Positions 1 through 64,000 of a stretch of 64,000 nt of DNA are shown here, one piece after another. Both the position numbers and the translations under genes were made by a program. The stretch spans positions 18,965 to 82,964 of the forward strand of contig JBMNER010000004.1 of the NCBI GenBank assembly GCA_050948885.1. Reading direction: 5' to 3'. This DNA is from Bacilli bacterium. Its GTDB lineage: Bacteria; Bacillota_I; Bacilli_A; RF39; UBA660. The notes below the pieces were generated by a model. It saw only the letters and a list, made by a program, of their open reading frames with translations. It ran no database searches and was not told the origin of the DNA. Positions within the stretch are counted from its first letter, which is position 1. Every line of letters starts with the position of its first letter.

Positions 1-509
1 ACTATGTAATAAGATTAAAGCGATGGTTTTATCCTTTATTTGGTCTTCAATGTTATTTACTATTTGATCTGCATTATCAGCTAAGATATCGCCACTATCA
101 ACATTCCAATCAAAGTATTCAAAGCCCCGTTGTTGAAGAATTTTAATATATCCAGTTATTTGTTCCGGCGTAGCCATCAAAGTAGAACTGCCCCCCGGAA
201 AACGAAAAAGGTTGTGATGCTGACCAGTTAAATTATAAATTATTTTATCAGTTAATTCTAACTCATTAATAAAATTGGTCGCGTTTAGATAGATAAGATT
301 ATAATCATGGGTATATGAATGGTTGCCTATTTGGTGGCCCTCTTTTTTCAGCCGCTGAATTACATCCGGAAAGCGTTTGGCATTTATGCCAATAATAAAG
401 AAAGTCCCTTTAACCTGATATTGATTTAAAATATTAATAATTTCATTAGTATATACCGTCGGGCCATCATCAAAAGTTAAATACGCAATCTTATCATACA
501 ATTGAATCA
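1..509 (-). CDS. Polysaccharide deacetylase (NodB-homology domain), 3'-truncated by the window start; probable TTG start near 509
   Basis: My reverse-strand translation gives LIQLYDKIAYLTFDDGP...GNHSYTHD...RFPGG, the NodB-domain motifs TFDDGP and HxxxH. The frame runs to position 1. Two TAA stops lie just upstream of the TTG. Confidence 0.6.
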
Positions 510-624
510 AACCCCCAATATAATAAAATTTATCTTATTATATTAGGAGAACTTGGTTATGACCTTAAATTATTAGAATTTGCGTTTTTATTTTTTAAAA
601 AAATAATCACAAGTGAGTAACTGC

Positions 625-1395
625 TTACCCTACTCGACGTGATTGAATCTCCGCAATTTTTTCTAATACTTCTTTAGCGTTAGCTTCGTTTATTTCAATA
701 TAACCTAATTCTTTTAACGCTTGGACTTTGGCTGAATTTAACTCTTGAGTACGACTTAATTTTTCTTCCTTTTTCTGCTCTATTTCTTGAATAAACCGTT
801 TATGAGTTTCCGCTACTTTCGTTTTTGAAGCTCCACCATTATAATACAAAGTCATCGCTGAGTACATAATGCTTTCAAAAATAAATTGTTGTTCGTTATC
901 ATAAACAAACTCCATTGGTGATGTAAACCCTGTTGCTTTTGATATATACGCAAGAATATATTCCAATTCTTTAACTGTTTCCATAGACTGTAAGAAATGA
1001 TATAAATAACGTATGGTATTAATAGTATTTTTATCGCGTTCATCAGTTAATTTTTCCTTTAATAACTGCATAATATCGGTAAATATTTCTTGTTCCTTTT
1101 TATTAAAACCCTTAAAATCACTTAGGCCTTCATTAGTATCCGCGTTAATAATTTGATTTAATTTAGCTTCAACTTCTATAATATAATCCGTATTAATCGT
1201 TATTTTGTCTAATTCCGATGATGATTTGATATTAAGTAAATCAAAAAACTTTAACTTCTTCTCCTTAGGCCAAAGATCAATATCCCCCATTTCTAAGTAA
1301 TTGTATACCATTTGTCGTGAAACACCTAAATATTTGGCTAGACTAACTTTTGATATTTGTAACTCTTGTAATATACGATCTACCTTCTGCATCAT
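625..1395 (-). CDS. XRE-family helix-turn-helix transcriptional regulator with a long C-terminal domain
   Basis: N-terminal HTH: SLAKYLGVSRQMVYNYLEMGD. A GGAGG ribosome-binding site precedes the ATGATG start. Stop codon verified at 625-627. Confidence 0.6.
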   Translation of the reverse strand: MMQKVDRILQELQISKVSLAKYLGVSRQMVYNYLEMGDIDLWPKEKKLKFFDLLNIKSSSELDKITINTDYIIEVEAKLNQIINADTNEGLSDFKGFNKKEQEIFTDIMQLLKEKLTDERDKNTINTIRYLYHFLQSMETVKELEYILAYISKATGFTSPMEFVYDNEQQFIFESIMYSAMTLYYNGGASKTKVAETHKRFIQEIEQKKEEKLSRTQELNSAKVQALKELGYIEINEANAKEVLEKIAEIQSRRVG

Positions 1396-1434
1396 AACTA
1401 AAACCTCCTAATTATATTTTATCACTTTCAACAT

Positions 1435-1464
1435 CATTGTCAAGTTGTAAACAAGATGACAACG
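1435..1464. promoter_or_regulatory. Imperfect 14-nt-arm palindrome (CATTGTCAAGTTGT..ACAAGATGACAACG) between the mnmA stop and the XRE gene start; candidate operator or weak terminator
   Basis: The arms match at 11 of 14 positions. Half-sites are TTGTCA and TGACAA. It sits immediately upstream of the XRE gene's promoter and RBS region. Confidence 0.25.
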
Positions 1465-1465
1465 C

Positions 1466-2572
1466 TTATAGAAAGTGACGACGCTGATTATTAAATAGGG
1501 CTTCTTTAATAATACCGCCACCTAAACATTCATCCTCAGCATAAAAAACACAAGCTTGTCCTGGTGTAACGGCTTTTATTTTTTGCGGATATAAAACCTT
1601 AATAGTATCATTAGTTAAATATTCTAAAGTAACCGCTTGTGGTGATTGACGATAACGAAATTGTGCCAGACACTGCTTTGGCTTATGATTTCCTAACCAA
1701 TTAACGTTTTCAATAATGGCCGCATCACTATATAAAAATTCATTCTTATCCCCAAGGGCCACATATAAAATATTTTGTTTTAAGTCTTTACCAACTACAA
1801 ATAGTTTTTCTTGTTGACCACCAACATTTAAGCCCCGACGTTGTCCAATCGTATAATTCATTAATCCTTGGTGCTTACCAATTGTTTCCTTGGTTGTTAA
1901 ATTAACAATAGGACCTGGTTTAATGGGTAAATAGTTACGCAAAAAATTAGTAAATTTACGTTCGCCAATAAAACAAATACCAGTTGATCCCTTTTTGGTG
2001 GCGGTGATTAAATTATTTTCAGCGGCAAACCTTCTAACTTCCTGTTTGGTTAAATCCCCAATAGGAAACAAAACATCTTGTAATTGTTTTTTGGAAAGTT
2101 GTGATAGAAAATAAGTTTGATCTTTGTTCTTGTCAAGGGCACGATATAACTTACCGTCAACTAAACGGGCATAGTGTCCAGTGGCTACAAAATCAGCCCC
2201 TAGTCTTTTAGCTTCTTTAATAAACAAATCAAACTTAATATATTTATTACACATAATATCAGGGTTAGGAGTTCGCCCTTTTTTTAATTCAGTTAAAAAA
2301 TAAGTAAAGACATAATCCCAATATTCTTTGACAAAATCCACCCGCTGTAATTTAATCTTCAGTTTAGCACACACAGAGGCGGCATCATTATAGTCTTGCT
2401 CCTGTGGACAAATAAAATCATGCAGATGGGGGTTTCCTAAAACATCATTATTTATGGTGCTATCCCAGTTACGCATAAATAAACCGATGACTTGATACCC
2501 CTGTTGTTTTAATAATAAAGCGGCTACCGATGAATCAACCCCGCCACTCATTCCGACTACTACTGTTTTCAT
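1466..2572 (-). CDS. mnmA: tRNA-specific 2-thiouridylase MnmA
   Basis: PP-loop motif VVVGMSGGVDSSVAA and a full-length MnmA-like sequence. Confidence 0.95.
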   Translation of the reverse strand: MKTVVVGMSGGVDSSVAALLLKQQGYQVIGLFMRNWDSTINNDVLGNPHLHDFICPQEQDYNDAASVCAKLKIKLQRVDFVKEYWDYVFTYFLTELKKGRTPNPDIMCNKYIKFDLFIKEAKRLGADFVATGHYARLVDGKLYRALDKNKDQTYFLSQLSKKQLQDVLFPIGDLTKQEVRRFAAENNLITATKKGSTGICFIGERKFTNFLRNYLPIKPGPIVNLTTKETIGKHQGLMNYTIGQRRGLNVGGQQEKLFVVGKDLKQNILYVALGDKNEFLYSDAAIIENVNWLGNHKPKQCLAQFRYRQSPQAVTLEYLTNDTIKVLYPQKIKAVTPGQACVFYAEDECLGGGIIKEALFNNQRRHFL

Positions 2573-2607
2573 AATATCACCTATTATTATTATACCATGT
2601 TAACAAA

Positions 2608-3228
2608 TTAAGGTAAAAAAAATCTAATAATATTCGGGATGACAAAAACAGTATATAAAATAACGATACTAGTTAGAATAAGCGTCATACTTAGAATTTT
2701 AAGGTAACGGTTCATTATCTCAGCAAAATTAATGGTTTTTGATTTAAGTAGAGCTAATAGTAGATTGATAGAAAAAGTAACCGCATAATAACCTAAAATC
2801 ATCGTTATAATTACAGTAATAATATAATGTGGGAAGATATAAAGTAAAGCAATGAAGAGTCCATATATTTTATATTGATAGATGATGCTAGTAATACCAA
2901 AGCCAATAATAAAACCTTTAAAAAAGAGAAAAAAGAGAATTAGAGGTAACCCAATAATTGATAACCCTAGTAACCATAATAAAATAATATAGGAAAAATT
3001 AGCTAAAAAGTTATTTTTTAAAGCCCATAAATAATTTAAGTTATTATCTTTAATACTATCAAAATAAGCCTTAACTTTATTAATTACCAATAGTTTGTCA
3101 TGGTTGTCCAAAATACTCATAAATAAAGAACCACAAAAACAACCAGCGAGAATTAAACCAAAAATAAAAGCATAGCCACGTTTACGCCGGGATAACTCTT
3201 TTTTAAACTCTTGGTATATGGTAATCAT
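2608..3228 (-). CDS. SpoIIM-like (DUF95 family) polytopic membrane protein
   Basis: About 5 predicted TM helices. Size and N-terminus resemble stage II sporulation protein M. Family assignment is from memory. Confidence 0.4.
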   Translation of the reverse strand: MITIYQEFKKELSRRKRGYAFIFGLILAGCFCGSLFMSILDNHDKLLVINKVKAYFDSIKDNNLNYLWALKNNFLANFSYIILLWLLGLSIIGLPLILFFLFFKGFIIGFGITSIIYQYKIYGLFIALLYIFPHYIITVIITMILGYYAVTFSINLLLALLKSKTINFAEIMNRYLKILSMTLILTSIVILYTVFVIPNIIRFFLP

Positions 3229-3324
3229 CTTATCACCCTTTAACTAATAATATTAATAACAAGGTATTTTATGCTTGGCAAAAGAGGCAAATAATATTAT
3301 AATTTTGTTATGAGGTGATTGACA

Positions 3325-3414
3325 ATGAATAAAAAAGTAACTAAAGTAGTCGCATATATTTTAATCTTTGGTTTGTTATTATCGATATTATCCAGTATTT
3401 TACTTTTATTTTAA
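3325..3414 (+). CDS. Small hydrophobic peptide (29 aa; MNKKVTKVVAYILIFGLLLSILSSILLLF), not in the ORF track
   Basis: GAGGTGA ribosome-binding site 6 nt upstream. A single TM helix. A perfect palindromic terminator follows directly. Confidence 0.3.
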   Translation: MNKKVTKVVAYILIFGLLLSILSSILLLF

Positions 3415-3418
3415 TGGA

Positions 3419-3440
3419 AAAAGACTCATATGAGTCTTTT
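3419..3440. terminator. Perfect 22-nt palindrome AAAAGACTCATATGAGTCTTTT; bidirectional rho-independent terminator between the small + ORF and spoIVB
   Basis: Perfect inverted repeat with an A-run on one side and a T-run on the other. Confidence 0.6.
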
Positions 3441-3441
3441 T

Positions 3442-4449
3442 CTAATTTTTTGCTTCCTCCAGCATCCATTTGAGATAAATTCCATAACCTTTCTTGGAAT
3501 CATCAATAATAACGTGGGTCACGGCCCCTATTATCTGATTATTTTGAATAATGGGGCTACCACTCATGCCTTGCACTACTCCCCCAGTGACATCTAATAA
3601 CTTATCATCAATAATTTCAAATAAAATGTTTTTAAATTTTTGATGGTCATTGTTATTTAGTTTAATAATATTAATATCAAATGCTTCCACCTTTTGTTCG
3701 GTTAAAACAGTATAAATCGTTGCGGGTCCCAAGGTTACTTCACTCGGTTGGGCTACTTTTAAGCTTGGCCGATTAGGTAACGCTCCGGTATAAGCGCCAA
3801 AAACCCCAGAGACGGTATTATTATAAATTGAACCTAAAATCTTATCGGCATAAAAGCGGGCATTTTTTTCGCCAGGACTACCACGAATACTTTTTTCAAT
3901 CCCAACGACATCAGATTTAAAAATTTTCCCATCTTTTACTTCAATCTTTTGGCCAGTTGTTTTTTCTATAATTTCATGTCCTAACGCACCAAAAGTTTTA
4001 GTATTAGGGTCAATATAGGTTAAAGTACCAATCCCATTGACACTGTCTTTTACGTATAAGCCAGTTTTGTAAACATTATCATTATGTTTAGCTAGGGTTA
4101 AAATGGTTTCTGAGAAAACATTGTTCCGTTGATATCTAATAATTAAATTAGTATATTGTTTACTTTTGTTAATTTCCGATACCATATCAGAAATAGTATA
4201 AACATCAGCATTATTAATGGCGATAATTTTATCACCAATTCGTAACCCAGCATCTTTTCCCGGATACTCACCATTAACCTTATAAAGTCCGACGATAATA
4301 ATACCTTTAGAATTAATTTGAATACCAATATTTTCCCCACCAGGAATAACATAAGCGGAATAAGCAAAGACAAAGGATGGAATAATATAAAGGACTAGGA
4401 GAAAAGCATAAGCAATGTTTTTAAATTTTTTTAAAAACATTCTTGTCAT
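3442..4449 (-). CDS. spoIVB: SpoIVB peptidase (S55) with PDZ domain
   Basis: N-terminal TM/signal segment, a PDZ-like segment (GLRIGDKIIAINN), GALGHEI and a GMSGSPI serine-peptidase motif. Confidence 0.8.
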   Translation of the reverse strand: MTRMFLKKFKNIAYAFLLVLYIIPSFVFAYSAYVIPGGENIGIQINSKGIIIVGLYKVNGEYPGKDAGLRIGDKIIAINNADVYTISDMVSEINKSKQYTNLIIRYQRNNVFSETILTLAKHNDNVYKTGLYVKDSVNGIGTLTYIDPNTKTFGALGHEIIEKTTGQKIEVKDGKIFKSDVVGIEKSIRGSPGEKNARFYADKILGSIYNNTVSGVFGAYTGALPNRPSLKVAQPSEVTLGPATIYTVLTEQKVEAFDINIIKLNNNDHQKFKNILFEIIDDKLLDVTGGVVQGMSGSPIIQNNQIIGAVTHVIIDDSKKGYGIYLKWMLEEAKN

Positions 4450-4554
4450 CTCCTTTTCAAAATACAGACTACATTATTATTATTAAATTTTAAAGGTTTT
4501 TTATAAGCAATAAAAAATGCCATTTTATTTGCTATTTTTTTATTTTTTTAAACT

Positions 4555-4779
4555 TTAAGTTTCTAAATCAAAATCAACTAACTTATCATCATTGGTTAAA
4601 ATTTTATTAACTTGTTGTTCAATATTAGTTAATTTATCACTACATTCTTTAGCTAATTTCATAGCTTCATTAAACTTATCAATCGCATCATCTAAATTGA
4701 CGTCGCCACTTTCTAATTCACGCACAATCTTTTCTAATTGTTTTAGTTTTTCTTCAAAACTTATTTCTTTCTTAACCAT
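4555..4779 (-). CDS. xseB: Exodeoxyribonuclease VII small subunit
   Basis: 74 aa; EKLKQLEKIVRELESGDVNLDDAIDKFNEA is XseB-like. Confidence 0.9.
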   Translation of the reverse strand: MVKKEISFEEKLKQLEKIVRELESGDVNLDDAIDKFNEAMKLAKECSDKLTNIEQQVNKILTNDDKLVDFDLET

Positions 4780-4780
4780 T

Positions 4781-5989
4781 TTATTCCTCCTTAATTTCTT
4801 TAACCATTGCTTTAACTAAACCATCTTTTAAATAAATATCAATTAAATCATCAATTTTTAATTTATTAACCATTGAAACGGTGACGGCTTGCTTTTTAAC
4901 TACCGCATAACCTCTTTTAATTACCTTTAAAGGGTTTAATATCTCTAGTTGTTTAATAAGATTAAAACAATTACTTTTAGCATAGGTTATTTTGTTTGTC
5001 ATAATACTTACTAAACGCTCCACTAAATTATCTAACTTCTGACCTTTAATTTCATAGATGGCTAGTGGTTTTTTTAAAACATAAGCCGTCTTTAACTGCG
5101 TTAATTTTAACTGTTCTTGTTCAATCTTATTTTTAATCGCCTCACTAATTCTAATCTTAACTTGACTAATATAGTTTAAGATATCGGTGATATTGGGAAC
5201 GACTATTTCGGCGGCCCCAGTTGGGGTTGGAGCTCTTAAATCAGCTACTAGATCACTGATAGTAAAATCTATTTCATGACCTACCGCACTAACAATGGGA
5301 ATTGGACAAGCAAAGATGGCTCGGGCTACACTTTCTTCATTAAAGGCCCATAAATCTTCAATTGAACCACCGCCACGACCAATAATTAACACATCCAAGT
5401 GATAATCTTCGGCTCTTTTTAATTGCCAAACTAAATCATCCTTAGCCTCACTACCTTGCACTAATGACGGGAATAAAATGGTCTCACAAAGCGGATAACG
5501 ACGCTTAATAGTAGAAATAATATCTTTAATAGCCGCCCCGGTGGGGGCGGTAATAATCCCTACCCGACTAGGAATTTTCGGGATTTTCTTTTTATGAATA
5601 TAATCAAATAAGCCCTCAGCTTGTAACTTTTTCTTTAATTGTTCATACGCAATAAATAAATTACCAAGACCATCTTCTAACATTTCCTCAACATAGACTT
5701 GATAACTACCACTAGCTTCATAAACGCTTATTTGACCGGTGATTAAAACTTTCATACCGTCTTGCGGTTGAAATGGAAGCTTACGGTTATTAAAGGCAAA
5801 CATCACGGCCTTCACCCGACTGGTTTCATCCTTAATAGTAAAATAATAGTGACCACTCGTATGGGCTTTAAAGTTAGATAACTCCCCTTTTAGATAAATA
5901 GTTTGCAGAAAGGGATCACTATCAATATAAGTCTTTAAATATTTATTTAAAGCGCCAACCGTTATATATTCTCTTTCCAACTTTATCAC
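4781..5989 (-). CDS. xseA: Exodeoxyribonuclease VII large subunit
   Basis: N-terminal OB-fold plus catalytic domain. Overlaps nusB by 4 nt and abuts xseB. Confidence 0.9.
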   Translation of the reverse strand: MIKLEREYITVGALNKYLKTYIDSDPFLQTIYLKGELSNFKAHTSGHYYFTIKDETSRVKAVMFAFNNRKLPFQPQDGMKVLITGQISVYEASGSYQVYVEEMLEDGLGNLFIAYEQLKKKLQAEGLFDYIHKKKIPKIPSRVGIITAPTGAAIKDIISTIKRRYPLCETILFPSLVQGSEAKDDLVWQLKRAEDYHLDVLIIGRGGGSIEDLWAFNEESVARAIFACPIPIVSAVGHEIDFTISDLVADLRAPTPTGAAEIVVPNITDILNYISQVKIRISEAIKNKIEQEQLKLTQLKTAYVLKKPLAIYEIKGQKLDNLVERLVSIMTNKITYAKSNCFNLIKQLEILNPLKVIKRGYAVVKKQAVTVSMVNKLKIDDLIDIYLKDGLVKAMVKEIKEE

Positions 5990-6390
5990 CTCATATTATG
6001 ATATATCTTATCTAAAACCCCATTAATCATTTTAACTACTCGCTCATCGGAATATAATTTGGCTAATTCAACAGCTTCATTAATACAAACAAGGGGTGGC
6101 GTATCAGTATATAAAAGTTCATAAATGCCCATTCGTAAAATAACTTGATCCGTACTACCAAGGCGTTCAATCATCCAATCTTTTAGATATTCGTTCGCTT
6201 TTTGATCGATAGTCTTTTGGTTATCTAAAACCCCATGGATAATTTGGTTAACAAAGGCATTTTGGTCTTTTACTTCCGCCTGAATAATATCGGTTAAATT
6301 ATAATCAAGTTTTAATTTCTGATAAAGGAAGACTTGATATAGTATAGTCATTATTTTAGTTCTTAATAAACGGCGACTTAATTCTTTCAT
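5986..6390 (-). CDS. nusB: Transcription antitermination factor NusB; start moved to the internal ATG (MKELSRRLL)
   Basis: A GGTGG ribosome-binding site lies 4 nt upstream of the 6390 ATG. The 6408 ATG has no RBS. NusB-like RRxAR N-terminus. Confidence 0.8.
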   Translation of the reverse strand: MKELSRRLLRTKIMTILYQVFLYQKLKLDYNLTDIIQAEVKDQNAFVNQIIHGVLDNQKTIDQKANEYLKDWMIERLGSTDQVILRMGIYELLYTDTPPLVCINEAVELAKLYSDERVVKMINGVLDKIYHNMR

Positions 6391-6445
6391 TTTACCACCT
6401 ATCGTCATTTTATCATAAATAATTGATTACTTAAAGAAGAAAACA

Positions 6446-8995
6446 TTAATCATCCTTTAACATTTTCTTTAGCTCATATAGTTTATTTAAAGCCTCAATT
6501 GGGGTAATGGTAAGGGGATTAAGAGTTTGTAGTTCTTGTTCAATTAGGCTAGGTTCTGAGGCTTTAAATGGTGGTTCAAGATTAAAAGTTATTTGGTTGG
6601 TTTTGGTTAAACCATTATTATTATTTTCATAACCTTTTAAGATATGATGGGCTCTTTTAATTAAAGGAGCGGGTAAATTAGCTAATTTAGCGACATGAAT
6701 CCCATAACTTTTATCCACGGCTCCGTCTTTTACTTGATGGAGAAAAACAAGCTCACCCTCTTCTTCATAAGCACTAACATGAATGTTTTTTAAATTAGTT
6801 AGGTTTTTGTCAAGTGATGTTAATTCATGATAATGAGTAGAAAAGAGAGTTTTAGCCTTGATGTGTTCATGAATATATTCAATCATAGCTTGGGCGATAC
6901 TCATCCCATCATAAGTAGCCGTACCACGCCCTAATTCATCAAATAAAATTAAACTCTGCCTAGTCGCCTGGGTAATGGCTCTATTAGCTTCCAACATTTC
7001 CACCATAAAGGTTGATTCGCCACTTACTAAATCATCACTGGCTCCAATACGAGTAAAAATCTGATCAAAAATAGGTAGTTGAGCCGCAAGAGCGGGAACG
7101 TAACAACCTATTTGAGCCATAATAACAATTAGGGCTAATTGGCGCATATAAGTTGATTTACCAGCCATATTAGGGCCAGTAATAAGAAGGATATTAGTGT
7201 TATCATCCATTATAATATCATTAGGGACAAATTCACCAGTAGCAACTCTTTCCACTAAGGGATGACGACTACCCTTGATATTGATAGATCGTTCTTTAGT
7301 TAAAGTTGGTCTCACATAGTGATACTTTTCAGCTACAGTAGCAAAAGATTGTAAGACATCAATGGTGGCAATAATATGGGCATTCCTTTGTAACTTGGGA
7401 ATATAGGCTTTAACCTGCTCTCTAATATCTAAAAATAATTCATATTCAAGATCAATTATTTTTTCTTCGGCGCCTAAAATAAGGGCTTCTTTTTCTTTTA
7501 ATTCCGGTGTAATATAACGCTCACAATTAGCGAGAGTTTGTCTCCGTTCATAATTATATTCATCTTTAATTAAATTAATATTACCTTTACTTACTTCAAT
7601 ATAATAACCAAAAATCTTATTAAAACCAACTTTTAAGTTCTTAATACCGGTTTTCTTACGTTCCGTTTGTTCTAATTTAGTTAAGAACTTTTTACCACCA
7701 CTTCTAGCTTCCTTTAACTCATCTAAAGTTTGATTATAACCGGATTTAATTAAAAAACCTTCTTTAATTGTGATGGGTGGATTATCATAAATACTACAAT
7801 CTAATAACTGATATAAATTAATAACATCTTCTAATGGTCCTGGACCATTTATCGTTATTAAGTGTTTATTAATAGCCGGTAATACTTGAAGTGAAGTTTT
7901 TAGTTGTAATAAATCACGAGCATTAGCGTTACCATAAGCAATGCGCCCACATAACCTTTCTAAATCATAGATATTTAATAATAACTGTTGTAGCTCCGCT
8001 TTAATAATAAATTCATTTAATAAGGTAGCCACAATATCATAACGATACTTTATTTTAGTTATATCTAATAAGGGTTGTTCCAACCACTTTCTTAATAACC
8101 TTGAACCCATCGCCGTTTTTGTATGATCAAGTAACCATAATAACGAATAAGTTCTTTCTTTCAACCTTAAAGTTTCCACTAATTCTAGATTACGTTTCGT
8201 GTGAATATCCATCTTTAAATATTGGGTGCTCTCGGTAATAACTACGGGCTGCAGATGCGTTAGAGCTCTTTTTTGGGTAGCGACTAAATAGGCGAGTAAG
8301 TGTTTAACCGTTTCTTGATAACGAACATCTTTTAGCTCTCTATATAATTGATGATAATCATCATTTTCTAGCGTACCATCAAAAACACTAGCGCTCAACC
8401 CATGTTGTTGTTTTAAAATGTTAATAATCTTTTTATCAACCTTATCACTAATTACCACTTCCGTTAGATTACGATTTAAAATCTCCCCGATCACCATATC
8501 GGGATCTGGTTCCACTAATAATACATTAATCTCCCCAGTAGAGATATCAGTATAACTAATACCATAAGCATGATGAAAATCAATCACATTACCGAGATAA
8601 TTATTTTCCTTTTCATCAATTGCCTCAGCATTCATAACGGTTCCTTTACTAATGACTTGGACCACGTCTCTTTTAACTAGCCCTTTCGCGTCTTTAGCGT
8701 CTTCTAGTTGTTCACAAATAGCCACCTTATAGCCTTTGTTTAATAGCTTTTCAATATAACCATTAACCGCATGATATGGGACGCCACACATCGGAATACG
8801 TTCTTTTAAACCAGCATTTCTACCCGTTAAAGCAATTTCTAGTTCCCGGGCGGCTAAAATACCATCTTCAAAGAACATCTCATAAAAGTCGCCTAAGCGA
8901 TAAAATAAAATGACTTCTGGATAGTTGTCCTTTATTTCCATATATTGCCTCATCATCGGCGTTAATTTATTACAATCCACTTCTAATCTTTTCAC
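6446..8995 (-). CDS. mutS: DNA mismatch repair protein MutS; start ambiguous among 9004, 8995 and 8956
   Basis: Mismatch-recognition N-terminus TPMMRQYMEIK, Walker A GPNMAGKST and a complete C-terminus. An AGGTGG RBS precedes the GTG at 8995. Confidence 0.9.
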   Translation of the reverse strand: MKRLEVDCNKLTPMMRQYMEIKDNYPEVILFYRLGDFYEMFFEDGILAARELEIALTGRNAGLKERIPMCGVPYHAVNGYIEKLLNKGYKVAICEQLEDAKDAKGLVKRDVVQVISKGTVMNAEAIDEKENNYLGNVIDFHHAYGISYTDISTGEINVLLVEPDPDMVIGEILNRNLTEVVISDKVDKKIINILKQQHGLSASVFDGTLENDDYHQLYRELKDVRYQETVKHLLAYLVATQKRALTHLQPVVITESTQYLKMDIHTKRNLELVETLRLKERTYSLLWLLDHTKTAMGSRLLRKWLEQPLLDITKIKYRYDIVATLLNEFIIKAELQQLLLNIYDLERLCGRIAYGNANARDLLQLKTSLQVLPAINKHLITINGPGPLEDVINLYQLLDCSIYDNPPITIKEGFLIKSGYNQTLDELKEARSGGKKFLTKLEQTERKKTGIKNLKVGFNKIFGYYIEVSKGNINLIKDEYNYERRQTLANCERYITPELKEKEALILGAEEKIIDLEYELFLDIREQVKAYIPKLQRNAHIIATIDVLQSFATVAEKYHYVRPTLTKERSINIKGSRHPLVERVATGEFVPNDIIMDDNTNILLITGPNMAGKSTYMRQLALIVIMAQIGCYVPALAAQLPIFDQIFTRIGASDDLVSGESTFMVEMLEANRAITQATRQSLILFDELGRGTATYDGMSIAQAMIEYIHEHIKAKTLFSTHYHELTSLDKNLTNLKNIHVSAYEEEGELVFLHQVKDGAVDKSYGIHVAKLANLPAPLIKRAHHILKGYENNNNGLTKTNQITFNLEPPFKASEPSLIEQELQTLNPLTITPIEALNKLYELKKMLKDD

Positions 8996-9020
8996 AGCTA
9001 CCACCTATCTTTATTATACC

Positions 9021-9052
9021 AAAAAAAAAGAAGTTAGAAACGACTTCTTTTT
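9021..9052. terminator. Strong rho-independent terminator (AGAAGT-loop-ACTTCT flanked by A9 and T-run) ending the upstream gene before mutS
   Basis: The minus-strand reading is GAAGTcgtttctaACTTC followed by nine T. It overlaps the stop of the 9051..9473 gene. Confidence 0.7.
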
Positions 9053-9473
9053 ATCTTTGTCTTCCTTTTACTGGTGTTTGGGTAGCTTCAGTATTAGCTA
9101 CTCCTAATTGGCGTAATCGTTGGTCGGATTCTGGGTCTAAATAATCAATATCACGTAAAACACCCTCTTTATCTATTTGACATCTGGCCAAAACATTATC
9201 TAATTCTAATAATGCTTCTATTATTTCTTGATTACCATCACTTACTCGATAAAAACAAATTATATTATCGCGGTTTGGTTTATTAGGCAGACCTAAAAGC
9301 GGTCCATTAATGCTATATTTACCCCCGTTTATTTTTTTAAAATGTTCGGCTTGACCCCCATTTTTCAAAATTTCCCGTAATGATTTTATAAAGTCCCCTT
9401 CCCTAATAAGGATAAGTTCAATCTCCTGGTCTGTATTTTCCTTTTTCACTAATTCAACTTCTTTTACTGCCAC
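9051..9473 (-). CDS. Hypothetical 140-aa protein with an acidic N-terminus; no family recognised
   Basis: Clean ORF with its own strong terminator. I could not place the motifs NGGKYSINGPLLG or ICFYRVSDG. Confidence 0.45.
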   Translation of the reverse strand: MAVKEVELVKKENTDQEIELILIREGDFIKSLREILKNGGQAEHFKKINGGKYSINGPLLGLPNKPNRDNIICFYRVSDGNQEIIEALLELDNVLARCQIDKEGVLRDIDYLDPESDQRLRQLGVANTEATQTPVKGRQR

Positions 9474-9509
9474 TTTTACTACCTCCTATAAATTAAAGTG
9501 TCTTTACTT

Positions 9510-10523
9510 TTATTTCATCATTTGTAAATAATTTAAGGCATCACTAAATGTTAAAACCTTAAGTATTTGTATATTATAATTGTTTTTATCGAGTAAGTCA
9601 AGAGCTTCTTGATAATTCCCGCTTGGAGCAAGAAAAATATCCGCCTTTTTATTAACCGCTGCTTTTAGTTTATATTCTAGTCCACTAATGGACCCCACAT
9701 TTCCATTTAAATCAAGGGTTCCCGTCCCAACAATTCTTTTACCTTTAGTAATATCTTCTTTTGTTAGTTTATTATAGATAGTAAGCGCTAACATTAAACC
9801 TCCTGAGGGACCTGATTCGTTTTCCGTAAAATGATAAGTAATAACAGGGTTAGTCGTATAATCAAGTTTAGGGATAATATAAATACCCGTTATTTTATGA
9901 TTTTGGTAATTAAAAACCTTAATAGTTTTATTTTTAATCATATTAGTTTCATCTTTAACTAATAAAGATATACTATCACCTATTTTAGTTTGTTCAACCG
10001 CTTTTAGGTAATCATTAATATCCTGCATTTTCACCCTGTTGAGGCTTAAAATCTCATCTTTTACTTTTAAATTAGTCATCGCTTCTTCCGCCACATAAAC
10101 AACATAGAACTTTCTATCAGTTATCTTAACTTCTTTGTTTAATAGCTTATAAACATATGTGGTGGCATTTTGAATAGAATCAATTAAAAATAAGCGATCA
10201 CGATAACGCACATCTTCTTCCTCTTCGGTTTTTGTTCCCCCCTCTTCTGTTTTAACTAATTCCCAACTGGGGATAACATATGACAAAAGGATGGTTGGAA
10301 TAGTACCTTTTAATTCATTAACATAGGCAAAGTTAAAACTACCCTTTGGTTGATATTCATCGTCAATAGTTACTTTCTGGTTGATATTCATAATACCCCC
10401 TGAAGTATAAATATGATATGGCAAGGGATAAGTAAAACAAAGATAAAGCAAGGTAAAAAAAATAATCGGCTTGATGTTTTCCTGCAAATATTGTTTTATT
10501 TTTTCATATACTTTACTATACAA
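9510..10523 (-). CDS. Membrane-anchored PDZ / Lon-like (S16) protease, YlbL/SepM family
   Basis: N-terminal TM helix and a C-terminal Lon proteolytic motif GPSGGLMLALTIY...KLKAAVNKKADIFLAP. Confidence 0.75.
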   Translation of the reverse strand: MYSKVYEKIKQYLQENIKPIIFFTLLYLCFTYPLPYHIYTSGGIMNINQKVTIDDEYQPKGSFNFAYVNELKGTIPTILLSYVIPSWELVKTEEGGTKTEEEEDVRYRDRLFLIDSIQNATTYVYKLLNKEVKITDRKFYVVYVAEEAMTNLKVKDEILSLNRVKMQDINDYLKAVEQTKIGDSISLLVKDETNMIKNKTIKVFNYQNHKITGIYIIPKLDYTTNPVITYHFTENESGPSGGLMLALTIYNKLTKEDITKGKRIVGTGTLDLNGNVGSISGLEYKLKAAVNKKADIFLAPSGNYQEALDLLDKNNYNIQILKVLTFSDALNYLQMMK

Positions 10524-10573
10524 AATATCAACTCTCTCTTATATTCTAATTATAGCAAAATAAAGGGGTAATT

Positions 10574-11557
10574 ATGAGACAAAAAGTAGGAACCATCGTG
10601 ATTATTGTCATGGTTTTATTTATTGGTTATGAGATGTTAACCGACGCTAGAGAAATATTAGATTCCGTTAAGTTTTCTTTACAAATCTGGCTAGAGAACA
10701 TCTTCCCTTCTCTTTTCCCTTTTTTTGTTTTATCAGAAATATTAATTAAATTAGGCTTTGTTGAATTTATGGGCGAGATTTTTAACCCCTTAATGAAATT
10801 ACTATTTAAAGCTAGAGGGGAAGCTGGTTTTGTTTTAGCGATGAGTATGTTATCAGGGTTTCCTAGTGGGGCGAAATATACTAAAGAACTTTATGATGCC
10901 AAAATCATTAACGAACATGAAGCAACGAAATTATTAACCTTTACCCACTTTTCTAGTCCCATGTTTATTTATGGAACTATTGCCGTTTCTTTTTTAAATA
11001 ACGCGGAAGTGGGTTTATTAATTTTAATAATTCATGTTATCACTAATTTTATTATTGGATATATCTTTAAAAATTATTATATTAGTAATAATAATCAACA
11101 CCCCTTTTCTTTAAAAAAAGCTTTCATAAAAATGCATCATAAAAGAATTAATAATCAAGAAGACTTTGGTCAAATAATTACTAGTGCCCTACTAAACACG
11201 ATTAATACTTTGTTGTTAATTCTAGGCGTTATATCAATGTTCTTAATTATTACAACTATTATTAATAATAATATCGCGGTTAACATCTATACTAAATCAA
11301 TCCTCAATGGAATATTTGAAGTAACCCAAGGTTTAAAATATATTAGTATATTAGATTTTCCCTTAAAAATAAAAACAATCTTATCAACTATGTTTATCTC
11401 CTTTGGGGGTTTAAGTGTCCATATGCAAGTCATTAGTATTATTAGTGAGACCAAAATAAAATATCTACCCTTTTTAGTGGCTAGAGTAATGCATACCGCT
11501 ATAGCTGGTATTTTGGTTTATCTTTTATTTGATATATGGTTAAATATATATCTGTGA
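10574..11557 (+). CDS. YlbJ-like sporulation integral membrane protein (nucleoside-recognition / Gate domain)
   Basis: Polytopic membrane protein with FPFFVLSEIL and SGFPSGAKYT Gate-domain motifs. Divergent from the ylbL-like gene, as in Bacillus. Confidence 0.65.
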   Translation: MRQKVGTIVIIVMVLFIGYEMLTDAREILDSVKFSLQIWLENIFPSLFPFFVLSEILIKLGFVEFMGEIFNPLMKLLFKARGEAGFVLAMSMLSGFPSGAKYTKELYDAKIINEHEATKLLTFTHFSSPMFIYGTIAVSFLNNAEVGLLILIIHVITNFIIGYIFKNYYISNNNQHPFSLKKAFIKMHHKRINNQEDFGQIITSALLNTINTLLLILGVISMFLIITTIINNNIAVNIYTKSILNGIFEVTQGLKYISILDFPLKIKTILSTMFISFGGLSVHMQVISIISETKIKYLPFLVARVMHTAIAGILVYLLFDIWLNIYL

Positions 11558-11568
11558 TGATAAATTAG

Positions 11569-12690
11569 TTACCACCAATTAGATATAAATTGTATTTCCT
11601 CGGTAGTTAAAACTCGATTATAAATACGTATATCATCAATCGCCCCATGAAAAGGTAAACCTGGGGTGTAAAAGTGATCACCTATTTTAAAAGGAAAACT
11701 TACATCCATCTTTTGTATACCACCTATTACTTCCGCTTCAAGGTTGCCATCTATATAAAGAGTATTTTTGTCGGTATTTTTATCACACACGACTACAACA
11801 TGGTGCCACTTACCCCTTAAATCGGTATTACCTTTTAAATCAAGTCTACTAGGCCACCAAAACCGTAAAGTTCCATTTGTATAGCCTTCCAAGTTAAAAC
11901 TAATCTTCTTATTATAGTTACCAATAATAACACCAACGGGTTCCTCGTTTGCCACATTATCAAATTTAACCCACGCCGAAATAGTTAGTTCCTTAGATAA
12001 GCCCCAGAGCGTCCTACTAGTAATTTCAATATAACTATTACCATTAAAATAATAGGCTTTATTCGCATCACCAAAGCGGTCTGGGCATGGGGTAGCGCCC
12101 GTAACAGTACCATGATTTAAATTGCCTGAGTAATCATCCGCATTACCATCAAACTTATACCAGGCAATAAGACCAGTATTAATTATACCGACATGTTCTT
12201 CATTATTATTATATAAATAATTAATATTAATCCCATAATCACCGGGAATATCAATATGCTCAATGGCAATAATTAGTTTAAAAAGAGCATTTTCTCTATT
12301 TTTATCAGTGATTGGATATGACTCTTGTTTTATAACAAAGTCAGTAATATAACTTTCTTCAACTAAATGATATTCATTATCGCCGTAGGTAATTATATTA
12401 TCATCAATATTAACCTCTAATCTTTTAGAGCCAATATTAGAATAATTAATTAAAATGCAATTTTGTTGATCTGGGCAATTTATAATCTCCTCAACAATAT
12501 TATTAGTAAGATCAGCATTAATATCTTTAGTTAGATTAACTTGAAGGTTAGTGAGTTCCCCCTTGATTATAGTAAACTGTTGTTGTTCACGAACATTAAA
12601 AATAGTCGTCATTAGAAAATAACTAATCATACTTAAAAAAATAAACCCAATTAATAATTCAAAAACGGTAAAACCTTTATTATTAAACAT
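11569..12690 (-). CDS. Prepilin-type (class III signal peptide) protein with a C-terminal LamG / concanavalin-A-like lectin domain
   Basis: N-terminus MFNNKG|FTVFELLIGF has G at -1 and E at +5. The C-terminus carries LamG motifs AYYFNGNSYIEI, WHHVVVVCD, LYIDGN and DDIRIYNRVLTTEEI. Confidence 0.7.
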   Translation of the reverse strand: MFNNKGFTVFELLIGFIFLSMISYFLMTTIFNVREQQQFTIIKGELTNLQVNLTKDINADLTNNIVEEIINCPDQQNCILINYSNIGSKRLEVNIDDNIITYGDNEYHLVEESYITDFVIKQESYPITDKNRENALFKLIIAIEHIDIPGDYGININYLYNNNEEHVGIINTGLIAWYKFDGNADDYSGNLNHGTVTGATPCPDRFGDANKAYYFNGNSYIEITSRTLWGLSKELTISAWVKFDNVANEEPVGVIIGNYNKKISFNLEGYTNGTLRFWWPSRLDLKGNTDLRGKWHHVVVVCDKNTDKNTLYIDGNLEAEVIGGIQKMDVSFPFKIGDHFYTPGLPFHGAIDDIRIYNRVLTTEEIQFISNWW

Positions 12691-12719
12691 ATGCCCTCCT
12701 CATGAAATAAGTTAATATA

Positions 12720-15101
12720 TTAATTTTCCAGTAAATAAATATACTGTACTTCTTTATCCGATAGAGCGCGGTTATAAATACGAACCTCATCAATTTTGCC
12801 GTAAAACTGGCGCGCTAAACTTTCCGCCCCAATATTTAAAGAAGCAGAAATAACGCCACCACCAGTTGTGGTAACGGTTTTCAGTAACTCGCCATTTATA
12901 TATAAACGGTTATGATTTCCATCCCAAGAGGTACAAGTAAAAGTCCATTTATTTAAAGGAATAACGCCACCCCGAGTAGAATGATAACCAGCGGGAGTAG
13001 TCCCATAATAATGGGACTGCAAGGAACCATCATTAGCTAAAGTCAAATAATAACCATTCGGATTAGTACTTTGTAAAATGGTGCTTCTCTCTAAGGGATA
13101 CTTTGTGGGATTAACCCAGGCACAAAGAGTTAATGTACCACCAACTGGTGATGTGTTAGTTAAAATATATTTCCAACCACTAATACCAAACTGATAAGTT
13201 CCTTCGCCTACCTTACCGTCTTTAACCCATTTTGGAGTAGTCGCCGGTTGTAAGGTTCCATTATTACCTTTTGACGAATAATCCTTAACAATTCCGGAGC
13301 GAGTACCATTAACAAAAGGACTCACATAAGTTTTGGCCTCCATTTGCGGGGCACAAAACCAAGTTCTAGTACCAGGATCTCCAATGGCGCCCGCATAAGA
13401 AAAATTAAAAGATAAACTATCTGATTGACTATCAGTAGGATTAACAAAACTTGGCCAAACTATACGATGCCAGTTACCATCATTAGGAACGGTAATATAT
13501 TCACTCCAATACCTACCTACCTCCGCGTTATCTGCCGTATAGAATCTAATACTAAAATTAGAATCCTTTGTTTTTATATATAAAGATACTGTATAGGTTT
13601 CACCAGCTACTTGCGGGGCATAATCACCATACGAAAACCAATAACCCGCTGTATTCCCCCGATCAAAACCAACCACTGGAGAAGTAGGAACTTCCAAAGG
13701 GGGTAATATCTCATTATAAACAATATTTGTTTGATAGGTTTTAGTCCACCCTGTATCTAAATTAGTATTAGTAATAACATTCTTGGTTGGTTCTTGAAAA
13801 TCATCAAACTTATAATGACCTATTAACCCATCAGTTATATTAATATCCCAATCTTCAACCAACATTCTTAAATCGGCTAAAGTATACCAGTCATCTCCAT
13901 AGTAATAAAGAGTTCTCGTTTCAATTACGGGATACATACCAGTTGGGGCTTCACCATCTATCCACTCGGAGAAAGTATCCTCAGTCGCCCAAGAAAACCC
14001 AGTCACATTAGATAGATGTTGATCATTATCACTATAATCATTCAGAGTGGTTCCCTTTCCTTCACTTAATTTATAGTAATATAATAAATTTCCAGACTTA
14101 TTAATATTGTTAGTATTATACATACTATGACTAATTTCTACCGGGGTTAATACCTTTGACCACACCTTAACTTCTTTAATTCCACCATCAAAATGATATC
14201 TATCGTTTAAATACCAACGAGCCAGTCTAAATGAAGAGCCAGCAGGACTATAGTAAGTTGGTGCCGTTCCTTCATATTTACCATTAATATATAATTTTGA
14301 ATTAGTACCATCAAAAGTAACCGCAATATGATGCCATTGTCTTACTGAAGGATATCCCCTATCACTAAAATAGTTAACGGCCCCATCCCCAGCATTTAAA
14401 ATTATTCTATTAGTGGAAAAATATAAATTAAGATTTTTTGTCGTCTCTAAAGCCCATAACATTTTACGATCCCAAGTATTCGCAAAGGCCCACATTTCAA
14501 TTGTTATGGTCGCGGGAATGGTTTTATTAATCGTTATATAATTCGTTAACCCATTAAAAGTAGCATATCCCCTTTTATAACGGTATTGTTGTTTTGTGGG
14601 ATAAGCATATTCACTCCCTAACGTAAAGGAAGAAAAAGTACCGTCGTTAAGTTCTAAAATAATGCGGTATTCACCTGGATTATCCTTGTTTTTTTGTAGA
14701 TATTTTAGATACTGTTTAAAACGATGAGAAAAAGCACTCGGATTATTATTAATTATTGTTTGTAAATCATAAGGCGTTAAAATAGCCATTTTAATATCCA
14801 TTTCTCCTATTAAGCCCTCACAATAAGAGGTAAATTCAATAGGGGCTGAACAAGTAGTCAAATTAAAATAAGAATTGTTATTTAAAGTAGCCATTATTTC
14901 ATCATAGTTATCTTTTGCTAAAAAGGTAGCAATATTACGAGCTTTATAAACATTAGAAACCTTACTATAAGTTTCAAACTCTCGATATTGAGCAAAAATA
15001 AGCAAAAACTGACTAAAAACAAATAAAAAAGCCACCATTAGTATCACTGATACAACCAAAGTTTCAGTTAATATAAACCCTTGTGAACTACTTCTTTTCA
15101 T
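12720..15101 (-). CDS. Giant (793 aa) prepilin-type protein with two LamG lectin domains and a central jelly-roll-like module
   Basis: N-terminus MKRSSSQG|FILTETLVV. First LamG domain has WHHIAVTFDG, LYINGK and IKEVKVWSKVLTPVEI. Second has LNKWTFTCTSWDG, LYINGELL and DEVRIYNRALSDKEV. AGGAGTGA ribosome-binding site. Confidence 0.7.
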   Translation of the reverse strand: MKRSSSQGFILTETLVVSVILMVAFLFVFSQFLLIFAQYREFETYSKVSNVYKARNIATFLAKDNYDEIMATLNNNSYFNLTTCSAPIEFTSYCEGLIGEMDIKMAILTPYDLQTIINNNPSAFSHRFKQYLKYLQKNKDNPGEYRIILELNDGTFSSFTLGSEYAYPTKQQYRYKRGYATFNGLTNYITINKTIPATITIEMWAFANTWDRKMLWALETTKNLNLYFSTNRIILNAGDGAVNYFSDRGYPSVRQWHHIAVTFDGTNSKLYINGKYEGTAPTYYSPAGSSFRLARWYLNDRYHFDGGIKEVKVWSKVLTPVEISHSMYNTNNINKSGNLLYYYKLSEGKGTTLNDYSDNDQHLSNVTGFSWATEDTFSEWIDGEAPTGMYPVIETRTLYYYGDDWYTLADLRMLVEDWDINITDGLIGHYKFDDFQEPTKNVITNTNLDTGWTKTYQTNIVYNEILPPLEVPTSPVVGFDRGNTAGYWFSYGDYAPQVAGETYTVSLYIKTKDSNFSIRFYTADNAEVGRYWSEYITVPNDGNWHRIVWPSFVNPTDSQSDSLSFNFSYAGAIGDPGTRTWFCAPQMEAKTYVSPFVNGTRSGIVKDYSSKGNNGTLQPATTPKWVKDGKVGEGTYQFGISGWKYILTNTSPVGGTLTLCAWVNPTKYPLERSTILQSTNPNGYYLTLANDGSLQSHYYGTTPAGYHSTRGGVIPLNKWTFTCTSWDGNHNRLYINGELLKTVTTTGGGVISASLNIGAESLARQFYGKIDEVRIYNRALSDKEVQYIYLLEN

Positions 15102-15118
15102 TTAATTCACTCCTATTG

Positions 15119-15147
15119 TTGATAATATCTTGATATTATTATATAAT
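15119..15147 (+). promoter_or_regulatory. Sigma-A-type promoter for the ComGA-like ATPase gene: -35 TTGATA (15119-24), 17-nt spacer, -10 TATAAT (15142-47)
   Basis: Near-consensus hexamers with optimal spacing. A divergent minus-strand promoter (TTGACT, 17 nt, TATTAT) at about 15140..15171 would serve the LamG-pilin operon. Confidence 0.5.
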
Positions 15148-15189
15148 AATATTATGATAAATACTAGTCAAATTTAAAGGGGTCATAGT

Positions 15190-16551
15190 ATGATTAGAAC
15201 ATTCGATTATGAAAAGGTTCCCATTGTTGAAGTTGTTAACGAAATATTAATTGATGCGGTTAAAAGGGGCGCAAGTGATGTTCATTTTGACCCTCATGAT
15301 GAGCACCTAAGAGTACGTATTAGGATAGATGGGGAATTAATGGACTATTCTTTTGTTCCTAACACTTTAAAAAGAAATTTAATTACCAGGGTTAAAATTA
15401 TTGCGGGCATGAATATTACTGAAAGTAGATTGCCCCAAGATGGTTCTATAAAAACGAATTTAAAAGATACTAACTTAGACCTGCGGGTTTCTAGTTTACC
15501 AACTAATTTAGGTGAAAAAATAGTGATTCGGATTCTTGATTATACGATGAGTTTAAAAGGGCTTGAATATTTAGGTTTTAGTGAAAAAAACTATCGTAAA
15601 ATATCAGAGATTATTAAAGTTCCTAATGGTATTATTTTGGTTACTGGGGCCACTGGTACTGGTAAGTCAACCACCGTTTATGCGATTTTGCAGAAGTTAA
15701 ATTCGCGGGATCGTAACCTAATCGCCGTTGAAGATCCAATTGAAATGGAGCTTGATGGGATTAATCAAGTCCAAGTTAATAGTGATATTGGTTTAACCTT
15801 TGCGAATTGTTTAAGATCTATTTTAAGGCAAGACCCTGATATTATTATGATTGGGGAAATTCGGGACGTTGAAACAGCTAAAATAGCCGTGCGAGCATCA
15901 ATTACCGGTCACTTAGTACTATCAACCTTACATACTAATAACTCACTTAATACCATTGAGCGGTTACTGGATATGAATGTTGAGAGATACTTATTAGCGA
16001 GTGCTTTAACTGGGATTGTTTCTCAAAAACTGGCCCGAAAATTATGTTCTAAATGTCAAAAGTTAAGAGCCGTTAATGAATATGAGAAAACAATCTTTAA
16101 AACCGTACTAGGGATTGATATTAAAGAGATACCAACAACTGGTAGTTGTGGGGCTTGTTCTAACGGTTATAAAGGGAGAGTAGCGATTCATGAAGTACTA
16201 GAAATAAACCAAAATATTAGAGATGCGATTGCCGATGGAGTTCGCAAAGATATTTTAAGGGAATTGGTTTATAAATCAGATGTTACTACCCTACTACAAG
16301 ATGGTTTAGAAAAAGTAATCGCTGGGGAAACAACCTTAGAGGAAATACTAAAAATTATCGAATTTGAAGATGAAGGAGCGGTTGATATAAAGGATAAAGA
16401 TAATGCGCTTCGAAATGCGATTATAGATAGCGTTAAATCTGGTAACCAACCAGATAAAAAAACAAGTGACAAAACAAATAATTATGATGATTCGGTAAAT
16501 TATAAAGAAACCTTCGAAGAAAAAACGGAGATACCGGAATTATTACTATAA
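15190..16551 (+). CDS. Type II secretion / type IV pilus assembly ATPase (GspE/PilB/ComGA family) with C-terminal tetra-Cys motif and an acidic ~70-aa tail
   Basis: Walker A GATGTGKST, Asp box, His box, CSKC...CGAC zinc-finger motif. AAAGGGG ribosome-binding site. Confidence 0.9.
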   Translation: MIRTFDYEKVPIVEVVNEILIDAVKRGASDVHFDPHDEHLRVRIRIDGELMDYSFVPNTLKRNLITRVKIIAGMNITESRLPQDGSIKTNLKDTNLDLRVSSLPTNLGEKIVIRILDYTMSLKGLEYLGFSEKNYRKISEIIKVPNGIILVTGATGTGKSTTVYAILQKLNSRDRNLIAVEDPIEMELDGINQVQVNSDIGLTFANCLRSILRQDPDIIMIGEIRDVETAKIAVRASITGHLVLSTLHTNNSLNTIERLLDMNVERYLLASALTGIVSQKLARKLCSKCQKLRAVNEYEKTIFKTVLGIDIKEIPTTGSCGACSNGYKGRVAIHEVLEINQNIRDAIADGVRKDILRELVYKSDVTTLLQDGLEKVIAGETTLEEILKIIEFEDEGAVDIKDKDNALRNAIIDSVKSGNQPDKKTSDKTNNYDDSVNYKETFEEKTEIPELLL

Positions 16552-16554
16552 AAA

Positions 16555-16575
16555 AGAGGATTAATAAAATCCTCT
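16555..16575. terminator. Hairpin AGAGGATT-aataa-AATCCTCT between the convergent ATPase and prepilin-peptidase genes
   Basis: Perfect 8-bp stem flanked by A5 and T3. Stronger for the minus strand. Confidence 0.5.
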
Positions 16576-17343
16576 TTAGTATTTAATTAATAACCGGTAA
16601 AAGTCTAGGGCTTTGATTTGTAATAAATATAATAAAATGGCTGAAAAACTAAGGAAAGGACCAAAGGTAATGATATTGGTCTTTTTATAATATAATATTA
16701 AAAGGGAAATAGGAAGAGCGATAAAAGCGCTGATAACAGTAACAAAAATACCTAATTCAACCCCTAAGACCAGCCCAATAAAAAACATTAATTTAACATC
16801 GCCACCACCAAGAGATTCTTTTTTAAAAAGATAGTCACCTAATAACTTAAGTAAAAACATAAAAATAAAAGAGGCACCACCATTAAGTATCGCAATTAAG
16901 GCATAGGGTAAGCCCTTAAAAATAGTAATTTCAACAATAATAAGGAAAGCTGATAAAAGAATAATTTCATCAGGAATAATCAGGTACTTTAAATCACTAA
17001 TGATAATAATAATTAAACCAGAAATAAAGGTTAAAGCGATTATTAGTTCATAACTTAAACCAAACACCATAAAACTAAACATAAATAATAAGCCAGTTAA
17101 TAACTCAAAGGCGGGATACAAAAAAGAAATTTTCATCTTACACTTTGTACACTTACCAAGTTGAAAAAGAAAAGAAAAAAGAGGAATTAATTCCCAAAAA
17201 CCTAGTCTCTTTTGACAAGATGGGCAATGCGAAGGTGGTAAAATAATAGACTGATGCATTGGTAATCTAAGGCCAACAACATTAAAAAATGAGCCACAAA
17301 TTAAACCAAAGAGAAAGAAAATAAAGCTGTAGTAAATAGTCAT
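16576..17343 (-). CDS. Prepilin peptidase (A24 family; PilD/ComC)
   Basis: N-terminal CPSC...CTKC tetracysteine box, polytopic membrane protein with a GGGDVKL-containing catalytic region. Confidence 0.85.
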   Translation of the reverse strand: MTIYYSFIFFLFGLICGSFFNVVGLRLPMHQSIILPPSHCPSCQKRLGFWELIPLFSFLFQLGKCTKCKMKISFLYPAFELLTGLLFMFSFMVFGLSYELIIALTFISGLIIIIISDLKYLIIPDEIILLSAFLIIVEITIFKGLPYALIAILNGGASFIFMFLLKLLGDYLFKKESLGGGDVKLMFFIGLVLGVELGIFVTVISAFIALPISLLILYYKKTNIITFGPFLSFSAILLYLLQIKALDFYRLLIKY

Positions 17344-17357
17344 AGATAACTCCTTTT

Positions 17358-19259
17358 TTAAAATTGCTCATACATAGAAAACATTGGAACCACAATTGAT
17401 AATAAAATAATACCAACAATTATTGATAATATAACAATCATCACCGGTTCAATAAAATTTTTCACTTGGGTAATCGCAAGACGATGTTGTTCTTGGTAGT
17501 AATCACCTACCCGATTCATCATTGACCCTAGTTCCCCGGTTCTCTCCCCGGTAACTAACATTTCATAAGCGACTGATGGAAAAGCCCAATTATCCTTAAA
17601 AGCCGCCGATAAAACGTCACCGCGCGCTACATTCGTAATAGAATCTTCAATAATAAATTTATAAATTTCATTATCGGTAATTTTACTTAAAATTTCCATA
17701 CTGGCAGTAATATAGACATTATGAGTTAATAAGGAACCGAAAGTTTTAGTAAATATAGTCACCTCATTATAAATAATAATCTTACCGATAACCGGTAAAT
17801 TCATCAATACCCATTGTACTAGATATCTGAAAAAACGAACAGTTCTATATAGTAATCTTAATAAAATAATAACAATAATAAGACCACCAACTAAATAGAA
17901 AATATTTTTACGGAGAAAATCACTAGTATTGATAACTATTAAAGTAATTGCCGGAATATCAGCTTCCATATTCCTAAACATGTCAACAAACTGCGGCACA
18001 ATGTAAATCATAACAAAAACAATAACCCCAGTGGCCATAACTAAAACCCCCGTTGGGTATAACATCGCTGATACCATCTGACTTCTCGTTTTTTGAGCCG
18101 AATCATAATATTCAGCCATATCATCCAATACCTCGGATAACTTACCGGTCATTTCCGCCGTTTTAATCATATTAATAAGTAAACGGGGAAAAGCAATATT
18201 TTGTTTTTCCAGCGCTTCACTAAAATTATCCCCCATCACTAACTCATAAACAACCGCTTGTAAGACTTTAGTAAGTCGCCGATTTTTAGTTTGACGAGAT
18301 AGAATTTTAACCGCGTCAACTAAAGGGATTCCCGCTTTTAAATAAGTAGATAACTGAGTTAATAAAAAAGTTAAATCTTTTAGTTTAATGCGGTAATTTT
18401 TAATGGCGCCAGAATGAAAGAATTGAATCCATTTTGAGGTTTTAATCTCATAAACTTCAGCGCCTTCGGCTAATAAGTAGGAATGAACATCCATTTTAGA
18501 GAAAGCATCAAAATAACCACTAATAATCCGCCCCTCGGCATTTTTAACTAGATACTTATAAGTTACTTTAGCTTCTGATCGTTCTTCATCTTGTTCTAAA
18601 AAGTCAACTAGTAGAACTTTTCGCTGAATATCACGGCGATTGCGGATTTGTTTAACAATGGTGAGATTATTATACCTTCTAATAAAATATTTTTTAACAT
18701 CTTGCCACCATATTTTAGCGTTTTCTCTTTTAATCATAAAATATTGTTTAAGACCCGCTACTAATTTTCGTGGATAAGCTAAAATTGGAAAAACAAGTCT
18801 ATCTTTTATAAAAAGAATTATTTTTATGATAACGTTTTTAATACCAATAAGAAGTTGACGAAAACCATTAAATATTTGTTGCGTGATAAAAAACAGACCC
18901 CGGCCAAAATTTATCACTATCATAATAATAAATTGGTAGATTTTTTTAATAAGATGGGAAATCCCCACAATAATATATTTAAAAAAGAGTAAAATTAAAT
19001 AAATTAATTTATAAAATCCTTGATAAATAATGATTAATAAAGTTTTTAAACCAACACCAAAATAAAGAAAGATTAATGATATTGACTTAAAAAGAAAACT
19101 AACTAATAGTTTTGTTTGCTTGATAATTAACTTTACTAAATAAAATAAACCCCGACCAAAGAATTTAATAATAAGAACTGGGATGGTTATTAAATATGAA
19201 ACAAAATAATAGACATAAATAAAAGGACGTAGTAAAACCGCGAAGTTCATATCTAACAC
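17358..19259 (-). CDS. GspF/PilC/ComGB-family platform protein with an unusual ~220-aa polytopic N-terminal extension
   Basis: The C-terminal ~400 aa show the GspF double-domain pattern (two cytoplasmic domains separated by TM helices). The N-terminal extension repeats the motif FGRGLF and is very hydrophobic. Confidence 0.85.
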   Translation of the reverse strand: MLDMNFAVLLRPFIYVYYFVSYLITIPVLIIKFFGRGLFYLVKLIIKQTKLLVSFLFKSISLIFLYFGVGLKTLLIIIYQGFYKLIYLILLFFKYIIVGISHLIKKIYQFIIMIVINFGRGLFFITQQIFNGFRQLLIGIKNVIIKIILFIKDRLVFPILAYPRKLVAGLKQYFMIKRENAKIWWQDVKKYFIRRYNNLTIVKQIRNRRDIQRKVLLVDFLEQDEERSEAKVTYKYLVKNAEGRIISGYFDAFSKMDVHSYLLAEGAEVYEIKTSKWIQFFHSGAIKNYRIKLKDLTFLLTQLSTYLKAGIPLVDAVKILSRQTKNRRLTKVLQAVVYELVMGDNFSEALEKQNIAFPRLLINMIKTAEMTGKLSEVLDDMAEYYDSAQKTRSQMVSAMLYPTGVLVMATGVIVFVMIYIVPQFVDMFRNMEADIPAITLIVINTSDFLRKNIFYLVGGLIIVIILLRLLYRTVRFFRYLVQWVLMNLPVIGKIIIYNEVTIFTKTFGSLLTHNVYITASMEILSKITDNEIYKFIIEDSITNVARGDVLSAAFKDNWAFPSVAYEMLVTGERTGELGSMMNRVGDYYQEQHRLAITQVKNFIEPVMIVILSIIVGIILLSIVVPMFSMYEQF

Positions 19260-19357
19260 CCACCTCCTATTATACTATAAAAAATTATATCATATATATA
19301 CACTTTTTAAAACTTTTTTCCGATAATTACATATATTATTTTAAGGGGGTAGTTATT

Positions 19358-19747
19358 ATGTTTTCATATAAGCCAAATCCATTCTTTAATCCCTATTCTT
19401 ATTCATTAGCAACAAAATCAGCAATTAATTGGGGAAGTTTATTAACTAATACCCAAAAAACATTGGGGGTTATTAATCAAGCTATCCCAGTCTTTTACCA
19501 AATAGGTCCCGTTTATCGTAATGCGAGAACATTATTTAAAGTGATGTCCGAATTTAATAAAGCTAGCACTAATAACAGTAGTAGTAATCGTAGTAGTAGT
19601 AGTAACAGTAGTAGTACTAATAGTAGTAATAATGCCTCTAGTGTATTTAATAATCCAAAATCTAATCTTAAGCTGACAACTACTAATACCAGTGATAGTA
19701 CTAATAATAACCCAGATTTTAATAATCAACCAAACTTCTTTTTATAA
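19358..19747 (+). CDS. YqfQ/VrrA-like protein with a Ser/Asn-rich tract encoded by AGT/AAT trinucleotide repeats
   Basis: TQKTLGVINQAIPVFYQIGPVYRNARTLFKVMSEF resembles the conserved YqfQ core. It is adjacent to trmK-sigA-dnaG, as yqfQ is in Bacillus. Confidence 0.5.
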   Translation: MFSYKPNPFFNPYSYSLATKSAINWGSLLTNTQKTLGVINQAIPVFYQIGPVYRNARTLFKVMSEFNKASTNNSSSNRSSSSNSSSTNSSNNASSVFNNPKSNLKLTTTNTSDSTNNNPDFNNQPNFFL

Positions 19748-19754
19748 AAATAAA

Positions 19755-20435
19755 TTATTTATGGCTGGAGAGCGTTCTTTTAATCATGATTATTTTCCTG
19801 AACAACCATAATTTTTTAAATAAGTACCGAGGCGGAATTTGCTTACATATTTTTTTTATTTTATCAAGTTTATGCTGATATAATTCATTAAACAACTGAC
19901 TTTGGTGTTGTAAAAGATAAGGTCCAAAATATAATTTATAATAAGAATAGCGTTGTTTCCCTTTATTAAAAACAATAAGAGTATAAATATGCTCATTTTC
20001 TTTTATTAATTCTTCATAACTAATAAAATAGCCTAATTTAGTTATTTTTTGACGAACACAATAAACATTATTCTGTGGTTGCAGAATAATGTTTTTTATT
20101 GGTAATAAAAAAGATTGATTTTTAGTTAAAATATCAATGATGGTTTGTCCACCAAGACCGGCTATAATAATAGTATCAATATTACAATCATAATCAATAA
20201 CGGCAAGTCCATCGCCCTGTTGCACTTTTATTTTATTAATTAGATTATATTTAGTGATATTTCTCTTAGCTTGATTAAGAGCGGCTTCACTAATATCACT
20301 AATTATCATATTACTAACTAGTTTATTTTTAACTAAATAAATACCTAATAAACCATGATCACAACCAATATCAATTACCTTGGCTTGGTGAGGGACACAA
20401 TTAGCTAAGGCTTTTAGACGCTTAGATAGTTTCAT
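19755..20435 (-). CDS. trmK: tRNA (adenine22-N1)-methyltransferase TrmK (YqfN)
   Basis: SAM-binding motif VIDIGCDHG; immediately downstream of sigA as in B. subtilis. Confidence 0.8.
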   Translation of the reverse strand: MKLSKRLKALANCVPHQAKVIDIGCDHGLLGIYLVKNKLVSNMIISDISEAALNQAKRNITKYNLINKIKVQQGDGLAVIDYDCNIDTIIIAGLGGQTIIDILTKNQSFLLPIKNIILQPQNNVYCVRQKITKLGYFISYEELIKENEHIYTLIVFNKGKQRYSYYKLYFGPYLLQHQSQLFNELYQHKLDKIKKICKQIPPRYLFKKLWLFRKIIMIKRTLSSHK

Positions 20436-20436
20436 G

Positions 20437-21522
20437 TTAATCCGCTAAAAAGTCCTTTAATTTACGGGAACGTGATGGATGACGTAACTTGCGTAAAGCT
20501 TTAGCTTCAATTTGCCTAATTCTTTCCCTGGTAACATTAAAAATTTGTCCCACTTCTTCTAAAGTTCGACATTGGCCATCATTAAGACCAAACCTTAATC
20601 TTAATACTTTTTCCTCACGATCAGTTAAAGTCATTAAAACACCAGATAGTTCCTCCTTTAACATTTCAATCGTCGCATATTCTTCGGGACTAACCGTTAT
20701 TTCATCTTTAATAAAGTCACCTAAATGCGAGTCTTCCTCTTCACCAATTGGGGTTTCTAAAGAAATAGGGACCTGGGATATTTTATAAATCTCCCTAATT
20801 TTATCAATCGAAACATTCATTCTCTCGGCTAACTCTTCTTCTGATGGTTCCCGATTTAATTCCAAAGTCATTTGTCGTTGAATCCGCGCTAATTTGTTAA
20901 TGGTCTCCACCATATGTACCGGAACGCGGATAGTTCTAGCTTGATCAGCAATAGCTCTCGTGATGGCTTGTCTAATCCACCAAGTAGCATAAGTAGAAAA
21001 TTTATAACCCTTATAAGGATCAAACTTTTCTACTGCTTTCATTAACCCAATATTGCCTTCTTGAATTAAATCAAGAAAAAGCATTCCCCGCCCTACATAT
21101 CTTTTTGCAATACTAACCACTAAACGTAAATTAGATTCAGCCAAGAGATTCTTTGCTTCCTGGTCACCAGCTTCAACCCGTAAAGCTAAATCATATTCTT
21201 CTTCTTGCGTTAATAAATTAATCCGCCCAATTTCTTTTAAATACATGCGCACTGGATCATTTATTTTAATATCTTTTGGTATAGATAAATCAGCCGCCAC
21301 AACAGAACCACCTTCACTGGAATCGCTATCTTCATCAAACTCTGATATTATATCAATACCTTCATTGTTAAAAACATTATACAGTTCATCTAAAGCATCA
21401 TTATCTAGTTCTAAACCTTTAAATTCATCGGCCATTTGTTCATATGTAACATATCCTTTTTCTTTACCAATGGCTAGTAGTTTTTCTTTTCGTTCATCAA
21501 ATGTTTTAATTTCTTCAATCAT
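20437..21522 (-). CDS. sigA: RNA polymerase primary sigma factor SigA/RpoD
   Basis: Regions 1.2 to 4 present, including RpoD box [29 protein letters not shown]. Confidence 0.95.
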
Positions 21523-21526
21523 TATA

Positions 21527-23272
21527 TTACTCCTTTACTTTTAATTGACGCAGTGCTTCCGCATACGCCACTTTTTTATCAATATCAACTTCTTGATTGA
21601 TTAGATTCATTAAGCGGTCAATTTCCTTTTGAATATTATAATCATTTATTACTTTAATATAATCATTTATTTCCTCCAAGCTATACTCTTCTTTAAGGGG
21701 TTGCATAACCACTTCCCCCACTAGTTTAATTAAATCGCTTTTATCATTTAAGTACGTAATAAAGTCGGCACTATTAATGACGCCTTCATGTTTTATATAA
21801 TAAATTATTTCATTAGCTAATAAGCGAGCTTCATTAGTCGGTAGATAAACCCCATTTATGGTAAATAATCTAGTAACCTCGGCTGATTTAAGCATGTAAT
21901 ACAACAATCTTTTTTCCGCTTTTAAATATTTATCAATACCCTTCCTTTTAGTGACCATAGGAACTTCTAGAGGTGACTCTTTTGGTTTATTAGGGCTTTT
22001 TAATAACTGTTCTTTTAAGGTGGGAAGAGATATCTTAAATTCATCACTTAATTTACTTAAAATTAGTTCCTGTTTAATATCATCTTGAATATCCACTAAA
22101 GCCTCTAAAACCTCATTAATATACTTAGTAATATCATCACTATTACTAAAGTCTTTATTAAGGCGATAATAAGCAAACTTAAAATCAAGTAAAGATAAGG
22201 GATTATCTAACTTCTTACGAAATTTGGTCTCCCCTTTAGTTGTAATATAATCATCGGGGTCAAATTCTTCTTCTAACCTAATAACTAAAGGCGTAATTTG
22301 ATATTTTAATAACTCATTCCCACCACTTAAAGTAGCTCTAGCCCCAGCCTCATCCCCATCAAAACAAAGTATTACTTTGGAAGCCATCTTCTTAATTAAA
22401 AAGGCTTGTTCTTTAGTGATACTAGTTCCCATTAACGCGACTACATTTTTAATGCCAATACTATAACACCTAATAACATCCATAAAACCCTCAACTATAA
22501 TAATAGTATTAGTTTGGCGCGCTACTGGTAAGGCCCGGTGATAATTGTATAACAGTAACCCTTTTTTAAAAATAGGCGTTTCTTTGGTATTAATATACTT
22601 GGCTATATCTTGGTCAAAATAATAACGACCACTATAACCAACTACCCGACCATTAATATCCCACAGGGGAAACATAATGCGATTAATAAAAACATCATTT
22701 AATTTATCATGATTTTGATTAGTCAGGCCACTAGTAATTAATTCCTTAGGGGTAAATCCTTTTTTTAATAATAATGTCGTTAATTGATCTTTTTTATCTA
22801 AAGCTAGTCCAATTTGAAACTCATTAATAATATCATCTTTTAATTTCCGCGTTAATAAATAATTTTTACCTTGATTACCTTTAGTGGTATTAATATTATT
22901 TTGATAATATTTGGTACTAATATTATATATATTAAAAAGTGACTCATAACGATTATCAGGGCCTTTAAGTGATATTTTATCTTTAATCGCAATACCGGCT
23001 TTAGTAGCTAATTTATAAATAGCTTCCGGAAAACTCATTTTTTCATAGGTCATAACAAAAGTAATAACATTCCCGCTCGCCCCACAACCAAAACATTTAT
23101 AAATTTGTTTTTCTTTGGAAACACTCATACTGGGCGTGTTTTCTTCATGAAAAGGACAAATACCAAAAAAGTTACGCCCCTTTTTGGTTAAGGGAATATA
23201 TTCACCTATAATATCAACAATATCAACACTATTTCTTATTTTATTTATTTCATCATTAGTTAATACAGCCAT
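21527..23272 (-). CDS. dnaG: DNA primase DnaG
   Basis: Zinc-finger [13 protein letters not shown]...[14 protein letters not shown] domain and C-terminal helicase-binding domain. Confidence 0.95.
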
Positions 23273-23325
23273 TATATCTACGCTCCATACCTAATATATT
23301 CTACATAAAACGATGATTTCCTTTT

Positions 23326-24276
23326 TTAAACTTCAAAAGTAGTCTCATCAAGAAACCGATAATTAGTTTTATACTTTAGTTCTCTAACTAATTTAAATAA
23401 CGCGATATCCTTCATTTTAGCTTCAATCATAATATCAAAGTCACGATTAACAAACTTAATTTTCTCAATAAAACGGATAAAATCATCACTATTAATAAAA
23501 TCATGATGAGCGCGCTTATTTTTTTTACTCCGAGGGCTCGCAAAATGTATCTTAGGAGGCAAGGCTTCCTTATCCCAGGTCGCAAAAATACTCTCAATAT
23601 AATCTTCAATCTTCTCACCATTATTACAGCATTTATAATGATGATAATCTAAAACCATCGGAATATCTAATTTATGACATAATGATAAAGTATTACGTAT
23701 ATTATACACTTTATCATCATTTTCCACGATAATCATTTTCTTTAACTTTTCATCCAAGGTATTAAAAGCTTCGGTAAAACGCTTAAGGCTCGCTCTTTTA
23801 CCACCACTACTACTCCCTATATGGATTATTATCTTTGGATGATGAAGGTTCATAATCTTAAACATATTTTGATGATACTTTAGTATAATAATACTAGAGG
23901 TTACAACAGCCTCATTAGTACTATTTAAGATACAAAACTGATCGGGATGGGAATCAACACGCATATGGTGCTTATTAATTAACTGACCGATTTGACGTAA
24001 TTCTTTTTTAAAATACTTTGAATAATCAAAAGAAACTAAGGGATGAGTCGCGAGTGGAATTAACCTTGATGTTAGACGATAAAAGTGAATGTTATTTCTT
24101 AAATTATAACTAATAACGGCCTCTAGAGCCACTATGTTTGATAAACTTATTTTCAATAGTTTTTCACGTCCGCGCCGAGACCCTAATTTCTTATAATGAG
24201 TGTAGGTTACTAAACCAGAGGTGGTTAAATTATCGACTGTATTAGTAATCGCTACATAGCCTAAGCGGATTTTCAT
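23326..24276 (-). CDS. uvsE: UV DNA damage endonuclease UvsE (UVDE); start set to MKIRLGY with a GGGTGA ribosome-binding site
   Basis: YRLTSRLIPLATHP, ENDDKVYN and IMIEAKMKDIALFKL match the B. subtilis UvsE motifs. Confidence 0.85.
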   Translation of the reverse strand: MKIRLGYVAITNTVDNLTTSGLVTYTHYKKLGSRRGREKLLKISLSNIVALEAVISYNLRNNIHFYRLTSRLIPLATHPLVSFDYSKYFKKELRQIGQLINKHHMRVDSHPDQFCILNSTNEAVVTSSIIILKYHQNMFKIMNLHHPKIIIHIGSSSGGKRASLKRFTEAFNTLDEKLKKMIIVENDDKVYNIRNTLSLCHKLDIPMVLDYHHYKCCNNGEKIEDYIESIFATWDKEALPPKIHFASPRSKKNKRAHHDFINSDDFIRFIEKIKFVNRDFDIMIEAKMKDIALFKLVRELKYKTNYRFLDETTFEV

Positions 24277-24333
24277 CATATCACCCATATTTATTATGGG
24301 CATAATCAATATATCTATGATAAAGGAGATAAC

Positions 24334-24867
24334 ATGCGTTTACGAACCGTGAAAATTATTAATGTTATTGGCATCTTTCTAATTAGTTTTTTATTTCATC
24401 AACTTTATCAATGGTTCCCAAATAGATTTATAGCCATTTTCTTTCCTGTTAATGAAAGCATTTTTGAACATCTAAAGTTAATCTATAGTGCGGTAATCTT
24501 TTGGATGTTAATTGAGTATTTCATATTACAACCGATTAAACATAATAACCTTATATTAGCGTCTCTAACTACCGCCGTTGCCACTAATATAATCTTTTTA
24601 GTCTTGTTTTTACCAGTTTACAATGAAATAGGACATGATCTATTAATAACCCTAATTATTTATTTTATAGCCATTGTCTTAGGTCAACTAATTAGCTATT
24701 ATATTCTTACTTTAAATACTAATTATAAAATATTAAACCTGGTTAGTTTAATACTAATTCCCCTTATTTTTACCATGCTTGGTTACTTAACCTATCACCC
24801 GCCAAAAACCCCATTTTTTTATGATCAATACCAGGATAAGTATGGTATTTATAATTTTTATCGTTAA
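24334..24867 (+). CDS. Hypothetical polytopic membrane protein
   Basis: AAGGAG ribosome-binding site. About 5 TM helices. No family recognised. Confidence 0.5.
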   Translation: MRLRTVKIINVIGIFLISFLFHQLYQWFPNRFIAIFFPVNESIFEHLKLIYSAVIFWMLIEYFILQPIKHNNLILASLTTAVATNIIFLVLFLPVYNEIGHDLLITLIIYFIAIVLGQLISYYILTLNTNYKILNLVSLILIPLIFTMLGYLTYHPPKTPFFYDQYQDKYGIYNFYR

Positions 24868-25127
24868 CTTTTCTTTAAATAAGTAGTTATTTTTTTAATT
24901 TGATCGGCTTTTAAAAATTTACATTTTGGTAAAGCTTCCAGCGTGGTTAAAGCATTCGTAGCCATCCCTTGACAACTACCATAACCACAAACATTACAAT
25001 TATAGCCGGGTAACATTTTAACTATTTCCTCAATCGCTTTATCATTTTTAAATAAATAAAAATAAACTAAACTAAGAATGATACTAATGATAAATGAACT
25101 TAAAGTAATAAGTAATACGCCGGTCAT
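24864..25127 (-). CDS. rnfB: Minimal RnfB (about 87 aa): TM anchor plus N-terminal Cys-cluster domain only, no ferredoxin domains; start set to the ATG with a GAAAAGAGG ribosome-binding site
   Basis: LPGYNCNVCGYGSCQGMATNA matches the RnfB N-terminal Fe-S motif (CxxCGxxxC). Last gene of the rnf cluster. Confidence 0.6.
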   Translation of the reverse strand: MTGVLLITLSSFIISIILSLVYFYLFKNDKAIEEIVKMLPGYNCNVCGYGSCQGMATNALTTLEALPKCKFLKADQIKKITTYLKKS

Positions 25128-25128
25128 C

Positions 25129-25257
25129 TTAAAACCTCTTTTCACATGATTTATGACAATTAAAACACTGATTGTTATCTTTTTTTCCTTGATAGTTTAA
25201 ATGATATAAATAAATAGTTATGATAGATAAGCAAGTTATAAAAATAAAGCCGATCAT
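25129..25257 (-). CDS. Unannotated 42-aa ORF (MIGFIFITCLSIITIYLYHLNYQGKKDNNQCFNCHKSCEKRF) between rnfA and rnfB
   Basis: GGTGG ribosome-binding site. Its start lies 1 nt after the rnfA stop and its stop lies 1 nt before the rnfB ATG. A TM helix is followed by a CxxCxxxC tail. Confidence 0.3.
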   Translation of the reverse strand: MIGFIFITCLSIITIYLYHLNYQGKKDNNQCFNCHKSCEKRF

Positions 25258-25258
25258 T

Positions 25259-25828
25259 TTAACCACCAATAAAGCGCCCAAAAATCATGGACATGATACC
25301 CGCCGTAATTAACGCGATGGGGGTCCCTTGAAACCCTTTTAAAATTGGATTAATATTTAATTTTTCTCTAATACTAGAGAATATATATAATACTAAAGAG
25401 TAACCAAGCCCACTACCAAGGGTAAAGACAAGGGTTTGCGTAAAGGTATAATTATTAGCAGCAGTTAATAAAACAGCGCCTAAAATAGCACAGTTAGTAG
25501 CGATTAGTGGTAAATAGATACCCAATAAAGCTTGAATTTTGGGAAAGTATTTTCTGATTATCATTTCGGTTAACTGAACTAAAGAAGCAATAATTAAAAT
25601 AAAAGTAATCGTTCTTAAATATTCAATATCATAAGGGAGTAATAGATAATGATACAGAAAGAAACAAAGTATATTAGCCAGTAACATGACTAAAGTCACA
25701 CAAATTCCCATACCAAGTGCCCCTTGTTCTTGATTAGAAACACCTAAAAAGGAACAAAGACCTAAGAATTTAGTTAAAATAATATTTTCCACCAATATAC
25801 TTGATATTAATAAAGCCATTAAACTCAT
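25259..25828 (-). CDS. rnfA: Rnf complex subunit A
   Basis: RnfA/NqrE-family polytopic membrane protein (GLCSFLGVS, LPLIATNCAILG). Confidence 0.9.
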   Translation of the reverse strand: MSLMALLISSILVENIILTKFLGLCSFLGVSNQEQGALGMGICVTLVMLLANILCFFLYHYLLLPYDIEYLRTITFILIIASLVQLTEMIIRKYFPKIQALLGIYLPLIATNCAILGAVLLTAANNYTFTQTLVFTLGSGLGYSLVLYIFSSIREKLNINPILKGFQGTPIALITAGIMSMIFGRFIGG

Positions 25829-26463
25829 CGTTCTTCCCTCCTTTTGTTTTGAATCATCTTTAAGATGCCACTTAAAAGCCCGAGAGAGATAAAAGCGCCA
25901 GCCGGGGTGATTAGTAACCCAACCGGGAAAATATTAGTATTTGGTATTAGTTGATAAACCATCTTATAACCGGTTATCTTACTTAAATTATCCATAATAG
26001 TGATGGTGTTATTTCCTAATACTTCTCTAAAGATGGCCAACATAACAATGCCAATCATAAAACCTAAACCAAAGCCAACCGCATCAACAATACTAACTAA
26101 AACGCCTTCCTTTGAGGCAAAACCAACCGCTCGCCCTAAAACCAGACAATTAACCACAATTAAGGGAATATAAATACCTAAAATACGATATAAATCAGGG
26201 GTATAAGCCTTTAAAACTAACTCGGTGATAGTCACTAAAGTGGCAATAATTAATATATATACGGGAATCCGAATATGATTGGGAACCAAGTTTTTAATAA
26301 GGGAGACCATTAAATTAGAACCTAATAAAACAAATAAAACCGATAAACTCATCACAATAGCGTTTTCCACTGTCGTCGAAACGGCTAAAACAGGACATAG
26401 CCCTAATAATAAAACAAAAATAGGATTTTCTTTAATTACTCCTTTTAAAAAATTATCTTTCAT
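25825..26463 (-). CDS. rnfE: Rnf complex subunit E
   Basis: RnfE/NqrD family (LGLCPVLAVST, IPLIVVNCLVLGRA). Confidence 0.9.
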   Translation of the reverse strand: MKDNFLKGVIKENPIFVLLLGLCPVLAVSTTVENAIVMSLSVLFVLLGSNLMVSLIKNLVPNHIRIPVYILIIATLVTITELVLKAYTPDLYRILGIYIPLIVVNCLVLGRAVGFASKEGVLVSIVDAVGFGLGFMIGIVMLAIFREVLGNNTITIMDNLSKITGYKMVYQLIPNTNIFPVGLLITPAGAFISLGLLSGILKMIQNKRREER

Positions 26464-26591
26464 AATAAGACCCCCCTATTAATATACTCAATTTGCGGTT
26501 TAGTGGTTTCATAAACCCAAAATAACAAAAGAGAACATAAAAAACCAATAATAGTAAAAACAATGATGCCTTTTAATACTTCTTTTTTCAT
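26460..26591 (-). CDS. Unannotated 43-aa ORF (MKKEVLKGIIVFTIIGFLCSLLLFWVYETTKPQIEYINRGVLL) between rnfD-G and rnfE
   Basis: Its ATG overlaps the rnfD-G stop (ATGA) and its TGA overlaps the rnfE ATG. It has a single TM helix that resembles an RnfG-type N-terminal anchor. Confidence 0.3.
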   Translation of the reverse strand: MKKEVLKGIIVFTIIGFLCSLLLFWVYETTKPQIEYINRGVLL

Positions 26592-28036
26592 TTATATTCC
26601 TCTTTTCGTTTATGATAATCATCCATTACTTTAATTGCCATTTGTTTTAAATAGTTAGTGGTGTAGGTAGCCCCAGCTATGGTATCTAGTTTATCTAAAT
26701 CAGCTTGATTATGAATAATTTTCTTTAAATAATCCGCGTTTTCTATTTGTGACCACACATCTTCTTTTTGTTCGATGATTATAATATCCGTTATTTTATT
26801 ATCAACATGATTAATAGTAATATCGGCTTTAATGATACCGTGGAAAGCCTTATGAGTGACTTGATAAATAGTTTGTTGATCTTGCCTTTTAATATTAAGG
26901 ATTTGAAAGGATAAATCTTTATCATCTACCTTCTTAATATTAAAAGCGATATAACCAGTAGTACTAGTTATCAACATTAATAGAATTAAATTTAAAATAA
27001 GCAGCCATCTTAAATTAAACCGCACCTTAGCCCCTATTCGGTCAATAATAAAAACTAACATATTCATAGTTAAAATAGCGGTGGCGACCCCTTCTGGATA
27101 ATTAGTTAAGAATCTAAAGGCAACCGTTAATAACCCTAATAACAAGGCATAGATAACTTGCCCGTAAGGAGTCGTCGGACTAGTCACTGGGTCAGTGGCC
27201 ATAAAGATAGCCCCAAACATTAAACCACCACTCAAGATATGAAATAATGGGTACCAAAGACCAAGTTGATGATAATAACCAATGGCACCAGTAATCATAA
27301 AGACAGTAGCTAGATAAATAACGGGAATACGCCAATTAATAACTTTAGTAATAATTAAATATAATAAACCTAGTAAACATAAAAGGGCACTGGTTTCACC
27401 CAAAGAACCAGGTATAAAACCTAAGAGAAAATCCTTTAAGTTACCATATGGTCCTACAATATTATGATAAGTATCAAGGTAATTTAAACCACCAAGATTA
27501 GTAAGCGGGGTAGCACTCCCCAACGTATCTATTTCCATTTTACTTAAGTAACCACCGGCTTTGGTAATGGCTGTTTGATAAGTACCCATAATAAATAAAT
27601 AACCAACTAAAGCGGGGTTAAAAATATTATTTCCAAAACCACCAAATAACATTTTACCAATGATAGTCGCAAAAATAGTTCCTATTATTAAAATAGAAAA
27701 AGGAGTATGGACGGGAATAATAAGAGCCAGAAATAAGCCAGGGAAAATAGCGTATGAATATTTTAGATAAGCTTTTAATTCATTTTTCTTATTTAGAAAA
27801 AAGCAAGCAAAAAGGATTTCACTGCCTAATGAAGTTATGATACCAACGATGATTAATAATATTGGTTTAAAAGCATCAAATAGTGTCCCATACCCTTTAA
27901 AATATGGATAAAAGCCATTCTTATAACAACTAAAAATAATAATTGGTAGTAAGGCGATAATTAAGTGGTTCATCATCTTTGAGGTGTTATATTTACTTTT
28001 AATATGTGGGCCATTATCAACCACAAACTTAGTCAT
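26588..28036 (-). CDS. rnfD: Fused RnfD-RnfG: RnfD membrane core (~335 aa) followed by a TM anchor and an FMN-binding domain
   Basis: RnfD/NqrB-like polytopic N-terminus ending ..LVFIIDRIGAKV, then the hydrophobic helix LLILNLILLMLITSTTGYIAF, then an FMN_bind-like domain carrying DTIAGATYTT (the flavin-attachment Thr motif). Confidence 0.85.
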   Translation of the reverse strand: MTKFVVDNGPHIKSKYNTSKMMNHLIIALLPIIIFSCYKNGFYPYFKGYGTLFDAFKPILLIIVGIITSLGSEILFACFFLNKKNELKAYLKYSYAIFPGLFLALIIPVHTPFSILIIGTIFATIIGKMLFGGFGNNIFNPALVGYLFIMGTYQTAITKAGGYLSKMEIDTLGSATPLTNLGGLNYLDTYHNIVGPYGNLKDFLLGFIPGSLGETSALLCLLGLLYLIITKVINWRIPVIYLATVFMITGAIGYYHQLGLWYPLFHILSGGLMFGAIFMATDPVTSPTTPYGQVIYALLLGLLTVAFRFLTNYPEGVATAILTMNMLVFIIDRIGAKVRFNLRWLLILNLILLMLITSTTGYIAFNIKKVDDKDLSFQILNIKRQDQQTIYQVTHKAFHGIIKADITINHVDNKITDIIIIEQKEDVWSQIENADYLKKIIHNQADLDKLDTIAGATYTTNYLKQMAIKVMDDYHKRKEEYK

Positions 28037-29313
28037 TATTTCACCACCTTTTCTTTGGCGACTTTAACATATTCGCGCACATCTACTTTTGAGGGACATA
28101 TATATGAACATAACCCACACTCAATACATCTTCTTGGTTCAAGGTATTGTAACCGGGTTTTATCATCAATAGCATTTTTAATTAAAACGGGGGCTAAGTT
28201 AACAGGACAAATATCAACACACTTGCCACAACGCATACAATTTATATACGGATTATTAGTTTTATTAGGCATAATAACAATACCATTTAAATTATTACTA
28301 ACTACTAAATCATCACTACTAATAGCCTGCCCCATCATGGGCCCCCCGGCAATCAGCTTTATGTCAGCTTGATCATGATATCCGCCAATAAAAGTTAATA
28401 TATCCTTAATATCAGTCCCTATTTTAACGATGATATTTTGGGGCTTTTTAACTGATTCACCGGTAATAGTAATCATCTTTTCCATTACTGGTTTATGATA
28501 TTGTAAGGCTTCATATATGGCATAGATAGTAGAGACATTATTAACAATAACGCCTTTTTCACTAGGTAAACGATGATAGTTAAGCTTTAAAAGATGGCGC
28601 ATGATATAACCTTCCCACCCCGAGCGAAAAAGTGGTGGTGATAATAATATTTTAATATTAGGATAAGTACCAATATATTTAATAAATTCATTTTTAAGGG
28701 CCTCTTGTCCTTTTTCAATCACAATAAAACCTTCTTTAGCCGGCATTATTTCCATGATTAAGTCTAAGCATTCCAATATTTCCTCCGCTTTTTCGCGCAT
28801 CAGAACATAATCAGTTGTTATATAAGGCTCCCCTTCGGCCCCATTAACTACAATGGTCTTAATGGGTACATCAACATCATATTTCACATAAGTCGGAAAC
28901 CCACTACCACCCATACCAACCACACCACAATCTTTTAAACGGGCGATAAATTCTTTTTTCGTCCACCGCTTTGGTGATTTCGCCTTTAAAATAACAGGGT
29001 CTAATTTTTCTTTATAATCATTTTCAATCTTAACGCAAGATACTTTCTCGCCATTTAAATATAATTTTTCTACTATTCCTTTAACTTTACCACTGACACT
29101 AGAATGAATCGGAAGATGAAAATGATCATCCCGCATACCAATGACAGTACCTTTATAAACAAAATCCCCTTCCTTAACTAAACAGGAACATTTTAAATTA
29201 TCATAATTAGTCAGGGGAATATAAACATAATCTGGTTTTTTAAGTTTTAAGATACGGTTTTTAATGGACATCTTCTTATTCGGTGTTAATTTAATCTTTA
29301 CCACCATAATCAC
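28036..29313 (-). CDS. rnfC: Rnf complex subunit C (NADH-binding, two 4Fe-4S clusters)
   Basis: CMRCGKCVDICP and CIECGLCSYICP ferredoxin motifs. Strong AAGGTAAGGAG ribosome-binding site. Confidence 0.9.
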   Translation of the reverse strand: MIMVVKIKLTPNKKMSIKNRILKLKKPDYVYIPLTNYDNLKCSCLVKEGDFVYKGTVIGMRDDHFHLPIHSSVSGKVKGIVEKLYLNGEKVSCVKIENDYKEKLDPVILKAKSPKRWTKKEFIARLKDCGVVGMGGSGFPTYVKYDVDVPIKTIVVNGAEGEPYITTDYVLMREKAEEILECLDLIMEIMPAKEGFIVIEKGQEALKNEFIKYIGTYPNIKILLSPPLFRSGWEGYIMRHLLKLNYHRLPSEKGVIVNNVSTIYAIYEALQYHKPVMEKMITITGESVKKPQNIIVKIGTDIKDILTFIGGYHDQADIKLIAGGPMMGQAISSDDLVVSNNLNGIVIMPNKTNNPYINCMRCGKCVDICPVNLAPVLIKNAIDDKTRLQYLEPRRCIECGLCSYICPSKVDVREYVKVAKEKVVK

Positions 29314-29335
29314 TCCTTACCTTAATCCTAGTATA

Positions 29336-29344
29336 ATTATAGCA
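29336..29344 (-). promoter_or_regulatory. Extended -10 element TGCTATAAT upstream of rnfC (minus strand)
   Basis: Reverse complement of 29336-29344 reads TGCTATAAT, about 20 nt upstream of the rnfC RBS. No clear -35. Confidence 0.4.
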
Positions 29345-29388
29345 CTTTAAATGAAAAAGAAAAAGAAAATAAATGGCTATTATTTTCT

Positions 29389-29910
29389 TTATTCGTAATA
29401 CTTCCCTATTTTTAATAAGCCCCTTTTATGTAGTTTCTTTAATATTATTTTTTCGATGAAGCGATTAAAAAAGTTTAACTTATGGTCTTTAACACTAATA
29501 GAATTAACTAAGATTGTTTTAAAGCCTAACCGATTGCCACCATAAATATCCGTTAATAATAAATCGCCGATACAAGCAATCTCTGATTCCTGATATTTAA
29601 ATTCCCGCATCACTTTTAAGTATTTAAATTTAAAAGGTTTAAAAGCGGGACAACAACAGTCAATCTCTAATCCTTCTTTAAAAGGCAAAGCTCTTTTTTT
29701 TAAATTATTGGAAAAAATAATTACTTTAAAACCCTGTTCTTTTAAGGCGGCAAATAATTCTTTTTGTTTTTTCATGGGCTTTTTAACTTGTAATGGCACC
29801 ACCGTATTATCTAAATCAATTAACAAACATTTAATGCCATGCTTTTTTAATTTTTTATAATTAATAGTATAAATACTTTTTTGATAGATATCAGGTACAA
29901 ACTTATCCAC
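29389..29910 (-). CDS. YqeG-family HAD-IIIA phosphatase
   Basis: DLDNTVV motif I, IFSNN motif and GDLLLTDIYGGN motif IV. Adjacent to rsmI. Confidence 0.7.
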   Translation of the reverse strand: MDKFVPDIYQKSIYTINYKKLKKHGIKCLLIDLDNTVVPLQVKKPMKKQKELFAALKEQGFKVIIFSNNLKKRALPFKEGLEIDCCCPAFKPFKFKYLKVMREFKYQESEIACIGDLLLTDIYGGNRLGFKTILVNSISVKDHKLNFFNRFIEKIILKKLHKRGLLKIGKYYE

Positions 29911-29927
29911 TTAATCAATCCTTTCTC

Positions 29928-30824
29928 TTAAGATGTATCCTTAGCCTTTAATAAAATATCTTTTAAATTTAAGGAGGCTTGATAGACTTCCTTTTTAGTA
30001 ACTCCTGGTTTTCTTTTTTTAGTCACTCTAGTAATTGCTTCTTTTAAGGTTACTTCTTCTTTAATTAAAGTATCAATTAAATCAGCTTCAATACTATATG
30101 GCGACTCATCTTTTAATACCATATTGGTTCTTTTATTTATAATGATAACATATTCACCTAATGCATAGTTTTTATGTTGCTTTAATTGATTAATTACTTC
30201 ACTACATAAACCATAATATTTTCTTGCAAATTTTTTGGTTAAATCATTACCGACACATAAATAAGGATTATATAGATGTTGTTTAATTTTAATTAGCGTA
30301 TCCATGATTCTTTTGGGGGCTTCATATAAAACGGCCAGCGGAGGACTGTCATGATTAATAGTTGCTAGTAAAGCTTTAATATCGTTATCTTTACGGGGTA
30401 CAAAACCATAAAAAGTAAAGGAAGAGATATTAAAACCAGATACTGATAAACCCACAATGGCAGCATTCATCCCCCCAATACCTAATACTTTGATATTATT
30501 ATCAATCGCGCTTTTTACTAAAATGCTCCCTGGGTCAGATAGACAAGGCGTTCCCGCATCAGTAATAATGGCTACCTTTTTTCCTTGTTTTAACATGGCG
30601 ATGATTGATTTAGTTTGTTTTTTTTCATTAAATTTATGATAACTGATTAAGGGCTTTTTAATCTGATAATGGTTAAGTAATTTAATTGATACACGCGTAT
30701 CTTCCGCGGCAATTAAATCAACCGCTTTTAATACTTCTAACGCATTAAGGGTGATATCTTTTAAATTACCAATCGGTGTGGCGACCACGAATAACTCTCC
30801 AGGCATGATTAGTCCCCCCTTCAT
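29928..30824 (-). CDS. rsmI: 16S rRNA (cytidine1402-2'-O)-methyltransferase RsmI
   Basis: Tetrapyrrole-methylase fold, N-terminus LFVVATPIGNLKDITLNALEVLK. Confidence 0.9.
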   Translation of the reverse strand: MKGGLIMPGELFVVATPIGNLKDITLNALEVLKAVDLIAAEDTRVSIKLLNHYQIKKPLISYHKFNEKKQTKSIIAMLKQGKKVAIITDAGTPCLSDPGSILVKSAIDNNIKVLGIGGMNAAIVGLSVSGFNISSFTFYGFVPRKDNDIKALLATINHDSPPLAVLYEAPKRIMDTLIKIKQHLYNPYLCVGNDLTKKFARKYYGLCSEVINQLKQHKNYALGEYVIIINKRTNMVLKDESPYSIEADLIDTLIKEEVTLKEAITRVTKKRKPGVTKKEVYQASLNLKDILLKAKDTS

Positions 30825-30853
30825 TAAATTAATACTATTATATCACAGTAAAC

Positions 30854-32065
30854 TCAGTCTTTTTTAATATCTTTGGGTGGTTTTTTTATCAAGGTGCCCT
30901 TCTTAATAATGTCTGGTCCATACTTAGCTTTTAACGCATCAACAGTACGATCTAATTGATGAAGATGGTCTCTTATGGTTAAATCTTCAAATAAGGATAA
31001 TTGATGATTAATATCATTAACTAAGTCTGATAAACTAATACCAATTAAACGCAAGGGTTCTTTCGTCCACATTTTTTGAAACAATAGTTTAGCGACTTCA
31101 TATATTTCTTTAGTAATATTAGTTGCGTTCGCTAATTTCTTTTGATGGGTATAGCTTTTAAAAAGGCGGTCTTTTAAATTGACCATAATAACCCGGGCAT
31201 ATTTACCTTCTTTACGTAAGGTGATTCCTAAGTCTTCGGCCAACGCTAATAAAACTTTATAGGCATCAACGGCAGTAGTAATATCTTGCGCGAGCGTTTG
31301 TGATTTACTAAAACCCTTGGGGTCATCTTTTTCAATCTTTAATAAGGAACTATCAATCCCATTAGCGCTTTTATGTAACTCCAGAGCCCGACTTTTAAAA
31401 AGCGGATATAAAATATTAATATCCGTTTGGGCTAAAGCACCGATTGTGTGAATATTAAGAGCCTCTAATTTAGTCGTGGTTTTTACCCCTACTCCAAATA
31501 ACGAACCAACTGGTAAGACCCATAATTTTTCTTTAATTTCCTCGGGAAACAAAGTATGAACTTGGTCTGGTTTAGAAAAATCAGAAGCCATTTTCGCACA
31601 TAACTTATTATGAGCAATACCGATATTAACACTGAACCCTAATTTAGCTTTTATCTCCTCTTTTAGTTGATAGGCAAATTTAATGGGGTCACCATATAAT
31701 TTTTTTACTTTGCCATAGTCAAGAAAGCATTCATCAATTGAGAAAATTTCTAAATCAGGCGTATAACGACCTAGTAAAGTAAATAAAGCCTTTGACATCT
31801 GTTCATATACTTTATATTGAGGCGGATATACTTTTAAATTGGAACACTTCCCTCGAGCACTATATAAACTCTCGCCAGTTAAGATTCCTTTTTGTTTGGC
31901 TAAATTGCTTTTAGCCAGAACCACTCCTTTTCTTTTTTTTTCATCGCCACCGATAACAGCGCATTCATTTCGAATATCATTTGGATAACCATTCTTTAAG
32001 CGATAAACCGCACTCCATGATAAAAAAGCGGCGTTAACATCAATATGAAAAATAATTTCTTTCAT
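30854..32065 (-). CDS. dinB: Y-family DNA polymerase IV (DinB); start moved to ATG at 32065 (MKEIIFHIDVNAAF)
   Basis: IDVNAAF and SIDECFLD catalytic motifs. A GGGGTGA ribosome-binding site lies 5 nt upstream of 32065. The track start at 32092 is a TTG with no RBS. Confidence 0.8.
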   Translation of the reverse strand: MKEIIFHIDVNAAFLSWSAVYRLKNGYPNDIRNECAVIGGDEKKRKGVVLAKSNLAKQKGILTGESLYSARGKCSNLKVYPPQYKVYEQMSKALFTLLGRYTPDLEIFSIDECFLDYGKVKKLYGDPIKFAYQLKEEIKAKLGFSVNIGIAHNKLCAKMASDFSKPDQVHTLFPEEIKEKLWVLPVGSLFGVGVKTTTKLEALNIHTIGALAQTDINILYPLFKSRALELHKSANGIDSSLLKIEKDDPKGFSKSQTLAQDITTAVDAYKVLLALAEDLGITLRKEGKYARVIMVNLKDRLFKSYTHQKKLANATNITKEIYEVAKLLFQKMWTKEPLRLIGISLSDLVNDINHQLSLFEDLTIRDHLHQLDRTVDALKAKYGPDIIKKGTLIKKPPKDIKKD

Positions 32066-32084
32066 GTTATCACCCCAATATTTT

Positions 32085-33293
32085 TTAACCAAACATTAAC
32101 CAATCTGGTTTAAAAGCCATTAATAAGGCAATTAAAATCATTAAAAGGCCACCAATTAAATGATTATATTTAGTATATTTAGTTGATATGCCCTTTAATT
32201 TAAAGGTCACCATTGCTATTGTAAAAATAATAATGTGATCTAGCATAAAGAAAAAAAGATATAACAATAAATACCAATAATAACTAATATGGGTAACATT
32301 ATTTAATACTAAAATTTGAATATAAACAAGCGGAATTCCCACCGAACAAAGTAACTCAATTAGATTAACGGAAATTGCAAGAATAGTGATACCAATCATA
32401 CCAAGTAATAAATTATTACGACTGGTGAAGTTTTTAATATGGGTGAGTATTTTTTGTTGTTGACGCTCATTAGTAACTTCACAACCAGATTTAGGGGCGC
32501 TAAAATAAGCTTTTAAATGATAAAGACCACCAAGTAAAGCAGCCGCAATAATGAATAATTTAAGCCAAAATAGAGACTTAAGAACTAAAACCACTTGTAA
32601 CCAACTAGTCATAAAAAGAAAGTAAATAAACGCCGACGCGAGAATAAAAGTCATTCCTAAAATAAACATTTTACGGCGATCATTCATGCCAATTAAAATA
32701 CTAATTAACAAGATTAAAATCCATAAAGCACAAGGATTAAACCCATCAATTAATCCTAAAATGATGGTGATAATAGGTAATGAAAATTGAGCTAGATTAA
32801 TAGTACCTATAATTGGTAAAGTGATTTGATATGATGAATTATTATTATTATCGGTTGATTCTGAGTTAGAATCATTACTTGGAGCTTTAACAATACCAAG
32901 CATTTCGCCCACATAATCACGATAAGGGTTATTTAAATAATAAGTAATGGCCTTTTCTATTTGTGAACCGGTCATAGATATGGAAAAGCCAGTAAATGTT
33001 TGATCCCCAATGACGGTAAAAGGAACACCGCGAAAATTGGTATCTAATAAGGTCTCAATATCCTTTAATATCTTTTGGGTTTCATGACTAGCAGTTTCAT
33101 AATCATAAACCGTTATTTGCGGATATTTATTAGTTATTTTCCTTAAAAAAGCCCTCTCAGTATTACAGTGGGGACATCCATCACGCCAAAAAAAATGTAT
33201 ATTAACATCATTTGTCGCTTCAATCTTTAAAGGAATTAAGATAAAGACAATAACGATTAAGAATAAATATTTCAAATGTTTGTTCAAAGTCAT
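32085..33293 (-). CDS. Thioredoxin-like (CPHC) domain fused to a CcdA/DsbD-type transmembrane disulfide-reductase domain
   Basis: N-terminal signal, then WRDGCPHC thioredoxin motif. A polytopic domain follows with GFNPCALWIL and a second Cys in LLCSVGIPL. Confidence 0.65.
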   Translation of the reverse strand: MTLNKHLKYLFLIVIVFILIPLKIEATNDVNIHFFWRDGCPHCNTERAFLRKITNKYPQITVYDYETASHETQKILKDIETLLDTNFRGVPFTVIGDQTFTGFSISMTGSQIEKAITYYLNNPYRDYVGEMLGIVKAPSNDSNSESTDNNNNSSYQITLPIIGTINLAQFSLPIITIILGLIDGFNPCALWILILLISILIGMNDRRKMFILGMTFILASAFIYFLFMTSWLQVVLVLKSLFWLKLFIIAAALLGGLYHLKAYFSAPKSGCEVTNERQQQKILTHIKNFTSRNNLLLGMIGITILAISVNLIELLCSVGIPLVYIQILVLNNVTHISYYWYLLLYLFFFMLDHIIIFTIAMVTFKLKGISTKYTKYNHLIGGLLMILIALLMAFKPDWLMFG

Positions 33294-33440
33294 TACCTCC
33301 TGTTAAGTATCATAATATGACTCTATTAACCACTATACTATTTTTTTGATTATTTGGCTACTATTTATCATTATTATTCTCTAAAAGACGCCATATAAAG
33401 ACATTATTTTCTTTTTATTTCATACTTTATTATAAAGGGT

Positions 33441-34154
33441 GTGGTTACAATGTTAGTACATCTCATCGCTTTTTTTAAATCATTTTTTTTCTTTACGGCT
33501 TCCTATAGTCACAATCTCTTTCCTGAACCACTTACAAAAGAAGAGGAAGAAAAATTAATAAAAGAGATGCAGCTTGGTGATAAGGAAGCCCGTAATAAAA
33601 TTATTGAGCATAACCTTCGTTTAGTCGCCCATATTGTTAAAAAATTTGATAAGAAAAGAAACGATATTGATGATTTAATTAGTATTGGAACGATTGGTTT
33701 AATTAAAGGAGTTGATTCTTACTCTAGTAAACATGGAACCAAAATAACTACTTACTGTGCCCGCTGTATTGAAAATGAAATATTGATGCATTTTCGAAGT
33801 GATAAAAAAAATGTCCGCAATGTCAGTCTTAATTCACTAGTTGGTTATGATAAAGATGGTAATGAAATTGCTTTTATTGATATTATTAAAACCCCCCACC
33901 CTGATTATGTCGAAGCCATTCATACTAAAAATAATATTAATTTATTAAAAAAATATATGCAGGGCTTAAATGAACGAGAGAAAAACATTATTACTAAACG
34001 CTATGGATTAGATAATCAGGATGAATTAACGCAAAAACAAATTGCTCAAGAATTAAACATTTCCCGGAGCTATGTATCCAGAATTGAAAAAAGAGCTTTA
34101 ACTAAAATTTTAAAAGAATTTATTAAAAGTAAAAATTACTCATATTTTGAGTAA
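33441..34154 (+). CDS. sigK: Pro-sigma-K, uninterrupted
   Basis: Pro-sequence and NLFPEPLT match the B. subtilis pro-sigmaK NAFPQPLS. IEHNLRLVAHIVKKF is identical. YCARCIENEILMHFR and ISRSYVSRIEKRAL also match. Confidence 0.85.
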   Translation: MVTMLVHLIAFFKSFFFFTASYSHNLFPEPLTKEEEEKLIKEMQLGDKEARNKIIEHNLRLVAHIVKKFDKKRNDIDDLISIGTIGLIKGVDSYSSKHGTKITTYCARCIENEILMHFRSDKKNVRNVSLNSLVGYDKDGNEIAFIDIIKTPHPDYVEAIHTKNNINLLKKYMQGLNEREKNIITKRYGLDNQDELTQKQIAQELNISRSYVSRIEKRALTKILKEFIKSKNYSYFE

Positions 34155-34156
34155 TT

Positions 34157-34843
34157 TTACAAATTTAAATGGCGTTTTATCACGTTATATAACTCTTGAT
34201 GGGTATCGGTAATAGTTTTTATATTGTTATCTTTCACACAGTTAATAATAGGCCAATTATAAAGGGCCGCTAATTCTTTATAAGCGCGTTCGGCATTTCT
34301 TAGATGTTCTTCTGAGGCTTCGTGATGATCTAGTAATTTATTATGACTACGATACCTTTTTAGTTCAGCGGCTTGTTCATAAGGCATATAAAGTAGAAGC
34401 GTAATATCGGGGATTGGTAACGCTAGTAAATCATGTTCTAGTTGATGAAGCCATTCAAACATCTTTTTCCGTTCCGCTTTGGTTTTTATTTTGCCACCTT
34501 GGTGACCCATATTTGATGTGGTATAGCGATCTAAAATAACCCAATAACCGGCCGCTAACCACTCCATAATTTGGGGACAATTATACCGGCGATCAGCCGC
34601 ATAATATAAAGAGGCCACTTTCGGATCAACATTTGTGGCATTTTCCGTAAAAAAGCTCTCACAAATTTCTTTTTTCCCTAAATAAGGGCCACCGACAATC
34701 TTTCCCGTTGGGGTGTCATAATTAGGGAACGCTAAGGTTTTTACCTTAATACCTTCGCTTTCTAATCTTGATACTAATAATTCCGTCTGAGTTTGTTTCC
34801 CTGAACCATCTGTTCCTTCAATAACAATTAACTTACCGCGCAT
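34157..34843 (-). CDS. Thymidylate-kinase-family (dNMP kinase) protein
   Basis: P-loop IVIEGTDGSGKQTQ and DRY-like motif ILDRY. Diverges from canonical Tmk. Confidence 0.55.
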   Translation of the reverse strand: MRGKLIVIEGTDGSGKQTQTELLVSRLESEGIKVKTLAFPNYDTPTGKIVGGPYLGKKEICESFFTENATNVDPKVASLYYAADRRYNCPQIMEWLAAGYWVILDRYTTSNMGHQGGKIKTKAERKKMFEWLHQLEHDLLALPIPDITLLLYMPYEQAAELKRYRSHNKLLDHHEASEEHLRNAERAYKELAALYNWPIINCVKDNNIKTITDTHQELYNVIKRHLNL

Positions 34844-34851
34844 ATAACCTC

Positions 34852-35943
34852 CTATTTAATAAAATTTATTAATATTGCGTTAGAAATGTATAATTTATCT
34901 TCTTTTATATAAATATTTTCACCATCATCAATTAAATCACCCTTTTTAATTAAATCATAAATACTTGGAAATACGGTATCAATACTTTGTTGGTATTTGT
35001 TTTTAAAATGGACTTTATTAATCCCCGTAATTTTTCTTAACCCTAAAATCATTTCATTTTCTACTTGTTCTTGGTTGGTTACTTTTCTTTCTTTATAACG
35101 ATAATGACCCATATAATAATTGGTGATACTTTTGGTATTAGAGTATCTAATATTATTTAAATAACCGTGAGCGCCTAAGCCGAAACCATAGTATTCTTCA
35201 TTATCCCAATAGGTTAGATTATGTTTTGATTGGTATCCGGGTTTGGAAAAATTACTTATTTCATAGTGTTGATAACCGCGTTTTTTTAAGATGCGACAAA
35301 TATAATTATACATTAATAATTCTTTTTTTTCATCTATAAAAGGAATCTTTTTTAAAAATAATTGGGTATGCGGTTCAATATTTAAACTATAAGTAGCGAG
35401 ATGATTAATTTTATATTTTAAGATCAGTTTTAAATCTTGTTTTAGATTAATTAGACTTTGTTGATAAAAACCATACATTAAATCAACACTGATATTATCA
35501 AAGCCTAATTGTTGGGCCGCTTTAATTAAATTTTTAACCTCCTGATTAGTATGTTGGCGGCCTAAAAACTGTAAATGTTTTTTATTAAAGGTTTGGACCC
35601 CGATACTTAAACGATTAATGTTATTTTGTTTAAATAAAATAAGTTTTGATTCATCAGTATTTTCGGGATTACATTCAATGGTAAATTCACCATCTGGGAC
35701 TAATTTAAATAATTTGATTAGGCGAAATAAAGTCTTTAATTGATTTAAGTTTAACGCGGTGGGAGTACCGCCCCCAATATATATAGTTTTAATTAATTCG
35801 CCTTGATAATACTGCTTAATTTCTTTTTCTAAGGCGATTAAGTAACGATCAACTAATAATTTGTGGTAATAAATTTTATTAAAATCACAATAATGACAAA
35901 TATGAGTACAAAAGGGAATGTGAATATAAACCGCTTTCATCAT
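34852..35943 (-). CDS. hemW: Radical-SAM heme chaperone HemW (HemN-like)
   Basis: CxxxCxYC motif CTHICHYCDF. Immediately downstream of lepA as in Bacillus. Confidence 0.85.
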   Translation of the reverse strand: MMKAVYIHIPFCTHICHYCDFNKIYYHKLLVDRYLIALEKEIKQYYQGELIKTIYIGGGTPTALNLNQLKTLFRLIKLFKLVPDGEFTIECNPENTDESKLILFKQNNINRLSIGVQTFNKKHLQFLGRQHTNQEVKNLIKAAQQLGFDNISVDLMYGFYQQSLINLKQDLKLILKYKINHLATYSLNIEPHTQLFLKKIPFIDEKKELLMYNYICRILKKRGYQHYEISNFSKPGYQSKHNLTYWDNEEYYGFGLGAHGYLNNIRYSNTKSITNYYMGHYRYKERKVTNQEQVENEMILGLRKITGINKVHFKNKYQQSIDTVFPSIYDLIKKGDLIDDGENIYIKEDKLYISNAILINFIK

Positions 35944-37739
35944 TACTCATCAGTACTAAGAATGGTTAAAAAGGCCTCTTGGGGGACCGCCACCGAGCCA
36001 ATTTGCTTCATTCTTTTTTTTCCTTCTTTTTGTTTTTCTAATAATTTACGTTTACGGGTGATATCGCCACCGTAACATTTAGCGGTAACATTTTTACGGA
36101 CGGCTTTAATATCAGTTCTCGCAATAACTTTACCACCAATAACCGCTTGAATAGGAATCTCAAATTGTTGGCGGGGAATAAGTTGTTTTAACTTTTCGAC
36201 AATTATTTTACCGCGAGCATACGCTGATGGGCGATGAATAATGCTACTTAAAGCATCCACTACTTCACTATTTAGTAAAATATCCATTTTAATTAAATCA
36301 CTATTTTTATAACCAACTAATTCATAATCAAAAGAAGCATAACCTTTGGTTGATGATTTTAGTTTATCAAAAAAATCATAAACTATCTCCGCAAAAGGAA
36401 GTTCATAAATAATATTAACATTACTTTTATTTAAATATTTAATATTAATATATTGGCCTCTTTTTTGTTGACAAAGTTCCATAACCGGACCAATATATTC
36501 ACTAGGGGCGATAATATTAGTTTTAATATAGGGTTCTTTAATACTTAGTATTTGTTGACGGGGCGGCATTTTCGCGGGACTATCAATCGTGATGATTTCG
36601 TTATTATTTAAAGTTAGCTCATAAATAACACTAGGACTAGTAGTAATAACATCAATATTATATTCACGTTCTAAGCGTTCTTTAATAATTTCCATATGTA
36701 ACAGACCTAAAAAGCCGCAACGAAAACCAAAACCTAAAGCTTGTGAAGTTTCACCAGTAAATTGAAACGAAGCATCATTTAACTTAAGTTTGGTAAGCGC
36801 TTCCCGTAGTTCATTATATTTAGTGGAGTCAATAGGATACAAGCCACAAAAAACCATTGATTTAATCATCTGATATCCTGGTAAGGGTTGGGTAGCTGGT
36901 TTATTACTATGAGTAATAGTATCACCAACTTTAATATCATTAAGGGCTTTAATACTAGCGGTGACCCACCCTACTTCGCCAGTTACTAATTGGTCTTTTT
37001 TTATGGCGGTAGGCGTATTAATACCTAATTCTTCAACAGTATATTGTTTATTAGTATTCATTAAGGTGATTTGATCCCCTACCGCGAGCTCTCCATTTAC
37101 AACCCGAATTAACGATACGGCTCCCCGATATAAATCAAAAAAACTATCAAAAATTAAAGCTTGTAAAGGCGCTTTGGCGTCACCTTTTGGATAAGGGAGA
37201 CGATTAATAATCGTCTTTATTAATTCTTCAACCCCGTGCCCTGTTTTCGCACTAACTAATAAAATATCTTCGGCAACACAGCCGAGTAATTCGATTAACT
37301 CCTGTTTTACCTTATCAATATCAGCATTTGGTAAATCAATTTTATTAATCACGGGAATAATAACTAAATTATGTTCTTTGGCTAAATAAACATTAGCTAA
37401 AGTTTGCGCCTGAATGCCTTGAGCCGCATCAACCACTAAAACAGCGCCTTCACACGCTGCTAAACTCCTTGATACTTCATAGGAAAAATCAACATGTCCT
37501 GGGGTATCAATTAAATGCAGGTAATAATCAACACCTTGATAACGATACTTTAACTGAACAGCATTTAATTTAATCGTAATACCCCGTTCACGTTCAATAT
37601 CCATATTATCCAGTAATTGTTCTTTTCTATCACGCTCACTAATCGCGTCGGTAATCTCAAGGATACGATCAGCTAAAGTACTCTTACCATGATCAATATG
37701 AGCAATGATGGCAAAATTACGAAAGTTTTGTTGTTGCAT
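35943..37739 (-). CDS. lepA: Translation elongation factor 4 (LepA)
   Basis: G-domain [21 protein letters not shown] and the LepA-specific C-terminal domain. Confidence 0.95.
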
Positions 37740-37755
37740 ATAACCACCTAGTCAT

Positions 37756-37784
37756 ATTATAACAAGAGGGTATCATTATCACAA
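37756..37784 (-). promoter_or_regulatory. Promoter for lepA: -35 TTGTGA, 17-nt spacer, extended -10 TGTTATAAT (minus strand)
   Basis: Reverse complement reads TTGTGAtaatgataccctcttgtTATAAT. TG is at -15/-14. Confidence 0.45.
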
Positions 37785-37803
37785 CCAAAACTATAATTGT
37801 AGA

Positions 37804-38121
37804 CTAAACAAATAGATTACGGATGATATTTAAGATCACATCTAAAGCACTATGAAAGATATTTTCTACCAAACGGGAGGTTTTAAATCCCACTTCGGAA
37901 GCCTTATTGTGATAATTGTGATCGTCACTTTCAATATAGTGATCAATATCAATTGGTTTGCCCGCCTTAACATCAGCTTCAAATTGTTTAATCTTCTCCT
38001 GTGTTATACGGACCCGACGATATTGTTCATATTCATGATAGCCAGTCGCTTGGGCTAGATATAAGACGAAAAACGCTAAAAATAAAATTAAAACTAATAT
38101 TTTGGGCCAATTCTTACTCAT
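37804..38121 (-). CDS. YqxA-like (DUF3679) small membrane-anchored protein
   Basis: N-terminal TM helix. Position between spoIIP and lepA mirrors B. subtilis yqxA. Confidence 0.5.
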   Translation of the reverse strand: MSKNWPKILVLILFLAFFVLYLAQATGYHEYEQYRRVRITQEKIKQFEADVKAGKPIDIDHYIESDDHNYHNKASEVGFKTSRLVENIFHSALDVILNIIRNLFV

Positions 38122-39149
38122 TTCTTATCACCTTTAATATAATTAAAGAGGATATGAGCCATGACTTCTGTCGTATTAGTGACCTCATCAATCGTATTAT
38201 CAACGCCCCCTATTTCTAGTAACATTATATTAGAGGCTAAATCTTGATTATAAACCCCATTAACACCTGGACCAGATTTAGTTAAAACCCCCCTACTTAA
38301 ACCAGGATAACGGGCTTCTATTTGGGTATGTAAAGTACGGGCGAAGGTTAAATTAGGTAAATAATTTTGATGTTCCAAACCAACAACAAATAAAAGACGC
38401 GCATAGGGTTTATCACCAATAACAATAGTACTTTTCGCTTTTTTAGTGGAATCACGATGAATATCAATAAAATATTTTAAGGTAACTTGTTGACTCATCA
38501 CCTCTTTTAGTAGAAAACGTGATGCTTGATAGGAATGAGCATGGGACCAGTTATTAAGACGCATGAACTCGGTTAAATTGGTTTCATCAACCATCGTTGG
38601 TACTCCAAGTTTATTTAGATGTTCCCTTAAGATGTAAGACGCCATCATTACATTAGGCCGAATATTATATATTTCCGTATTAGTCATTTGATAGGTTTCT
38701 AATTGATGAGAATTATAAAGATAAATTAGGGGATTTAAAACAGTCGTGGGATTAGGATTGGGAATATAATCAGTTTCCTTTTTTAGATCTTCAAAGTCAC
38801 TATAATCATCCGCAAACGCTAAGCCGGAAATTAAATCATCATTAACCTTACTAAGATCAACTAAATAAGCAAAACTTTGATGCAGAATTAAATGTGGTTC
38901 TTGTAGGTTATTATTAGTAAGCACCTTAATTAAATTATTAACCAAATTTAATTTATTAACCGTAGTCTGTGGAGTGTTCATGGGGGTTAATAATAAATTA
39001 AAAAAAGCTTCGTTATTAATACTAAGACCAGGAAATAAAAATCTAACAAAAAGACTAATAATTAAATAAAGTCCGAAAAAAAATAAAAGGTATTTATAAG
39101 TAAAGCGCCTTTTTCTAAGCGCGATAAATCTTCGTCTCATAGATATCAC
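38118..39149 (-). CDS. spoIIP: Stage II sporulation protein P (SpoIIP)
   Basis: C-terminal SpoIIP family motifs (TFARTLHTQIEARYPGLSRGV, IMLLEIGG). gpr-spoIIP synteny. Confidence 0.8.
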   Translation of the reverse strand: MISMRRRFIALRKRRFTYKYLLFFFGLYLIISLFVRFLFPGLSINNEAFFNLLLTPMNTPQTTVNKLNLVNNLIKVLTNNNLQEPHLILHQSFAYLVDLSKVNDDLISGLAFADDYSDFEDLKKETDYIPNPNPTTVLNPLIYLYNSHQLETYQMTNTEIYNIRPNVMMASYILREHLNKLGVPTMVDETNLTEFMRLNNWSHAHSYQASRFLLKEVMSQQVTLKYFIDIHRDSTKKAKSTIVIGDKPYARLLFVVGLEHQNYLPNLTFARTLHTQIEARYPGLSRGVLTKSGPGVNGVYNQDLASNIMLLEIGGVDNTIDEVTNTTEVMAHILFNYIKGDKK

Positions 39150-39186
39150 CTTATAGAAATCTATGTTTAATTGCCCTTTTATAGAC

Positions 39187-40224
39187 CTATACTTGTTTAT
39201 GAAGCGCTTTATTAATACCTTCGGCTAAAACTAAACTTAGTTTAAGAATAAGAAAATCTATTTCTTTGGGTGTAACCATTAAATTATAACCAAGTGGACT
39301 TAATACTTCATAAATTAACCTTTTCCTCTCCTCTTCGCTTAAATTACCTAATAAACCCATTAGTTTATTCTGATCTTGTGCATCCATATTGTTTTTTTTA
39401 TCATCATTAACAATAGCATCAGGCGTAATTACCTTCTCGGTGCCACTTTTTAAGTTCTCTTTCTGATAAGAAACATAATTGGTGATAAAATTAATGGTTT
39501 CACTGACAATAGTAACCGCATCAACAACCGTTGGTATTCCAACGGCAATAACGGGTATACCTAATAATTCTTGACTTAATTCTAAGCGGTTATTACCAAC
39601 ACCACTACCAGGATTAACCCCGGTATCAGTCATTTGGATGGTTTTATTAACACGCGTAATTGATTGGGAGGCTAAGGCATCAATAATTAATAAAAAATCT
39701 GGTTGTACCTCACGAACCACACCCGTAATAATTTTACTGGTTTCAATACCAGTAGTACCCATAACCCCAGGGGTTAAAGCACTAACGTTGCGAAAACCAG
39801 GTTGGACTGCTTCACCTAAAGTAAATAAATACTTGGTTACTAGAATATCATTAATAACAGCAGGGCCAAGCGAATCAGGGGTAGATTTATCATTACCAAG
39901 GCCAATGACTAAACAGGTATAATCAGGGGGAATCTTTAAGTATTCTAAGAAACTACCTAATTCATCAGCAAAAATCTTTAAAACCTTCTCTTGATTGTTA
40001 AAATCAGTTATATCAGCAAACTCAATCGTAATATAACGACCAGCTTTGCGATTAATGATAGATTCATGCTTTTTAGCAATATCAACAATCGTAATAGTAA
40101 TATCATCTTCCGTTCGTTGATTATCCTCAATCTTAATATCTAACTCTTTGGCATTTTCAATGGTTTCAATTAGTAAATCGGTTCTAATTTTATAATCATC
40201 TAAATTAATTTCATGAGCCATCAT
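39187..40224 (-). CDS. gpr: Germination protease GPR
   Basis: Full-length GPR endopeptidase similarity (IRTDLLIE, LVIGLGNDKSTPDSLGP, GIPVIAVGIPTVVDA). Confidence 0.9.
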   Translation of the reverse strand: MMAHEINLDDYKIRTDLLIETIENAKELDIKIEDNQRTEDDITITIVDIAKKHESIINRKAGRYITIEFADITDFNNQEKVLKIFADELGSFLEYLKIPPDYTCLVIGLGNDKSTPDSLGPAVINDILVTKYLFTLGEAVQPGFRNVSALTPGVMGTTGIETSKIITGVVREVQPDFLLIIDALASQSITRVNKTIQMTDTGVNPGSGVGNNRLELSQELLGIPVIAVGIPTVVDAVTIVSETINFITNYVSYQKENLKSGTEKVITPDAIVNDDKKNNMDAQDQNKLMGLLGNLSEEERKRLIYEVLSPLGYNLMVTPKEIDFLILKLSLVLAEGINKALHKQV

Positions 40225-40263
40225 ATCACCTGTTTACTAATTTCCCCAAAGATAAGTTTTTTA

Positions 40264-40292
40264 TTGCATTTTAAGATTATTTTTGTTAAAAT
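40264..40292 (+). promoter_or_regulatory. rpsT promoter: -35 TTGCAT, 17-nt spacer, -10 TAAAAT
   Basis: Hexamers at 40264-69 and 40287-92. GGAGGTGA ribosome-binding site downstream. Confidence 0.45.
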
Positions 40293-40318
40293 GAGGTCAT
40301 TAACATGGAGGTGAAAGA

Positions 40319-40582
40319 ATGCCGAATATAAAAAGTGCTAAAAAAAGGGTAAAAACAGCTACCAAAGCGAAAGTTTTAAATAACATGTATAAATCTAGTA
40401 TGCGAACAGCGATTAAAAAGATAGAAAAAGCCTTAATTGATACCCCAAAAGAAAAAATGACAGATTTATTAGCCACAGCGCATAAAAGAATTGATAAAGC
40501 CATTAAAAAGGGTGTTATTCATAAAAATACCGGCGCCCGTAATAAAGCCCGTTTAGCGAAAAAGATAAATACTAAAGAGTAA
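40319..40582 (+). CDS. rpsT: 30S ribosomal protein S20
   Basis: MPNIKSAKKRVKT... is a typical bS20 sequence. Confidence 0.95.
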   Translation: MPNIKSAKKRVKTATKAKVLNNMYKSSMRTAIKKIEKALIDTPKEKMTDLLATAHKRIDKAIKKGVIHKNTGARNKARLAKKINTKE

Positions 40583-40604
40583 TATTTTGATTACTCTTTT
40601 TTTG
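40574..40604 (+). terminator. rpsT rho-independent terminator (AAAGAGTAAT-loop-ATTACTCTTT followed by T5)
   Basis: Perfect 10-bp stem overlapping the stop codon, followed by a T-run. Confidence 0.65.
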
Positions 40605-40628
40605 TGTTAAAATAAAGTTGGTGATAAA

Positions 40629-41528
40629 ATGCGCAAAAAAATTATTATTTTATTAGTAGTAGGAACTTTATTATTTGTCGGATATATTTTTAAAAGTCAT
40701 ATTCAGGCTGTTATTAACCAAATATTAATTGATCAGAAGAAAGTGACATTACCGGTAGCGAATGAATATAAACGCCATCATGATTTTTTATTTATCCAAA
40801 ATACTACCGATTTTAAACCAAAAACAAAACAAGATTTGCTTAATATCTATTTTACTATCCTTAATTCTGGCTGGGATGAGTTTACATTTTATTGCCCTCC
40901 AGAATATAAGAAGTGTTTAAGTGATTTAAAAAAGATCGCTAGTGATAATACTTTATTATCACATTTGAATAATTTTGTTCATCCGTTTAATTCTTACCAA
41001 GAAATAAAGACCCGATATAATACCATGGGTTTAATTACCATTATGCTTGATAAAACTTATCCAGATGGGCAAAAATTATTAATTAAAAATAAAGCAAATG
41101 ATATCTTAAATGATATTATTAAACCATCTATGACCAGTAATGAAAAAATAAAAGTTATCCATGATTATATTATTAGGCATACTAAATATGCCGTTAATTA
41201 TGAAAGCAATAAAAAAGATAGGGCCCAAACTAGTTATGGCGTTTTATTTAATGGTTATGGTACTTGTAATGGTTATGCGGATACTCTAGCAATCTTTTTA
41301 GACATGATAGAAATTAAAAATTATAAAATAGCGAGTGATACCCATGTTTGGAATTATGTTTATGTAGATAATAAATGGTACCATCTAGATGTGGCTTGGA
41401 ATGACCCGGTTACTGAAGATGGAGAGGATATTATTAGTGATACTTTTTATTTAATCACCACCGAAAAATTAAAAGATATGAATATTAAAGACCATGATTA
41501 TCCTTCGCATATTTATTTAGAAAAGTAA
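40629..41528 (+). CDS. Transglutaminase-like (papain-fold) domain protein, membrane-anchored
   Basis: N-terminal TM helix. Cys-His-Asp triad context: GYGTCNGYADTLAIF ... HVWNYVYV ... HLDVAWND. Confidence 0.6.
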   Translation: MRKKIIILLVVGTLLFVGYIFKSHIQAVINQILIDQKKVTLPVANEYKRHHDFLFIQNTTDFKPKTKQDLLNIYFTILNSGWDEFTFYCPPEYKKCLSDLKKIASDNTLLSHLNNFVHPFNSYQEIKTRYNTMGLITIMLDKTYPDGQKLLIKNKANDILNDIIKPSMTSNEKIKVIHDYIIRHTKYAVNYESNKKDRAQTSYGVLFNGYGTCNGYADTLAIFLDMIEIKNYKIASDTHVWNYVYVDNKWYHLDVAWNDPVTEDGEDIISDTFYLITTEKLKDMNIKDHDYPSHIYLEK

Positions 41529-41535
41529 CAAGTAA

Positions 41536-42414
41536 TTAAAGGTGGTAATTTAAATAAGTCATTACCGCCGTAATGGTATTATTAAAGTTCTGTAAATCAA
41601 CTAAAAACCAGTTAATGGTCATTTGGTTATTAAACCAAGTATATTGGCGTTTTGCATATCGTCTGGAATTTTGTTTAATTAAAGCAATTGCTTCCTCTTT
41701 AGTTATTCTACCGGTAAAATATTGATATAGCTCTTGATAACCAATCGTATTTAAGACTACTTTACTGTTAATATTTTGATTATATAAAGCTTTGGCTTCT
41801 TCAATTAAACCATCTTTAATCATTTTATCAACACGAGCATTAATTTCTTGGTATAAAATATCACGTGGTAAGGTTAAACCAATAAAGATAACCGGATATA
41901 ATAGCTTTTGATTACCTTGATAATCGTTTTTTAGTTTATTATTACGCCTTAAAAAATTAATTAAACGCCGTCTATTATGAAGGTGAATATTACTAGCGGG
42001 ATTAATTTCTTTAACCATCTTATATAACTTTTCATTATTATAGTCATCAAAGTTAATATCGCTTTCCTCAGTCTTAAATTGATAATCATATAACAAAGCT
42101 TTAATGTATAATCCGGTACCCCCAACAATAATGGGCGTTTTTTTTTGCTTAAAAATTCGGCTTATAACTTGACGCCCAGCTTGTTGATATTCAAAAACAG
42201 AATAATCTTCCATTACACTTTTTAAATCAAAAAGATAATGGGGAATATTTTCCTTGGCCGTTTCTGTTATTTTGGCGGTACCAATATTTAGTTCCTTATA
42301 TATTTGGCGACTATCAGCGTTAATAATAGCCCCATTTAGCTTTTTCGCTAGGGCAATTGATAATTTAGTTTTACCTACTCCCGTTGGGCCTACAATTACA
42401 ATTATCTTATCCAA
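41536..42414 (-). CDS. miaA: tRNA dimethylallyltransferase MiaA
   Basis: P-loop VIVGPTGVGKTKLS and the DSRQIY motif. Confidence 0.9.
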   Translation of the reverse strand: MDKIIVIVGPTGVGKTKLSIALAKKLNGAIINADSRQIYKELNIGTAKITETAKENIPHYLFDLKSVMEDYSVFEYQQAGRQVISRIFKQKKTPIIVGGTGLYIKALLYDYQFKTEESDINFDDYNNEKLYKMVKEINPASNIHLHNRRRLINFLRRNNKLKNDYQGNQKLLYPVIFIGLTLPRDILYQEINARVDKMIKDGLIEEAKALYNQNINSKVVLNTIGYQELYQYFTGRITKEEAIALIKQNSRRYAKRQYTWFNNQMTINWFLVDLQNFNNTITAVMTYLNYHL

Positions 42415-44139
42415 TTACATCACCCTTTTAAATAATTTCTCTAATTCATATTTTGAATAATGAATAATTGTCGGGCGACCATGGGGACAAGTATAAGGAT
42501 TGTGACAAGTTCTTAAGCGATTAATTATGGTTTCCATTTCCTTAACACTAAGGCTTTCGTTAGCTTTAACAGCGAGTTTACAACTTAGGGTAATCGCTAC
42601 CTTTTCATTAAATTTTTCCATATTAAAGTCTTCCTTATCAATGATAATATCAATTATTTTCTTTATAGCGGTATCTTCATACCCTGGTGGTAACCACAAT
42701 GGATGGGCCTTAATAGTAATGGTGTTAATACCCATATCGATAACATCAAAGTTTAAAGACTGTAAAATAGCCATCTTATCTTTTAAAATAATATAATCAC
42801 TACTAGGCATTTCAATAGTTAATGGGATTAACATCGCAATGGTCTCATGATTAGTCTTACTTAACTCATTTTTATATATCTCATAATTAATACGCTCATT
42901 GGCCGCATGTTGGTCAATTAAATACATACCTAAATCATTCTGACACACAATATAGGTGCCATGAATTAAACCAACCGGATAAAGTTCGGGTAGTTTTTCT
43001 TCCTTTTTTACTGATGGTATTGAGTTATCATTATCATAGGTAGTTAATTGTTCATAAATAGCTAAATCAACCTCATCAGACGGATTTCTCTCTAAGTTAA
43101 AAGTCATTGTTTCATAAGAAACTGCTTCCTTTTTGATGGTAACGCTAGGAATTAAGGTAGTGGCCTCTAGTTGTTCTTTTATAACATTTAATAATAATGA
43201 TTTTAAAGAAACCATTTTACTAAACTTAACATCTAACTTAGTCGGATGAATATTAACATCAACTAAAGACGGGTCAACATCAATATTAAGAATAATAATC
43301 GGATAACGATCATTTGGTTTATAAGTATAATAAGCATCATTAATTATCTTATTTAATTCCACATTTCTAACCACGCGCCCATTAACAATAATAACCATGT
43401 GATGACGATTTGATTTAGTAATCTCAGGATAAGAAATATAGCCAGAAATATCATAATCATCATTACTACCCTTAATTTCAATCATCTTTTTGGTTACTTC
43501 TAAACCATAAATTTCATTAATAACTTTTAAAAGATTATTACTACCATCGGTATTTAATAAGACTTTACCATTATTAGATAAACTAAATTTTATATTCGGA
43601 TATGATAAGGCCATTTTATTAACATAATCAGTAGCATTAGCTAATTCATAAGCTAAACTCCTTAAATGTTTTAACCGAGCCGGCGTATTATAGAAAAGAT
43701 TTTGAACTGTGACTTCGGTCCCTACCCGACTATCGGTTTTTTCATTACTAACTATTTTGCCGGCGCGCATATAAATTAAAGTACCGATATCACCAGTACT
43801 AGTTTTTAAAATTATATCACTAACAGCGGCGATTGAGGGCAAAGCTTCACCCCGAAATCCCAGTGATTGAATCGCATATAAATCATCCTCATCTAATATC
43901 TTACTAGTCGCATGACGCGAAAAAGCTAAAATAGCATCCTCACGATGCATACCAACCCCATTATCAATCACTTTAATTTCTTTAGTTCCCGCCTCCATTA
44001 ACTCTATTTTAATAGTAGTACTGCCCGCATCAATACTATTTTCAACCAGTTCCTTCACCACTGAAGCACACTTTTCAACTACTTCACCAGCGGCTATTTT
44101 ATTAGCTAGATGTTCATTCATTATTTGTATTTTTGTCAT
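42415..44139 (-). CDS. mutL: DNA mismatch repair protein MutL
   Basis: GHKL ATPase N-terminus NKIAAGEVVE. C-terminal dimerisation/endonuclease region contains CxHGRP (CPHGRPT). Confidence 0.95.
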   Translation of the reverse strand: MTKIQIMNEHLANKIAAGEVVEKCASVVKELVENSIDAGSTTIKIELMEAGTKEIKVIDNGVGMHREDAILAFSRHATSKILDEDDLYAIQSLGFRGEALPSIAAVSDIILKTSTGDIGTLIYMRAGKIVSNEKTDSRVGTEVTVQNLFYNTPARLKHLRSLAYELANATDYVNKMALSYPNIKFSLSNNGKVLLNTDGSNNLLKVINEIYGLEVTKKMIEIKGSNDDYDISGYISYPEITKSNRHHMVIIVNGRVVRNVELNKIINDAYYTYKPNDRYPIIILNIDVDPSLVDVNIHPTKLDVKFSKMVSLKSLLLNVIKEQLEATTLIPSVTIKKEAVSYETMTFNLERNPSDEVDLAIYEQLTTYDNDNSIPSVKKEEKLPELYPVGLIHGTYIVCQNDLGMYLIDQHAANERINYEIYKNELSKTNHETIAMLIPLTIEMPSSDYIILKDKMAILQSLNFDVIDMGINTITIKAHPLWLPPGYEDTAIKKIIDIIIDKEDFNMEKFNEKVAITLSCKLAVKANESLSVKEMETIINRLRTCHNPYTCPHGRPTIIHYSKYELEKLFKRVM

Positions 44140-44188
44140 TATATCACCATTTTCTCTTTACATTACTTGCCCAAATTTATATGGATTA

Positions 44189-44587
44189 TCAAAGGTTAAT
44201 GTAACCCTCAGTCATATAATCATCCCCACATTTAAGATAGGATTTATATTCAAAAATTGGACCCTCAGACATTCTTTCAACGATAACATATCCATCACAA
44301 AATTCCTCTTCATTAACCGGGTTTTTAATTTTTTTAAGTAAGCCTTCGGCCACTAAATCGACTAAATAAACCGTACTTTGATCATTAACATTCTTTGGTA
44401 ATAATTGTTTATTCGCGAGAAAATAACTCTCCCCGGCCTTTTGTAATAGGGTTTCATTAGTAATAAATACCTTATCTTCCGTTTCACCAATAATCTTAAC
44501 AATAGCGGGTACAGCAATTAACATTATTATGCCAATAATAACAATTACAGCGAGTAACTCAATTAAAGTAAAGCCAGTTCGTTTCAT
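44189..44587 (-). CDS. ComGC-like major (pseudo)pilin, type IV prepilin
   Basis: MKRTG|FTLIELLAVIVIIGIIM has the class III signal with G at -1 and E at +5. 132 aa with C-terminal Cys pair. Confidence 0.75.
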   Translation of the reverse strand: MKRTGFTLIELLAVIVIIGIIMLIAVPAIVKIIGETEDKVFITNETLLQKAGESYFLANKQLLPKNVNDQSTVYLVDLVAEGLLKKIKNPVNEEEFCDGYVIVERMSEGPIFEYKSYLKCGDDYMTEGYINL

Positions 44588-44616
44588 ATTCTCACCTCAA
44601 TACTAATTAGATTATA

Positions 44617-46380
44617 TCATTTATTAAAAGTACTATAAAGATTTTCCGCTACTTTTGTTGGTAATATATTAGTTAATTCCTCTAAGGTAGCATTCTTTAT
44701 CTTTTCTAATGAACCATATTTTTTAAGTAATAGGGTTTTTCTTTTTTGACCTATTCCTGGGATACTATCTAAAATACTAATAGTGGCCCCTTTTAGGCGT
44801 TTATTACGATGATAGTTAATCACAAAGCGGTGAACCTCTTCCTGCATACGATTTAAAAGATAAAATAACGGTGTTCTAGGATTAATGGCCATATTAATTA
44901 TAGGGTCTTGTCCTAATAATTCTTTAGTGCGATGAGATTCATCCTTAACTAAACCGGCTACTGGTATCGCTAATTTAAACCCATCTAGAACATCTCTAAC
45001 GGCATTAATCTGAGCTTTACCACCATCAACAATAATCAAATCGGGTTTAGTTAAATTATCCTTTAAAACCTTAAAATAGCGGCGATAGATAATTTCTCTT
45101 AAAGCATTAATATCATCTTTAGTATCCGGGTTAGTAATCTTATAACGGCGATATTCTTTTTGATCGGGCTCGCCATTAGTGTAAACAACCAGACCCCCCA
45201 CATACCAGTGTCCAAATAAGTGGGAACTATCAAACAACTCAATCCGATTTAATTGTTTAATTTGTAATTTTATCTTCAATTGTTGTAGTGCTTCATTAAG
45301 TTCCGCGTGATTATCCTTTACATTAAAACGCTGGTTATGGTAGTTAACCTTGGCGTTGTCACTAGCTAAAGTTAATATCTGTTTATACTTTCCTCTTTTT
45401 GGTTGTTTTACTTTAATATTTAAGGCTTGTTCCATAAGTTCTTTACTAATATCACTAGTGGTCATAATCGCCGTCGGCATTATTTTTCTTTTATCATAAA
45501 AAGTAATGATATATTCTAGTAGTTCTTCCGTTTTGTCATCAACAGTTTCAATTAAGTCATTAATGCGGCCAACTACTTTGCCCGCTCTTATAAAGAATAC
45601 CTGAATTGACAGGATGCCATTATGCCAATAATGACCAAAGACATCAATATTATCGTTTGTTTTTAAATCAATTATCTGTTTATTTAAGGTTACCTTAATA
45701 TCTTCTAGTATTTCCTTTAATTCTAAGGCTCTCTCATACATCATTTTTTGACTAGCGATAGCCATTTCTTTTTCTATTCTTTGGGTGATTATATGATGAT
45801 TACCTTTTAAAAAAGAAATTATTTCCGCTTTAATTTGTTTTATTTTATCATCATTATCTTTATTAAGACAATATCCAAGACACTGATTAATATGAAAATA
45901 AAGGCAATATTCCTTGGGAAAATGACGGCACTTTCTTAAAGGATAGATTTTATTAAGTAAATTAACTACTTTCCGAGCCGCAACTACATTGGGATACGGA
46001 CCAAATAGTAATACTTTTTTATGGTCTTTAATATTTTTTTCTCTTATTATTATTAGTCTTGGATACTTTTCATCAGTTAAGGCAATATAGGGATAAGTCT
46101 TATCATCTTTTAACAAGATATTATATTTTGGTTGATATTGTTTAATTAGGTTTAATTCCAAAAGAAGCGCTTCTAATTCGGAAGGGGTAATAATATATTC
46201 AAAATTAGTGGTTTCAGCCACCATTCTTTGTGTTTTTCCGGTATGTGCCCTATTAAAATAAGATCTTAATCGCGGTTTAATTTTCTTAGCTTTACCTACA
46301 TAAATAATCTTATCATTAATATCCTTCATTAAATAACAACCTGGTTTTGATGGCACTAACTTTAACTTTTGTTTCAACAT
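44617..46380 (-). CDS. uvrC: Excinuclease ABC subunit C (UvrC); start moved to MLKQKLKLVP with a GGTGA ribosome-binding site
   Basis: GIY-YIG N-terminus (PGCYLMKD...IYVGKAK). C-terminal RNaseH-like domain and HhH domain. Confidence 0.95.
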   Translation of the reverse strand: MLKQKLKLVPSKPGCYLMKDINDKIIYVGKAKKIKPRLRSYFNRAHTGKTQRMVAETTNFEYIITPSELEALLLELNLIKQYQPKYNILLKDDKTYPYIALTDEKYPRLIIIREKNIKDHKKVLLFGPYPNVVAARKVVNLLNKIYPLRKCRHFPKEYCLYFHINQCLGYCLNKDNDDKIKQIKAEIISFLKGNHHIITQRIEKEMAIASQKMMYERALELKEILEDIKVTLNKQIIDLKTNDNIDVFGHYWHNGILSIQVFFIRAGKVVGRINDLIETVDDKTEELLEYIITFYDKRKIMPTAIMTTSDISKELMEQALNIKVKQPKRGKYKQILTLASDNAKVNYHNQRFNVKDNHAELNEALQQLKIKLQIKQLNRIELFDSSHLFGHWYVGGLVVYTNGEPDQKEYRRYKITNPDTKDDINALREIIYRRYFKVLKDNLTKPDLIIVDGGKAQINAVRDVLDGFKLAIPVAGLVKDESHRTKELLGQDPIINMAINPRTPLFYLLNRMQEEVHRFVINYHRNKRLKGATISILDSIPGIGQKRKTLLLKKYGSLEKIKNATLEELTNILPTKVAENLYSTFNK

Positions 46381-46452
46381 TATTATCACCATTAAAATTA
46401 TAACAAATTTGTGATAATTTATATAGTGTTATATAATTATAACGGTGATTAG

Positions 46453-47046
46453 ATGAACTATAGTATAAAAGAAGAAATAGTTAATGAATTAGTCATTAAT
46501 AAATCAAGATTTATTGGAGTACTTAAAAAAATAAAGACCGAAAAAGAAGTAGCCATTGTTTTAAAAGCCCTAAAAAATCAATATAAAGAGGCTACTCATT
46601 ATTGTTATGCTTATATTATTGATAATACGAAACGCTTTCATGATGATAATGAACCTAGTGGGACCGCTGGATTACCTATTTTAGAGGTATTAACAAAGAA
46701 TAATCTTAATTACCTATTATGCGTTGTAATTAGGTATTTTGGTGGGGTTAAATTAGGAACTGGCGGTTTGATTAGAGCTTATACGAAAACGACTAGTGAA
46801 GCGTTAAAATTAGCCAAAATAGTCCCATTAATAAAAGGGCAAGTTATTAAAATTAAGTTTGATTATCCAGATATTAAAGTGGTTGATTATATTTTAAAAG
46901 AGAGTCAAATTACCGAAAAGATTTTTAAAGCGGATATTACTTATATTATCAAGGTTAGTTCAGAAGCGTGGCCAGATATTAAGAGGCGGTTACAACATAT
47001 TAAGAATCTAACTATAAAAGAATTAGAGAAGGGTTTTATCACATAA
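46453..47046 (+). CDS. yigZ: YigZ / IMPACT-family protein
   Basis: UPF0029 motifs SRFIG, HYCYAY, DNEPSGTAG. Confidence 0.8.
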   Translation: MNYSIKEEIVNELVINKSRFIGVLKKIKTEKEVAIVLKALKNQYKEATHYCYAYIIDNTKRFHDDNEPSGTAGLPILEVLTKNNLNYLLCVVIRYFGGVKLGTGGLIRAYTKTTSEALKLAKIVPLIKGQVIKIKFDYPDIKVVDYILKESQITEKIFKADITYIIKVSSEAWPDIKRRLQHIKNLTIKELEKGFIT

Positions 47047-47076
47047 AAAAACAAGTATTATCTTATTACTTGTTTT
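47045..47076. terminator. Bidirectional terminator between yigZ and trxA (AACAAGTA-loop-TACTTGTT with flanking A and T runs)
   Basis: Perfect 8-bp stem. A6 upstream and T4 downstream. Confidence 0.6.
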
Positions 47077-47377
47077 CATTAAGCCATTTTTTAAGCATTT
47101 CTTTACTTTGAAAACCCGACTTGGTAGAGATTGGTTCTCCTTCCTTAAATAAAATTAGAGTTGGAATTGTCATCACTTTATATTGGGCGGCTAAATTAGT
47201 AAACTGATCAACATTTACTTTAACAATCCGAACATCCTCGTTAGTGTGGGCAAATTGCTCTAGTATTGGATTTAACATTTTACATGGTCCGCACCAGTCA
47301 GCATAGAAATCAACTAAAGTAAGACCTTCTTTAGTAAATTCAGTTAAATTATTATCATTTAAATTAATAAGTTTCAT
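47066..47377 (-). CDS. trxA: Thioredoxin
   Basis: WCGPC active site. 103 aa. Confidence 0.9.
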   Translation of the reverse strand: MKLINLNDNNLTEFTKEGLTLVDFYADWCGPCKMLNPILEQFAHTNEDVRIVKVNVDQFTNLAAQYKVMTIPTLILFKEGEPISTKSGFQSKEMLKKWLNENK

Positions 47378-47386
47378 CTTACCATC

Positions 47387-48100
47387 CTATCTATATTTAT
47401 TTAATATATCATCAATACCAGCTATTTTAAGTTTACCACTCGTAATCAACTCATCAACGGTCGCCACCGAGATAATCTTATGTTTAATTAAGACTTCTAA
47501 AGCTTCCCGATTAGCTTGTTCTTTATTTATATCACCACTAAATTTATCCTTTAACGCATAGATTTCCTCACTCGCTTTAATAGTATTCTCTAATTTAGTT
47601 GATAATATAGGCGTATGATTTAAAATCAGTGGGGTTAATCGTGACTGTTTCATTAAGTCAAGATTAAAAGACGGTTGGGTTAAGAAAAATAAAATTAAAA
47701 AAACCAATACATACCCTTCAATTAAGCCAACTACCGCCCCAAATAATTTAGATGGAATACCTAAGATAATGGTAAAATTAAGAATCTTCTCAATAATGCC
47801 TGAAAAAAAGGTAAATATTTTTAATAAGACGATTAACAAGGCTAACACTAAAAAGAAAGCAATCATCTCATATAGTAATATAGTTAAGACGGTGATACCT
47901 TTAAATAGACCAAAGAAATCAAAAAAAGGTAGTTTGGCAAACATAAAATTAGCGACTGGTTCTTTTAAAATAAAAGCAAGAACAATTACTAATAAAAGAC
48001 CAACAAACATGGTAGTTTGTTTAACAAAACCCCTTTTAAAACCGACCACCCCAGCCATGGCAATCGTTAAAAAAATTAATACATCAACTAATTCCAGCAT
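47387..48100 (-). CDS. cvpA: CvpA-family membrane protein
   Basis: N-terminal CvpA-like TM architecture. Adjacent to rnhC as in Bacillus. Confidence 0.7.
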   Translation of the reverse strand: MLELVDVLIFLTIAMAGVVGFKRGFVKQTTMFVGLLLVIVLAFILKEPVANFMFAKLPFFDFFGLFKGITVLTILLYEMIAFFLVLALLIVLLKIFTFFSGIIEKILNFTIILGIPSKLFGAVVGLIEGYVLVFLILFFLTQPSFNLDLMKQSRLTPLILNHTPILSTKLENTIKASEEIYALKDKFSGDINKEQANREALEVLIKHKIISVATVDELITSGKLKIAGIDDILNKYR

Positions 48101-48186
48101 CCACTCACCCTCTCTACTCCATTTAATATTATAACTTAATTAAGAAAAGAATGCAAAAGTATGTTAAAATATTTTTAGGGTGATAT

Positions 48187-49086
48187 ATGATGAATATTGT
48201 TATTAGAGTGAATGAAGAAACCAAGAAGAAAATGATCACTTATTATGATGATAAAAAAAGGGATAATACACCGCCCTACGCCATCTTTCAAGCTGATGAA
48301 GAAGATACGGTAATTACTTTATATGAATCAGGAAAAGCAATGTTTCAAGGCATCTCAGCTGATGTTGATGCGAAGATGTGGCAAGAGATAAATAAACAAC
48401 CAACTACTTATCAACCAACAAAAGAAAAAGATTATTATTATATAAGTGCGATTGGCTCTGATGAGGTGGGAACTGGTGATTACTTTGGTCCCATTGTCGT
48501 AACGGCTAGTTATGTTAATAAAAAAGATATTCCCCATTTAGAGGAACTTTCTATTCAAGATTCCAAGCAAATGACAGATGATAAAATATTAGAAATTGTC
48601 CCTAAAATAATTAAAAAAATAAAATATGCTAGTATTATGCTGACTAATAAAGAATATAACAAGCGATATGGCACGACCTTAAATATGAATAAAATAAAAG
48701 CTATTTTACATAATAAGGTAATCTTAGAATTAATGAAAAAACACCAGTTAAAATATGACCATATTATTATTGATGAGTTTGCGAAAGAAAAAAAGTTTTT
48801 TGAATATTTAAAGGAGGTGCCCTTAGTAGTTAAGGAGGTTACCTTCTTGATGAAAGCTGAAAATAAAAATTTAAGTGTCGCCTGTGCTTCCATTATCAGT
48901 CGTTATATCTTTTTAAAGGAAATGGATAAACTAAGCCAGTCATTAAATATAGAGCTACCAAAAGGAGCCGGACCACAAGTCGATAAGATAGGCAAAGAGA
49001 TTATCACCAAGTATGGATACGAAAAACTAAGCACAGTAGCGAAATTAAACTTTAAAAATACTGAGCGCATATTAAAAGATAACTGA
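48187..49086 (+). CDS. rnhC: Ribonuclease HIII
   Basis: N-terminal TBP-like domain, then catalytic GSDEVGTGDYFGP and the C-terminal RNase HII/HIII fold. Confidence 0.85.
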   Translation: MMNIVIRVNEETKKKMITYYDDKKRDNTPPYAIFQADEEDTVITLYESGKAMFQGISADVDAKMWQEINKQPTTYQPTKEKDYYYISAIGSDEVGTGDYFGPIVVTASYVNKKDIPHLEELSIQDSKQMTDDKILEIVPKIIKKIKYASIMLTNKEYNKRYGTTLNMNKIKAILHNKVILELMKKHQLKYDHIIIDEFAKEKKFFEYLKEVPLVVKEVTFLMKAENKNLSVACASIISRYIFLKEMDKLSQSLNIELPKGAGPQVDKIGKEIITKYGYEKLSTVAKLNFKNTERILKDN

Positions 49087-49098
49087 GATGGTTATCTT

Positions 49099-50055
49099 TT
49101 ATAATTTTAGGAAAAACATTTCTAAACCAATGTTTTTATCAATTTTGCCGGTTTTAATACCAATATCTAAATCAGCTAATTTATTTAAATAATCGATTAG
49201 TATTTTATCGTTGTAGTTTCTACTTTTTTCCCACGCTAATTTAACCCGGTAAGGATGAACGGCTAATTGAGTCGCAATATCTATTTCTTTATACCCTTCC
49301 ATAATTAAGGTTTTTACTTGATAGATAAGGCGAATCTGATTAGCTAATAAAACAATAATTTTAATTGGTTCCTCACCTTTTGTTAGTAATTGTTGATAAA
49401 TAGTAAAAATCTGGCTTTGGTCCTTATTTATAACCGCATCAATTAAATTAAAGATAGTATCATCAAGGTATTTAGGAACTAACTCTTTTATATCATCTGA
49501 TTCTATTTTCTTAGTATCAATTTTATAAGTCATTAATTTTTGGCATTCATTATTAATAATGGTTAAGTCAGATCCGGTTCTTGTAAGTAAATAGTAAATA
49601 TTATCATTATTTATTTGATAACCAGCTTGGGTAAAAATATCTTTAACCTTAATCATTAAATCCTTTTGATTTAGTTTTTGATATTGAAAAACTTGAGCTT
49701 CTTTCTTTAACGTTTTAACTATTTTTTTTCGCTCATCTAATTTACCGATTAAGCTAATAATTAAAATGGTACTATCAATGGGGTTAGATGAATACCTTAG
49801 TAATTGTTTAATATCACTATCATCTTGCGTTTTATCATTACTAGTTAAGAAGGTGGCCTGATTACAAACAATAACTTTCATCGGATTAAAAAATGAGGGC
49901 ATAGCGGCATCTTCTAGAACTTTACTTAGTGGTGTTTCTGTTAGATCATATTTAGATATTAAATTATTATCACTATGGTATTGATTAATAATGGCCTTTA
50001 TTTTTTCTTTTATTAAAAAATATTCTTCTCCATATATTAGATAGATATTTTTCAT
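49099..50055 (-). CDS. holA: DNA polymerase III delta subunit HolA
   Basis: Size, N-terminus IYLIYGEEYFL and position after comEC as in Bacillus. Confidence 0.75.
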   Translation of the reverse strand: MKNIYLIYGEEYFLIKEKIKAIINQYHSDNNLISKYDLTETPLSKVLEDAAMPSFFNPMKVIVCNQATFLTSNDKTQDDSDIKQLLRYSSNPIDSTILIISLIGKLDERKKIVKTLKKEAQVFQYQKLNQKDLMIKVKDIFTQAGYQINNDNIYYLLTRTGSDLTIINNECQKLMTYKIDTKKIESDDIKELVPKYLDDTIFNLIDAVINKDQSQIFTIYQQLLTKGEEPIKIIVLLANQIRLIYQVKTLIMEGYKEIDIATQLAVHPYRVKLAWEKSRNYNDKILIDYLNKLADLDIGIKTGKIDKNIGLEMFFLKL

Positions 50056-50519
50056 TACAACACCTTAACTTTTTTATTTTTATAATGCTCTATAAACATT
50101 TTCGTAATCCATGATGTCTTCTCACCATTATCGGTTTTTTCTAAAAGTTCCTCAAAAGTTACAAAAGCAGCTTCTCTATGTTTATCTGGTTCTTTATTAT
50201 AAACCCGACCAGACCATTTTAATATTTCATATAAAATAATTTCCATATCAACAATTCTATTATTTCTTACCTCTTGTTTTTTAATCCTTCTTATTTCTTT
50301 TAAACTTTCCACTCTTATATTACATTCTTCAAATAACTCTTCACCCATTTTTTGGTCTGGGTCTTCATTTTTATTAGCCTTACCTATTGGTAAAGTGTGA
50401 AAGTCATATTTAATATGGTCTAATACTAAAACTCTCCCTTTATTATCAAAGACAATCGCCCCAACAGAATTGTGATTAATTAAATCATCTTTATTATATT
50501 TTATACTCATAAATATCAC
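50055..50519 (-). CDS. Degenerate Nudix-fold hydrolase-like protein
   Basis: GAIVFDNKGRVLVL. The Nudix-box-like segment GKANKNEDPDQKMGEELFEECNI lacks the canonical Arg and Gly. Confidence 0.4.
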   Translation of the reverse strand: MIFMSIKYNKDDLINHNSVGAIVFDNKGRVLVLDHIKYDFHTLPIGKANKNEDPDQKMGEELFEECNIRVESLKEIRRIKKQEVRNNRIVDMEIILYEILKWSGRVYNKEPDKHREAAFVTFEELLEKTDNGEKTSWITKMFIEHYKNKKVKVL

Positions 50520-50546
50520 CCTTCTTATTATATCACAAACAATAAA

Positions 50547-50568
50547 GAGGAGCTTAAAAAAGCTCCTT
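50547..50568. terminator. Hairpin AGGAGCTT-aaaa-AAGCTCCT downstream of comEC
   Basis: 8-bp perfect stem. T-rich tail on the minus strand. Confidence 0.45.
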
Positions 50569-50612
50569 AATCTATATTAACGCCAAAGCTTCAGCGTCTT
50601 GTCTACCTTATT

Positions 50613-52763
50613 TTATGATGAAGTTGTTTTAATAGTTACTCCTCTTTTACTAAAAATATATTTAATGCTGCCATTAAGACTAGTTAGATAGGTTTTAATA
50701 GACCTTTCTTTTAGCCGGTTAATAACTAAAGGGTGAGGATGATTAAAGCGATTATTTAAGCCCACCGAAATAACGGCATATTGGGGTGCTGTTTTATCTA
50801 AAAAGGTTGGACTAGTACTAGTAATTGACCCATGATGAGCCACTTTTAAAAGATATAAATTATTAAGATGATACTGATTAATTAAATTATTTTCAATAGT
50901 TGATGATATATCACCTGTTAAGAGAATACCTTTTTTATGTATAGTGGTATAGATAACTAAACTATTATCATTTTCATCAAAATGCGTTTGATGAGGATTT
51001 AAAAAATAAAGTGTTTGGTTATTTACAATTAAGGTACCATCACCGCCCTTAAAGGCATAAGGGATTTTTCTTTGTTTTAAATGAAGAATTAACCCTAATA
51101 TTAAATCATTATTAGGCGCTTTATTAAGAATAACCGCCCGCACGGGAAAATTATCAATAATGGTCGAACTTTCCCCAAGATGATCAATATGACCATGCGT
51201 AATAATCAAATAATCAATTTGTCTAATACCAAGCGATTTAAAATAAGGAATTAAAAGATTATTACTAAGAGTAAAAGAACGTTTAGGTAGTTGCCACTTT
51301 TCCCTAGTAAAGGAGTAAAATCCCCCTGTATCAATTAAAATATTGCCTTGATTATGAGGTAATTGTAATAAGATGGCATCACCTTGGTTAACATCAATAA
51401 TAGTTAATATTGTATTAGGATTAAAATTAGGACTAAGATAATGAATAAATAATATTAGTGGTAAATAAAGAAGGGCTTTGAAGCGTCCTTTAGTCAGCAT
51501 ATAAAATACGTAAGTAATAATGATATAATAAATAACTACCACTAAAATGGTTGGTTTACTAAGAATAATAGTCCCTAATTTAATATTACTAATAATTAAA
51601 GTAATTTCTTCCATTAACTTAATTAAAAAAGATAATAAGTAATCACAACTAGGTAAGAATAAAGTAATAAGACTTAAAGGGAAAATAATGATAGTAATTA
51701 AGGGAATAAAAAATAAATTATAAATAATACTAAATAAATTAATTTGATAAAAGTAATAAATAGTAAGGGGTAAACTAGCCAAAAAAGCAATGAAGGAAGT
51801 AATAAAAAGATTTATTAAGTAATGACGAGTAGTTATTAAAGACTTAAATAAAAGTAAATAAGCGGTGGTAATATAAGAAAATTGCAAACCAACATCATAA
51901 ATAAGGGTTGGTTTTAATAAAACACTAATAATAAAAGTAGTTAATAATAAATTAATTAACTTAATATTGAAAAAATAGTACCGATTAATAAAAATAAGCA
52001 AAAAGAAAAGAAAAGCACGCATAGCTGAAGCTGAATAACTAGTTAAAAATACATAACTAAAAAGAAAAACAATAACTATCAAATAACGCGATATTTCTTT
52101 GACCTTTAGTTTCTTTAAGATATAGAGGAGACCTCCACCTAGTAAATTAATATGCATCCCAGAAATAGCTAATAAATGAACAACCCCAATTGACTGATAA
52201 CCACTTTGAATGGCTGGGGATATTTCGTTTTTATCACCTACTATAAAAACCTTCAAATAAGCGGTACTATAATTTAGTGATGTAATACGGTTAATAATAA
52301 ATTGTTTGAAATTATAATGTAGTTTGTTATTTTCTTTTAATTTAGTTATTTGCTCCGCCGTCATTAAATAAAAAATATGATGATAAGATAAATATTTCTG
52401 ATAATTAAAAAGATTAAAAAGGGTATTATTGGATGGTCTAGTTAATTTCCCGGAAACTTTAATGGTATCGCCTAAATAATATGCTTTTAAAAATTTAATT
52501 TTTTCTAATTCAGTAGTAAAAATATAATTAACTAATACTTTTTCTTTCCCAATTAACTCTATCTTTAACCGATTACCATCAACTTGTAAATGATTGATAT
52601 AACCAATAATATCCTCTTCAGTCCCCTTATATTTACTTGTTCTTGGAAAATAATTAGTTATTACAAGAGCCATAATTAAAACACTAATAGATGTTAAAAT
52701 ATACAGCCAATCAGAGAGTAATATAATCCTTAATCTTAACAAAGGTACTTTCCCCAATCCCAT
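50613..52763 (-). CDS. comEC: DNA internalisation channel ComEC (competence domain plus metallo-beta-lactamase domain); 5' end overlaps comEA by 53 nt and the true start is uncertain
   Basis: Polytopic competence domain and C-terminal HGHIDH metallo-hydrolase motif. Confidence 0.9.
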   Translation of the reverse strand: MGLGKVPLLRLRIILLSDWLYILTSISVLIMALVITNYFPRTSKYKGTEEDIIGYINHLQVDGNRLKIELIGKEKVLVNYIFTTELEKIKFLKAYYLGDTIKVSGKLTRPSNNTLFNLFNYQKYLSYHHIFYLMTAEQITKLKENNKLHYNFKQFIINRITSLNYSTAYLKVFIVGDKNEISPAIQSGYQSIGVVHLLAISGMHINLLGGGLLYILKKLKVKEISRYLIVIVFLFSYVFLTSYSASAMRAFLFFLLIFINRYYFFNIKLINLLLTTFIISVLLKPTLIYDVGLQFSYITTAYLLLFKSLITTRHYLINLFITSFIAFLASLPLTIYYFYQINLFSIIYNLFFIPLITIIIFPLSLITLFLPSCDYLLSFLIKLMEEITLIISNIKLGTIILSKPTILVVVIYYIIITYVFYMLTKGRFKALLYLPLILFIHYLSPNFNPNTILTIIDVNQGDAILLQLPHNQGNILIDTGGFYSFTREKWQLPKRSFTLSNNLLIPYFKSLGIRQIDYLIITHGHIDHLGESSTIIDNFPVRAVILNKAPNNDLILGLILHLKQRKIPYAFKGGDGTLIVNNQTLYFLNPHQTHFDENDNSLVIYTTIHKKGILLTGDISSTIENNLINQYHLNNLYLLKVAHHGSITSTSPTFLDKTAPQYAVISVGLNNRFNHPHPLVINRLKERSIKTYLTSLNGSIKYIFSKRGVTIKTTSS

Positions 52764-53409
52764 TAACTAATGTTAACTCCTCAAGCGCTTTAAAGGGACC
52801 ATTTTCTTCCCGATATTTAATAATAGCAACGGCTTTTACTTCCCCAATCCCTGGTAAGGTGGTTAGTTGTTCAATAGTTGCTTGATTAATTGAAATTAAG
52901 TTAGATACCGGTGGTGATTCTTCGGAGTTATTACTTGAAGAGGTTAAGTCCTCCTCTTTAATTAAAGCATCATTAGTGGACGCGGCTAACTCCGTTAATA
53001 ATAACGCTTCTTCTTTTAATTTCTTTTGGATATTATTTATTTCAACCTTTGTATAAATTTTAATAACCATCTCATCAAATATTTTTTTACTTAAATTAAC
53101 ATAAGTAGTACTAGCGCCTTTAGTTAAACCACCCGCTTCTTCAATAACATCAATTACCCGACTACCCTCTTTGACTAAATAAACCCCCGGATTAAGAATT
53201 GCGCCTTTAATATCAACCCCATAATATTGAACTTTGGGGACCGGTGATGATTCTGGTTTAACTATTTCTAAAGGATTTGTTTCTTCTTCTAAAGCTAATG
53301 AATAGTCTTTTTGAGACAAGAAATAAAAAGTATAAAAACTAAGGCTAAGGATAATTATAAACAGGAACGGAATGATTAACTTATAATAATCTTTTAATAA
53401 ATTCAACAT
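52711..53409 (-). CDS. comEA: ComEA DNA receptor (TM anchor, SLBB domain, tandem helix-hairpin-helix)
   Basis: C-terminal HhH motifs INQATIEQLTTLPGIGEVKA and LVNGIGESTF. Confidence 0.85.
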   Translation of the reverse strand: MLNLLKDYYKLIIPFLFIIILSLSFYTFYFLSQKDYSLALEEETNPLEIVKPESSPVPKVQYYGVDIKGAILNPGVYLVKEGSRVIDVIEEAGGLTKGASTTYVNLSKKIFDEMVIKIYTKVEINNIQKKLKEEALLLTELAASTNDALIKEEDLTSSSNNSEESPPVSNLISINQATIEQLTTLPGIGEVKAVAIIKYREENGPFKALEELTLVNGIGESTFVKIKDYITL

Positions 53410-53460
53410 AAAATAACCTCCCTTAGTGAGGTTATTAGTGATAACGTTTTTATTTCCTTT

Positions 53461-54606
53461 TTATCTTAAACTTTTATTTTTATTATGGTAATAAGTTTCA
53501 ATATTTACCCTTTGTACTAACGCTAAGGCGATAAACAGATTTAAAGTATATGAACCACCATAACTAAAAAAAGGTAGTGGTACACCAGTTAAAGGTAAGA
53601 GCCCTAATAACCCCGTTAAATTAACAATAATATGTAATAATATATAAAAGAAAACACCATAAGCAATAACCGCATCACGAAGGTGATGAGACCTTCGCGC
53701 AATTATTAAGATGCGATATAGAACAACTAATAAAAGAAATAAAATAACTAAACCCACGATTAAGCCTAATTCTTCAATCACAATCGCAAAGATAAAATCG
53801 GTGTGGGCTTCCGGTAAATATAAATACTTTTGTGTACTTTTGCCCAGGCCAACACCAAATAAACCACCATTATTAATCGCAATATAACCATTACAAACTT
53901 GATAACCACTTGTTTCATACCGTTGACAAGGGTTTTGAAAATATAAACGTTCCCGTTGGGTTGATGATAAAAAGGTTTTACCAGAGGCGATAATAACCAA
54001 AAACATTACAATAACCATACCAAATAATAGATTAATAATTTTGCTTTTAAGGGTTCGATCAACTGGTATCGCTAGAAAAAGAAACAAAGTTAAACTCGCT
54101 AAAATAACGGCCGTACCTAAATCCGGTTGGAATAATACTAAAGATACAATTAACAAGGCAAGACCTAATGGCAATAAGACAACCCGATATTTGTTTAATT
54201 CCGTTTTATTGGTATTGTAATAAATAGCGAGAAATAAAATCAGGATTACTTTCGCAAATTCACTAGGTTGAATCGAAAAGAAACCACCGATTCGGTACCA
54301 ACTTAATGAATAATTAATGGTAGTCGCATAAATAAAAAGAAAAAATAAAGAAAAAATAATTCCGCCCATCAATATCCCAATATAATTTTTATAGTTTTTT
54401 AAAGGAATTTTAATAATAAAGAAAAAAGTAAGTAAACCAATAATTAAAAAAAGACCTTGTTTTATAAAAAAAGAATAAGGGCTAGCCTGGAAACGCATAA
54501 AAGAGGTAATGGTAGAAGCACTAAAAATCATAATAAGACCGGTGATAAATAAAATCAACATAATTATAAATAGTGGTTTATCCATTCTAGCTAATAAGCG
54601 GTTCAT
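53461..54606 (-). CDS. SEDS-family peptidoglycan polymerase (FtsW/RodA/SpoVE)
   Basis: 10-TM SEDS architecture. Conserved GVFFYILLHIIVNLTGLLGLLPLTGVPLPFFSYGGS. Confidence 0.85.
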   Translation of the reverse strand: MNRLLARMDKPLFIIMLILFITGLIMIFSASTITSFMRFQASPYSFFIKQGLFLIIGLLTFFFIIKIPLKNYKNYIGILMGGIIFSLFFLFIYATTINYSLSWYRIGGFFSIQPSEFAKVILILFLAIYYNTNKTELNKYRVVLLPLGLALLIVSLVLFQPDLGTAVILASLTLFLFLAIPVDRTLKSKIINLLFGMVIVMFLVIIASGKTFLSSTQRERLYFQNPCQRYETSGYQVCNGYIAINNGGLFGVGLGKSTQKYLYLPEAHTDFIFAIVIEELGLIVGLVILFLLLVVLYRILIIARRSHHLRDAVIAYGVFFYILLHIIVNLTGLLGLLPLTGVPLPFFSYGGSYTLNLFIALALVQRVNIETYYHNKNKSLR

Positions 54607-54733
54607 TCTATCACACCCTACATATAATATAATAACATATTATATTAATTTTGAACTTATTTTTTTGAAGTTAGGTTTAAACAATGTCAAAAGAGGAGGT
54701 TTTTAATAGAATATAGTATCAACAATCAAAGGA

Positions 54734-54901
54734 GGGATTAAGATGTACTCATACGGAGGATGCGGTTACGGCTACGGATGTGGATACCCTGGAGCTTATG
54801 GCTATCCTGGTTTCTTAGGCTATGGTAGTAGTACCGCAATCATATTAGTCTTGTTTATTTTATTGGTTATCGTAATATGCCCGCGTTTTGTTAAATGCTA
54901 A
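54734..54901 (+). CDS. YjcZ-family-like small sporulation protein (Gly/Tyr/Cys-rich N-terminus plus hydrophobic tail; about 55 aa), not in the ORF track
   Basis: AGGAGGGA ribosome-binding site 6 nt upstream. Translation MYSYGGCGYGYGCGYPGAYGYPGFLGYGSS...ILVLFILLVIVICPRFVKC. A hairpin plus T8 terminator follows. Confidence 0.45.
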   Translation, partial: GIKMYSYGGCGYGYGCGYPGAYGYPGFLGYGSSTAIILVLFILLVIVICPRFVKC

Positions 54902-54902
54902 A

Positions 54903-54931
54903 TTAAGGGGGGACTTGTCTTCCCTTTTTTT
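54903..54931 (+). terminator. GC-rich hairpin plus T8 after the small YjcZ-like gene
   Basis: AAGGGGGGACTTGTCTTCCCTTTTTTTT. Confidence 0.5.
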
Positions 54932-54973
54932 TGTTTTGTGGTAAAATATAAATAGTAATTTTGAGGTGGTAAA

Positions 54974-55516
54974 GTGTTAAATACAATTAGTATTCTAGAT
55001 GAAAAAGATAAAAGATTAAGAGAAATTAGTCAACCCGTAGTATTTCCTCTTACTAGTCAAGATAAAGAGCTGATAAAAAAGATGGCGGCTTATCTTAAAA
55101 GCAGTCAAATAAAAGAAATCGCTAAAAAATATCAACTAAGACCAGGGATGGGACTAGCTGCCTCGCAATTAGGAATTAATAAAAGATACTTTGTGATTGT
55201 ACATGAGGAAGAAGAACAAAAATTTAAAGAATATATTATGATTAACCCAACTATAGTTAGTTATTCTGAAGAACAAATATATGCGGTTGATGGCGAGGGT
55301 TGTTTAAGTGTTAATCGTGAGGTAGCTGGTGTAGTTCCTAGATATGCACGAGTTACTATAACTGGTTTTAATATGGAAGGTAAAAAGATTACTATTAGAG
55401 CCCGGGAAGAGTTAGCGATTGCTTTTCAACACGAAATAGATCATTTAGATGGTATTTTATTCATTGATAAAGTTATTAACCCTTTAGAAGCTTCAAGTTC
55501 AATGCGTGGTATTTAA
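54974..55516 (+). CDS. def: Peptide deformylase (GTG start)
   Basis: GMGLAASQLGI, EGCLS and HEIDHLDG motifs. GAGGTGG ribosome-binding site. Extended -10 TGGTAAAAT at 54939-47. Confidence 0.9.
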   Translation: MLNTISILDEKDKRLREISQPVVFPLTSQDKELIKKMAAYLKSSQIKEIAKKYQLRPGMGLAASQLGINKRYFVIVHEEEEQKFKEYIMINPTIVSYSEEQIYAVDGEGCLSVNREVAGVVPRYARVTITGFNMEGKKITIRAREELAIAFQHEIDHLDGILFIDKVINPLEASSSMRGI

Positions 55517-55520
55517 ATTA

Positions 55521-55550
55521 AAGAGAACCACTTTAAGTGGTTCTTTTATT
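55521..55550. terminator. Bidirectional terminator between def and smc (GAACCAC-loop-GTGGTTC extended stem with T-run)
   Basis: About 11-bp stem including a G-U pair. T-rich 3' tail. Confidence 0.6.
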
Positions 55551-58497
55551 AGTTTTTAATCGTATCTAATTTGACACTAACTAATTTACTAACACCTGAT
55601 TCTTGCATGGTAATACCATATAAAGCATCTCCATAAGTCATTGTTTTCTTTTTATGAGTAATAATGATAAATTGGGTTTGACCACGATAAGTTTGTAAAT
55701 ATTCCCCAAAATAATTAACATTTAACTCATCAAGCGCAGCTTCAATCTCATCAAATAAACAGAAAGGTATTTTTTTAACATTTAAAATCGCAAATAATAA
55801 GGCAATAGCCGTTAAAGTCTTTTCGCCACCAGATAATAATGATAAATGTTTTAGCTTTTTACCGGGTGGTGAAGCATTAATATCAACACCAGTGGTAAGA
55901 ATTTGATTTGGTTCCGTTAGACTAAGTTCCCCACTGCCCCCGCCAAATAATTTCTTAAAGACGGTTTTAAATTCCTCTTTTACTAATTTAAAAGTAGTTA
56001 AAAACTTTTGTTCCATCACCGTATCCATTTCTTGAATAATAGTAAATAAGGTTTCTTTCGCTTTTAGTAAGTCATCCCTTTGAGTCGTTAAAAAAGTATA
56101 ACGTTTATGAACTCGTTTGTATTCATCAACAGCCCCTAGATTAATCACTCCTAACTTTTTAATACGACTCTGCAGAGAATTAACTTGCTGACGAGCCAAG
56201 GCGACATCCATATCTAACTGATAATTTTCTTTCGCTTTTTCATAGGTCATCGTATATTCATTAGTTAGAGTATTTAATAGATTATCTAATTTAACATCAA
56301 CCCGATTTAAGGTTATTTCTAAATCCTTTAACTCGGTTTGACGTTTTCGATAAAGATGGTTAGCTTTTTGTATTAAAGCTTCTAAATCACTTATTTGATT
56401 AGTGACTTGTGAACGCTTCTTATTTAAGTCTTTGAGAATTTTTTCTAACTCTTTTTTCTTTTGTTCAGTCTTATAATACTCATTTAATAATTGATTAGTA
56501 ACATCCTCCACAACGCCACCGACAACATTTTGTAAACTACTTAACTCACTATTAACATCTGTTAAACGGTCTTGATACTCCGCTAAGGTAATGCGTTTTG
56601 TTTTATTAACCTCCTCTATACTAACACGGTTAGCCTTCTCATTTAATAATGCGGTTTCTACAGTTTTGATTTTGTCAAGCATATTATCCTTGTTAGTGAT
56701 TAATTTATTTTTATCCTCCATAATAAAACGTAATTTACGGTGCATATCTTCTAATTCATATTTTTCTTTAATCATGCCTCGTTGTTTTTGATAAGCACCA
56801 CCAGTAATTGAACCACCAACATGAATCAATTCACCGTCTAAGGTAACAATTTTATAACGATGTTTAATTAAACGGCTAATCTCATTGGCGCTTTTAAGAT
56901 TATCAACTACTAAAACATTACCTAGTTGATTTAAAATAATATGACGGTACTTAGTATCATAAGTAGTTAAATTAGCAGCAATATCAATAAAAGCGGGATG
57001 CTTTTTAACTATATCCAAAGTCTCATAATCAATTCCCTTGGGACTTATAACATTAAGAGGGAAAAAGGTGGCGCGACCTAAATTATTCTCTTTTAAATAT
57101 TTAATCGCCTCTTGGGCTTTTAATTCATTATCAACGACAATAAATTGCATACTAAAACCTAAACTAGTTTCAATGGCTTTGGCGTATTGTTCATCAGTAT
57201 CAATTAAACGCCCAATAATACCATGAATACCAGTTAATTTTGGATGGTTAAGAATATTTCTAACACTGGTAGTGACACTACTGTTATTATCAATGGTCAT
57301 CCTTAACAACTCTATTTCATGTTTTAATTTTTGTTCTTGATGCATGTTTAACTCTAATTTATGAAGATTATCATCACGCTCCGCGTAGTGGTTTTGTAAT
57401 TGGTTAGTTAAATGATTAATGTTCTTATCACTAGCGATAAGCAGTTCATTATTATGATTAAGATCACTTTCTAAGCTGGCTATATGATTCGTTAGACTTA
57501 AAGCGGTTTCTTTTAAGTTAGTAATATTATTATGTAACGCTTGATCAGGCACTTGATACTTTTGTCTTTCTTTTGATAGTTGCTTCCGACCTTTTAATTT
57601 TTCCACTAAGCGCGTTAGTTTTATTAGTTCTTGTTGTTGTTCATGAATAGTATCATCAAGTTTTTGCAGAGTTATTTTTTCGGTTTCCATCGTAGTTGAT
57701 GAAGTATTAAGATTGGTTTCAATGGTAATTAATTCTTCATTTAGAGATGTTATCTGTTTCTTTAAATCTTGATAAGTATAATTTAAATCAGTTATATCAT
57801 GGGTGATTAAAGCTAACTCAATATTTTCTAAATCCTCTTTATATTTAAGATATTCCTCGGCTTTACTACTTTGTTCCTTTAAAGGTGTGACCTGAAGTTT
57901 TAATTCATTAATAATATCATTAATACGCCTTAAATTATCATCGGTTTTTACTAAACGGCGGGTGGCTTCTTCCTTTTTTCTTTTATATTTTGAAACGCCA
58001 GCCGCATCCTCAAAGATAATACGACGTTCCTCGGGACGCGAACTAATTATTTTATGGATTTCGCCTTGCGAAATAATATTAAATGAACTTTTACCCATCC
58101 CAGTTTCGGTAAATAGATTAACAATATCTTTTAACCGGCATGATTCATTATTTAAAAAATATTCGTTTTCACCCGTGTTATAAACACGTCTTTTTACGGA
58201 TACCTCACTATAATCAATTGATAGATAGTCATCACTATTATCAAAGATTAGCTCTACTGAAGCCACATTTAAGTTTTGACGTGTTTTGCTACCTGAAAAA
58301 ATAACATCACTCATCCCGCCTTCGCCCCGCAAGGATTTGACTGATTGCTCCCCTAAAACCCAACGCACCGCATCAACCAAATTACTCTTTCCCGCCCCAT
58401 TAGGGCCAACAATACAAGTGATACCTTGATTAAATTCTATTTTCAATTTATCGGCAAATGATTTAAAACCATTTAATTTTATTTCCTTTAAGTACAT
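55549..58497 (-). CDS. smc: Chromosome partition protein SMC (short, 982-aa form)
   Basis: N-terminal Walker [10 protein letters not shown], central hinge ([13 protein letters not shown]...), C-terminal signature [17 protein letters not shown] and Walker [13 protein letters not shown]. Confidence 0.9.
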
Positions 58498-58610
58498 TTA
58501 ATCACCTTCTACTTCATGATTAAAATTATACTATAATTTATGATGCAAAACAATAAAACTTCAAAAGCGAAGTTGATTATCGAGCGTAATATTATAAATT
58601 TAATAATAAA

Positions 58611-59297
58611 TTAAGTACTATTTTTTTTATTAGCTAATTTACTTAAAGCATTTTCGGCGGCTTTTTGTTCAGCTTCTTTTTTACTACCCGCTTTACCAGT
58701 ACCAAAGACAATATTATTTACTTTAACAATCGTCGTAAAGGTTTTATTGTGGGGGGGGCCTTCTTCTTTGATTAATTCATAAACAACTGATTTTTGATGA
58801 GTCTGGACTAACTCTTGAAAGATAGATTTATGGTCGTTTAGAAAATCTATTTTACCGGCTTTAAGATAAGGGACCACTACTTGATAGATAAACTCTTTGG
58901 CTTTGGCAAAACCCTGATCAATATAAATGGCACCTACAAAGGCTTCAAAAGTATCCGCTAGAATGGCTTTTCGATACCGACCACCACTTAATTCCTCACC
59001 CCGACCAACCTTTATATATTTACTAAAGCCTAAACGTTCGGCGTATTTAGCGATGGCGTTTTCACAAACATAGGTAGATCTTAACTTTGTCATTTTTCCT
59101 TCTTCATATTTAGTATGAGTATATAAGTAATCACTAATAACAACATCTAAAACGGCATCACCTAAAAATTCTAAGCGCTCGTAATTATTAATCATTCTTC
59201 TTTCATTCACATAAGAAGAATGAAAGAAAGCTTGTTCATATATTTTTATATTATTAGGTTTAATATGTAATTTTTTTAATAGTTCCACTATTATCAC
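58611..59297 (-). CDS. rnc: Ribonuclease III
   Basis: RNase III signature ERLEFLGDAVL and a C-terminal dsRBD. Confidence 0.9.
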   Translation of the reverse strand: MIIVELLKKLHIKPNNIKIYEQAFFHSSYVNERRMINNYERLEFLGDAVLDVVISDYLYTHTKYEEGKMTKLRSTYVCENAIAKYAERLGFSKYIKVGRGEELSGGRYRKAILADTFEAFVGAIYIDQGFAKAKEFIYQVVVPYLKAGKIDFLNDHKSIFQELVQTHQKSVVYELIKEEGPPHNKTFTTIVKVNNIVFGTGKAGSKKEAEQKAAENALSKLANKKNST

Positions 59298-59385
59298 CTA
59301 AATTCATTATAACAAACATTAATAATTAAGCATATTTAATTTTACAAATAATTTAAAATAGCGTAAAATAGAGACAGGTGATTAA

Positions 59386-59604
59386 ATGAAACAGGTTTTA
59401 ATTACGATAATTAAAATATATCAACAAATACCCCTACCCTGTCATAATTATTGTCGTTTTATTCCTACTTGTTCTAATTATAGTATTAAGGCGATTGAAG
59501 AATATGGCTGTATAAAGGGACTTTTCTTAGCTGTAAAAAGATTATTAAAATGTAACCCCTGGGGACCTTTTGGATTTGACCCCGTTATAGAAAGGAAAAA
59601 ATAA
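59386..59604 (+). CDS. yidD: Membrane protein insertion efficiency factor YidD
   Basis: Conserved CRFIPTCSNYS and LKCNPWGP motifs. Confidence 0.85.
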   Translation: MKQVLITIIKIYQQIPLPCHNYCRFIPTCSNYSIKAIEEYGCIKGLFLAVKRLLKCNPWGPFGFDPVIERKK

Positions 59605-60470
59605 TGCGTAAAGTTAGTTTAATTGTTATTTTATTACTAATAACACTAATAACAAATGGCTGTTTTAAAAGAGATACCATGGAGGATATTGATATCTATA
59701 CAACCGCTTACCCGATTGAATATATTGTCTCTACCTTATATAAAGAACATGCCCAAATCAATAGTATTTATCCTAATGATGTTAATATTAATCAATACAC
59801 CTTAACTGAAAAACAAATAAGAGATTATAGTAAAGCCCATTTATTTATTTATAATGGTTTAAGTAAAGAAATAGATTATGCCCTTGATTTAATTAATACT
59901 AATCAAAACATAAAAATCATTGATGCGGCCATGGGTATGGAATACACAAATTATGTTGAAGAGATATGGTTAGATCCCGCTAATTTATTAATGTTAGCCC
60001 AAAACATTAGAAATGGGTTTCATGAATATATAGAAAACCCTTATTTAAAAAAAGAGATTGATGATAATTATGATTATTTAAAATTAACTATCTCAGAACT
60101 AGATGCGGAAATGAAAGATATTGTATCCGATGCGAAATATAAAACAATTGTAGTTGGATCTGATTTACTTAAGTTTTTAGAAAAATATAATTTAAATGTT
60201 ATTTCTTTAGAAGAAAATGAAGAGCTAACGGCTAAAACAATTAATGATGTGACTACTATGATTCAAAATGAGGAAATAAAATATATTTATCTAATTAATA
60301 ATGAGAAACCTAATAATACCATTAATAACTTATTAAAGGATAACAAACTCGAACTTTTATCAATTCATTCTATTAGTAACTTAAATGAAAAACAAAGAGA
60401 GAATAAAGAAGATTATATTACTCTAATAAAAGCGAATATTGAGTTGATAAAAAAAGAATTATATAAATAA
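59604..60470 (+). CDS. Lipoprotein of the ZnuA/TroA solute-binding fold, apparently lacking the canonical metal-ligand histidines
   Basis: Lipobox LITNGC. WLDPANL corresponds to the family WLDP motif. Start overlaps the yidD stop (TAATG). Confidence 0.5.
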   Translation: MRKVSLIVILLLITLITNGCFKRDTMEDIDIYTTAYPIEYIVSTLYKEHAQINSIYPNDVNINQYTLTEKQIRDYSKAHLFIYNGLSKEIDYALDLINTNQNIKIIDAAMGMEYTNYVEEIWLDPANLLMLAQNIRNGFHEYIENPYLKKEIDDNYDYLKLTISELDAEMKDIVSDAKYKTIVVGSDLLKFLEKYNLNVISLEENEELTAKTINDVTTMIQNEEIKYIYLINNEKPNNTINNLLKDNKLELLSIHSISNLNEKQRENKEDYITLIKANIELIKKELYK

Positions 60471-60473
60471 TAT

Positions 60474-60505
60474 TATCTAAAAAAACCCTTATATCTAAGG
60501 GTTTT
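60474..60505 (+). repeat. 32-nt hairpin terminator ATCTAAAAAAACCCTTATATCTAAGGGTTTTT, copy 1 of 2 identical direct repeats
   Basis: Identical 32-mer at 63031-63062. Hairpin CCCTTA-tatc-TAAGGG with flanking A and T runs. Functions as the terminator for the ZnuA-like gene. Confidence 0.6.
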
Positions 60506-60709
60506 TATTTATTAACAACCTATGTATCCTTTAGTTTAGAATATATATATATTAACCGGTTAAATCCTATTAAAGTAATTCGCTAATTTATTTTTATTTA
60601 AAAATTAAATTCATTTAAAACTCTCTTAGGTTTAAAAAATTTAATATTATTATCAATCTTATAAAACCTGTTTATCACCTTATAATTATATAGTTACCCT
60701 TTTTTTATT

Positions 60710-62674
60710 TTAAAAGTCAAAATTCAATGATTTAACAATAAATTTATTTTTAATCATAATTTCATTTATTGGTTTTAAAGGAACCTTATCTATTTGAGTA
60801 TAAAACTGTTCAACAACATCATCTTCACAAGAAATATTTCTTTTTTCCAAAATTGCCTTTATTTCGTCTTCTCGTCTATCAAAATAATCATAACTCATCG
60901 CCCCTATTGCCACTAATTTTTCACATATGTCATTTCGATTCTTTGAAATGCATTTTAAATATTGGTCACTTTGATTTAATAACCCTTCTTGATCCCATAC
61001 CTTTATATTCCCATTAAGCAAGTCACTAAAAGTTTGCCCCGTTTCATCTAATACTGAAAGGGTTGAAGCATATATCTCCCTTAATCCATACCCACAAGGT
61101 AATACCATATCGACAATAAAATGCCAAGAAACACATATTTCTTCAATAAATTTTTGGGTTATATCATCCGCCTTATTATTTTTAAAATCGACCAATTCTG
61201 AAAGTGTTTTAACAACTGAGTCATAGAAAAGATCCGTCTCTTTACAATTCTTATGTTGCGCTAAGGTTATAGCAATATTGTATATATTATTAAAATATGG
61301 TAATAACTTAAATTTGGAAATTTCAAAATACCATAAATATTTTTGCGATTGAACTACAGTCGGTGACTGTTTAAAAACTTTTCGCGTATAATATTCAACC
61401 CTATTAATAAATTCGGAAGTAACTTCTTCATCTAAATGAACAATTAATCCATTAATTGTAGGCTCATATAATACAGTTTGTTCCTCTATCTCTATCGGAA
61501 TTATAAAATCAAAACAATAAAGCTCTCCAAATTCCATTTCCTTTTTTATATCAATATTAAATTGAACTTTTTCCGAAATAATTTTGCCATTGGTCGCATC
61601 AAGAAGAATTTTTGTCCCGGTCGGAAAGAGGGACATAGCATCTTTATAGTTAACAACACATGGCTTACCCATTTCTCTAGCAACTATAGCCGCATGTGAA
61701 AGTATAGAGCCTTCTTCAGTTATAATACCGCTAGCTTTCTTTATGGCTGGTAAATACTCCGTATTAGTAGCCGCAGCTACTAATATATAGTCTGAGGGAA
61801 AATTTTTAATTAGCTTTAGAATTTCTTCATCATCTAAATTTTCATCAATAACATAAGTTTTACCACGCGATATGCCAGGTGACGCTATTATCCCTTTTTC
61901 ATTACTTTGTTTTTTTATAAAAACTTTACTAGTTATTGGTCTAGCTTGAACTACATACGGATTATACTCTTCATCAACACACCATTCTAAATCCATCGGG
62001 GTTTCAAACCCATCAATAATTGTTTGGAAATGAGGCATTAAATTTTCAAGGGCTTTTATATCTAAAATTTTACCTACGAAAGATAAACTTTCTTGGTTTA
62101 TTTTTCCCTCTTTATTTATTTGAAAAGTTATTCTTGATGGAGTAATCTTCCCGCTAACTAATTGGTCAGCTAATCCTTCAACACATTCAATCAAAAAGAC
62201 TTTTGAACCATCTAAATCTATGGCCTCAGTAAATGCCACGCCAGAGATTGTGGGATTAACCATTTCCTGAATTATTATATTCATTTCTTGGTTTTTATTA
62301 TCATACGCATTAACTATTTCTGTTTCGGCACTTGCCCTAACATAGGAAATAGCTTTCAATACTTCTTCTAACTCATTATTAACATTTAACATTGTTTTAA
62401 ATATCCCGGCAAAAGACTTCCCCTGGCCATCTTCCGAAGACGCCGAAGAACGAACCGCTATTTTTTTACTTTTAGATAAATTATTTAGAAAATCTAAAAA
62501 TTCATTTATCGCTTGTTTATCTTTTTTTAAAAGTAAACCATCTATCATATTACTAGAAATCGCAAATCCTTTAGGTATTGGGATGCCTAATCTAACTAGT
62601 TGTGATAATCCTTTTGCTTTACCGCCATAACTCTCACCAGCATTAAAAATATCAGTTATAAAGAAATTTCTCAT
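60710..62674 (-). CDS. PEP-utilising-enzyme family protein: PPDK-type nucleotide-binding N-domain plus phosphohistidine swivel domain plus an uncharacterised ~290-aa C-terminal domain; no PEP/pyruvate TIM-barrel
   Basis: GGKAKGLSQL...PKGF, AVRSSASSEDGQGKSFAGIFKT and IIQEMVNPTISGVAFT form the PPDK_N domain. LVAAATNTEYLPAIKKASGIITEEGSILSHAAIVAREMGKPCVV is the mobile His domain. The C-terminal domain is Cys-containing and unassigned. Confidence 0.6.
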   Translation of the reverse strand: MRNFFITDIFNAGESYGGKAKGLSQLVRLGIPIPKGFAISSNMIDGLLLKKDKQAINEFLDFLNNLSKSKKIAVRSSASSEDGQGKSFAGIFKTMLNVNNELEEVLKAISYVRASAETEIVNAYDNKNQEMNIIIQEMVNPTISGVAFTEAIDLDGSKVFLIECVEGLADQLVSGKITPSRITFQINKEGKINQESLSFVGKILDIKALENLMPHFQTIIDGFETPMDLEWCVDEEYNPYVVQARPITSKVFIKKQSNEKGIIASPGISRGKTYVIDENLDDEEILKLIKNFPSDYILVAAATNTEYLPAIKKASGIITEEGSILSHAAIVAREMGKPCVVNYKDAMSLFPTGTKILLDATNGKIISEKVQFNIDIKKEMEFGELYCFDFIIPIEIEEQTVLYEPTINGLIVHLDEEVTSEFINRVEYYTRKVFKQSPTVVQSQKYLWYFEISKFKLLPYFNNIYNIAITLAQHKNCKETDLFYDSVVKTLSELVDFKNNKADDITQKFIEEICVSWHFIVDMVLPCGYGLREIYASTLSVLDETGQTFSDLLNGNIKVWDQEGLLNQSDQYLKCISKNRNDICEKLVAIGAMSYDYFDRREDEIKAILEKRNISCEDDVVEQFYTQIDKVPLKPINEIMIKNKFIVKSLNFDF

Positions 62675-62703
62675 ATCTTCTACAATCCTTCCTTTAAAAT
62701 TAT

Positions 62704-62735
62704 AAAACTATATCACTAACTAAAGCGATATAGTT
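62704..62735. promoter_or_regulatory. Perfect 10-bp inverted repeat AAACTATATC-N12-GATATAGTTT between the small upstream ORF and the PEP-utilising-family gene
   Basis: Exact reverse-complement arms. Candidate operator or attenuator in the gene's 5' region. Confidence 0.4.
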
Positions 62736-62741
62736 TATAAT

Positions 62742-62842
62742 TTAACATCTTTGAGCTTCACAAAGTTGTAATAACTCTTTTTCAATTGCATCAAGTGAAA
62801 CGGTTCGCCTTGAATTAATAATCCACTTAATAAATTTTATCA
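62742..62842 (-). CDS. Possible 33-aa ORF (MIKFIKWIINSRRTVSLDAIEKELLQLCEAQRC) with AAGAGG ribosome-binding site
   Basis: RBS with 7-nt spacing. No family recognised. May be spurious. Confidence 0.2.
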
Positions 62843-63030
62843 TAAAATAACCTCTTTTTAATAATTTAGAATGGTTTATTTACTTAGTTTTGTATATTAA
62901 CATAAAACATTTCAAGAATCAAGCCTTTTTACCAATCTTCCCCATGTGGTGTTAATAACTCGCCTCTTTTATTATATGTTTTATATGCTTAATATTTATA
63001 AAAGACTTATAATATTATTAATTTTTAATC

Positions 63031-63062
63031 ATCTAAAAAAACCCTTATATCTAAGGGTTTTT
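63031..63062 (+). repeat. Second identical copy of the 32-nt hairpin repeat, 9 nt from the 3' end of tRNA-Ser; bidirectional terminator for the tRNA array
   Basis: Exact match to 60474-60505. Confidence 0.6.
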
Positions 63063-63071
63063 GTTTTCTTT

Positions 63072-63162
63072 TGGCGGAGCAGGAGAGATTTGAACTCTCG
63101 CACCGGTTACCCGATCTACGCCCTTAGCAGGGGCGCCTCTTCAGCCTCTTGAGTACTGCTCC
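63072..63162 (-). tRNA. tRNA-Ser (anticodon GCT), type II with long variable arm, CCA encoded
   Basis: Manually folded: acceptor GGAGCAG/CTGCTCC, anticodon loop CTGCTAA, long variable arm, T-loop TTCAAAT. Confidence 0.85.
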
Positions 63163-63163
63163 T

Positions 63164-63239
63164 TGGTGACCCGTACGGGATTTGAACCCGTGAATGCATG
63201 CGTGAAAGGCATGTGTGTTAACCGCTTCACCAACGGGCC
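63164..63239 (-). tRNA. tRNA-Glu (anticodon TTC), CCA encoded
   Basis: Acceptor GGCCCGT/ACGGGTC, anticodon loop CTTTCAC, T-loop TTCAAAT. Confidence 0.85.
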
Positions 63240-63243
63240 ATAA

Positions 63244-63319
63244 TGGCGCCTGATGTAGGACTCGAACCTACGACAATCCGGTTAACAGCCGGGTACTCTA
63301 CCAACTGAGCTAATCAGGC
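63244..63319 (-). tRNA. tRNA-Asn (anticodon GTT), CCA encoded
   Basis: Acceptor GCCTGAT/ATCAGGC, anticodon stem-loop CCGGCTGTTAACCGG, T-loop TTCGAGT. Confidence 0.85.
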
Positions 63320-63325
63320 AAATAA

Positions 63326-63402
63326 TGGTGGGCTTGAATGGACTTGAACCATCGACCTCACGCTTATCAGGCGTGTGCTCTAACCAGCTGAGCTACAAGC
63401 CC
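63326..63402 (-). tRNA. tRNA-Ile (anticodon GAT), CCA encoded
   Basis: GGGCTTGTAGCTCAGCTGGTTAGAGC...CCTGATAAG...GGTTCAAGTCC is the classic tRNA-Ile(GAT) sequence. Confidence 0.9.
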
Positions 63403-63598
63403 CTCTTAATTATTTTGTATATTTTATCACAATCTAAGGTTATACAATTAAAATATTTAATGGGTATAATAATTTTAACTCTTTAATAAGGGTTAAAGAG
63501 TTGAAAAATAATCTTATTTAATTATTAAGATCATTCATATTATATAGGAATATAGTAAATAAATCAACATTATCCGGTCATATTTATTCCTTTTGTAT

Positions 63599-64000
63599 TT
63601 ATTTTGGTTGTTTAATAATTTTTAATATTTCTAAATACATTTGAAATCTACTCATTAATCCTTTTCTAAAACCATGTTTTTCTTCTTTAGTAATATGGGT
63701 TAGTTTATTTAAATTGACTTTAATAAAAGGAACATTATTCTTTTTTACATATTTAGTAAGAGCCATTTCCACTCCATAACGGGAGATATCAACCGCGGTT
63801 AGTTCTTCAAATAAGATTTTTTTCATCGCTCTTTGGCCTGATAAAAAAGGGGCGAACACATGGGCTAAGTCAGTCATGATACGGCCATTAGTAAATACCC
63901 CAATGGTCATATCTGTTTTTTGATTTAAGATAGGACGAATTAACCGGCGGATATGATTCCCTGTTAACCCAACTAAATCAGCATCAAGAAAGACAATTAT
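63599..64000 (-). CDS. Family-2 glycosyltransferase, 5'-truncated by the window end (the track ORF starts at an internal Met)
   Basis: The reading frame is open to position 64000. Upstream in-frame translation gives IIVFLDADLVGLTGNHIRR, the GT2 DXD motif. Confidence 0.6.
   Translation of the reverse strand: MIVFLDADLVGLTGNHIRRLIRPILNQKTDMTIGVFTNGRIMTDLAHVFAPFLSGQRAMKKILFEELTAVDISRYGVEMALTKYVKKNNVPFIKVNLNKLTHITKEEKHGFRKGLMSRFQMYLEILKIIKQPK

Follow-up and report, generated by a model that had tools for sequence, protein, structure and literature searches.

The window, by which we mean the whole 64,000-nucleotide (64-kb) stretch of DNA analysed here, probably encodes a type IV filament system with a glycan-binding adhesive tip, carried on the chromosome and inherited vertically in an uncultured spore-forming lineage of Bacilli. 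Judged from sequence, what is visible of the system would be three proteins of the machine, a pair of minor pilins and a candidate major pilin encoded away from them. Of the components that define the type IV filament superfamily, an ATPase, a platform protein with two T2SSF domains, an A24 peptidase and class III subunits are present, the class III motif occurring in three open reading frames (ORFs). Both minor pilins join a pilin module to linked extra domains, which makes them modular type IV pilins in the sense of Raynaud 2021, and the locus is an example of this known principle, not a new kind of machine. A preliminary description of the same DNA had proposed an adhesive or ligand-binding pseudopilus; a filament with such a role still appears the most reasonable function.

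Three machine genes are clustered, and Pfam confirmed each of them as members of the minimal core described earlier. The extension ATPase (453 aa; 15190–16551, plus strand) belongs to the PilB/GspE family (T2SSE, PF00437, E = 8.6e-124). The long N-terminal domains found in PilB and GspE are missing from it; it contains CxxC...CxxC motifs and ends in an acidic tail. Its profile scores were 468 bits for GspE and 466 bits for PilB, under the curated cut-offs, and its best solved relatives in the PDB are GspE, PilB and PilF (E ~1e-100). The prepilin peptidase (255 aa; 16576–17343, minus strand) is of the PilD/ComC type, with A24_N_bact (PF06750, E = 7.3e-32) and Peptidase_A24 (PF01478, E = 8.6e-14) domains. 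The platform protein (633 aa; 17358–19259, minus strand) is of the PilC/GspF type and matches T2SSF (PF00482, E = 9.9e-54) in two stretches, both within residues 234–631; it scored 285 bits against GspF. Preceding these domains is an N-terminal extension of about 230 residues, hydrophobic and basic, that is also kept in relatives; the ATG at 19250 is the probable start.

The pilC and pilD genes run together, pilB is convergent with them, and the pilin genes diverge from pilB. Between the pilin operon and pilB (15102–15189), promoter-like hexamers occur on each strand, TTGATA-17-TATAAT at 15119–15147 on the plus strand (11 of 12 consensus matches) and TTGACT-17-TATTAT at 15171–15143 on the minus strand; these are consensus matches only, and their count in this AT-rich region does not exceed the shuffled expectation. 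Between the convergent pilB and pilD lies a terminator-like hairpin (16553–16577, both strands), a pattern match only, with a 10-bp stem (AAAGAGGATT...AATCCTCTTT) and a T-run on the minus strand.

No second copy of the ATPase, platform or peptidase gene was found within the whole 64 kb. PilT and PilM/N/O, by which the type IVa pili of monoderms (Clostridia, S. sanguinis type) are recognised, had been reported as missing, and our results agree: the window has no further ORF of the T2SSE family, and nothing resembling PilM, PilN or PilO among the subset of window ORFs that were read as N-terminal translations or scanned with Pfam. That neither a retraction ATPase nor PilMNO is visible counts against an adhesive type IV filament. 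Two minor pilins are visible here, against three or four in characterised systems, and parts may therefore lie outside the window.

The two pilin genes, both on the minus strand, encode a large protein of 793 residues (pilin 1; 12720–15101) and a small one of 373 residues (pilin 2; 11569–12690). The class III (G/F..E5) signals ascribed to them can be read directly in both ORFs: pilin 1 begins MKRSSSQG/FILTE, with predicted cleavage of the leader MKRSSSQG before F9, and pilin 2 begins MFNNKG/FTVFE, with predicted cleavage of the leader MFNNKG before F7, each with a glutamate at +5. They are, as had been stated, the only pilin-like genes of the cluster, no further prepilin-like ORF being found within 11569–19259. 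In pilin 1, a pilin module (residues 1–165, nt 14607–15101) is followed by a linker (166–175), a first LamG module (176–335, nt 14097–14576), a connector (336–436, nt 13794–14096), a central β-sandwich (437–598, nt 13308–13793) and a second LamG module (599–793, nt 12720–13307). Pilin 2 has a pilin module (residues 1–165, nt 12196–12690), a linker (161–172) and one LamG module (174–373, nt 11569–12171). By Pfam, Laminin_G_3 occurs once in pilin 2 (residues 216–367, E = 5.5e-26) and twice in pilin 1 (186–324, E = 4.4e-20; 646–786, E = 2e-29), so that the anticipated domain count was right, the jelly-roll-like third module of the larger protein being the central β-sandwich.

Structure comparison confirmed the LamG folds in the modules of both pilins. 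PDB sequence searches with both proteins returned LamG-domain proteins only and no pilin. The model of pilin 2 (mean pLDDT 84) comprises a 55-residue N-terminal helix (residues 9–63), a pilin-type β head (66–160, pLDDT ~90) and a LamG sandwich (174–373), and thus bears out in full the expected pilin helix followed by a lectin module. For pilin 1, the AF2 model (mean pLDDT 69) has three β-sandwich modules mostly at pLDDT 70–93, with some weaker stretches, and Foldseek gave matches to LamG domains and to domain 4 of AbnA; its LamG modules were as predicted, but the pilin head was not confidently modelled (pLDDT <50 for residues 38–176), because the alignment for that head is thin. The central β-sandwich gave sub-threshold matches only (NF048003, 32.6 bits against a cut-off of 36; CBM_4_9, E = 0.033). 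Searched alone against PHROGs it had no match; its non-pilin homologs P0007, P0013 and P0014 match phrog_8510, a virion structural protein, and since only these homologs do so, the link to phage is indirect. A match to the fimbrial protein TafC (NF052521) was discarded: it reached 35 bits against a cut-off of 410 through the LamG part alone, and the family comprises haloarchaeal Tat-dependent fimbriae, so that the resemblance reflects a common LamG domain.

Residues 1–165 of each modular pilin belong to two pilin families, both of which also occur as stand-alone pilins of 160–175 aa at the same syntenic locus in related genomes. The N-terminal 200 residues of pilin 1 have 498 relatives in a library of representatives at 50% identity; among the 150 matches listed, about half are stand-alone pilins of 150–195 aa that share a conserved GF.L.E motif as well as a Cys pair. 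About 40 stand-alone pilins can be aligned over their full length with residues 1–165 of pilin 1. The 373- and 793-residue proteins had been thought to take the place of canonical minor pilins, but their first 165 residues are complete pilin modules, and they are the minor pilins themselves.

Could these instead be LamG surface proteins of an ordinary kind, anchored in the membrane or secreted by Sec, with N-termini that are class III-like by chance? The Pfam N_methyl profile (PF07963) stays below threshold for pilin 1 (16.9 bits against 21.2) and does not match pilin 2, and public records call both simply "LamG domain-containing protein". We nevertheless find this explanation barely credible. 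Gly−1, Phe+1 and Glu+5, followed by a hydrophobic tract of about 20 residues, are invariant in the alignments of both families; in every relative examined, both genes neighbour the three machine genes; pilin 2 is modelled with a pilin-type helix and head; and the cargo-free family members are plain pilins.

The syntenic order, seen in at least seven places, some of them partial in length, is dnaG-rpoD-trmK-yqfQ, then pilC-pilD-pilB, then pilin 1 and pilin 2, then ylbJ-ylbL...mutS. Within this frame the lengths of pilin 1 and pilin 2 vary widely, with 166 and 511 aa in L012, 423 and 243 aa in L005, 422 and 493 aa in L004 (which has a second pilin 2 copy of 172 aa), 647 and 163 aa in L003 and L007, 726 and 712 aa in L013, and 323 and 540 aa in L021. 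Pilin 1 is without any cargo in many relatives. A scan of the genome collection with the pilin 2 profile found only three species representatives, and a metagenome scan with a narrower pilin 1 alignment found four loci. The stand-alone pilin P0147 lies on contigs of only about 1 kb, with no informative neighbourhood. One new finding is that both families of carrier pilins are conserved throughout a clade of uncultured Bacilli.

A canonical type IV pilin of 132 residues (MKRTG/FTLIE; 44189–44587, minus strand), which the preliminary description had overlooked, is encoded between uvrC and mutL, 25 kb from the machine cluster. It scores above the N_methyl cut-off (29.4 bits; TIGR02532, 30.2 bits), the major pilins MshA, PilA and PilE1 match it in the N-terminal helix, and its C-terminal half contains a Cys pair. 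In locus L009, a homologous 180-aa pilin directly adjoins the minor-pilin genes, and the 132-aa protein shares 43% identity over 121 residues with the pilin part of P0006, a modular pilin. By analogy with L009, its gene would encode the major subunit of the filament built by the cluster machine. An identical protein occurs on at least 21 contigs, with the uvrC-pilin-mutL arrangement in all five places examined. One apparent exception, L017, proved to be a chimeric scaffold with N gaps, and its local uvrC-pilin-mutL arrangement is unchanged.

The machine had been called ComG-type, a designation that the profiles do not uphold. The ATPase reached 271.5 bits against the ComGA equivalog (NF041000, cut-off 300) and the platform protein 136.1 bits against ComGB (NF041012, cut-off 240), with GspE/PilB and GspF/PilC, respectively, aligning over longer stretches and with more bits per residue; the 132-aa pilin reached 28.3 bits against ComGC (NF040999, cut-off 75), over residues 4–39 of the N-terminal helix only. 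The gene order is likewise unlike comGA-GG. By sequence, the machine would be Com-like only in being minimal.

An unlikely alternative, which these comparisons bear upon, is that the locus encodes the DNA-uptake (competence) pilus of the lineage, a divergent Com equivalent with the two pilins in the roles of ComGD and ComGE and the added modules serving as secondary decoration or binding DNA or cell-wall polymers. With the Com pilus of monoderms (PMC10790768) the locus shares a Firmicute host and a minimal make-up of ATPase, platform, peptidase and pilins alone; neither PilT nor PilMNO was seen in 64 kb. ComEC (50613–52763) and ComEA (52711–53409), whose presence had been noted earlier, were both located in the window by Pfam. 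Both pilin families show a weak, helix-level likeness to ComGD and ComGE, far under the cut-offs, ComGD being matched weakly by 30 of 40 members of the pilin 1 family. The locus is also core and syntenic and not accessory, and the cargo-free pilin 1 of many relatives implies a basal function that needs no lectin modules.

Set against this competence pilus are the missed equivalog cut-offs and several differences in composition. The Com pilus has four minor pilins, with ComGG lacking Glu5, whereas the window has two, both with Glu5 and both bearing large modules; gene order and strands differ; the Com peptidase gene is a distant loner, whereas here it is linked to the platform gene; and the candidate major pilin, with its Cys pair in the C-terminal half, is not ComGC-like. 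Firmicutes commonly have ComEA and ComEC regardless of pilus type. Lineage-variable cargo of lectin and phage-virion-like kinds also fits surface recognition better than DNA binding.

Quite improbable, in our view, is a short wall-spanning pseudopilus that forms no long pili and either displays the lectin modules or pushes proteins through the wall in the manner of a T2SS. The lack of visible retraction ATPase and alignment proteins would suit it, as would the fact that the ATPase and platform score highest against GspE and GspF; B. subtilis Com filaments, too, have been discussed as endopili (PMC10790768). However, no candidate secreted substrate is encoded in the pilus locus of any relative examined, and the window holds a canonical candidate major pilin whose homolog adjoins the minor pilins in L009. 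By sequence alone such a pseudopilus is hard to tell from an adhesive filament.

In the adhesive filament that we favour, the A24 peptidase would cut the leaders of 5–8 residues after the glycine, as the motif suggests, and the PilC-type platform and PilB-type ATPase would extrude a filament of the 132-aa pilin. The two minor pilins would prime assembly and then remain at the tip, since their cargo, about 630 and 200 extra residues, seems too bulky for the filament body. The tip would thereby display three LamG lectin-type domains and another β-sandwich, and may bind its target, most likely a glycan, as a multivalent adhesin; because LamG domains also bind proteins, the choice of a glycan is a guess drawn from structural neighbours.

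Pairing such pilins with a ComG-type minimal machine had been judged undescribed. This is not upheld, since IPR012902-PF13385 is already catalogued as the commonest modular pilin architecture (229 proteins), with a version containing two PF13385 domains in nine proteins (Raynaud 2021 Dataset S1; PMC8179133), and since S. sanguinis provides precedents, as the preliminary description had rightly pointed out: PilC is a characterised minor pilin with a lectin module that shares the pilus tip with PilB, likewise modular (PMC9934059). S. sanguinis pili are capped by such modular pilins, whose ligands include glycans and proteins (PMC8179133, PMC9934059). A literature search for LamG pilins gave no relevant result. 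Like the catalogued proteins, those described here combine a pilin with one or two Laminin_G_3 domains, but pilin 1 has a four-module cargo that includes the module common to phage-virion-like proteins. Both pilins would escape the Raynaud census because their N-terminal motif lies below the Pfam threshold; motif-based censuses and public annotation overlook LamG-bearing pilins of this type.

In S. sanguinis there is a third, non-modular minor pilin, PilA, without Glu5, as well as two major pilins, and the PilT and PilMNO-type genes lie within a single pil locus. Here, in contrast, two minor pilins were seen, both with Glu5 and both with LamG, the 64 kb showed no PilT or PilMNO, and the gene of the candidate major pilin lies apart from the cluster; the pilin modules are also of different families from that of PilC, with no detectable sequence match. 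The likeness to the S. sanguinis tip complex PilA-PilB-PilC (PMC8179133, PMC9934059) lies in the monoderm type IV pilus, in two modular minor pilins with bulky adhesive modules grafted onto small pilin modules, and in the proposed tip location and role in adhesion. Tip carriers that present an effector domain also include other large minor pilins and tip adhesins, such as CofB of ETEC, GspK of the T2SS, ComZ of Thermus and diderm PilY1/PilC (PMC8179133). These have unrelated folds and carriers and did not appear in the search results, and PilY1 is not a pilin.

Cargo differs by lineage, comprising LamG, Ig-like and glycine-rich modules and the module common to phage-virion-like proteins. The pilin modules of about 165 residues would be conserved carriers and the cargo exchangeable. 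If so, a carrier-plus-cargo tip design known from one oral streptococcus would be used systematically by an uncultured environmental Bacilli clade, both minor pilins could be carriers, and cargo would turn over even between strains. A filament with two minor pilins might then be a useful minimal model of how a tip complex primes assembly, and the cargo modules are candidate glycan-binding domains. The current view of type IV filaments would be unchanged, a known principle being extended. We doubt a bolder reading, in which a hitherto overlooked clade of type IV filaments, the sole filament system of these Bacilli, runs on only six proteins and has a programmable tip. The six would be the ATPase, a platform with a novel N-terminal extension, the peptidase, one major and two minor pilins, simpler than the eight-component Com pilus; receptor-binding cargo at the tip, partly common to phage receptor-binding proteins, would be swapped by recombination at the sequence coding for the N-terminal helix.

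Two further findings are new, the lineage-dependent cargo and a sister strain that differs by one pilin pair. The strain, L001, has an additional pair of 634 and 169 aa, and differs from the window by this one whole pair, with the junction inside the region coding for the conserved N-terminal helix. Between nt 15059 and 15048 (codons 15–18), the identity of the window to L001 switches from copy A to copy B, and the homology to the 169-aa copy stops at nt 12196, the exact module boundary. Cargo differs even between near-identical strains, probably through recombination inside the coding sequence of the conserved N-terminal helix.

The cluster at 11569-19259 comprises five genes, and the gene and domain content given in the preliminary description proved accurate, as the five open reading frames, their Pfam domains and the prepilin motifs were all recovered. 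Three of the genes encode the machine: a 633-aa platform protein with two T2SSF domains (17358-19259, minus strand; Pfam T2SSF, 9.9e-54), a 255-aa A24 prepilin peptidase (16576-17343, minus strand; Pfam A24_N_bact, 7.3e-32, and Peptidase_A24, 8.6e-14) and a 453-aa T2SSE ATPase (15190-16551, plus strand; Pfam T2SSE, 8.6e-124). The remaining two encode a large prepilin of 793 aa (12720-15101, minus strand) and a small prepilin of 373 aa (11569-12690, minus strand), each with a prepilin motif and Laminin_G_3 matches. The platform and peptidase genes share an orientation and the ATPase gene is convergent with both, a hairpin at 16553-16577 lying between; the prepilin pair is divergent from the ATPase gene across a promoter-like spacer of 88 bp. 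The platform protein carries an N-terminal extension of about 230 aa (18560-19259, minus strand), built of hydrophobic and basic repeats of about 20 residues. This extension also occurs in relatives (proteins of 560-673 aa), where its first ~35 residues are conserved; at the related locus L005 it is split, giving a 123-aa and a 560-aa ORF. At its C-terminus the ATPase continues past the T2SSE domain into a charged, acidic tail of ~60 aa (16360-16551, plus strand), and the length of this tail differs between relatives (proteins of 429-513 aa). No second ATPase (PilT) occurs in the 64 kb, and nothing similar to PilMNO was seen among the ORFs of the window that were read or scanned.

The machine had been called ComG-type, a resemblance that holds only for its small size. 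The ATPase scored 271.5 bits against ComGA (cut-off 300), compared with 468 against GspE and 466 against PilB over ~385 aligned residues; the platform scored 136 bits against ComGB (cut-off 240) and 285 against GspF. A 132-aa pilin encoded elsewhere in the window reached 28 bits against ComGC (cut-off 75), with the match confined to the helix. None of the curated equivalog cut-offs was reached, whatever the type of system. The Com pilus has eight components, namely five pilins (ComGC and ComGD-GG), ComC, ComGA and ComGB, encoded by a comGA-GG operon and a distant comC (PMC10790768), whereas here the gene order differs and two minor pilins are seen within the 64 kb. By the classification of Denise et al. 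2019 (PMC6668835), the system would probably count as a "generic" type IV filament.

Each prepilin opens with a short polar leader whose last residue is glycine; phenylalanine, glutamate at +5 and about 20 hydrophobic residues follow (MKRSSSQG|FILTE in the 793-aa protein, MFNNKG|FTVFE in the 373-aa protein). Both fall below the Pfam N_methyl threshold and are therefore overlooked by motif-based surveys; their public label is merely "LamG domain-containing protein". The small prepilin has one Laminin_G_3 domain (residues 216-367; 5.5e-26, Pfam) and the large one has two (residues 186-324, 4.4e-20, and 646-786, 2e-29; Pfam), between which lie a connector of ~100 residues and a β-sandwich, residues 437-598. 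Matches of this sandwich to NF048003, a phage head spike fibre domain (32.6 bits, cut-off 36), and to CBM_4_9 (E = 0.033) are sub-threshold. The predicted structure of the 373-aa protein (mean pLDDT 84) comprises a 55-residue N-terminal helix (9-63), a β-sheet head (66-160), a short low-confidence linker and a LamG sandwich (174-373); as modelled, it has a module grafted onto the lollipop fold of a pilin. In the 793-aa model (mean pLDDT 69), the helix (8-45), both LamG domains and the central sandwich were predicted at reasonable confidence, with ten-residue block means mostly of 70-93 and a few weaker stretches, and the pilin head (residues 38-176) was poor because coverage amounted to four homologs only. 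LamG or jelly-roll folds, as had been proposed, were thus seen in both predictions, and Foldseek again returned LamG/LNS domains and AbnA domain 4. That the two proteins are surface proteins of a non-pilin kind seems to us very improbable.

What these modules are fused to became clear from the relatives of the N-terminal ~165 residues, which we term the carrier, the C-terminal modules being the cargo. A HMMER search of 1.84 billion representatives with residues 1-200 of the 793-aa protein found 498 relatives of its carrier, of which 144 reach E 1e-10 or better, and about half of the 150 relatives listed are proteins of 150-195 aa whose full length aligns with residues 1-163. Gly-Phe and Glu5 are invariant in this family, a cysteine pair nearly so, and a C-terminal strand is conserved with the consensus YRLIVEFNDGTFASI. 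Of 40 stand-alone relatives, 30 weakly matched the ComGD model (best E 7.7e-7), the matches resting essentially on the N-terminal helix. A second pilin family is represented by residues 1-165 of the small protein, with a weak match to ComGE (2.6e-4) and only remote kinship to the first family (hhalign probability 85.6%).

Related contigs share the locus order dnaG-rpoD-trmK-yqfQ, platform-peptidase-ATPase, pilin 1 (in the window, the large prepilin), pilin 2 (in the window, the small prepilin), then ylbJ-ylbL and on to mutS. Across them the carriers are constant and the cargo differs. At L012, pilin 1 is a 166-aa protein without cargo and pilin 2 (511 aa) has Ig-like and glycine-rich modules; at L003 and L007 (UBA1423), it is pilin 2 (163 aa) that lacks cargo, beside a pilin 1 of 647 aa. 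Pilin 1 measures 423 aa at L005 and L006, with an Ig-like pilin 2 of 243 aa, and 422 aa at L004, with a pilin 2 of 493 aa and a second copy of 172 aa. Both are glycine-rich at L013 (726 and 712 aa), and at L021 they are 323 and 540 aa long. Judged from these sequence comparisons, the two "giant pilins" are the minor pilins of the system with cargo fused on. Given constant carriers, stand-alone relatives and varying cargo at a conserved locus, it is misleading to regard the canonical minor pilins as absent.

The count of only two pilin-like genes had concerned the cluster and overlooked an orphan pilin elsewhere in the window. A six-frame motif scan identified one further prepilin, of 132 aa (44189-44587, minus strand; MKRTG|FTLIELLAVIVIIG), encoded between uvrC and mutL at a distance of 25 kb from the machine cluster; a looser scan of the window found no others. 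The protein scores above the thresholds of N_methyl and TIGR02532 and, in its helix, matches MshA, PilA and PilE1, all of them major pilins; at least 21 public contigs encode an identical protein. Each of the five places that were fetched, among them the N-gapped scaffold L017 (GCA_900198705.1, FZPS01000101.1), has the uvrC-pilin-mutL arrangement. This 1.09-Mb scaffold contains runs of N and joined pieces of very different composition, and looks like a chimeric metagenome scaffold. At L009, a more distant relative, a homologous 180-aa pilin is encoded directly downstream of the minor-pilin genes. We infer that the 132-aa pilin is the likely major subunit of the filament. The L009 locus (2052-3614) also has a third pilin-like gene, right before that of the 180-aa pilin, encoding 304 aa with SG|IAIST, no Glu5 and a LamG-like C-terminus; a cap subunit of this kind is lacking in the window, where no counterpart was found.

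We propose, with reasonable though far from complete confidence, that these components form a filament with an adhesive tip complex of minor pilins, probably for glycans. The peptidase would process the three prepilins; the two minor pilins would nucleate assembly on the platform and finish at the tip, with the major pilin polymerising below them and the ATPase as the drive. Such a tip would show three LamG domains and one further β-sandwich as a multivalent adhesin, probably glycan-directed. The model mirrors that of Streptococcus sanguinis, in which the pilus is capped "like open wings" by PilB (vWA) and PilC (Ig and ConA-like lectin), whose ligands are host proteins and glycans that are sialylated or sulfated (PMC9934059). 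The main rival, a divergent DNA-uptake pilus, would fit the minimal composition, ComEA and ComEC, and the cargo-free carriers of many relatives; we regard it as rather unlikely, and the adhesive-tip and DNA-uptake roles are not mutually exclusive. A short pseudopilus serving display or secretion appears less likely still.

The pairing of lectin-module pilins with a ComG-type minimal machine had been thought undescribed. Modular pilins are established, an InterPro census counting over 1,200 proteins and 264 architectures, and IPR012902-PF13385 is already the commonest modular architecture catalogued (229 proteins; a further 9 are IPR012902-PF13385-PF13385; Raynaud et al. 2021, PMC8179133); the central claim is therefore not new. 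We found no description of the two carrier families or of the locus conserved with them across a clade of uncultured Bacilli, of both minor pilins, apparently just two, acting as carriers, of the platform's ~230-residue extension, or of gain or loss of a pilin pair at strain level.

Such strain-level variation is seen in a sister strain (L001/L019), whose pilins are 96-98% identical to those of the window. Downstream of its ATPase gene lie two tandem pilin pairs (L001 1683-8029, compared with window 11569-15189): the first consists of a 634-aa pilin 1 variant without the central module and a pilin 2 of 169 aa, made up of the carrier alone, the second of proteins of 793 and 373 aa. At informative sites the window follows copy A, including the promoter and first ~15 codons, to nt 15059, and from nt 15048 on it agrees with copy B, so that one whole pilin pair separates the two genomes. 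The junction falls in the large pilin gene at codons 15-18, inside the sequence coding for the conserved N-terminal helix. Homology between the small pilin gene of the window and the 169-aa copy ends at nt 12196, the boundary of carrier and cargo. A 53-aa ORF accompanies the extra pair in the sister strain.

Cargo also recurs on other carriers. The cassette of central module and LamG from the large pilin is found in the homologous proteins P0004 and P0006 behind a pilin module 43% identical to the 132-aa pilin, P0004 being encoded in an array in another Bacilli MAG (L002 1612-11527; GCA_036681025.1) that comprises seven or more modular pilins with Gly_rich_2 or LamG cargo on a major-pilin-type carrier. 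The central β-sandwich and LamG cassette is likewise present in metagenome proteins without a pilin module (P0007, P0012, P0013 and P0014), some of which match phrog_8510, a phage virion structural family. These similarities suggest a cargo common to pilus tips and phage fibres.

The locus lies among sporulation genes in the window (2608-4449, 33441-34154 and 38118-40224), such genes also occurring in the flanks of L001 and L005, and the host, with a G+C content of ~31%, therefore appears to be an endospore-forming member of the Bacilli. SpoIIP was confirmed in the window by Pfam; SpoIIM and SpoIVB-type (Peptidase_S55) genes were found in relatives from precomputed Pfam matches. Their window counterparts, a GPR protease and an apparently sporulation-specific sigma factor were assigned by eye. 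An Rnf-type operon at ~24864-29313 was likewise recognised by eye only. At 32085-33293 (minus strand), the window encodes a 402-aa protein with no Pfam match, whose N-terminus is a signal or anchor and which contains a thioredoxin-like CPHC motif.

Follow-up and report, generated by a model that had tools for sequence, protein, structure and literature searches.

Identical copies of a predicted bidirectional terminator flank a peptide–phosphotransferase cassette beside a tRNA operon in a Bacilli bacterium

In the 64-kb window, by which we mean the whole stretch of DNA analyzed, a two-gene cassette of about 2.5 kb lies between a gene for a ZnuA-like lipoprotein and a tRNA operon, with a copy of the same hairpin sequence on each side. 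The features of this slot are:

59604–60470, plus strand: gene for a ZnuA-like metal-binding lipoprotein, bordering the slot on the left and predicted to be terminated by the left repeat copy
60475–60506 (39 nt with flanks, 60472–60510), no strand assigned: left repeat copy, a bidirectional intrinsic terminator by exact match, terminator scan and folding
60507–60709, no strand assigned: non-coding spacer of 203 nt, 82% A+T, with a (TA)n run, from the enzyme stop codon to the left terminator
60710–62674, minus strand: gene for a 654-aa PEP-synthase-like phosphotransferase (Pfam PF01326, PPDK_N, and PF00391)
62705–62736, minus strand: conserved hairpin with a U-rich run after it, in the gap that separates the peptide gene from the enzyme gene (terminator scan and folding)
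62742–62843, minus strand: gene for a 33-aa peptide, MIKFIKWIINSRRTVSLDAIEKELLQLCEAQRC (ORF, called by gene callers in independent assemblies)
62894–62922, minus strand: putative promoter of the peptide–enzyme operon (TTGATT, 17-nt spacer, TG-extended TAATAT), read from the sequence
63031–63062 (39 nt with flanks, 63028–63066), no strand assigned: right repeat copy, predicted terminator of the tRNA Ile-Asn-Glu-Ser operon (exact match, terminator scan and folding)
63072–63402, minus strand: tRNA operon Ile(GAT)-Asn(GTT)-Glu(TTC)-Ser(GCT), predicted to be terminated by the right repeat copy

A preliminary description of the locus had listed about 200 nt of AT-rich non-coding DNA with a TA run, a PEP-utilizing-family gene, a possible small ORF, a perfect 10-bp inverted repeat, and a right-hand repeat ending 9 nt from the 3′ end of tRNA-Ser. 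All of these were recovered, the gene carrying PPDK_N and PEP-utilizers domains, and the inverted repeat being the hairpin between the two genes. The tRNA-Ser(GCT) is the last gene of the array and ends at 63072, and an Rfam search returned the four tRNAs only. A ribosome-binding site, AAAGAGG, precedes the peptide gene at 62851–62857. The putative promoter scores under the threshold of a consensus scan and was recognized by reading the sequences; three homologous loci (L012, L100 and L103) have an equivalent promoter ahead of their peptide gene. The organism also encodes ComEC and ComEA.

Exact matching placed the 32-mer ATCTAAAAAAACCCTTATATCTAAGGGTTTTT at exactly two positions of the window, in direct orientation. 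The direct duplication in the preliminary description therefore stands, with its left start corrected by one nucleotide, from 60474 to 60475. The repeat lengthens to 39 nt with two mismatches between the copies (37/39, 95% identity). No further match with three or fewer mismatches was present on either strand of the window, and 100 shuffles likewise gave none. The pair is the best direct repeat of the window, and the remaining direct repeats are at the level expected by chance. The 32/32 identity takes in the loop and a non-structural ATCT flank, which argues for copying rather than independent origin.

Both copies have the structure of a textbook bidirectional intrinsic terminator (a stem-loop with a U-tract and an opposite A-tract) and both are placed at the 3′ ends of transcription units, three such units in all. 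In the left copy, an 11-bp stem with a TATC loop is preceded by A7 and followed by T5; read on the plus strand, the stem runs into T5, and read on the opposite strand, into T7. The left copy folds with −11.9 kcal/mol on the plus strand and −12.3 kcal/mol on the minus strand (z = −3.3 and −2.9), and the right copy with −12.4 kcal/mol (z = −4.7), its minus-strand hairpin being followed by U7. The left copy starts 5 nt after the stop codon of the ZnuA-like gene and lies 203 nt from that of the enzyme gene; the gap between tRNA-Ser and the right copy is 9 nt. The left copy is thus the predicted common terminator of the convergent ZnuA-like gene (plus strand) and peptide–enzyme operon (minus strand), and the right copy, downstream of the tRNA operon, is predicted also to insulate the cassette promoter. 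In each copy the stronger tail, U7, belongs to the minus strand, which also encodes the two operons concerned, so that the direct orientation is explained by function alone. Known bidirectional intrinsic terminators share the short stem with a G+C core, the 4-nt loop, the A-tract and T-tract, and the 3′-end position; the present case differs in that a pair of copies separated by 2.5 kb agrees at every one of 32 nt.

Across about 74 kb of genome, made up of the window and a further 10 kb, the repeat is present twice, and the genome-wide number is bounded only indirectly. No other copy was found in the window even at 7 mismatches in the 26-nt core, and none in the 10 kb beyond. In a metagenome scan with a 22-nt core, matches within this species lay only on contigs of this locus. 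The same scan also matched L008, where the core follows a chorismate-synthase-like gene, and L011; both organisms are unrelated, their hairpins are independent terminators, and they were rejected as relatives. The earlier proposal of a reused terminator holds as far as the structure and 3′-end placement of both copies are concerned, but not in the sense of a generic, high-copy motif, and membership in a dispersed REP/MITE-like family finds no support in these counts.

The enzyme matches PF01326 (5e-35) and PF00391 (9e-24) and consists of an ATP-grasp domain (PPDK_N), a phospho-His swivel domain (residues 293–363) and a C-terminal region of about 275 aa. H327, the predicted catalytic His, and the nucleotide-binding motifs are invariant. 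In AF2 models (pLDDT 88.8 and 91.5), the C-terminal region forms a small beta sheet and a helical bundle, where the PEP/pyruvate TIM barrel would be expected, and PF02896, the C-terminal TIM barrel, had no match in the enzyme. Fold matches in the PDB (2ols, 5hv3 and 1kbl) span the N-terminal 380 residues only, and the C-terminal domain had no fold match there. This domain is present in only 44 clusters among 1.8 billion representatives, and a search of plasmid and phage collections gave no match.

No NCBIfam model reached its cutoff: PEP synthase/pyruvate phosphate dikinase scored 167 bits versus 598, and the rifampin phosphotransferase/PigC-type family 113–156 bits versus cutoffs of 999–1300. 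With PEP synthase/pyruvate phosphate dikinase (PPDK), rifampin phosphotransferase (RPH) and PigC/RedH, the enzyme shares the ATP-grasp domain and the swivelling phospho-His domain with its invariant His. Assignment as an ordinary PEP synthase or PPDK was rejected because the TIM barrel is replaced by the enzyme's own C-terminal domain and the family cutoff is not reached. In RPH and PigC, an ATP-grasp domain precedes the substrate-binding domain, and the His domain comes last, at the C-terminus; the enzyme described here has its His domain in the middle, and with scores below the cutoffs this assignment was rejected as well. A search of genome contigs with the enzyme-family alignment, which was keyed on generic phospho-His motifs, returned ordinary PEP synthases only, at 25–33% identity.

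The 33-aa peptide is a candidate precursor or substrate peptide. Homologous peptides of 29–33 aa are encoded directly upstream of an enzyme homolog, and across four lineages, including L012, L100 and L103, residues M1, K3, I5, S11, L17, D18, L24, L25, C28, E29 and R32 are invariant; the conserved C-terminal motif is CE[AT][QH]R[STC]. The hairpin between the peptide and enzyme genes folds with −18.5 kcal/mol (z = −5.0) and occupies the same place in the four lineages, where each sequence forms all 10 pairs and two of these pairs show compensatory changes from A-U to G-C. It is probably a leaky terminator or a transcript-stabilizing element.

The whole peptide–hairpin–enzyme unit is conserved in L012, L100 and L103. 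Homologous peptide–enzyme pairs are found in contexts quite different from the slot in the window: in relatives the pair sits in larger clusters with ThiF-like, radical SAM/SPASM, M3 peptidase, SBP_bac_5-like and ABC genes, and in human-gut and other Bacilli it is clustered with radical SAM/SPASM and ThiF-like enzymes. A tblastn search of the window and a further 10 kb found no ThiF-like, radical SAM, M3 peptidase, decarboxylase-like or SBP-like partner. The ThiF-like gene directly follows the enzyme gene in relatives, and the 203-nt spacer may be decayed sequence; tblastn found no remnant of a ThiF-like or other partner gene in the spacer, which carries strain indels at 60540–60547. Most likely, the cargo represents an undescribed peptide-modification (RiPP-like) pathway in truncated or minimal form.

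Several features of the cassette recall RiPP operons, in which, as in lantibiotic operons, a hairpin stands between the precursor gene and the modification genes. A short peptide gene lies beside a putative modifying enzyme gene across homologous loci, with its own promoter and with a covarying, U-tailed hairpin before the enzyme gene; in relatives, genes of the radical SAM/SPASM, ThiF-like, peptidase and transporter types accompany the pair. The differences are that the hallmark enzyme is a PEP-synthase-like phospho-His enzyme and that the window has the peptide and enzyme genes only. We found nothing relevant in the literature linking PEP-utilizing enzymes to RiPP precursors or to any RiPP class. 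Judging only from domain architecture and gene neighborhood, we infer that the enzyme may pass a phosphoryl group from ATP via His327 to the conserved peptide C-terminus.

Tentatively, and as a possibility that we would not call probable, the cassette could be the minimal core of a new ribosomal-peptide class, carried as a two-gene module that moves by means of the hairpins as recombination-competent ends. The C-terminal domain would bind the 33-aa peptide, the phospho-His would phosphorylate the CE[AT][QH]R[STC] motif, and relatives would add ThiF-like, radical SAM/SPASM, decarboxylase-like and peptidase steps. Should the enzyme act on the peptide, this would be a new activation chemistry for ribosomal peptide biosynthesis, with a simple two-gene test system. 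The larger value of the locus lies in this cargo, a conserved peptide coupled to a PpsA-type phospho-His enzyme with a rare C-terminal domain.

All same-species contigs covering the locus (L001–L004, L009, L010, L018 and L019; ~99.7% identical) carry the cassette, and those reaching both ends have both repeat copies; no empty site was seen among them. The protein database held no ZnuA-like homolog between ~90% and 63% identity, leaving no closer relative to compare, and the nearest other relatives are ~60% identical in the flanking proteins, a distance at which synteny differences would be weak evidence for polarity. Two related genera, L013 and L107, keep the adjacency of ZnuA and tRNA-Ser without the cassette. 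L013 has the same left synteny as the window (FtsW, Pdf, SMC, RNase III, YidD, ZnuA), with a ZnuA 61% identical. A single CCCTTA...TAAGGG hairpin is followed there by GTTTTCTT and then by the 3′ end of tRNA-Ser, ~110 nt past ZnuA. The hairpin beside tRNA-Ser reads AAAAGCCCTTACAAAAGTAAGGGTTTGTTTTCTTAATGGCGGAG in L013 and AAAAACCCTTATATCTAAGGGTTTTTGTTTTCTTTTGGCGGAG in the window, and on this comparison the right copy is orthologous to the L013 hairpin. A prophage has inserted in the tRNA-Ser of L013, leaving a 20-nt tRNA-Ser fragment. In L107 the slot reads ZnuA, a guanylate-kinase-like gene, tRNA-Ser.

Next to ZnuA, L015 and L107 have terminators of another type, GCC...GGC, which suggests that the left copy in the window is the derived one. 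In all four related lineages (L013, L015, L106 and L107) the cassette is absent beside ZnuA and the slot contents differ. The earlier suggestion that the repeats mark the boundaries of an inserted cassette finds support between genera but not among strains, the single-repeat site without a cassette having been found only in another genus (L013).

The preliminary description had also regarded the tRNA-Ser end as a classic island integration hotspot, which our data do not support. No integrase, transposase or recombinase was detected by Pfam within 10 kb on either side, and the cassette holds the peptide and enzyme genes only. The repeat contains no tRNA sequence and stops 9 nt short of tRNA-Ser. 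The composition of the enclosed gene, proposed earlier as a check, shows no anomaly: its GC (0.308 vs 0.311 ± 0.028 in the window), GC3 (0.218 vs 0.242 ± 0.029) and codon distance (0.135 vs 0.128 ± 0.029) are typical, and composition gave no sign of a foreign origin. Direct repeats around accessory DNA beside tRNA-Ser, and the L013 prophage in this same tRNA, do recall the attL/attR of tRNA-linked islands and prophages; the repeats of such islands, however, contain the tRNA 3′ end, whereas this 2.5-kb, two-gene cassette has no integrase, native composition and no strain polymorphism. Two other classes of element were rejected. For an integron cassette, the 26-nt perfect palindrome shows by eye no GTTRRRY-type cores, and there are two copies and no integrase; for an IS200/IS605-type or PATE element, tnpA and tnpB are missing, peptide and enzyme genes make up the cargo, and only one locus is involved.

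The existence of two genera without the cassette in the ZnuA/tRNA-Ser slot, one with a single hairpin and one with a guanylate-kinase-like gene, favors an old insertion of the operon with duplication of the tRNA-operon terminator, the 32-mers being one bidirectional rho-independent terminator present twice. We give this reading a probability of roughly 0.6. The ancestor would have had converging transcription units, with the ZnuA-like gene, a terminator, and the tRNA-Ser end of the tRNA operon. A self-contained 2.5-kb operon (promoter, 33-aa peptide gene, leaky-terminator hairpin and phosphotransferase gene) would then have entered the slot, and the tRNA-operon terminator would have been duplicated in the process, leaving one copy on each side. 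Today, the right copy would halt the heavily transcribed tRNA operon ahead of the cassette promoter, and the left copy would halt transcription from either side, that of the cassette operon and that of the ZnuA-like gene converging on it. We infer both that the event was an insertion, not a loss from the relatives, and that the terminator was duplicated along with it. Against this reading stand the lack of an empty site in same-species strains, the ~60% flanking-protein identity of the nearest other relatives, and the native GC, GC3 and codon usage, by which nothing marks the gene as foreign. No recombinase that could make a 32–39-nt duplication is encoded within 10 kb on each side, and we know of no insertion mechanism that gives such a duplication without one. 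As a small lesson in genome architecture, the locus would show how an operon that settled next to strongly transcribed tRNA genes came to be shielded at either end by copies of the terminator already in place.

The same observations can be read with the polarity reversed, the operon with its two identical terminators being older and the related genera having lost the cassette by direct-repeat recombination. Deletion between direct repeats of 32–39 nt leaves one copy, as in L013, and both the native composition of the enclosed gene and its retention by all strains of the species agree with this. We nevertheless consider it unlikely, since L013, L015, L106 and L107 lack the cassette by ZnuA with differing slot contents, homologous pairs occupy quite different contexts inside larger clusters, and an earlier duplication would still be needed to make the copies identical. 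It is rather improbable that the pair belongs to a dispersed family of near-identical terminators (REP-/MITE-like or of uptake-sequence type), in which case the spacing of two copies 2.5 kb apart would be meaningless: the 22-nt core occurs as a terminator in the unrelated L008 and L011 and so is easy to evolve, and ComEC and ComEA are encoded, but the searches described above gave no third copy, and the metagenomes of the species matched at this locus only.

That the hairpins are recombination sites is very improbable in our judgment. Their 9-nt arms around an asymmetric spacer, TATATCTA, resemble a tyrosine-recombinase/Xer core, and the cassette would be a non-autonomous module moved in trans, comparable to cis-mobilizable elements or plasmid dif modules. 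Identical direct repeats do exactly enclose a self-contained module without a mobility gene, the slot is variable in relatives, the tRNA-Ser is a proven integration target (the L013 prophage), and the peptide–enzyme unit occurs in differing genomic contexts. The resemblance is generic, however, since any intrinsic terminator consists of inverted arms around a short loop; moreover, no recombinase lies within 10 kb, none of the contigs of the species varies in presence or absence of the cassette, the 10 kb beyond the window and the metagenome scan gave no further copy of the site, and the C-terminal-domain search gave no cargo homolog on plasmids or phages. We give the least credence to two independent terminators having converged or been homogenized by gene conversion. 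Selection on A-tract, stem and T-tract does constrain the sequence, and both copies serve the same strand; against this, the identity extends through the loop and the ATCT flank, orthologous genes of relatives end in terminators whose stems and loops vary freely, and a tract this short is unlikely to undergo gene conversion.

Returning to the insertion of the operon with its duplicated terminator, the slot itself resembles the minimal mobile elements known from Neisseria, in which the intergenic space flanked by conserved genes varies in content. It shares with them conserved flanks (ZnuA and tRNA-Ser), contents that vary between lineages, and the absence of mobility genes; the comparison here is between genera, not strains, and those elements are, to our knowledge, not characterized by duplication of a flanking terminator. 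In these uncultured Bacilli, gene turnover recurs in the slot between ZnuA and tRNA-Ser, which holds in different lineages the cassette, a prophage or a different gene.

The 32-mer ATCTAAAAAAACCCTTATATCTAAGGGTTTTT occurs exactly twice in the window, in direct orientation, at 60475–60506 and 63031–63062. Both copies had been reported in the preliminary description, which placed the start of the first (60474) one base too low. The similarity spans 39 nt with two mismatches, and the pair is the sole convincing direct repeat across the 64-kb window. No further match with up to three mismatches was found in the window or in 100 shuffles, and the 26-nt palindromic core, allowing up to seven mismatches, gave no other copy in the window. 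The remaining elements of the locus (AT-rich spacer, PEP-utilising gene, small ORF, inverted repeat, and tRNA-Ser 9 nt away) had all been described correctly, and are arranged as follows.

60475–60506: left copy of the 32-mer, by the ZnuA-like gene
Between left copy and enzyme gene: AT-rich spacer, 203 nt, 82% A+T, with a (TA)n run
Minus strand: enzyme ORF, 654 aa, PPDK_N and PEP-utilizers domains
62705–62736: inverted repeat (hairpin) between the peptide and enzyme genes
62742–62843: peptide ORF, 33 aa
63031–63062: right copy of the 32-mer
Minus strand: tRNA array Ile-Asn-Glu-Ser, its last gene ending 9 nt from the right copy

Each copy is a perfect 11-bp stem closed by a 4-nt loop, with A7 in front and T5 behind, and so has the form of an intrinsic terminator on either strand. 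The fold energies (−11.9 to −12.4 kcal/mol) are well below those of shuffled controls; read on the minus strand, the hairpin has U7 behind it. The tRNA operon ends 9 nt short of the right copy, which in turn is upstream of the cassette promoter. The left copy lies 5 nt past the ZnuA-like stop codon (plus strand) and is also downstream of the enzyme gene on the minus strand. With this placement, both minus-strand operons use the stronger terminator orientation, and the direct orientation of the copies is explained by function alone. The bidirectional hairpin with its T-tract, and its position at transcription-unit ends, bear out the earlier suggestion of a reused terminator; the repeats are terminators that were copied once.

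The interval between the ZnuA-like metal-binding lipoprotein gene and tRNA-Ser(GCT) was compared with that in relatives, whose ZnuA-like proteins are only ~57–63% identical to that of the window. In L013, from a related genus, the left synteny is kept (FtsW, Pdf, SMC, RNase III, YidD, ZnuA), and a single hairpin AAAAGCCCTTACAAAAGTAAGGGTTT lies ~110 nt past ZnuA. Behind it come GTTTTCTTAA and the tRNA-Ser 3′ end, of which the first 20 nt are present before the prophage tail and lysis genes start. In hairpin, spacer and tRNA end alike, this stretch corresponds to the window's right copy. The site in L013 is a cassette-free version, and the CCCTTA-type hairpin appears to have belonged originally to the tRNA side; we take the left copy to be the derived one. 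The tRNA-Ser(GCT) of L013 is occupied by a prophage (8867–9040 and onward to 16867; tail, lysis, XhlA-like, M23 peptidase and HNH genes), which shows that this tRNA serves as a phage attachment site, and the 20-nt tRNA 3′ fragment TGGCGGAGCAGGAGAGATTT remains beside the ZnuA-like gene. In L107 (slot at 7043–7778), another relative, ZnuA is followed by a GCC-type terminator of its own, and a guanylate-kinase-like gene then stands before tRNA-Ser. This guanylate-kinase-like gene is 57% identical to one located 8 kb right of the slot in the window's own genome (L005 18918–19469), which implies rearrangement of an ~8-kb segment carrying two tRNA arrays. L015 and L106 have other neighbours beside ZnuA. 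Together, these comparisons show a conserved ZnuA/tRNA-Ser slot with variable contents. We propose that a bidirectional terminator would have been resident in the slot, that it would have been duplicated as a self-contained operon came to lie there, and that the two copies would now serve three transcription units (probability about 0.6).

The single hairpin of L013 could also reflect loss of the cassette from relatives by repeat-mediated deletion, which we consider unlikely. Variation between strains, as had been envisaged, was not seen: species contigs from other samples are ~99.7% identical, both copies are unchanged in those reaching both cassette ends, neither copy is altered in any strain, and no empty site with one repeat was seen among these contigs. 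That the repeat belongs to a dispersed terminator family is quite unlikely. The window is part of a 209-kb JGI metagenome contig of an uncultured "Bacilli bacterium". No additional copy was present in the 10 kb beyond the window, leaving the count of the 32-mer over this stretch at two, and a scan of the metagenome collection with the 22-nt core recovered only contigs of the cassette locus, with no other locus of the species, and two unrelated organisms; as far as can be seen, the genome does not contain the repeat as a dispersed family. In the unrelated organisms (L008 5226–5247, L011 533–554) the same core ends other genes as a terminator, which indicates that the motif is easy to evolve and arises independently. 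Convergence, or gene conversion, as the source of the likeness between our two copies is highly improbable.

No integrase, transposase or recombinase family was found within 10 kb on either side, and we regard use of the repeats as recombination sites in trans as very unlikely. An integrase-type tRNA island was rejected, because recombinase families are absent nearby, the repeat lacks tRNA sequence, and the composition is native: the enclosed enzyme gene, proposed earlier for a codon-usage check, is typical of the window in GC, GC3 and codon usage. The C-terminal domain of the enzyme had no match in plasmid or phage collections. The preliminary reading holds in part: the repeats do border DNA absent from related genera, but this DNA is neither strain-variable nor an integrase-type island.

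In short-k (Logan) assemblies, represented by L004 (2584 nt) and L007 (936 nt), the breaks fall precisely on the two copies, so that the cassette shows as an isolated hairpin-bounded contig. This pattern is an assembly artefact, which one might take for a circular or mobile element. Strain indels occur at 60540–60547 ((TA)n tract) and 60699–60712 (around the enzyme stop codon), and the enzyme variant in L018 has 661 aa versus 654 aa.

The repeat by itself is of modest interest; the enclosed peptide–enzyme module is an uncharacterised, rare system worth experimental study. The enzyme contains an ATP-grasp domain and a phospho-His swivel domain, with invariant catalytic His327 and nucleotide-binding motifs. 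It has no PEP/pyruvate TIM barrel and scores below the cutoff of every curated family. AlphaFold models were confident (pLDDT 88.8 for the whole protein, 91.5 for residues 378–654). PDB matches were restricted to the N-terminal 380 residues, and no significant fold match was found for the C-terminal domain, predicted to form a small sheet and a helical bundle. This domain occurs in only 44 clusters out of 1.84 billion representatives, nearly always in the same place within proteins 610–680 aa long.

Each of the three homologous loci examined (45–53% identity) has a homologous peptide gene of 29–33 aa immediately upstream of the enzyme gene, and a hairpin with a U-rich tail separates the pair in 4/4 lineages.

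Peptides and hairpin positions (approximate for L012, L103 and L100)
Window: MIKFIKWIINSRRTVSLDAIEKELLQLCEAQRC, hairpin 62705–62736
L012: MIKLIREYFNSRKVVKLDNIEKKLLESCEAQRT, hairpin 1228–1257
L103: MLKFIKSLFSKKSKRLDKTDLELLAICETHRS, hairpin 2164–2196
L100: MLKFIKSLFSKKLDKNDLELLAICETHRS, hairpin 5942–5970

All 10 pairs are formed in every sequence, two of them with compensatory A-U to G-C changes; with four sequences, this apparent covariation is supportive rather than conclusive. The hairpin is probably a leaky terminator setting the peptide:enzyme transcript ratio.

The cluster recurs in gut and sediment Bacilli (L100 2872–12432; L103 205–7785; L012 1114–8412), and no curated family covers it. 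Its core comprises the peptide, the PEP-synthase-like enzyme, and, in 3/3 relatives, a ThiF-like adenylating enzyme and an SBP_bac_5-like protein. Beside the pair, L100 and L103 also have a radical SAM/SPASM protein and an M3 peptidase, L012 and L100 share a PLP-decarboxylase-like protein and a 400-aa unknown, and only L012 has a methyltransferase. None of these partners was found in the window or 10 kb beyond.

On the model of PpsA, PPDK and rifampin phosphotransferase, His327 would take up a phosphoryl group from ATP, which the swivel domain would pass on to whatever substrate the C-terminal domain binds. Judged by architecture and neighbourhood, the most plausible such substrate would be the peptide encoded alongside, at its conserved C-terminal end. 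Full-text searches of the available library found no literature linking PEP-utilising enzymes with ribosomal peptide precursors, which is no proof of novelty. A distant enzyme homologue (L104, 37% identity) occurs without the peptide, among aminoacyl-tRNA-synthetase paralogues. Its neighbours (L104/L105 928–7818) include TyrRS-like, TrpRS-like and MetRS/CysRS-like paralogues, two S51 peptidases and a 41-aa ORF, and the locus may represent another kind of system for amino-acid or peptide ligation. Elsewhere in the window, a short imperfect tandem repeat of TAGTAG/TAACAG units (19564–19623) lies within ORF 19358–19747.

Follow-up and report, generated by a model that had tools for sequence, protein, structure and literature searches.

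The 64-kb window analyzed here (the whole stretch of 64,000 nucleotides) encodes an enzyme that resembles PEP synthase (PpsA) and PPDK in its N-terminal domains, but in which the domain that should bind PEP and pyruvate has been replaced. What does such an enzyme phosphorylate? The gene lies on the minus strand at positions 60710–62674 (stop codon 60710–60712) and encodes 654 amino acids. Residues 1–255 (61910–62674, minus strand) form an ATP-grasp nucleotide-binding domain of the PPDK_N type, with a Pfam match to PF01326 over residues 54–255 (E 5.2e-35), while residues 256–372 (61559–61909, minus strand) form a swivelling phospho-histidine domain, matched by the PEP-utilizers mobile domain PF00391 over residues 293–363 (E 8.6e-24). 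The sequence contains the motif GSILSHAAIVAREMG, whose histidine, residue 327 (codon 61694–61696, minus strand; numbering checked), is invariant in 45 sequences. The homolog alignment shows invariant residues in both the ATP-grasp domain (R75, S76, S77, E81, D82, Q136, D228, E230, Q243 and R245) and the His domain (T319, G322, L325, H327, A328, I330, R333 and E334). In Foldseek the ATP-grasp domain matches PpsA (2ols), PPDK (1dik) and rifampicin phosphotransferase (RPH); the His domain was aligned to that of PpsA (8a8e), and the AF2 model of the full-length enzyme has a pLDDT of 90.8. As judged from the conserved nucleotide-binding residues and His327, the catalytic machinery is intact. These assignments bear out the original prediction of a PPDK-type N-domain followed by a phospho-His swivel.

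PpsA and PPDK share with the enzyme the N-terminal order of ATP-grasp and then swivelling phospho-His domain, together with all the catalytic motifs, and they are its best sequence and fold matches. The enzyme has a shorter N-domain (~255 residues) and, in place of their C-terminal TIM barrel, an unrelated domain of ~280 residues made of a beta3 sheet and helices. Pfam did not detect the barrel (PF02896) even at E 10, Foldseek and profile searches found none, and the AF2 model shows a sheet and a helical bundle, in agreement with the earlier statement that the barrel is lacking. A role in central metabolism, with the enzyme as a diverged PEP synthase (pyruvate,water dikinase), could still be considered, as its top NCBIfam and PDB sequence matches are PpsA and some homologs are so named in databases. 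However, the barrel is missing by Pfam, profile search and fold alike, and the NCBIfam equivalog models for PEP synthase and PPDK all score below cutoff (NF005057, 166.8 bits vs 598; TIGR01418, 159 vs 740; TIGR01828, 59 vs 843), so that this reading is effectively refuted. Because the full length is conserved in more than 100 homologs, the enzyme is neither a divergent PEP synthase nor a truncated pseudogene; dN/dS between diverged homologs is 0.15–0.22.

The C-terminal domain (residues 373–654; 60713–61558, minus strand) is specific to the family. As originally noted it is large and unassigned, with ~280 residues (~373–654) that match nothing in Pfam, NCBIfam or the PDB sequences. Its AF2 model (pLDDT 94.2, pTM 0.91) presents a three-stranded sheet with helices at 388–474, then a long helical bundle, and no barrel. 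A Foldseek comparison with the PDB returned nothing below E 0.5 and no PEP barrel, and the helical domain is previously undescribed. The domain was found in only 45 clusters among 1.84 billion representative proteins, almost always in the same architecture, and a metagenome scan with a narrower alignment of it retrieved five loci only. Its omega is 0.21–0.40; R431 and E512 are invariant, and E404, K445, E451, G528, Y597, R601 and Y625 are nearly so. The charged residues R431, E512, K445, E451 and R601 suit the binding of an Arg-Xaa carboxylate and of phosphate. The domain is the obvious candidate for an acceptor-recognition module, putatively one that binds a peptide, and the proposal of a non-canonical phosphotransferase of the PEP-utilizing family with its C-terminal domain in that role is thereby supported. 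The description of this domain as Cys-containing proved meaningless, as none of its cysteines is conserved (the best column reaches at most 19 of 45 sequences). Residues 388–474 are like a RiPP recognition element (RRE, a PqqD-like wHTH) only in the order of their secondary structures (beta3-alpha3), and the sequence tests for an RRE were negative.

One class of acceptor to consider is a small molecule. The enzyme belongs to the superfamily of rifampicin phosphotransferase, HpeI and the flavonoid/phenol kinases, and RPH and PigC/RedH, too, are members in which the barrel is swapped for another acceptor domain and in which substrates other than pyruvate are phosphorylated or activated. An RPH-like phosphotransferase for xenobiotics or antibiotics, with a small molecule bound by the C-terminal domain, would also be compatible with the setting of the gene, a segment flanked by terminator repeats, adjoining tRNAs and slightly lower in GC (27% vs ~31%). 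The repeats of the putative cassette that the original prediction placed beside tRNAs are real: two 39-nt copies, 95% identical and the sole such pair within the 64-kb window, lie at 60472–60510 (a bidirectional terminator-like hairpin, downstream of both a znuA-like gene and the enzyme gene) and at 63028–63066 (a terminator-like hairpin directly after tRNA-Ser), the tRNA cluster being at 63072–63402. The related contigs found are from 99–100% identical strains, in which the gene pair occupies an unchanged position. Against an RPH-like function, the acceptor domain of RPH and PigC is central and their His domain C-terminal, whereas the enzyme has a central His domain (293–363), an order (ATP-grasp, His, other domain) already recognized as differing from RPH. 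The RPH model NF041857 gives 113 bits vs a cutoff of 999, and the PigC/RedH models give 155.5 bits vs 1300 (NF052631) and 136.7 vs 1350 (NF052632), with matches confined to the ATP-grasp and His parts. The C-terminal domain matches neither the RIF-binding domain nor any PDB fold; it had zero Foldseek matches to the RPH structures 5fbs and 5hv1 and no detectable sequence or fold similarity to the acceptor domains of RPH and PigC/RedH. No family member was found on plasmids or viral contigs. Neither RPH nor PigC/RedH is known to have an associated peptide gene, and an RPH-like function would leave the selected linkage to such a gene, and to RiPP-type partners, unexplained. We regard it as very unlikely. 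Of the accessory, resistance or modification function proposed earlier, the first two find no support, given the absence of RPH-domain similarity and the linkage to a peptide and to RiPP genes, while modification stands in spirit, with the co-encoded peptide as the likely substrate. A defence-system or phage origin was considered and rejected, and the PADLOC defence-system protein models gave zero matches to the enzyme.

The peptide gene lies at 62742–62843 on the minus strand, 68 nt upstream of the enzyme gene and downstream of the right-hand repeat. This ORF, which had been overlooked in the first reading of the sequence, is preceded by an AAGAGG Shine-Dalgarno sequence and encodes a 33-residue candidate precursor or substrate peptide, MIKFIKWIINSRRTVSLDAIEKELLQLCEAQRC, with the C-terminus ...LLQLCEAQRC; gene calls on 10 contigs include it. 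Since an enzyme with a replaced barrel directly follows a conserved gene for a 33-residue peptide, the locus most likely marks an undescribed RiPP-like system of peptide modification. A literature search found no account of such a system. The association extends to relatives: of 12 distinct loci, a small sample, 10 have a small ORF with an R-[C/T/S]-stop end, either less than 200 nt from the enzyme gene or at the start of a neighboring ThiF operon. Such an end is found in only 1.3% of the small ORFs of 80 control loci, the background being ordinary PpsA relatives retrieved by the generic swivel motif SHAAI[VI][SA]RE. The loci with such an ORF span 29–100% enzyme identity. Two branches of the family, the P0078 subfamily of 605-residue proteins (L004) and a set of archaeal proteins of 698 residues (L099), have no adjacent R-[CST] ORF, so the enzyme can occur without a neighboring peptide gene. 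Across the family the peptides are 29–49 residues long and otherwise unalignable, with only the last two residues (Arg, then Cys, Ser or Thr) constant; those of the closer clade share the longer motif LLxxCE[AT][QH]R[CST]. Among operons whose enzymes are 59–82% identical, the peptide has a dN of 0.014–0.067 vs a dS of 0.3–1.0. By these rates, purifying selection is stronger on the peptide than on the enzyme.

A 13-bp stem-loop with a U-rich tract (62705–62736, minus strand), detected in a scan for terminator-like structures, separates the two genes as an element of the leaky-terminator or processing type. Its fold has a dG of -23.1 kcal/mol (z = -3.7), equivalent hairpins are present in seven homologous operons, and compensatory changes occur in 3 of 11 pairs. 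By this comparison the hairpin is conserved with compensatory changes, and it resembles those found in RiPP operons between the precursor gene and the maturase gene. The same element invites a different explanation, in which the small ORF would be a regulatory leader peptide that acts by stalling or attenuation through the hairpin, and the enzyme would phosphorylate some other substrate, a small molecule or a protein. The small ORF always comes first in its operon; the terminator-like hairpin and its U-tract lie directly before the ribosome-binding site of the enzyme gene in the window and in six further operons examined; one cluster includes an ABC-F gene, and leader peptides often control genes of this class; and the ORF is missing from the two branches named above. 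However, no alternative anti-terminator pairing is evident, and conservation sits at the extreme C-terminus, R-[C/S/T], of peptides that otherwise cannot be aligned. In two loci (L089 and L090) the peptide ORF heads the ThiF operon and the enzyme is transcribed separately, so that the ORF gives no cis control of the enzyme gene there. The partner genes, moreover, are classic modifiers of peptides. We consider control by a leader peptide quite unlikely.

These partners are seen in relatives, whose operons add genes for an MccB-like ThiF adenylyltransferase, a radical-SAM/SPASM enzyme, an M3 peptidase, a PLP-decarboxylase-like protein and an SBP5-like protein. The ThiF proteins have an MccB-like layout, in which the adenylation domain could be aligned from end to end and the N-terminal extension is similar; in PADLOC they match generic E1 models only. 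The radical-SAM/SPASM proteins match peptide-maturase models, with similarity of the MftC/PqqE type. ThiF, radical-SAM/SPASM and M3 peptidase are typical of RiPP pathways and peptide modification. A full cluster, as in L002/L092, comprises genes for radical-SAM, M3 peptidase, the peptide, the enzyme, ThiF, a decarboxylase-like protein, u401, an SBP5-like protein and ABC-F. Two partner proteins, u401 and the SBP5-like one, had no sequence relatives in the PDB. In the window itself, the recognized RiPP tailoring enzymes are absent from the 64 kb, with no ThiF detected by tblastn and no exporter or protease near the peptide–enzyme pair, which counts against a peptide-modification reading of this locus. 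General features of a RiPP system are nevertheless seen: a co-conserved adjacent short peptide gene, a conserved peptide motif and, in the relatives but not in the window, tailoring enzymes. The window and L095, which belong to independent lineages, have the peptide and enzyme genes alone, among housekeeping genes. As two independent lineages retain only this pair, we take it to be the functional core.

Taken with the domain analysis, we favor, at a probability of roughly 55%, a RiPP-type maturase that would move phosphate from ATP by way of His327 onto the C-terminal Arg-Cys of the peptide. The locus would then be a two-gene operon consisting of a precursor-type peptide gene, a leaky hairpin and the gene of a dikinase-like maturase. 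The ATP-grasp domain would load the swivelling His327 with phosphate from ATP, as its conserved catalytic residues and homology to PEP synthase and PPDK suggest, and the phosphorylated His domain would swing to the helical C-terminal domain that occupies the place of the PEP/pyruvate barrel. This domain may bind the co-encoded peptide and present its Arg-(Cys/Ser/Thr)-COOH end, as co-occurrence and co-conservation indicate. The phosphoryl group would pass to the peptide C-terminus, where the likeliest acceptor is the side chain of Cys, Ser or Thr, possibly with subsequent elimination; more speculatively, the transfer could instead prime a dehydration by activating either the Arg-Xaa amide or the carboxylate at the terminus. 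In many relatives the ThiF, radical-SAM/SPASM, PLP-decarboxylase-like, SBP5-like and M3 peptidase proteins would elaborate and release the product, whereas the window organism appears to retain only the peptide–enzyme core within the 64 kb examined. A broader proposal is somewhat less probable than an even chance: that this PpsA-like dikinase with a new peptide-binding domain defines the class of an unrecognized RiPP family, in which phospho-histidine activation of the C-terminal Arg-(Cys/Ser/Thr) feeds, in the full clusters, an MccB-like adenylyltransferase on the way to a translation-targeting or antimetabolite product.

As a variant of the favored maturase reading, with a small molecule as end product, the peptide could be a disposable scaffold of the kind used for pearlins, mycofactocin or fosfazinomycin. 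With the help of the enzyme its C-terminal Arg-Xaa would become a small dipeptide-like metabolite, phosphorylated or modified in some other way, which a peptidase releases and which may serve as an antimetabolite or cofactor. Overlooked short scaffold peptides modified at their C-terminus have precedent (PMC13622209), M3-family peptidases and MftC/PqqE-like radical-SAM/SPASM enzymes are found in the clusters, and only the last two residues of the peptide are invariant family-wide. We nonetheless judge it unlikely: there is no peptidase beside the pair in either the window or L095, and the closer clade keeps its longer motif, which suggests that more than the dipeptide matters.

Comparison with known systems provides insight on the chemistry that the maturase may perform. 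For action of a dikinase on a peptide, the nearest functional parallel is given by the PPDK-like TalE, the N-P-bond-forming kinase of talopeptin/phosphoramidon (dipeptide N-phosphorylation), and Cj1418, an L-glutamine kinase. In natural-product or capsule biosynthesis these kinases use a phospho-histidine to transfer phosphate to the amine of a peptide or the amide of an amino acid (PMC6482885). They act on a dipeptide of non-ribosomal origin and on a free amino acid, whereas the putative substrate here is a gene-encoded peptide of 29–49 residues. The clusters of relatives also resemble the microcin C-type and other ThiF RiPP pathways (MccB, PaaA, GrcB) in that an MccB-like ThiF accompanies a short peptide of ribosomal origin, and some add methyltransferase and PLP-decarboxylase genes (cf. 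MccD/MccE), although as generic families only. An MccD/MccE identity for these two partners was rejected, as they gave only generic class-I methyltransferase and nspC-like matches; zero matches to microcin plasmids were obtained. Microcin C chemistry, moreover, requires a C-terminal Asn in the precursor, whereas the peptides of this family all end in Cys, Ser or Thr, and the MccB, PaaA and GrcB pathways have no dikinase-like enzyme; the window locus has no ThiF. GrcB forms a bond between Glu(i) and the C-terminal Cys(i+4) (PMC12596934), a spacing that the window peptide shares (E29...C33). The peptides of L088, L089 and L090, however, have no such Glu, and a GrcB-like thiolactone between Glu and the C-terminal Cys was for this reason discarded as a general mechanism.

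ATP-dependent O-phosphorylation on ribosomal peptides that contain Cys, Ser or Thr is the chemistry of the YcaO cyclodehydratases and the LanL/LanKC-type lanthipeptide kinases, whose substrates typically have interchangeable Cys/Ser/Thr at a fixed position. The possible analogy is mechanistic only; their folds are completely different from that of the enzyme, and domains of the YcaO, kinase or lyase type do not occur here. If the activation reading is true, the enzyme would represent a third, structurally unrelated ATP-driven route to Cys/Ser/Thr activation after the YcaO enzymes and the lanthipeptide kinases. If the peptide is the substrate, the swivelling-histidine dikinase would be a new enzyme class in ribosomal peptide modification, and its C-terminal domain a new fold for recognition of a peptide or acceptor. 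A PPDK_N plus PEP-utilizers protein of ~610–700 residues adjoining a small ORF that ends in R-C/S/T offers a handle for genome mining, by which uncharacterized clusters become findable in gut and environmental Bacilli and in other uncultured lineages, and the minimal two-gene version of the window would be very tractable for chemistry. The ABC-F protein encoded in one relative's cluster scores above the ribosomal-protection cutoff, which hints at an antibiotic product. Database names are touched as well. Some homologs are named 'pyruvate,water dikinase' by JGI and the homolog of Ca. Mancarchaeum is a 'pyruvate phosphate dikinase', names that wrongly imply gluconeogenesis in reduced genomes such as that of Ca. 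Mancarchaeum and that the present assignment would correct.

The minus-strand gene at window positions 60710-62674 encodes a protein of 654 residues, exactly as claimed in the original prediction. The ATP-binding N-domain and the phosphohistidine swivel domain described there are recovered by Pfam as a PPDK_N ATP-grasp domain at residues 54-255 (E 5e-35) and a PEP-utilising mobile phospho-histidine domain at residues 293-363 (E 9e-24), with no further significant domain. His327, within the motif GSILSHAAIVAREMG, does not vary across 45 diverse aligned homologs, and neither do R75, S76, S77, E81, D82, Q136, D228, E230, Q243 and R245, which are typical nucleotide-binding residues. The omega of the catalytic part is 0.12-0.16. 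Conservation and the predicted structure argue firmly that both the ATP-grasp and the swivel-His parts of the machinery are intact.

Matches to the curated NCBIfam models PpsA, PPDK, RPH, PigC and RedH are confined to the two N-terminal domains, and the scores lie far under the cutoffs (PpsA, 167 bits vs 598; RPH, 113 vs 999). The enzyme would work as a phosphotransferase of the PpsA/PPDK superfamily, yet it belongs to neither family, having no barrel and scoring below their cutoffs; the reading as a metabolic PEP synthase can in effect be discarded. The cutoffs also place it outside PigC/RedH. RPH differs from it in domain order and in acceptor domain, and neither domain order nor fold nor context lends support to the reading as an RPH-like resistance enzyme.

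The C-terminal domain (residues ~373-654) has no Pfam match even at E 10 and no match among PDB sequences by single-sequence or profile search; PDB matches to the enzyme end at residue ~380. Structure prediction gave a pLDDT of 90.8 and a pTM of 0.83 for the full-length enzyme, and 94.2 and 0.91 for the C-domain alone. When 1.84 billion representative proteins were searched exhaustively with HMMER, the domain turned up in only 45 clusters, nearly all of them proteins of 607-677 aa carrying it at ~370-640; it is therefore rare and specific to this architecture. Profile-profile comparison widens its range to archaeal proteins of 675-698 aa (probability 95-96%). E404, R431, K445, E451, E512, G528, Y597, R601 and Y625 are invariant or near-invariant, and the domain is under purifying selection (omega 0.21-0.40). 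Sequence comparison and modeling together indicate clearly that a new conserved domain replaces the pyruvate barrel. Since the region matches no barrel, the gene is not a truncated pseudogene and the domain is conserved, the original observation is confirmed; of its "Cys-containing" unassigned C-terminus, the lack of assignment holds, while the cysteines are not conserved across homologs. One 698-aa archaeal homolog (L099; Ca. Mancarchaeum acidiphilum CP019964.1, gene at 8001-10097) is named "pyruvate phosphate dikinase" and carries the new domain in place of the PEP/pyruvate barrel (hhalign probability 95%). That name is probably wrong, as would be any metabolic inference drawn from it.

A 33-codon ORF overlooked in the original prediction lies at 62742-62843 (minus strand), 68 nt upstream of the enzyme gene, with a good Shine-Dalgarno sequence; it encodes MIKFIKWIINSRRTVSLDAIEKELLQLCEAQRC. 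The corresponding peptides end in LLESCEAQRT at L001 (enzyme 53% identical to that of the window), LLAICE[TA]HRS at L086, L002, L094 and L095 (46-48%), LLSMCATHRS at L100 (37%), VYFSKRC at L088 (40%), SLMVMRC at L089 (36%) and EALMTMRT at the marine locus L090 (29-31%). At 10 of 12 distinct loci a small ORF ending in Arg-(Cys/Ser/Thr)-stop is found within 200 nt of the enzyme gene or first in an adjacent ThiF operon; among 7,619 small ORFs from 80 PpsA control loci, the share with such an ending is only 1.3%. Two branches, the 605-aa subfamily (L004) and the archaeal one (L099), have no such neighboring ORF. Between loci with enzymes 59-82% identical, the peptide has dN 0.014-0.067 vs dS 0.3-1.0; it is therefore translated and under tighter constraint than the enzyme. 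Neither Pfam nor NCBIfam has a model that matches the peptides. These comparisons make a strong case that the enzyme is coupled genetically and evolutionarily to the peptide, whose sole universal feature is the C-terminal Arg-(Cys/Ser/Thr).

Gene callers overlook these short ORFs. The L100 peptide is encoded by a previously uncalled 31-codon ORF at 2327-2422 (MKSIAKTFKAKKVNVSLSEAKLLSMCATHRS), 57 nt upstream of the gene for the enzyme homolog P0054; its contig was binned as "Nitrososphaerota archaeon", which may be doubtful. In the P0078 subfamily (605-616 aa; L004/L005, gene at 8001-9818), which has no adjacent small ORF, three aminoacyl-tRNA-synthetase-like and two Peptidase_S51 genes precede the enzyme gene and a PfkB-family kinase gene follows; the enzyme there may act on a different substrate, or on one encoded at another site.

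Between the peptide and enzyme genes is a strong stem-loop with a U-rich tail (62705-62736, minus strand; dG -23 kcal/mol, z = -3.7). Equivalents occur in seven homologous operons, wherever an operon was examined (among them L001 ~1227-1262, L002 ~7937-7975, L086 ~2164-2196, L088 ~4692-4747, L094 and L095), with compensatory changes in 3 of 11 pairs. A hairpin between precursor and maturase genes is the usual arrangement, and this one, with its U-tract, looks like a leaky terminator setting the peptide:enzyme ratio. The same layout of ORF and hairpin would suit a regulatory leader peptide with an attenuator. Three things weaken that reading: conservation is limited to the C-terminus of otherwise unalignable peptides, at some loci the ORF comes first in the ThiF operon instead of preceding the enzyme gene, and the partner genes are of RiPP type.

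In relatives, the pair sits inside operons whose recurrent partners are a ThiF-family adenylyltransferase, a cytoplasmic-looking SBP_bac_5-like protein, a PLP-decarboxylase-like protein (nspC/lysA-like) and an unknown protein of ~400 aa; radical-SAM/SPASM or B12-rSAM enzymes, an M3 peptidase, a methyltransferase and a 2OG-Fe oxygenase are variable. The four recurrent partners are kept together in distant clusters (L001 3254-8412; L002 9972-14432; L088 122-4498). No PDB sequence is related to the ~400-aa or the SBP5-like protein; the ThiF protein aligns with MccB across the whole adenylation domain and has a similar N-terminal extension of ~105 aa. One full cluster ends in an ABC-F gene (L002 14442-16106, the same as L092 15311-16972) whose product scores 444 bits vs the NCBIfam ribosomal-protection cutoff of 380, a hint that the cluster product may target the ribosome, with the ABC-F protein as self-immunity. 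By tblastn, only peptide and enzyme of this set are present within the 64-kb window; likewise, L095, from a second lineage, carries the pair alone, flanked by a GTPase gene and RNase HII.

We read the system as a phosphotransferase of the PEP-utilising family whose acceptor domain is new and whose genetic framework is RiPP-like. It resembles the ThiF-dependent pathways of microcin C, pantocin and GrcB, but its peptides have no terminal Asn as in microcin C and do not conserve the Glu-Cys spacing of GrcB; a dikinase-like enzyme is reported in none of these pathways, and the window has no ThiF. In the full-text literature, searched with incomplete coverage that gives no proof of novelty, no PPDK/PpsA-like enzyme is described as the partner of a ribosomal peptide. 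The findings on structure and genome are solid and were not expected, and a minimal system of two genes lends itself readily to testing.

The chemistry of the enzyme on the peptide we infer as follows. ATP would load His327 with phosphate, as in PpsA/PPDK, and the swivel domain would then take the phosphoryl group to the C-domain, which would bind the peptide; its conserved acidic and basic residues seem well suited to the Arg side chain, the terminal carboxylate and phosphate. Because Cys, Ser and Thr are interchangeable, the acceptor chemistry might, speculatively, take place on the side chain: O/S-phosphorylation, perhaps with elimination afterwards, or a YcaO-like route in which the side chain attacks the amide before it and phosphate is the leaving group. 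An acyl-phosphate at the peptide C-terminus is an equally speculative option. His~P-to-Cys phosphoryl transfer has precedent in the PTS, and dehydrative activation in PigC. Documented PPDK-like kinases include TalE, acting on a dipeptide, and Cj1418, acting on an amino-acid amide (PMC6482885). In a plausible sub-variant the peptide would serve as a scaffold for a small metabolite derived from Arg-Xaa; newly reported pathways show that scaffold peptides, short and overlooked, can undergo C-terminal modification (PMC13622209).

In the window the pair has a znuA-like lipoprotein gene on one side and, on the other, a tight Ser-Glu-Asn-Ile tRNA cluster (Ile-GAT, Asn-GTT, Glu-TTC and Ser-GCT; 63072-63402, minus strand), which lies directly upstream of the module and reaches as far as the right-hand repeat. 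The module is bracketed by a 39-nt bidirectional terminator-like hairpin repeat (AAAAACCCTTATATCTAAGGGTTTTT core) in two copies (60472-60510 and 63028-63066); they are 95% identical, identity ends immediately outside them, and the 64-kb window has no further copies. The only related contigs retrieved are strains 99-100% identical with the same arrangement, and no empty site is found among them. GC content is 27% at 60001-62000, across the enzyme gene, vs ~31% in the rest of the window, which lends mild support to a foreign origin; together with the bracketing repeats, it is compatible with insertion of a two-gene module at a terminator.
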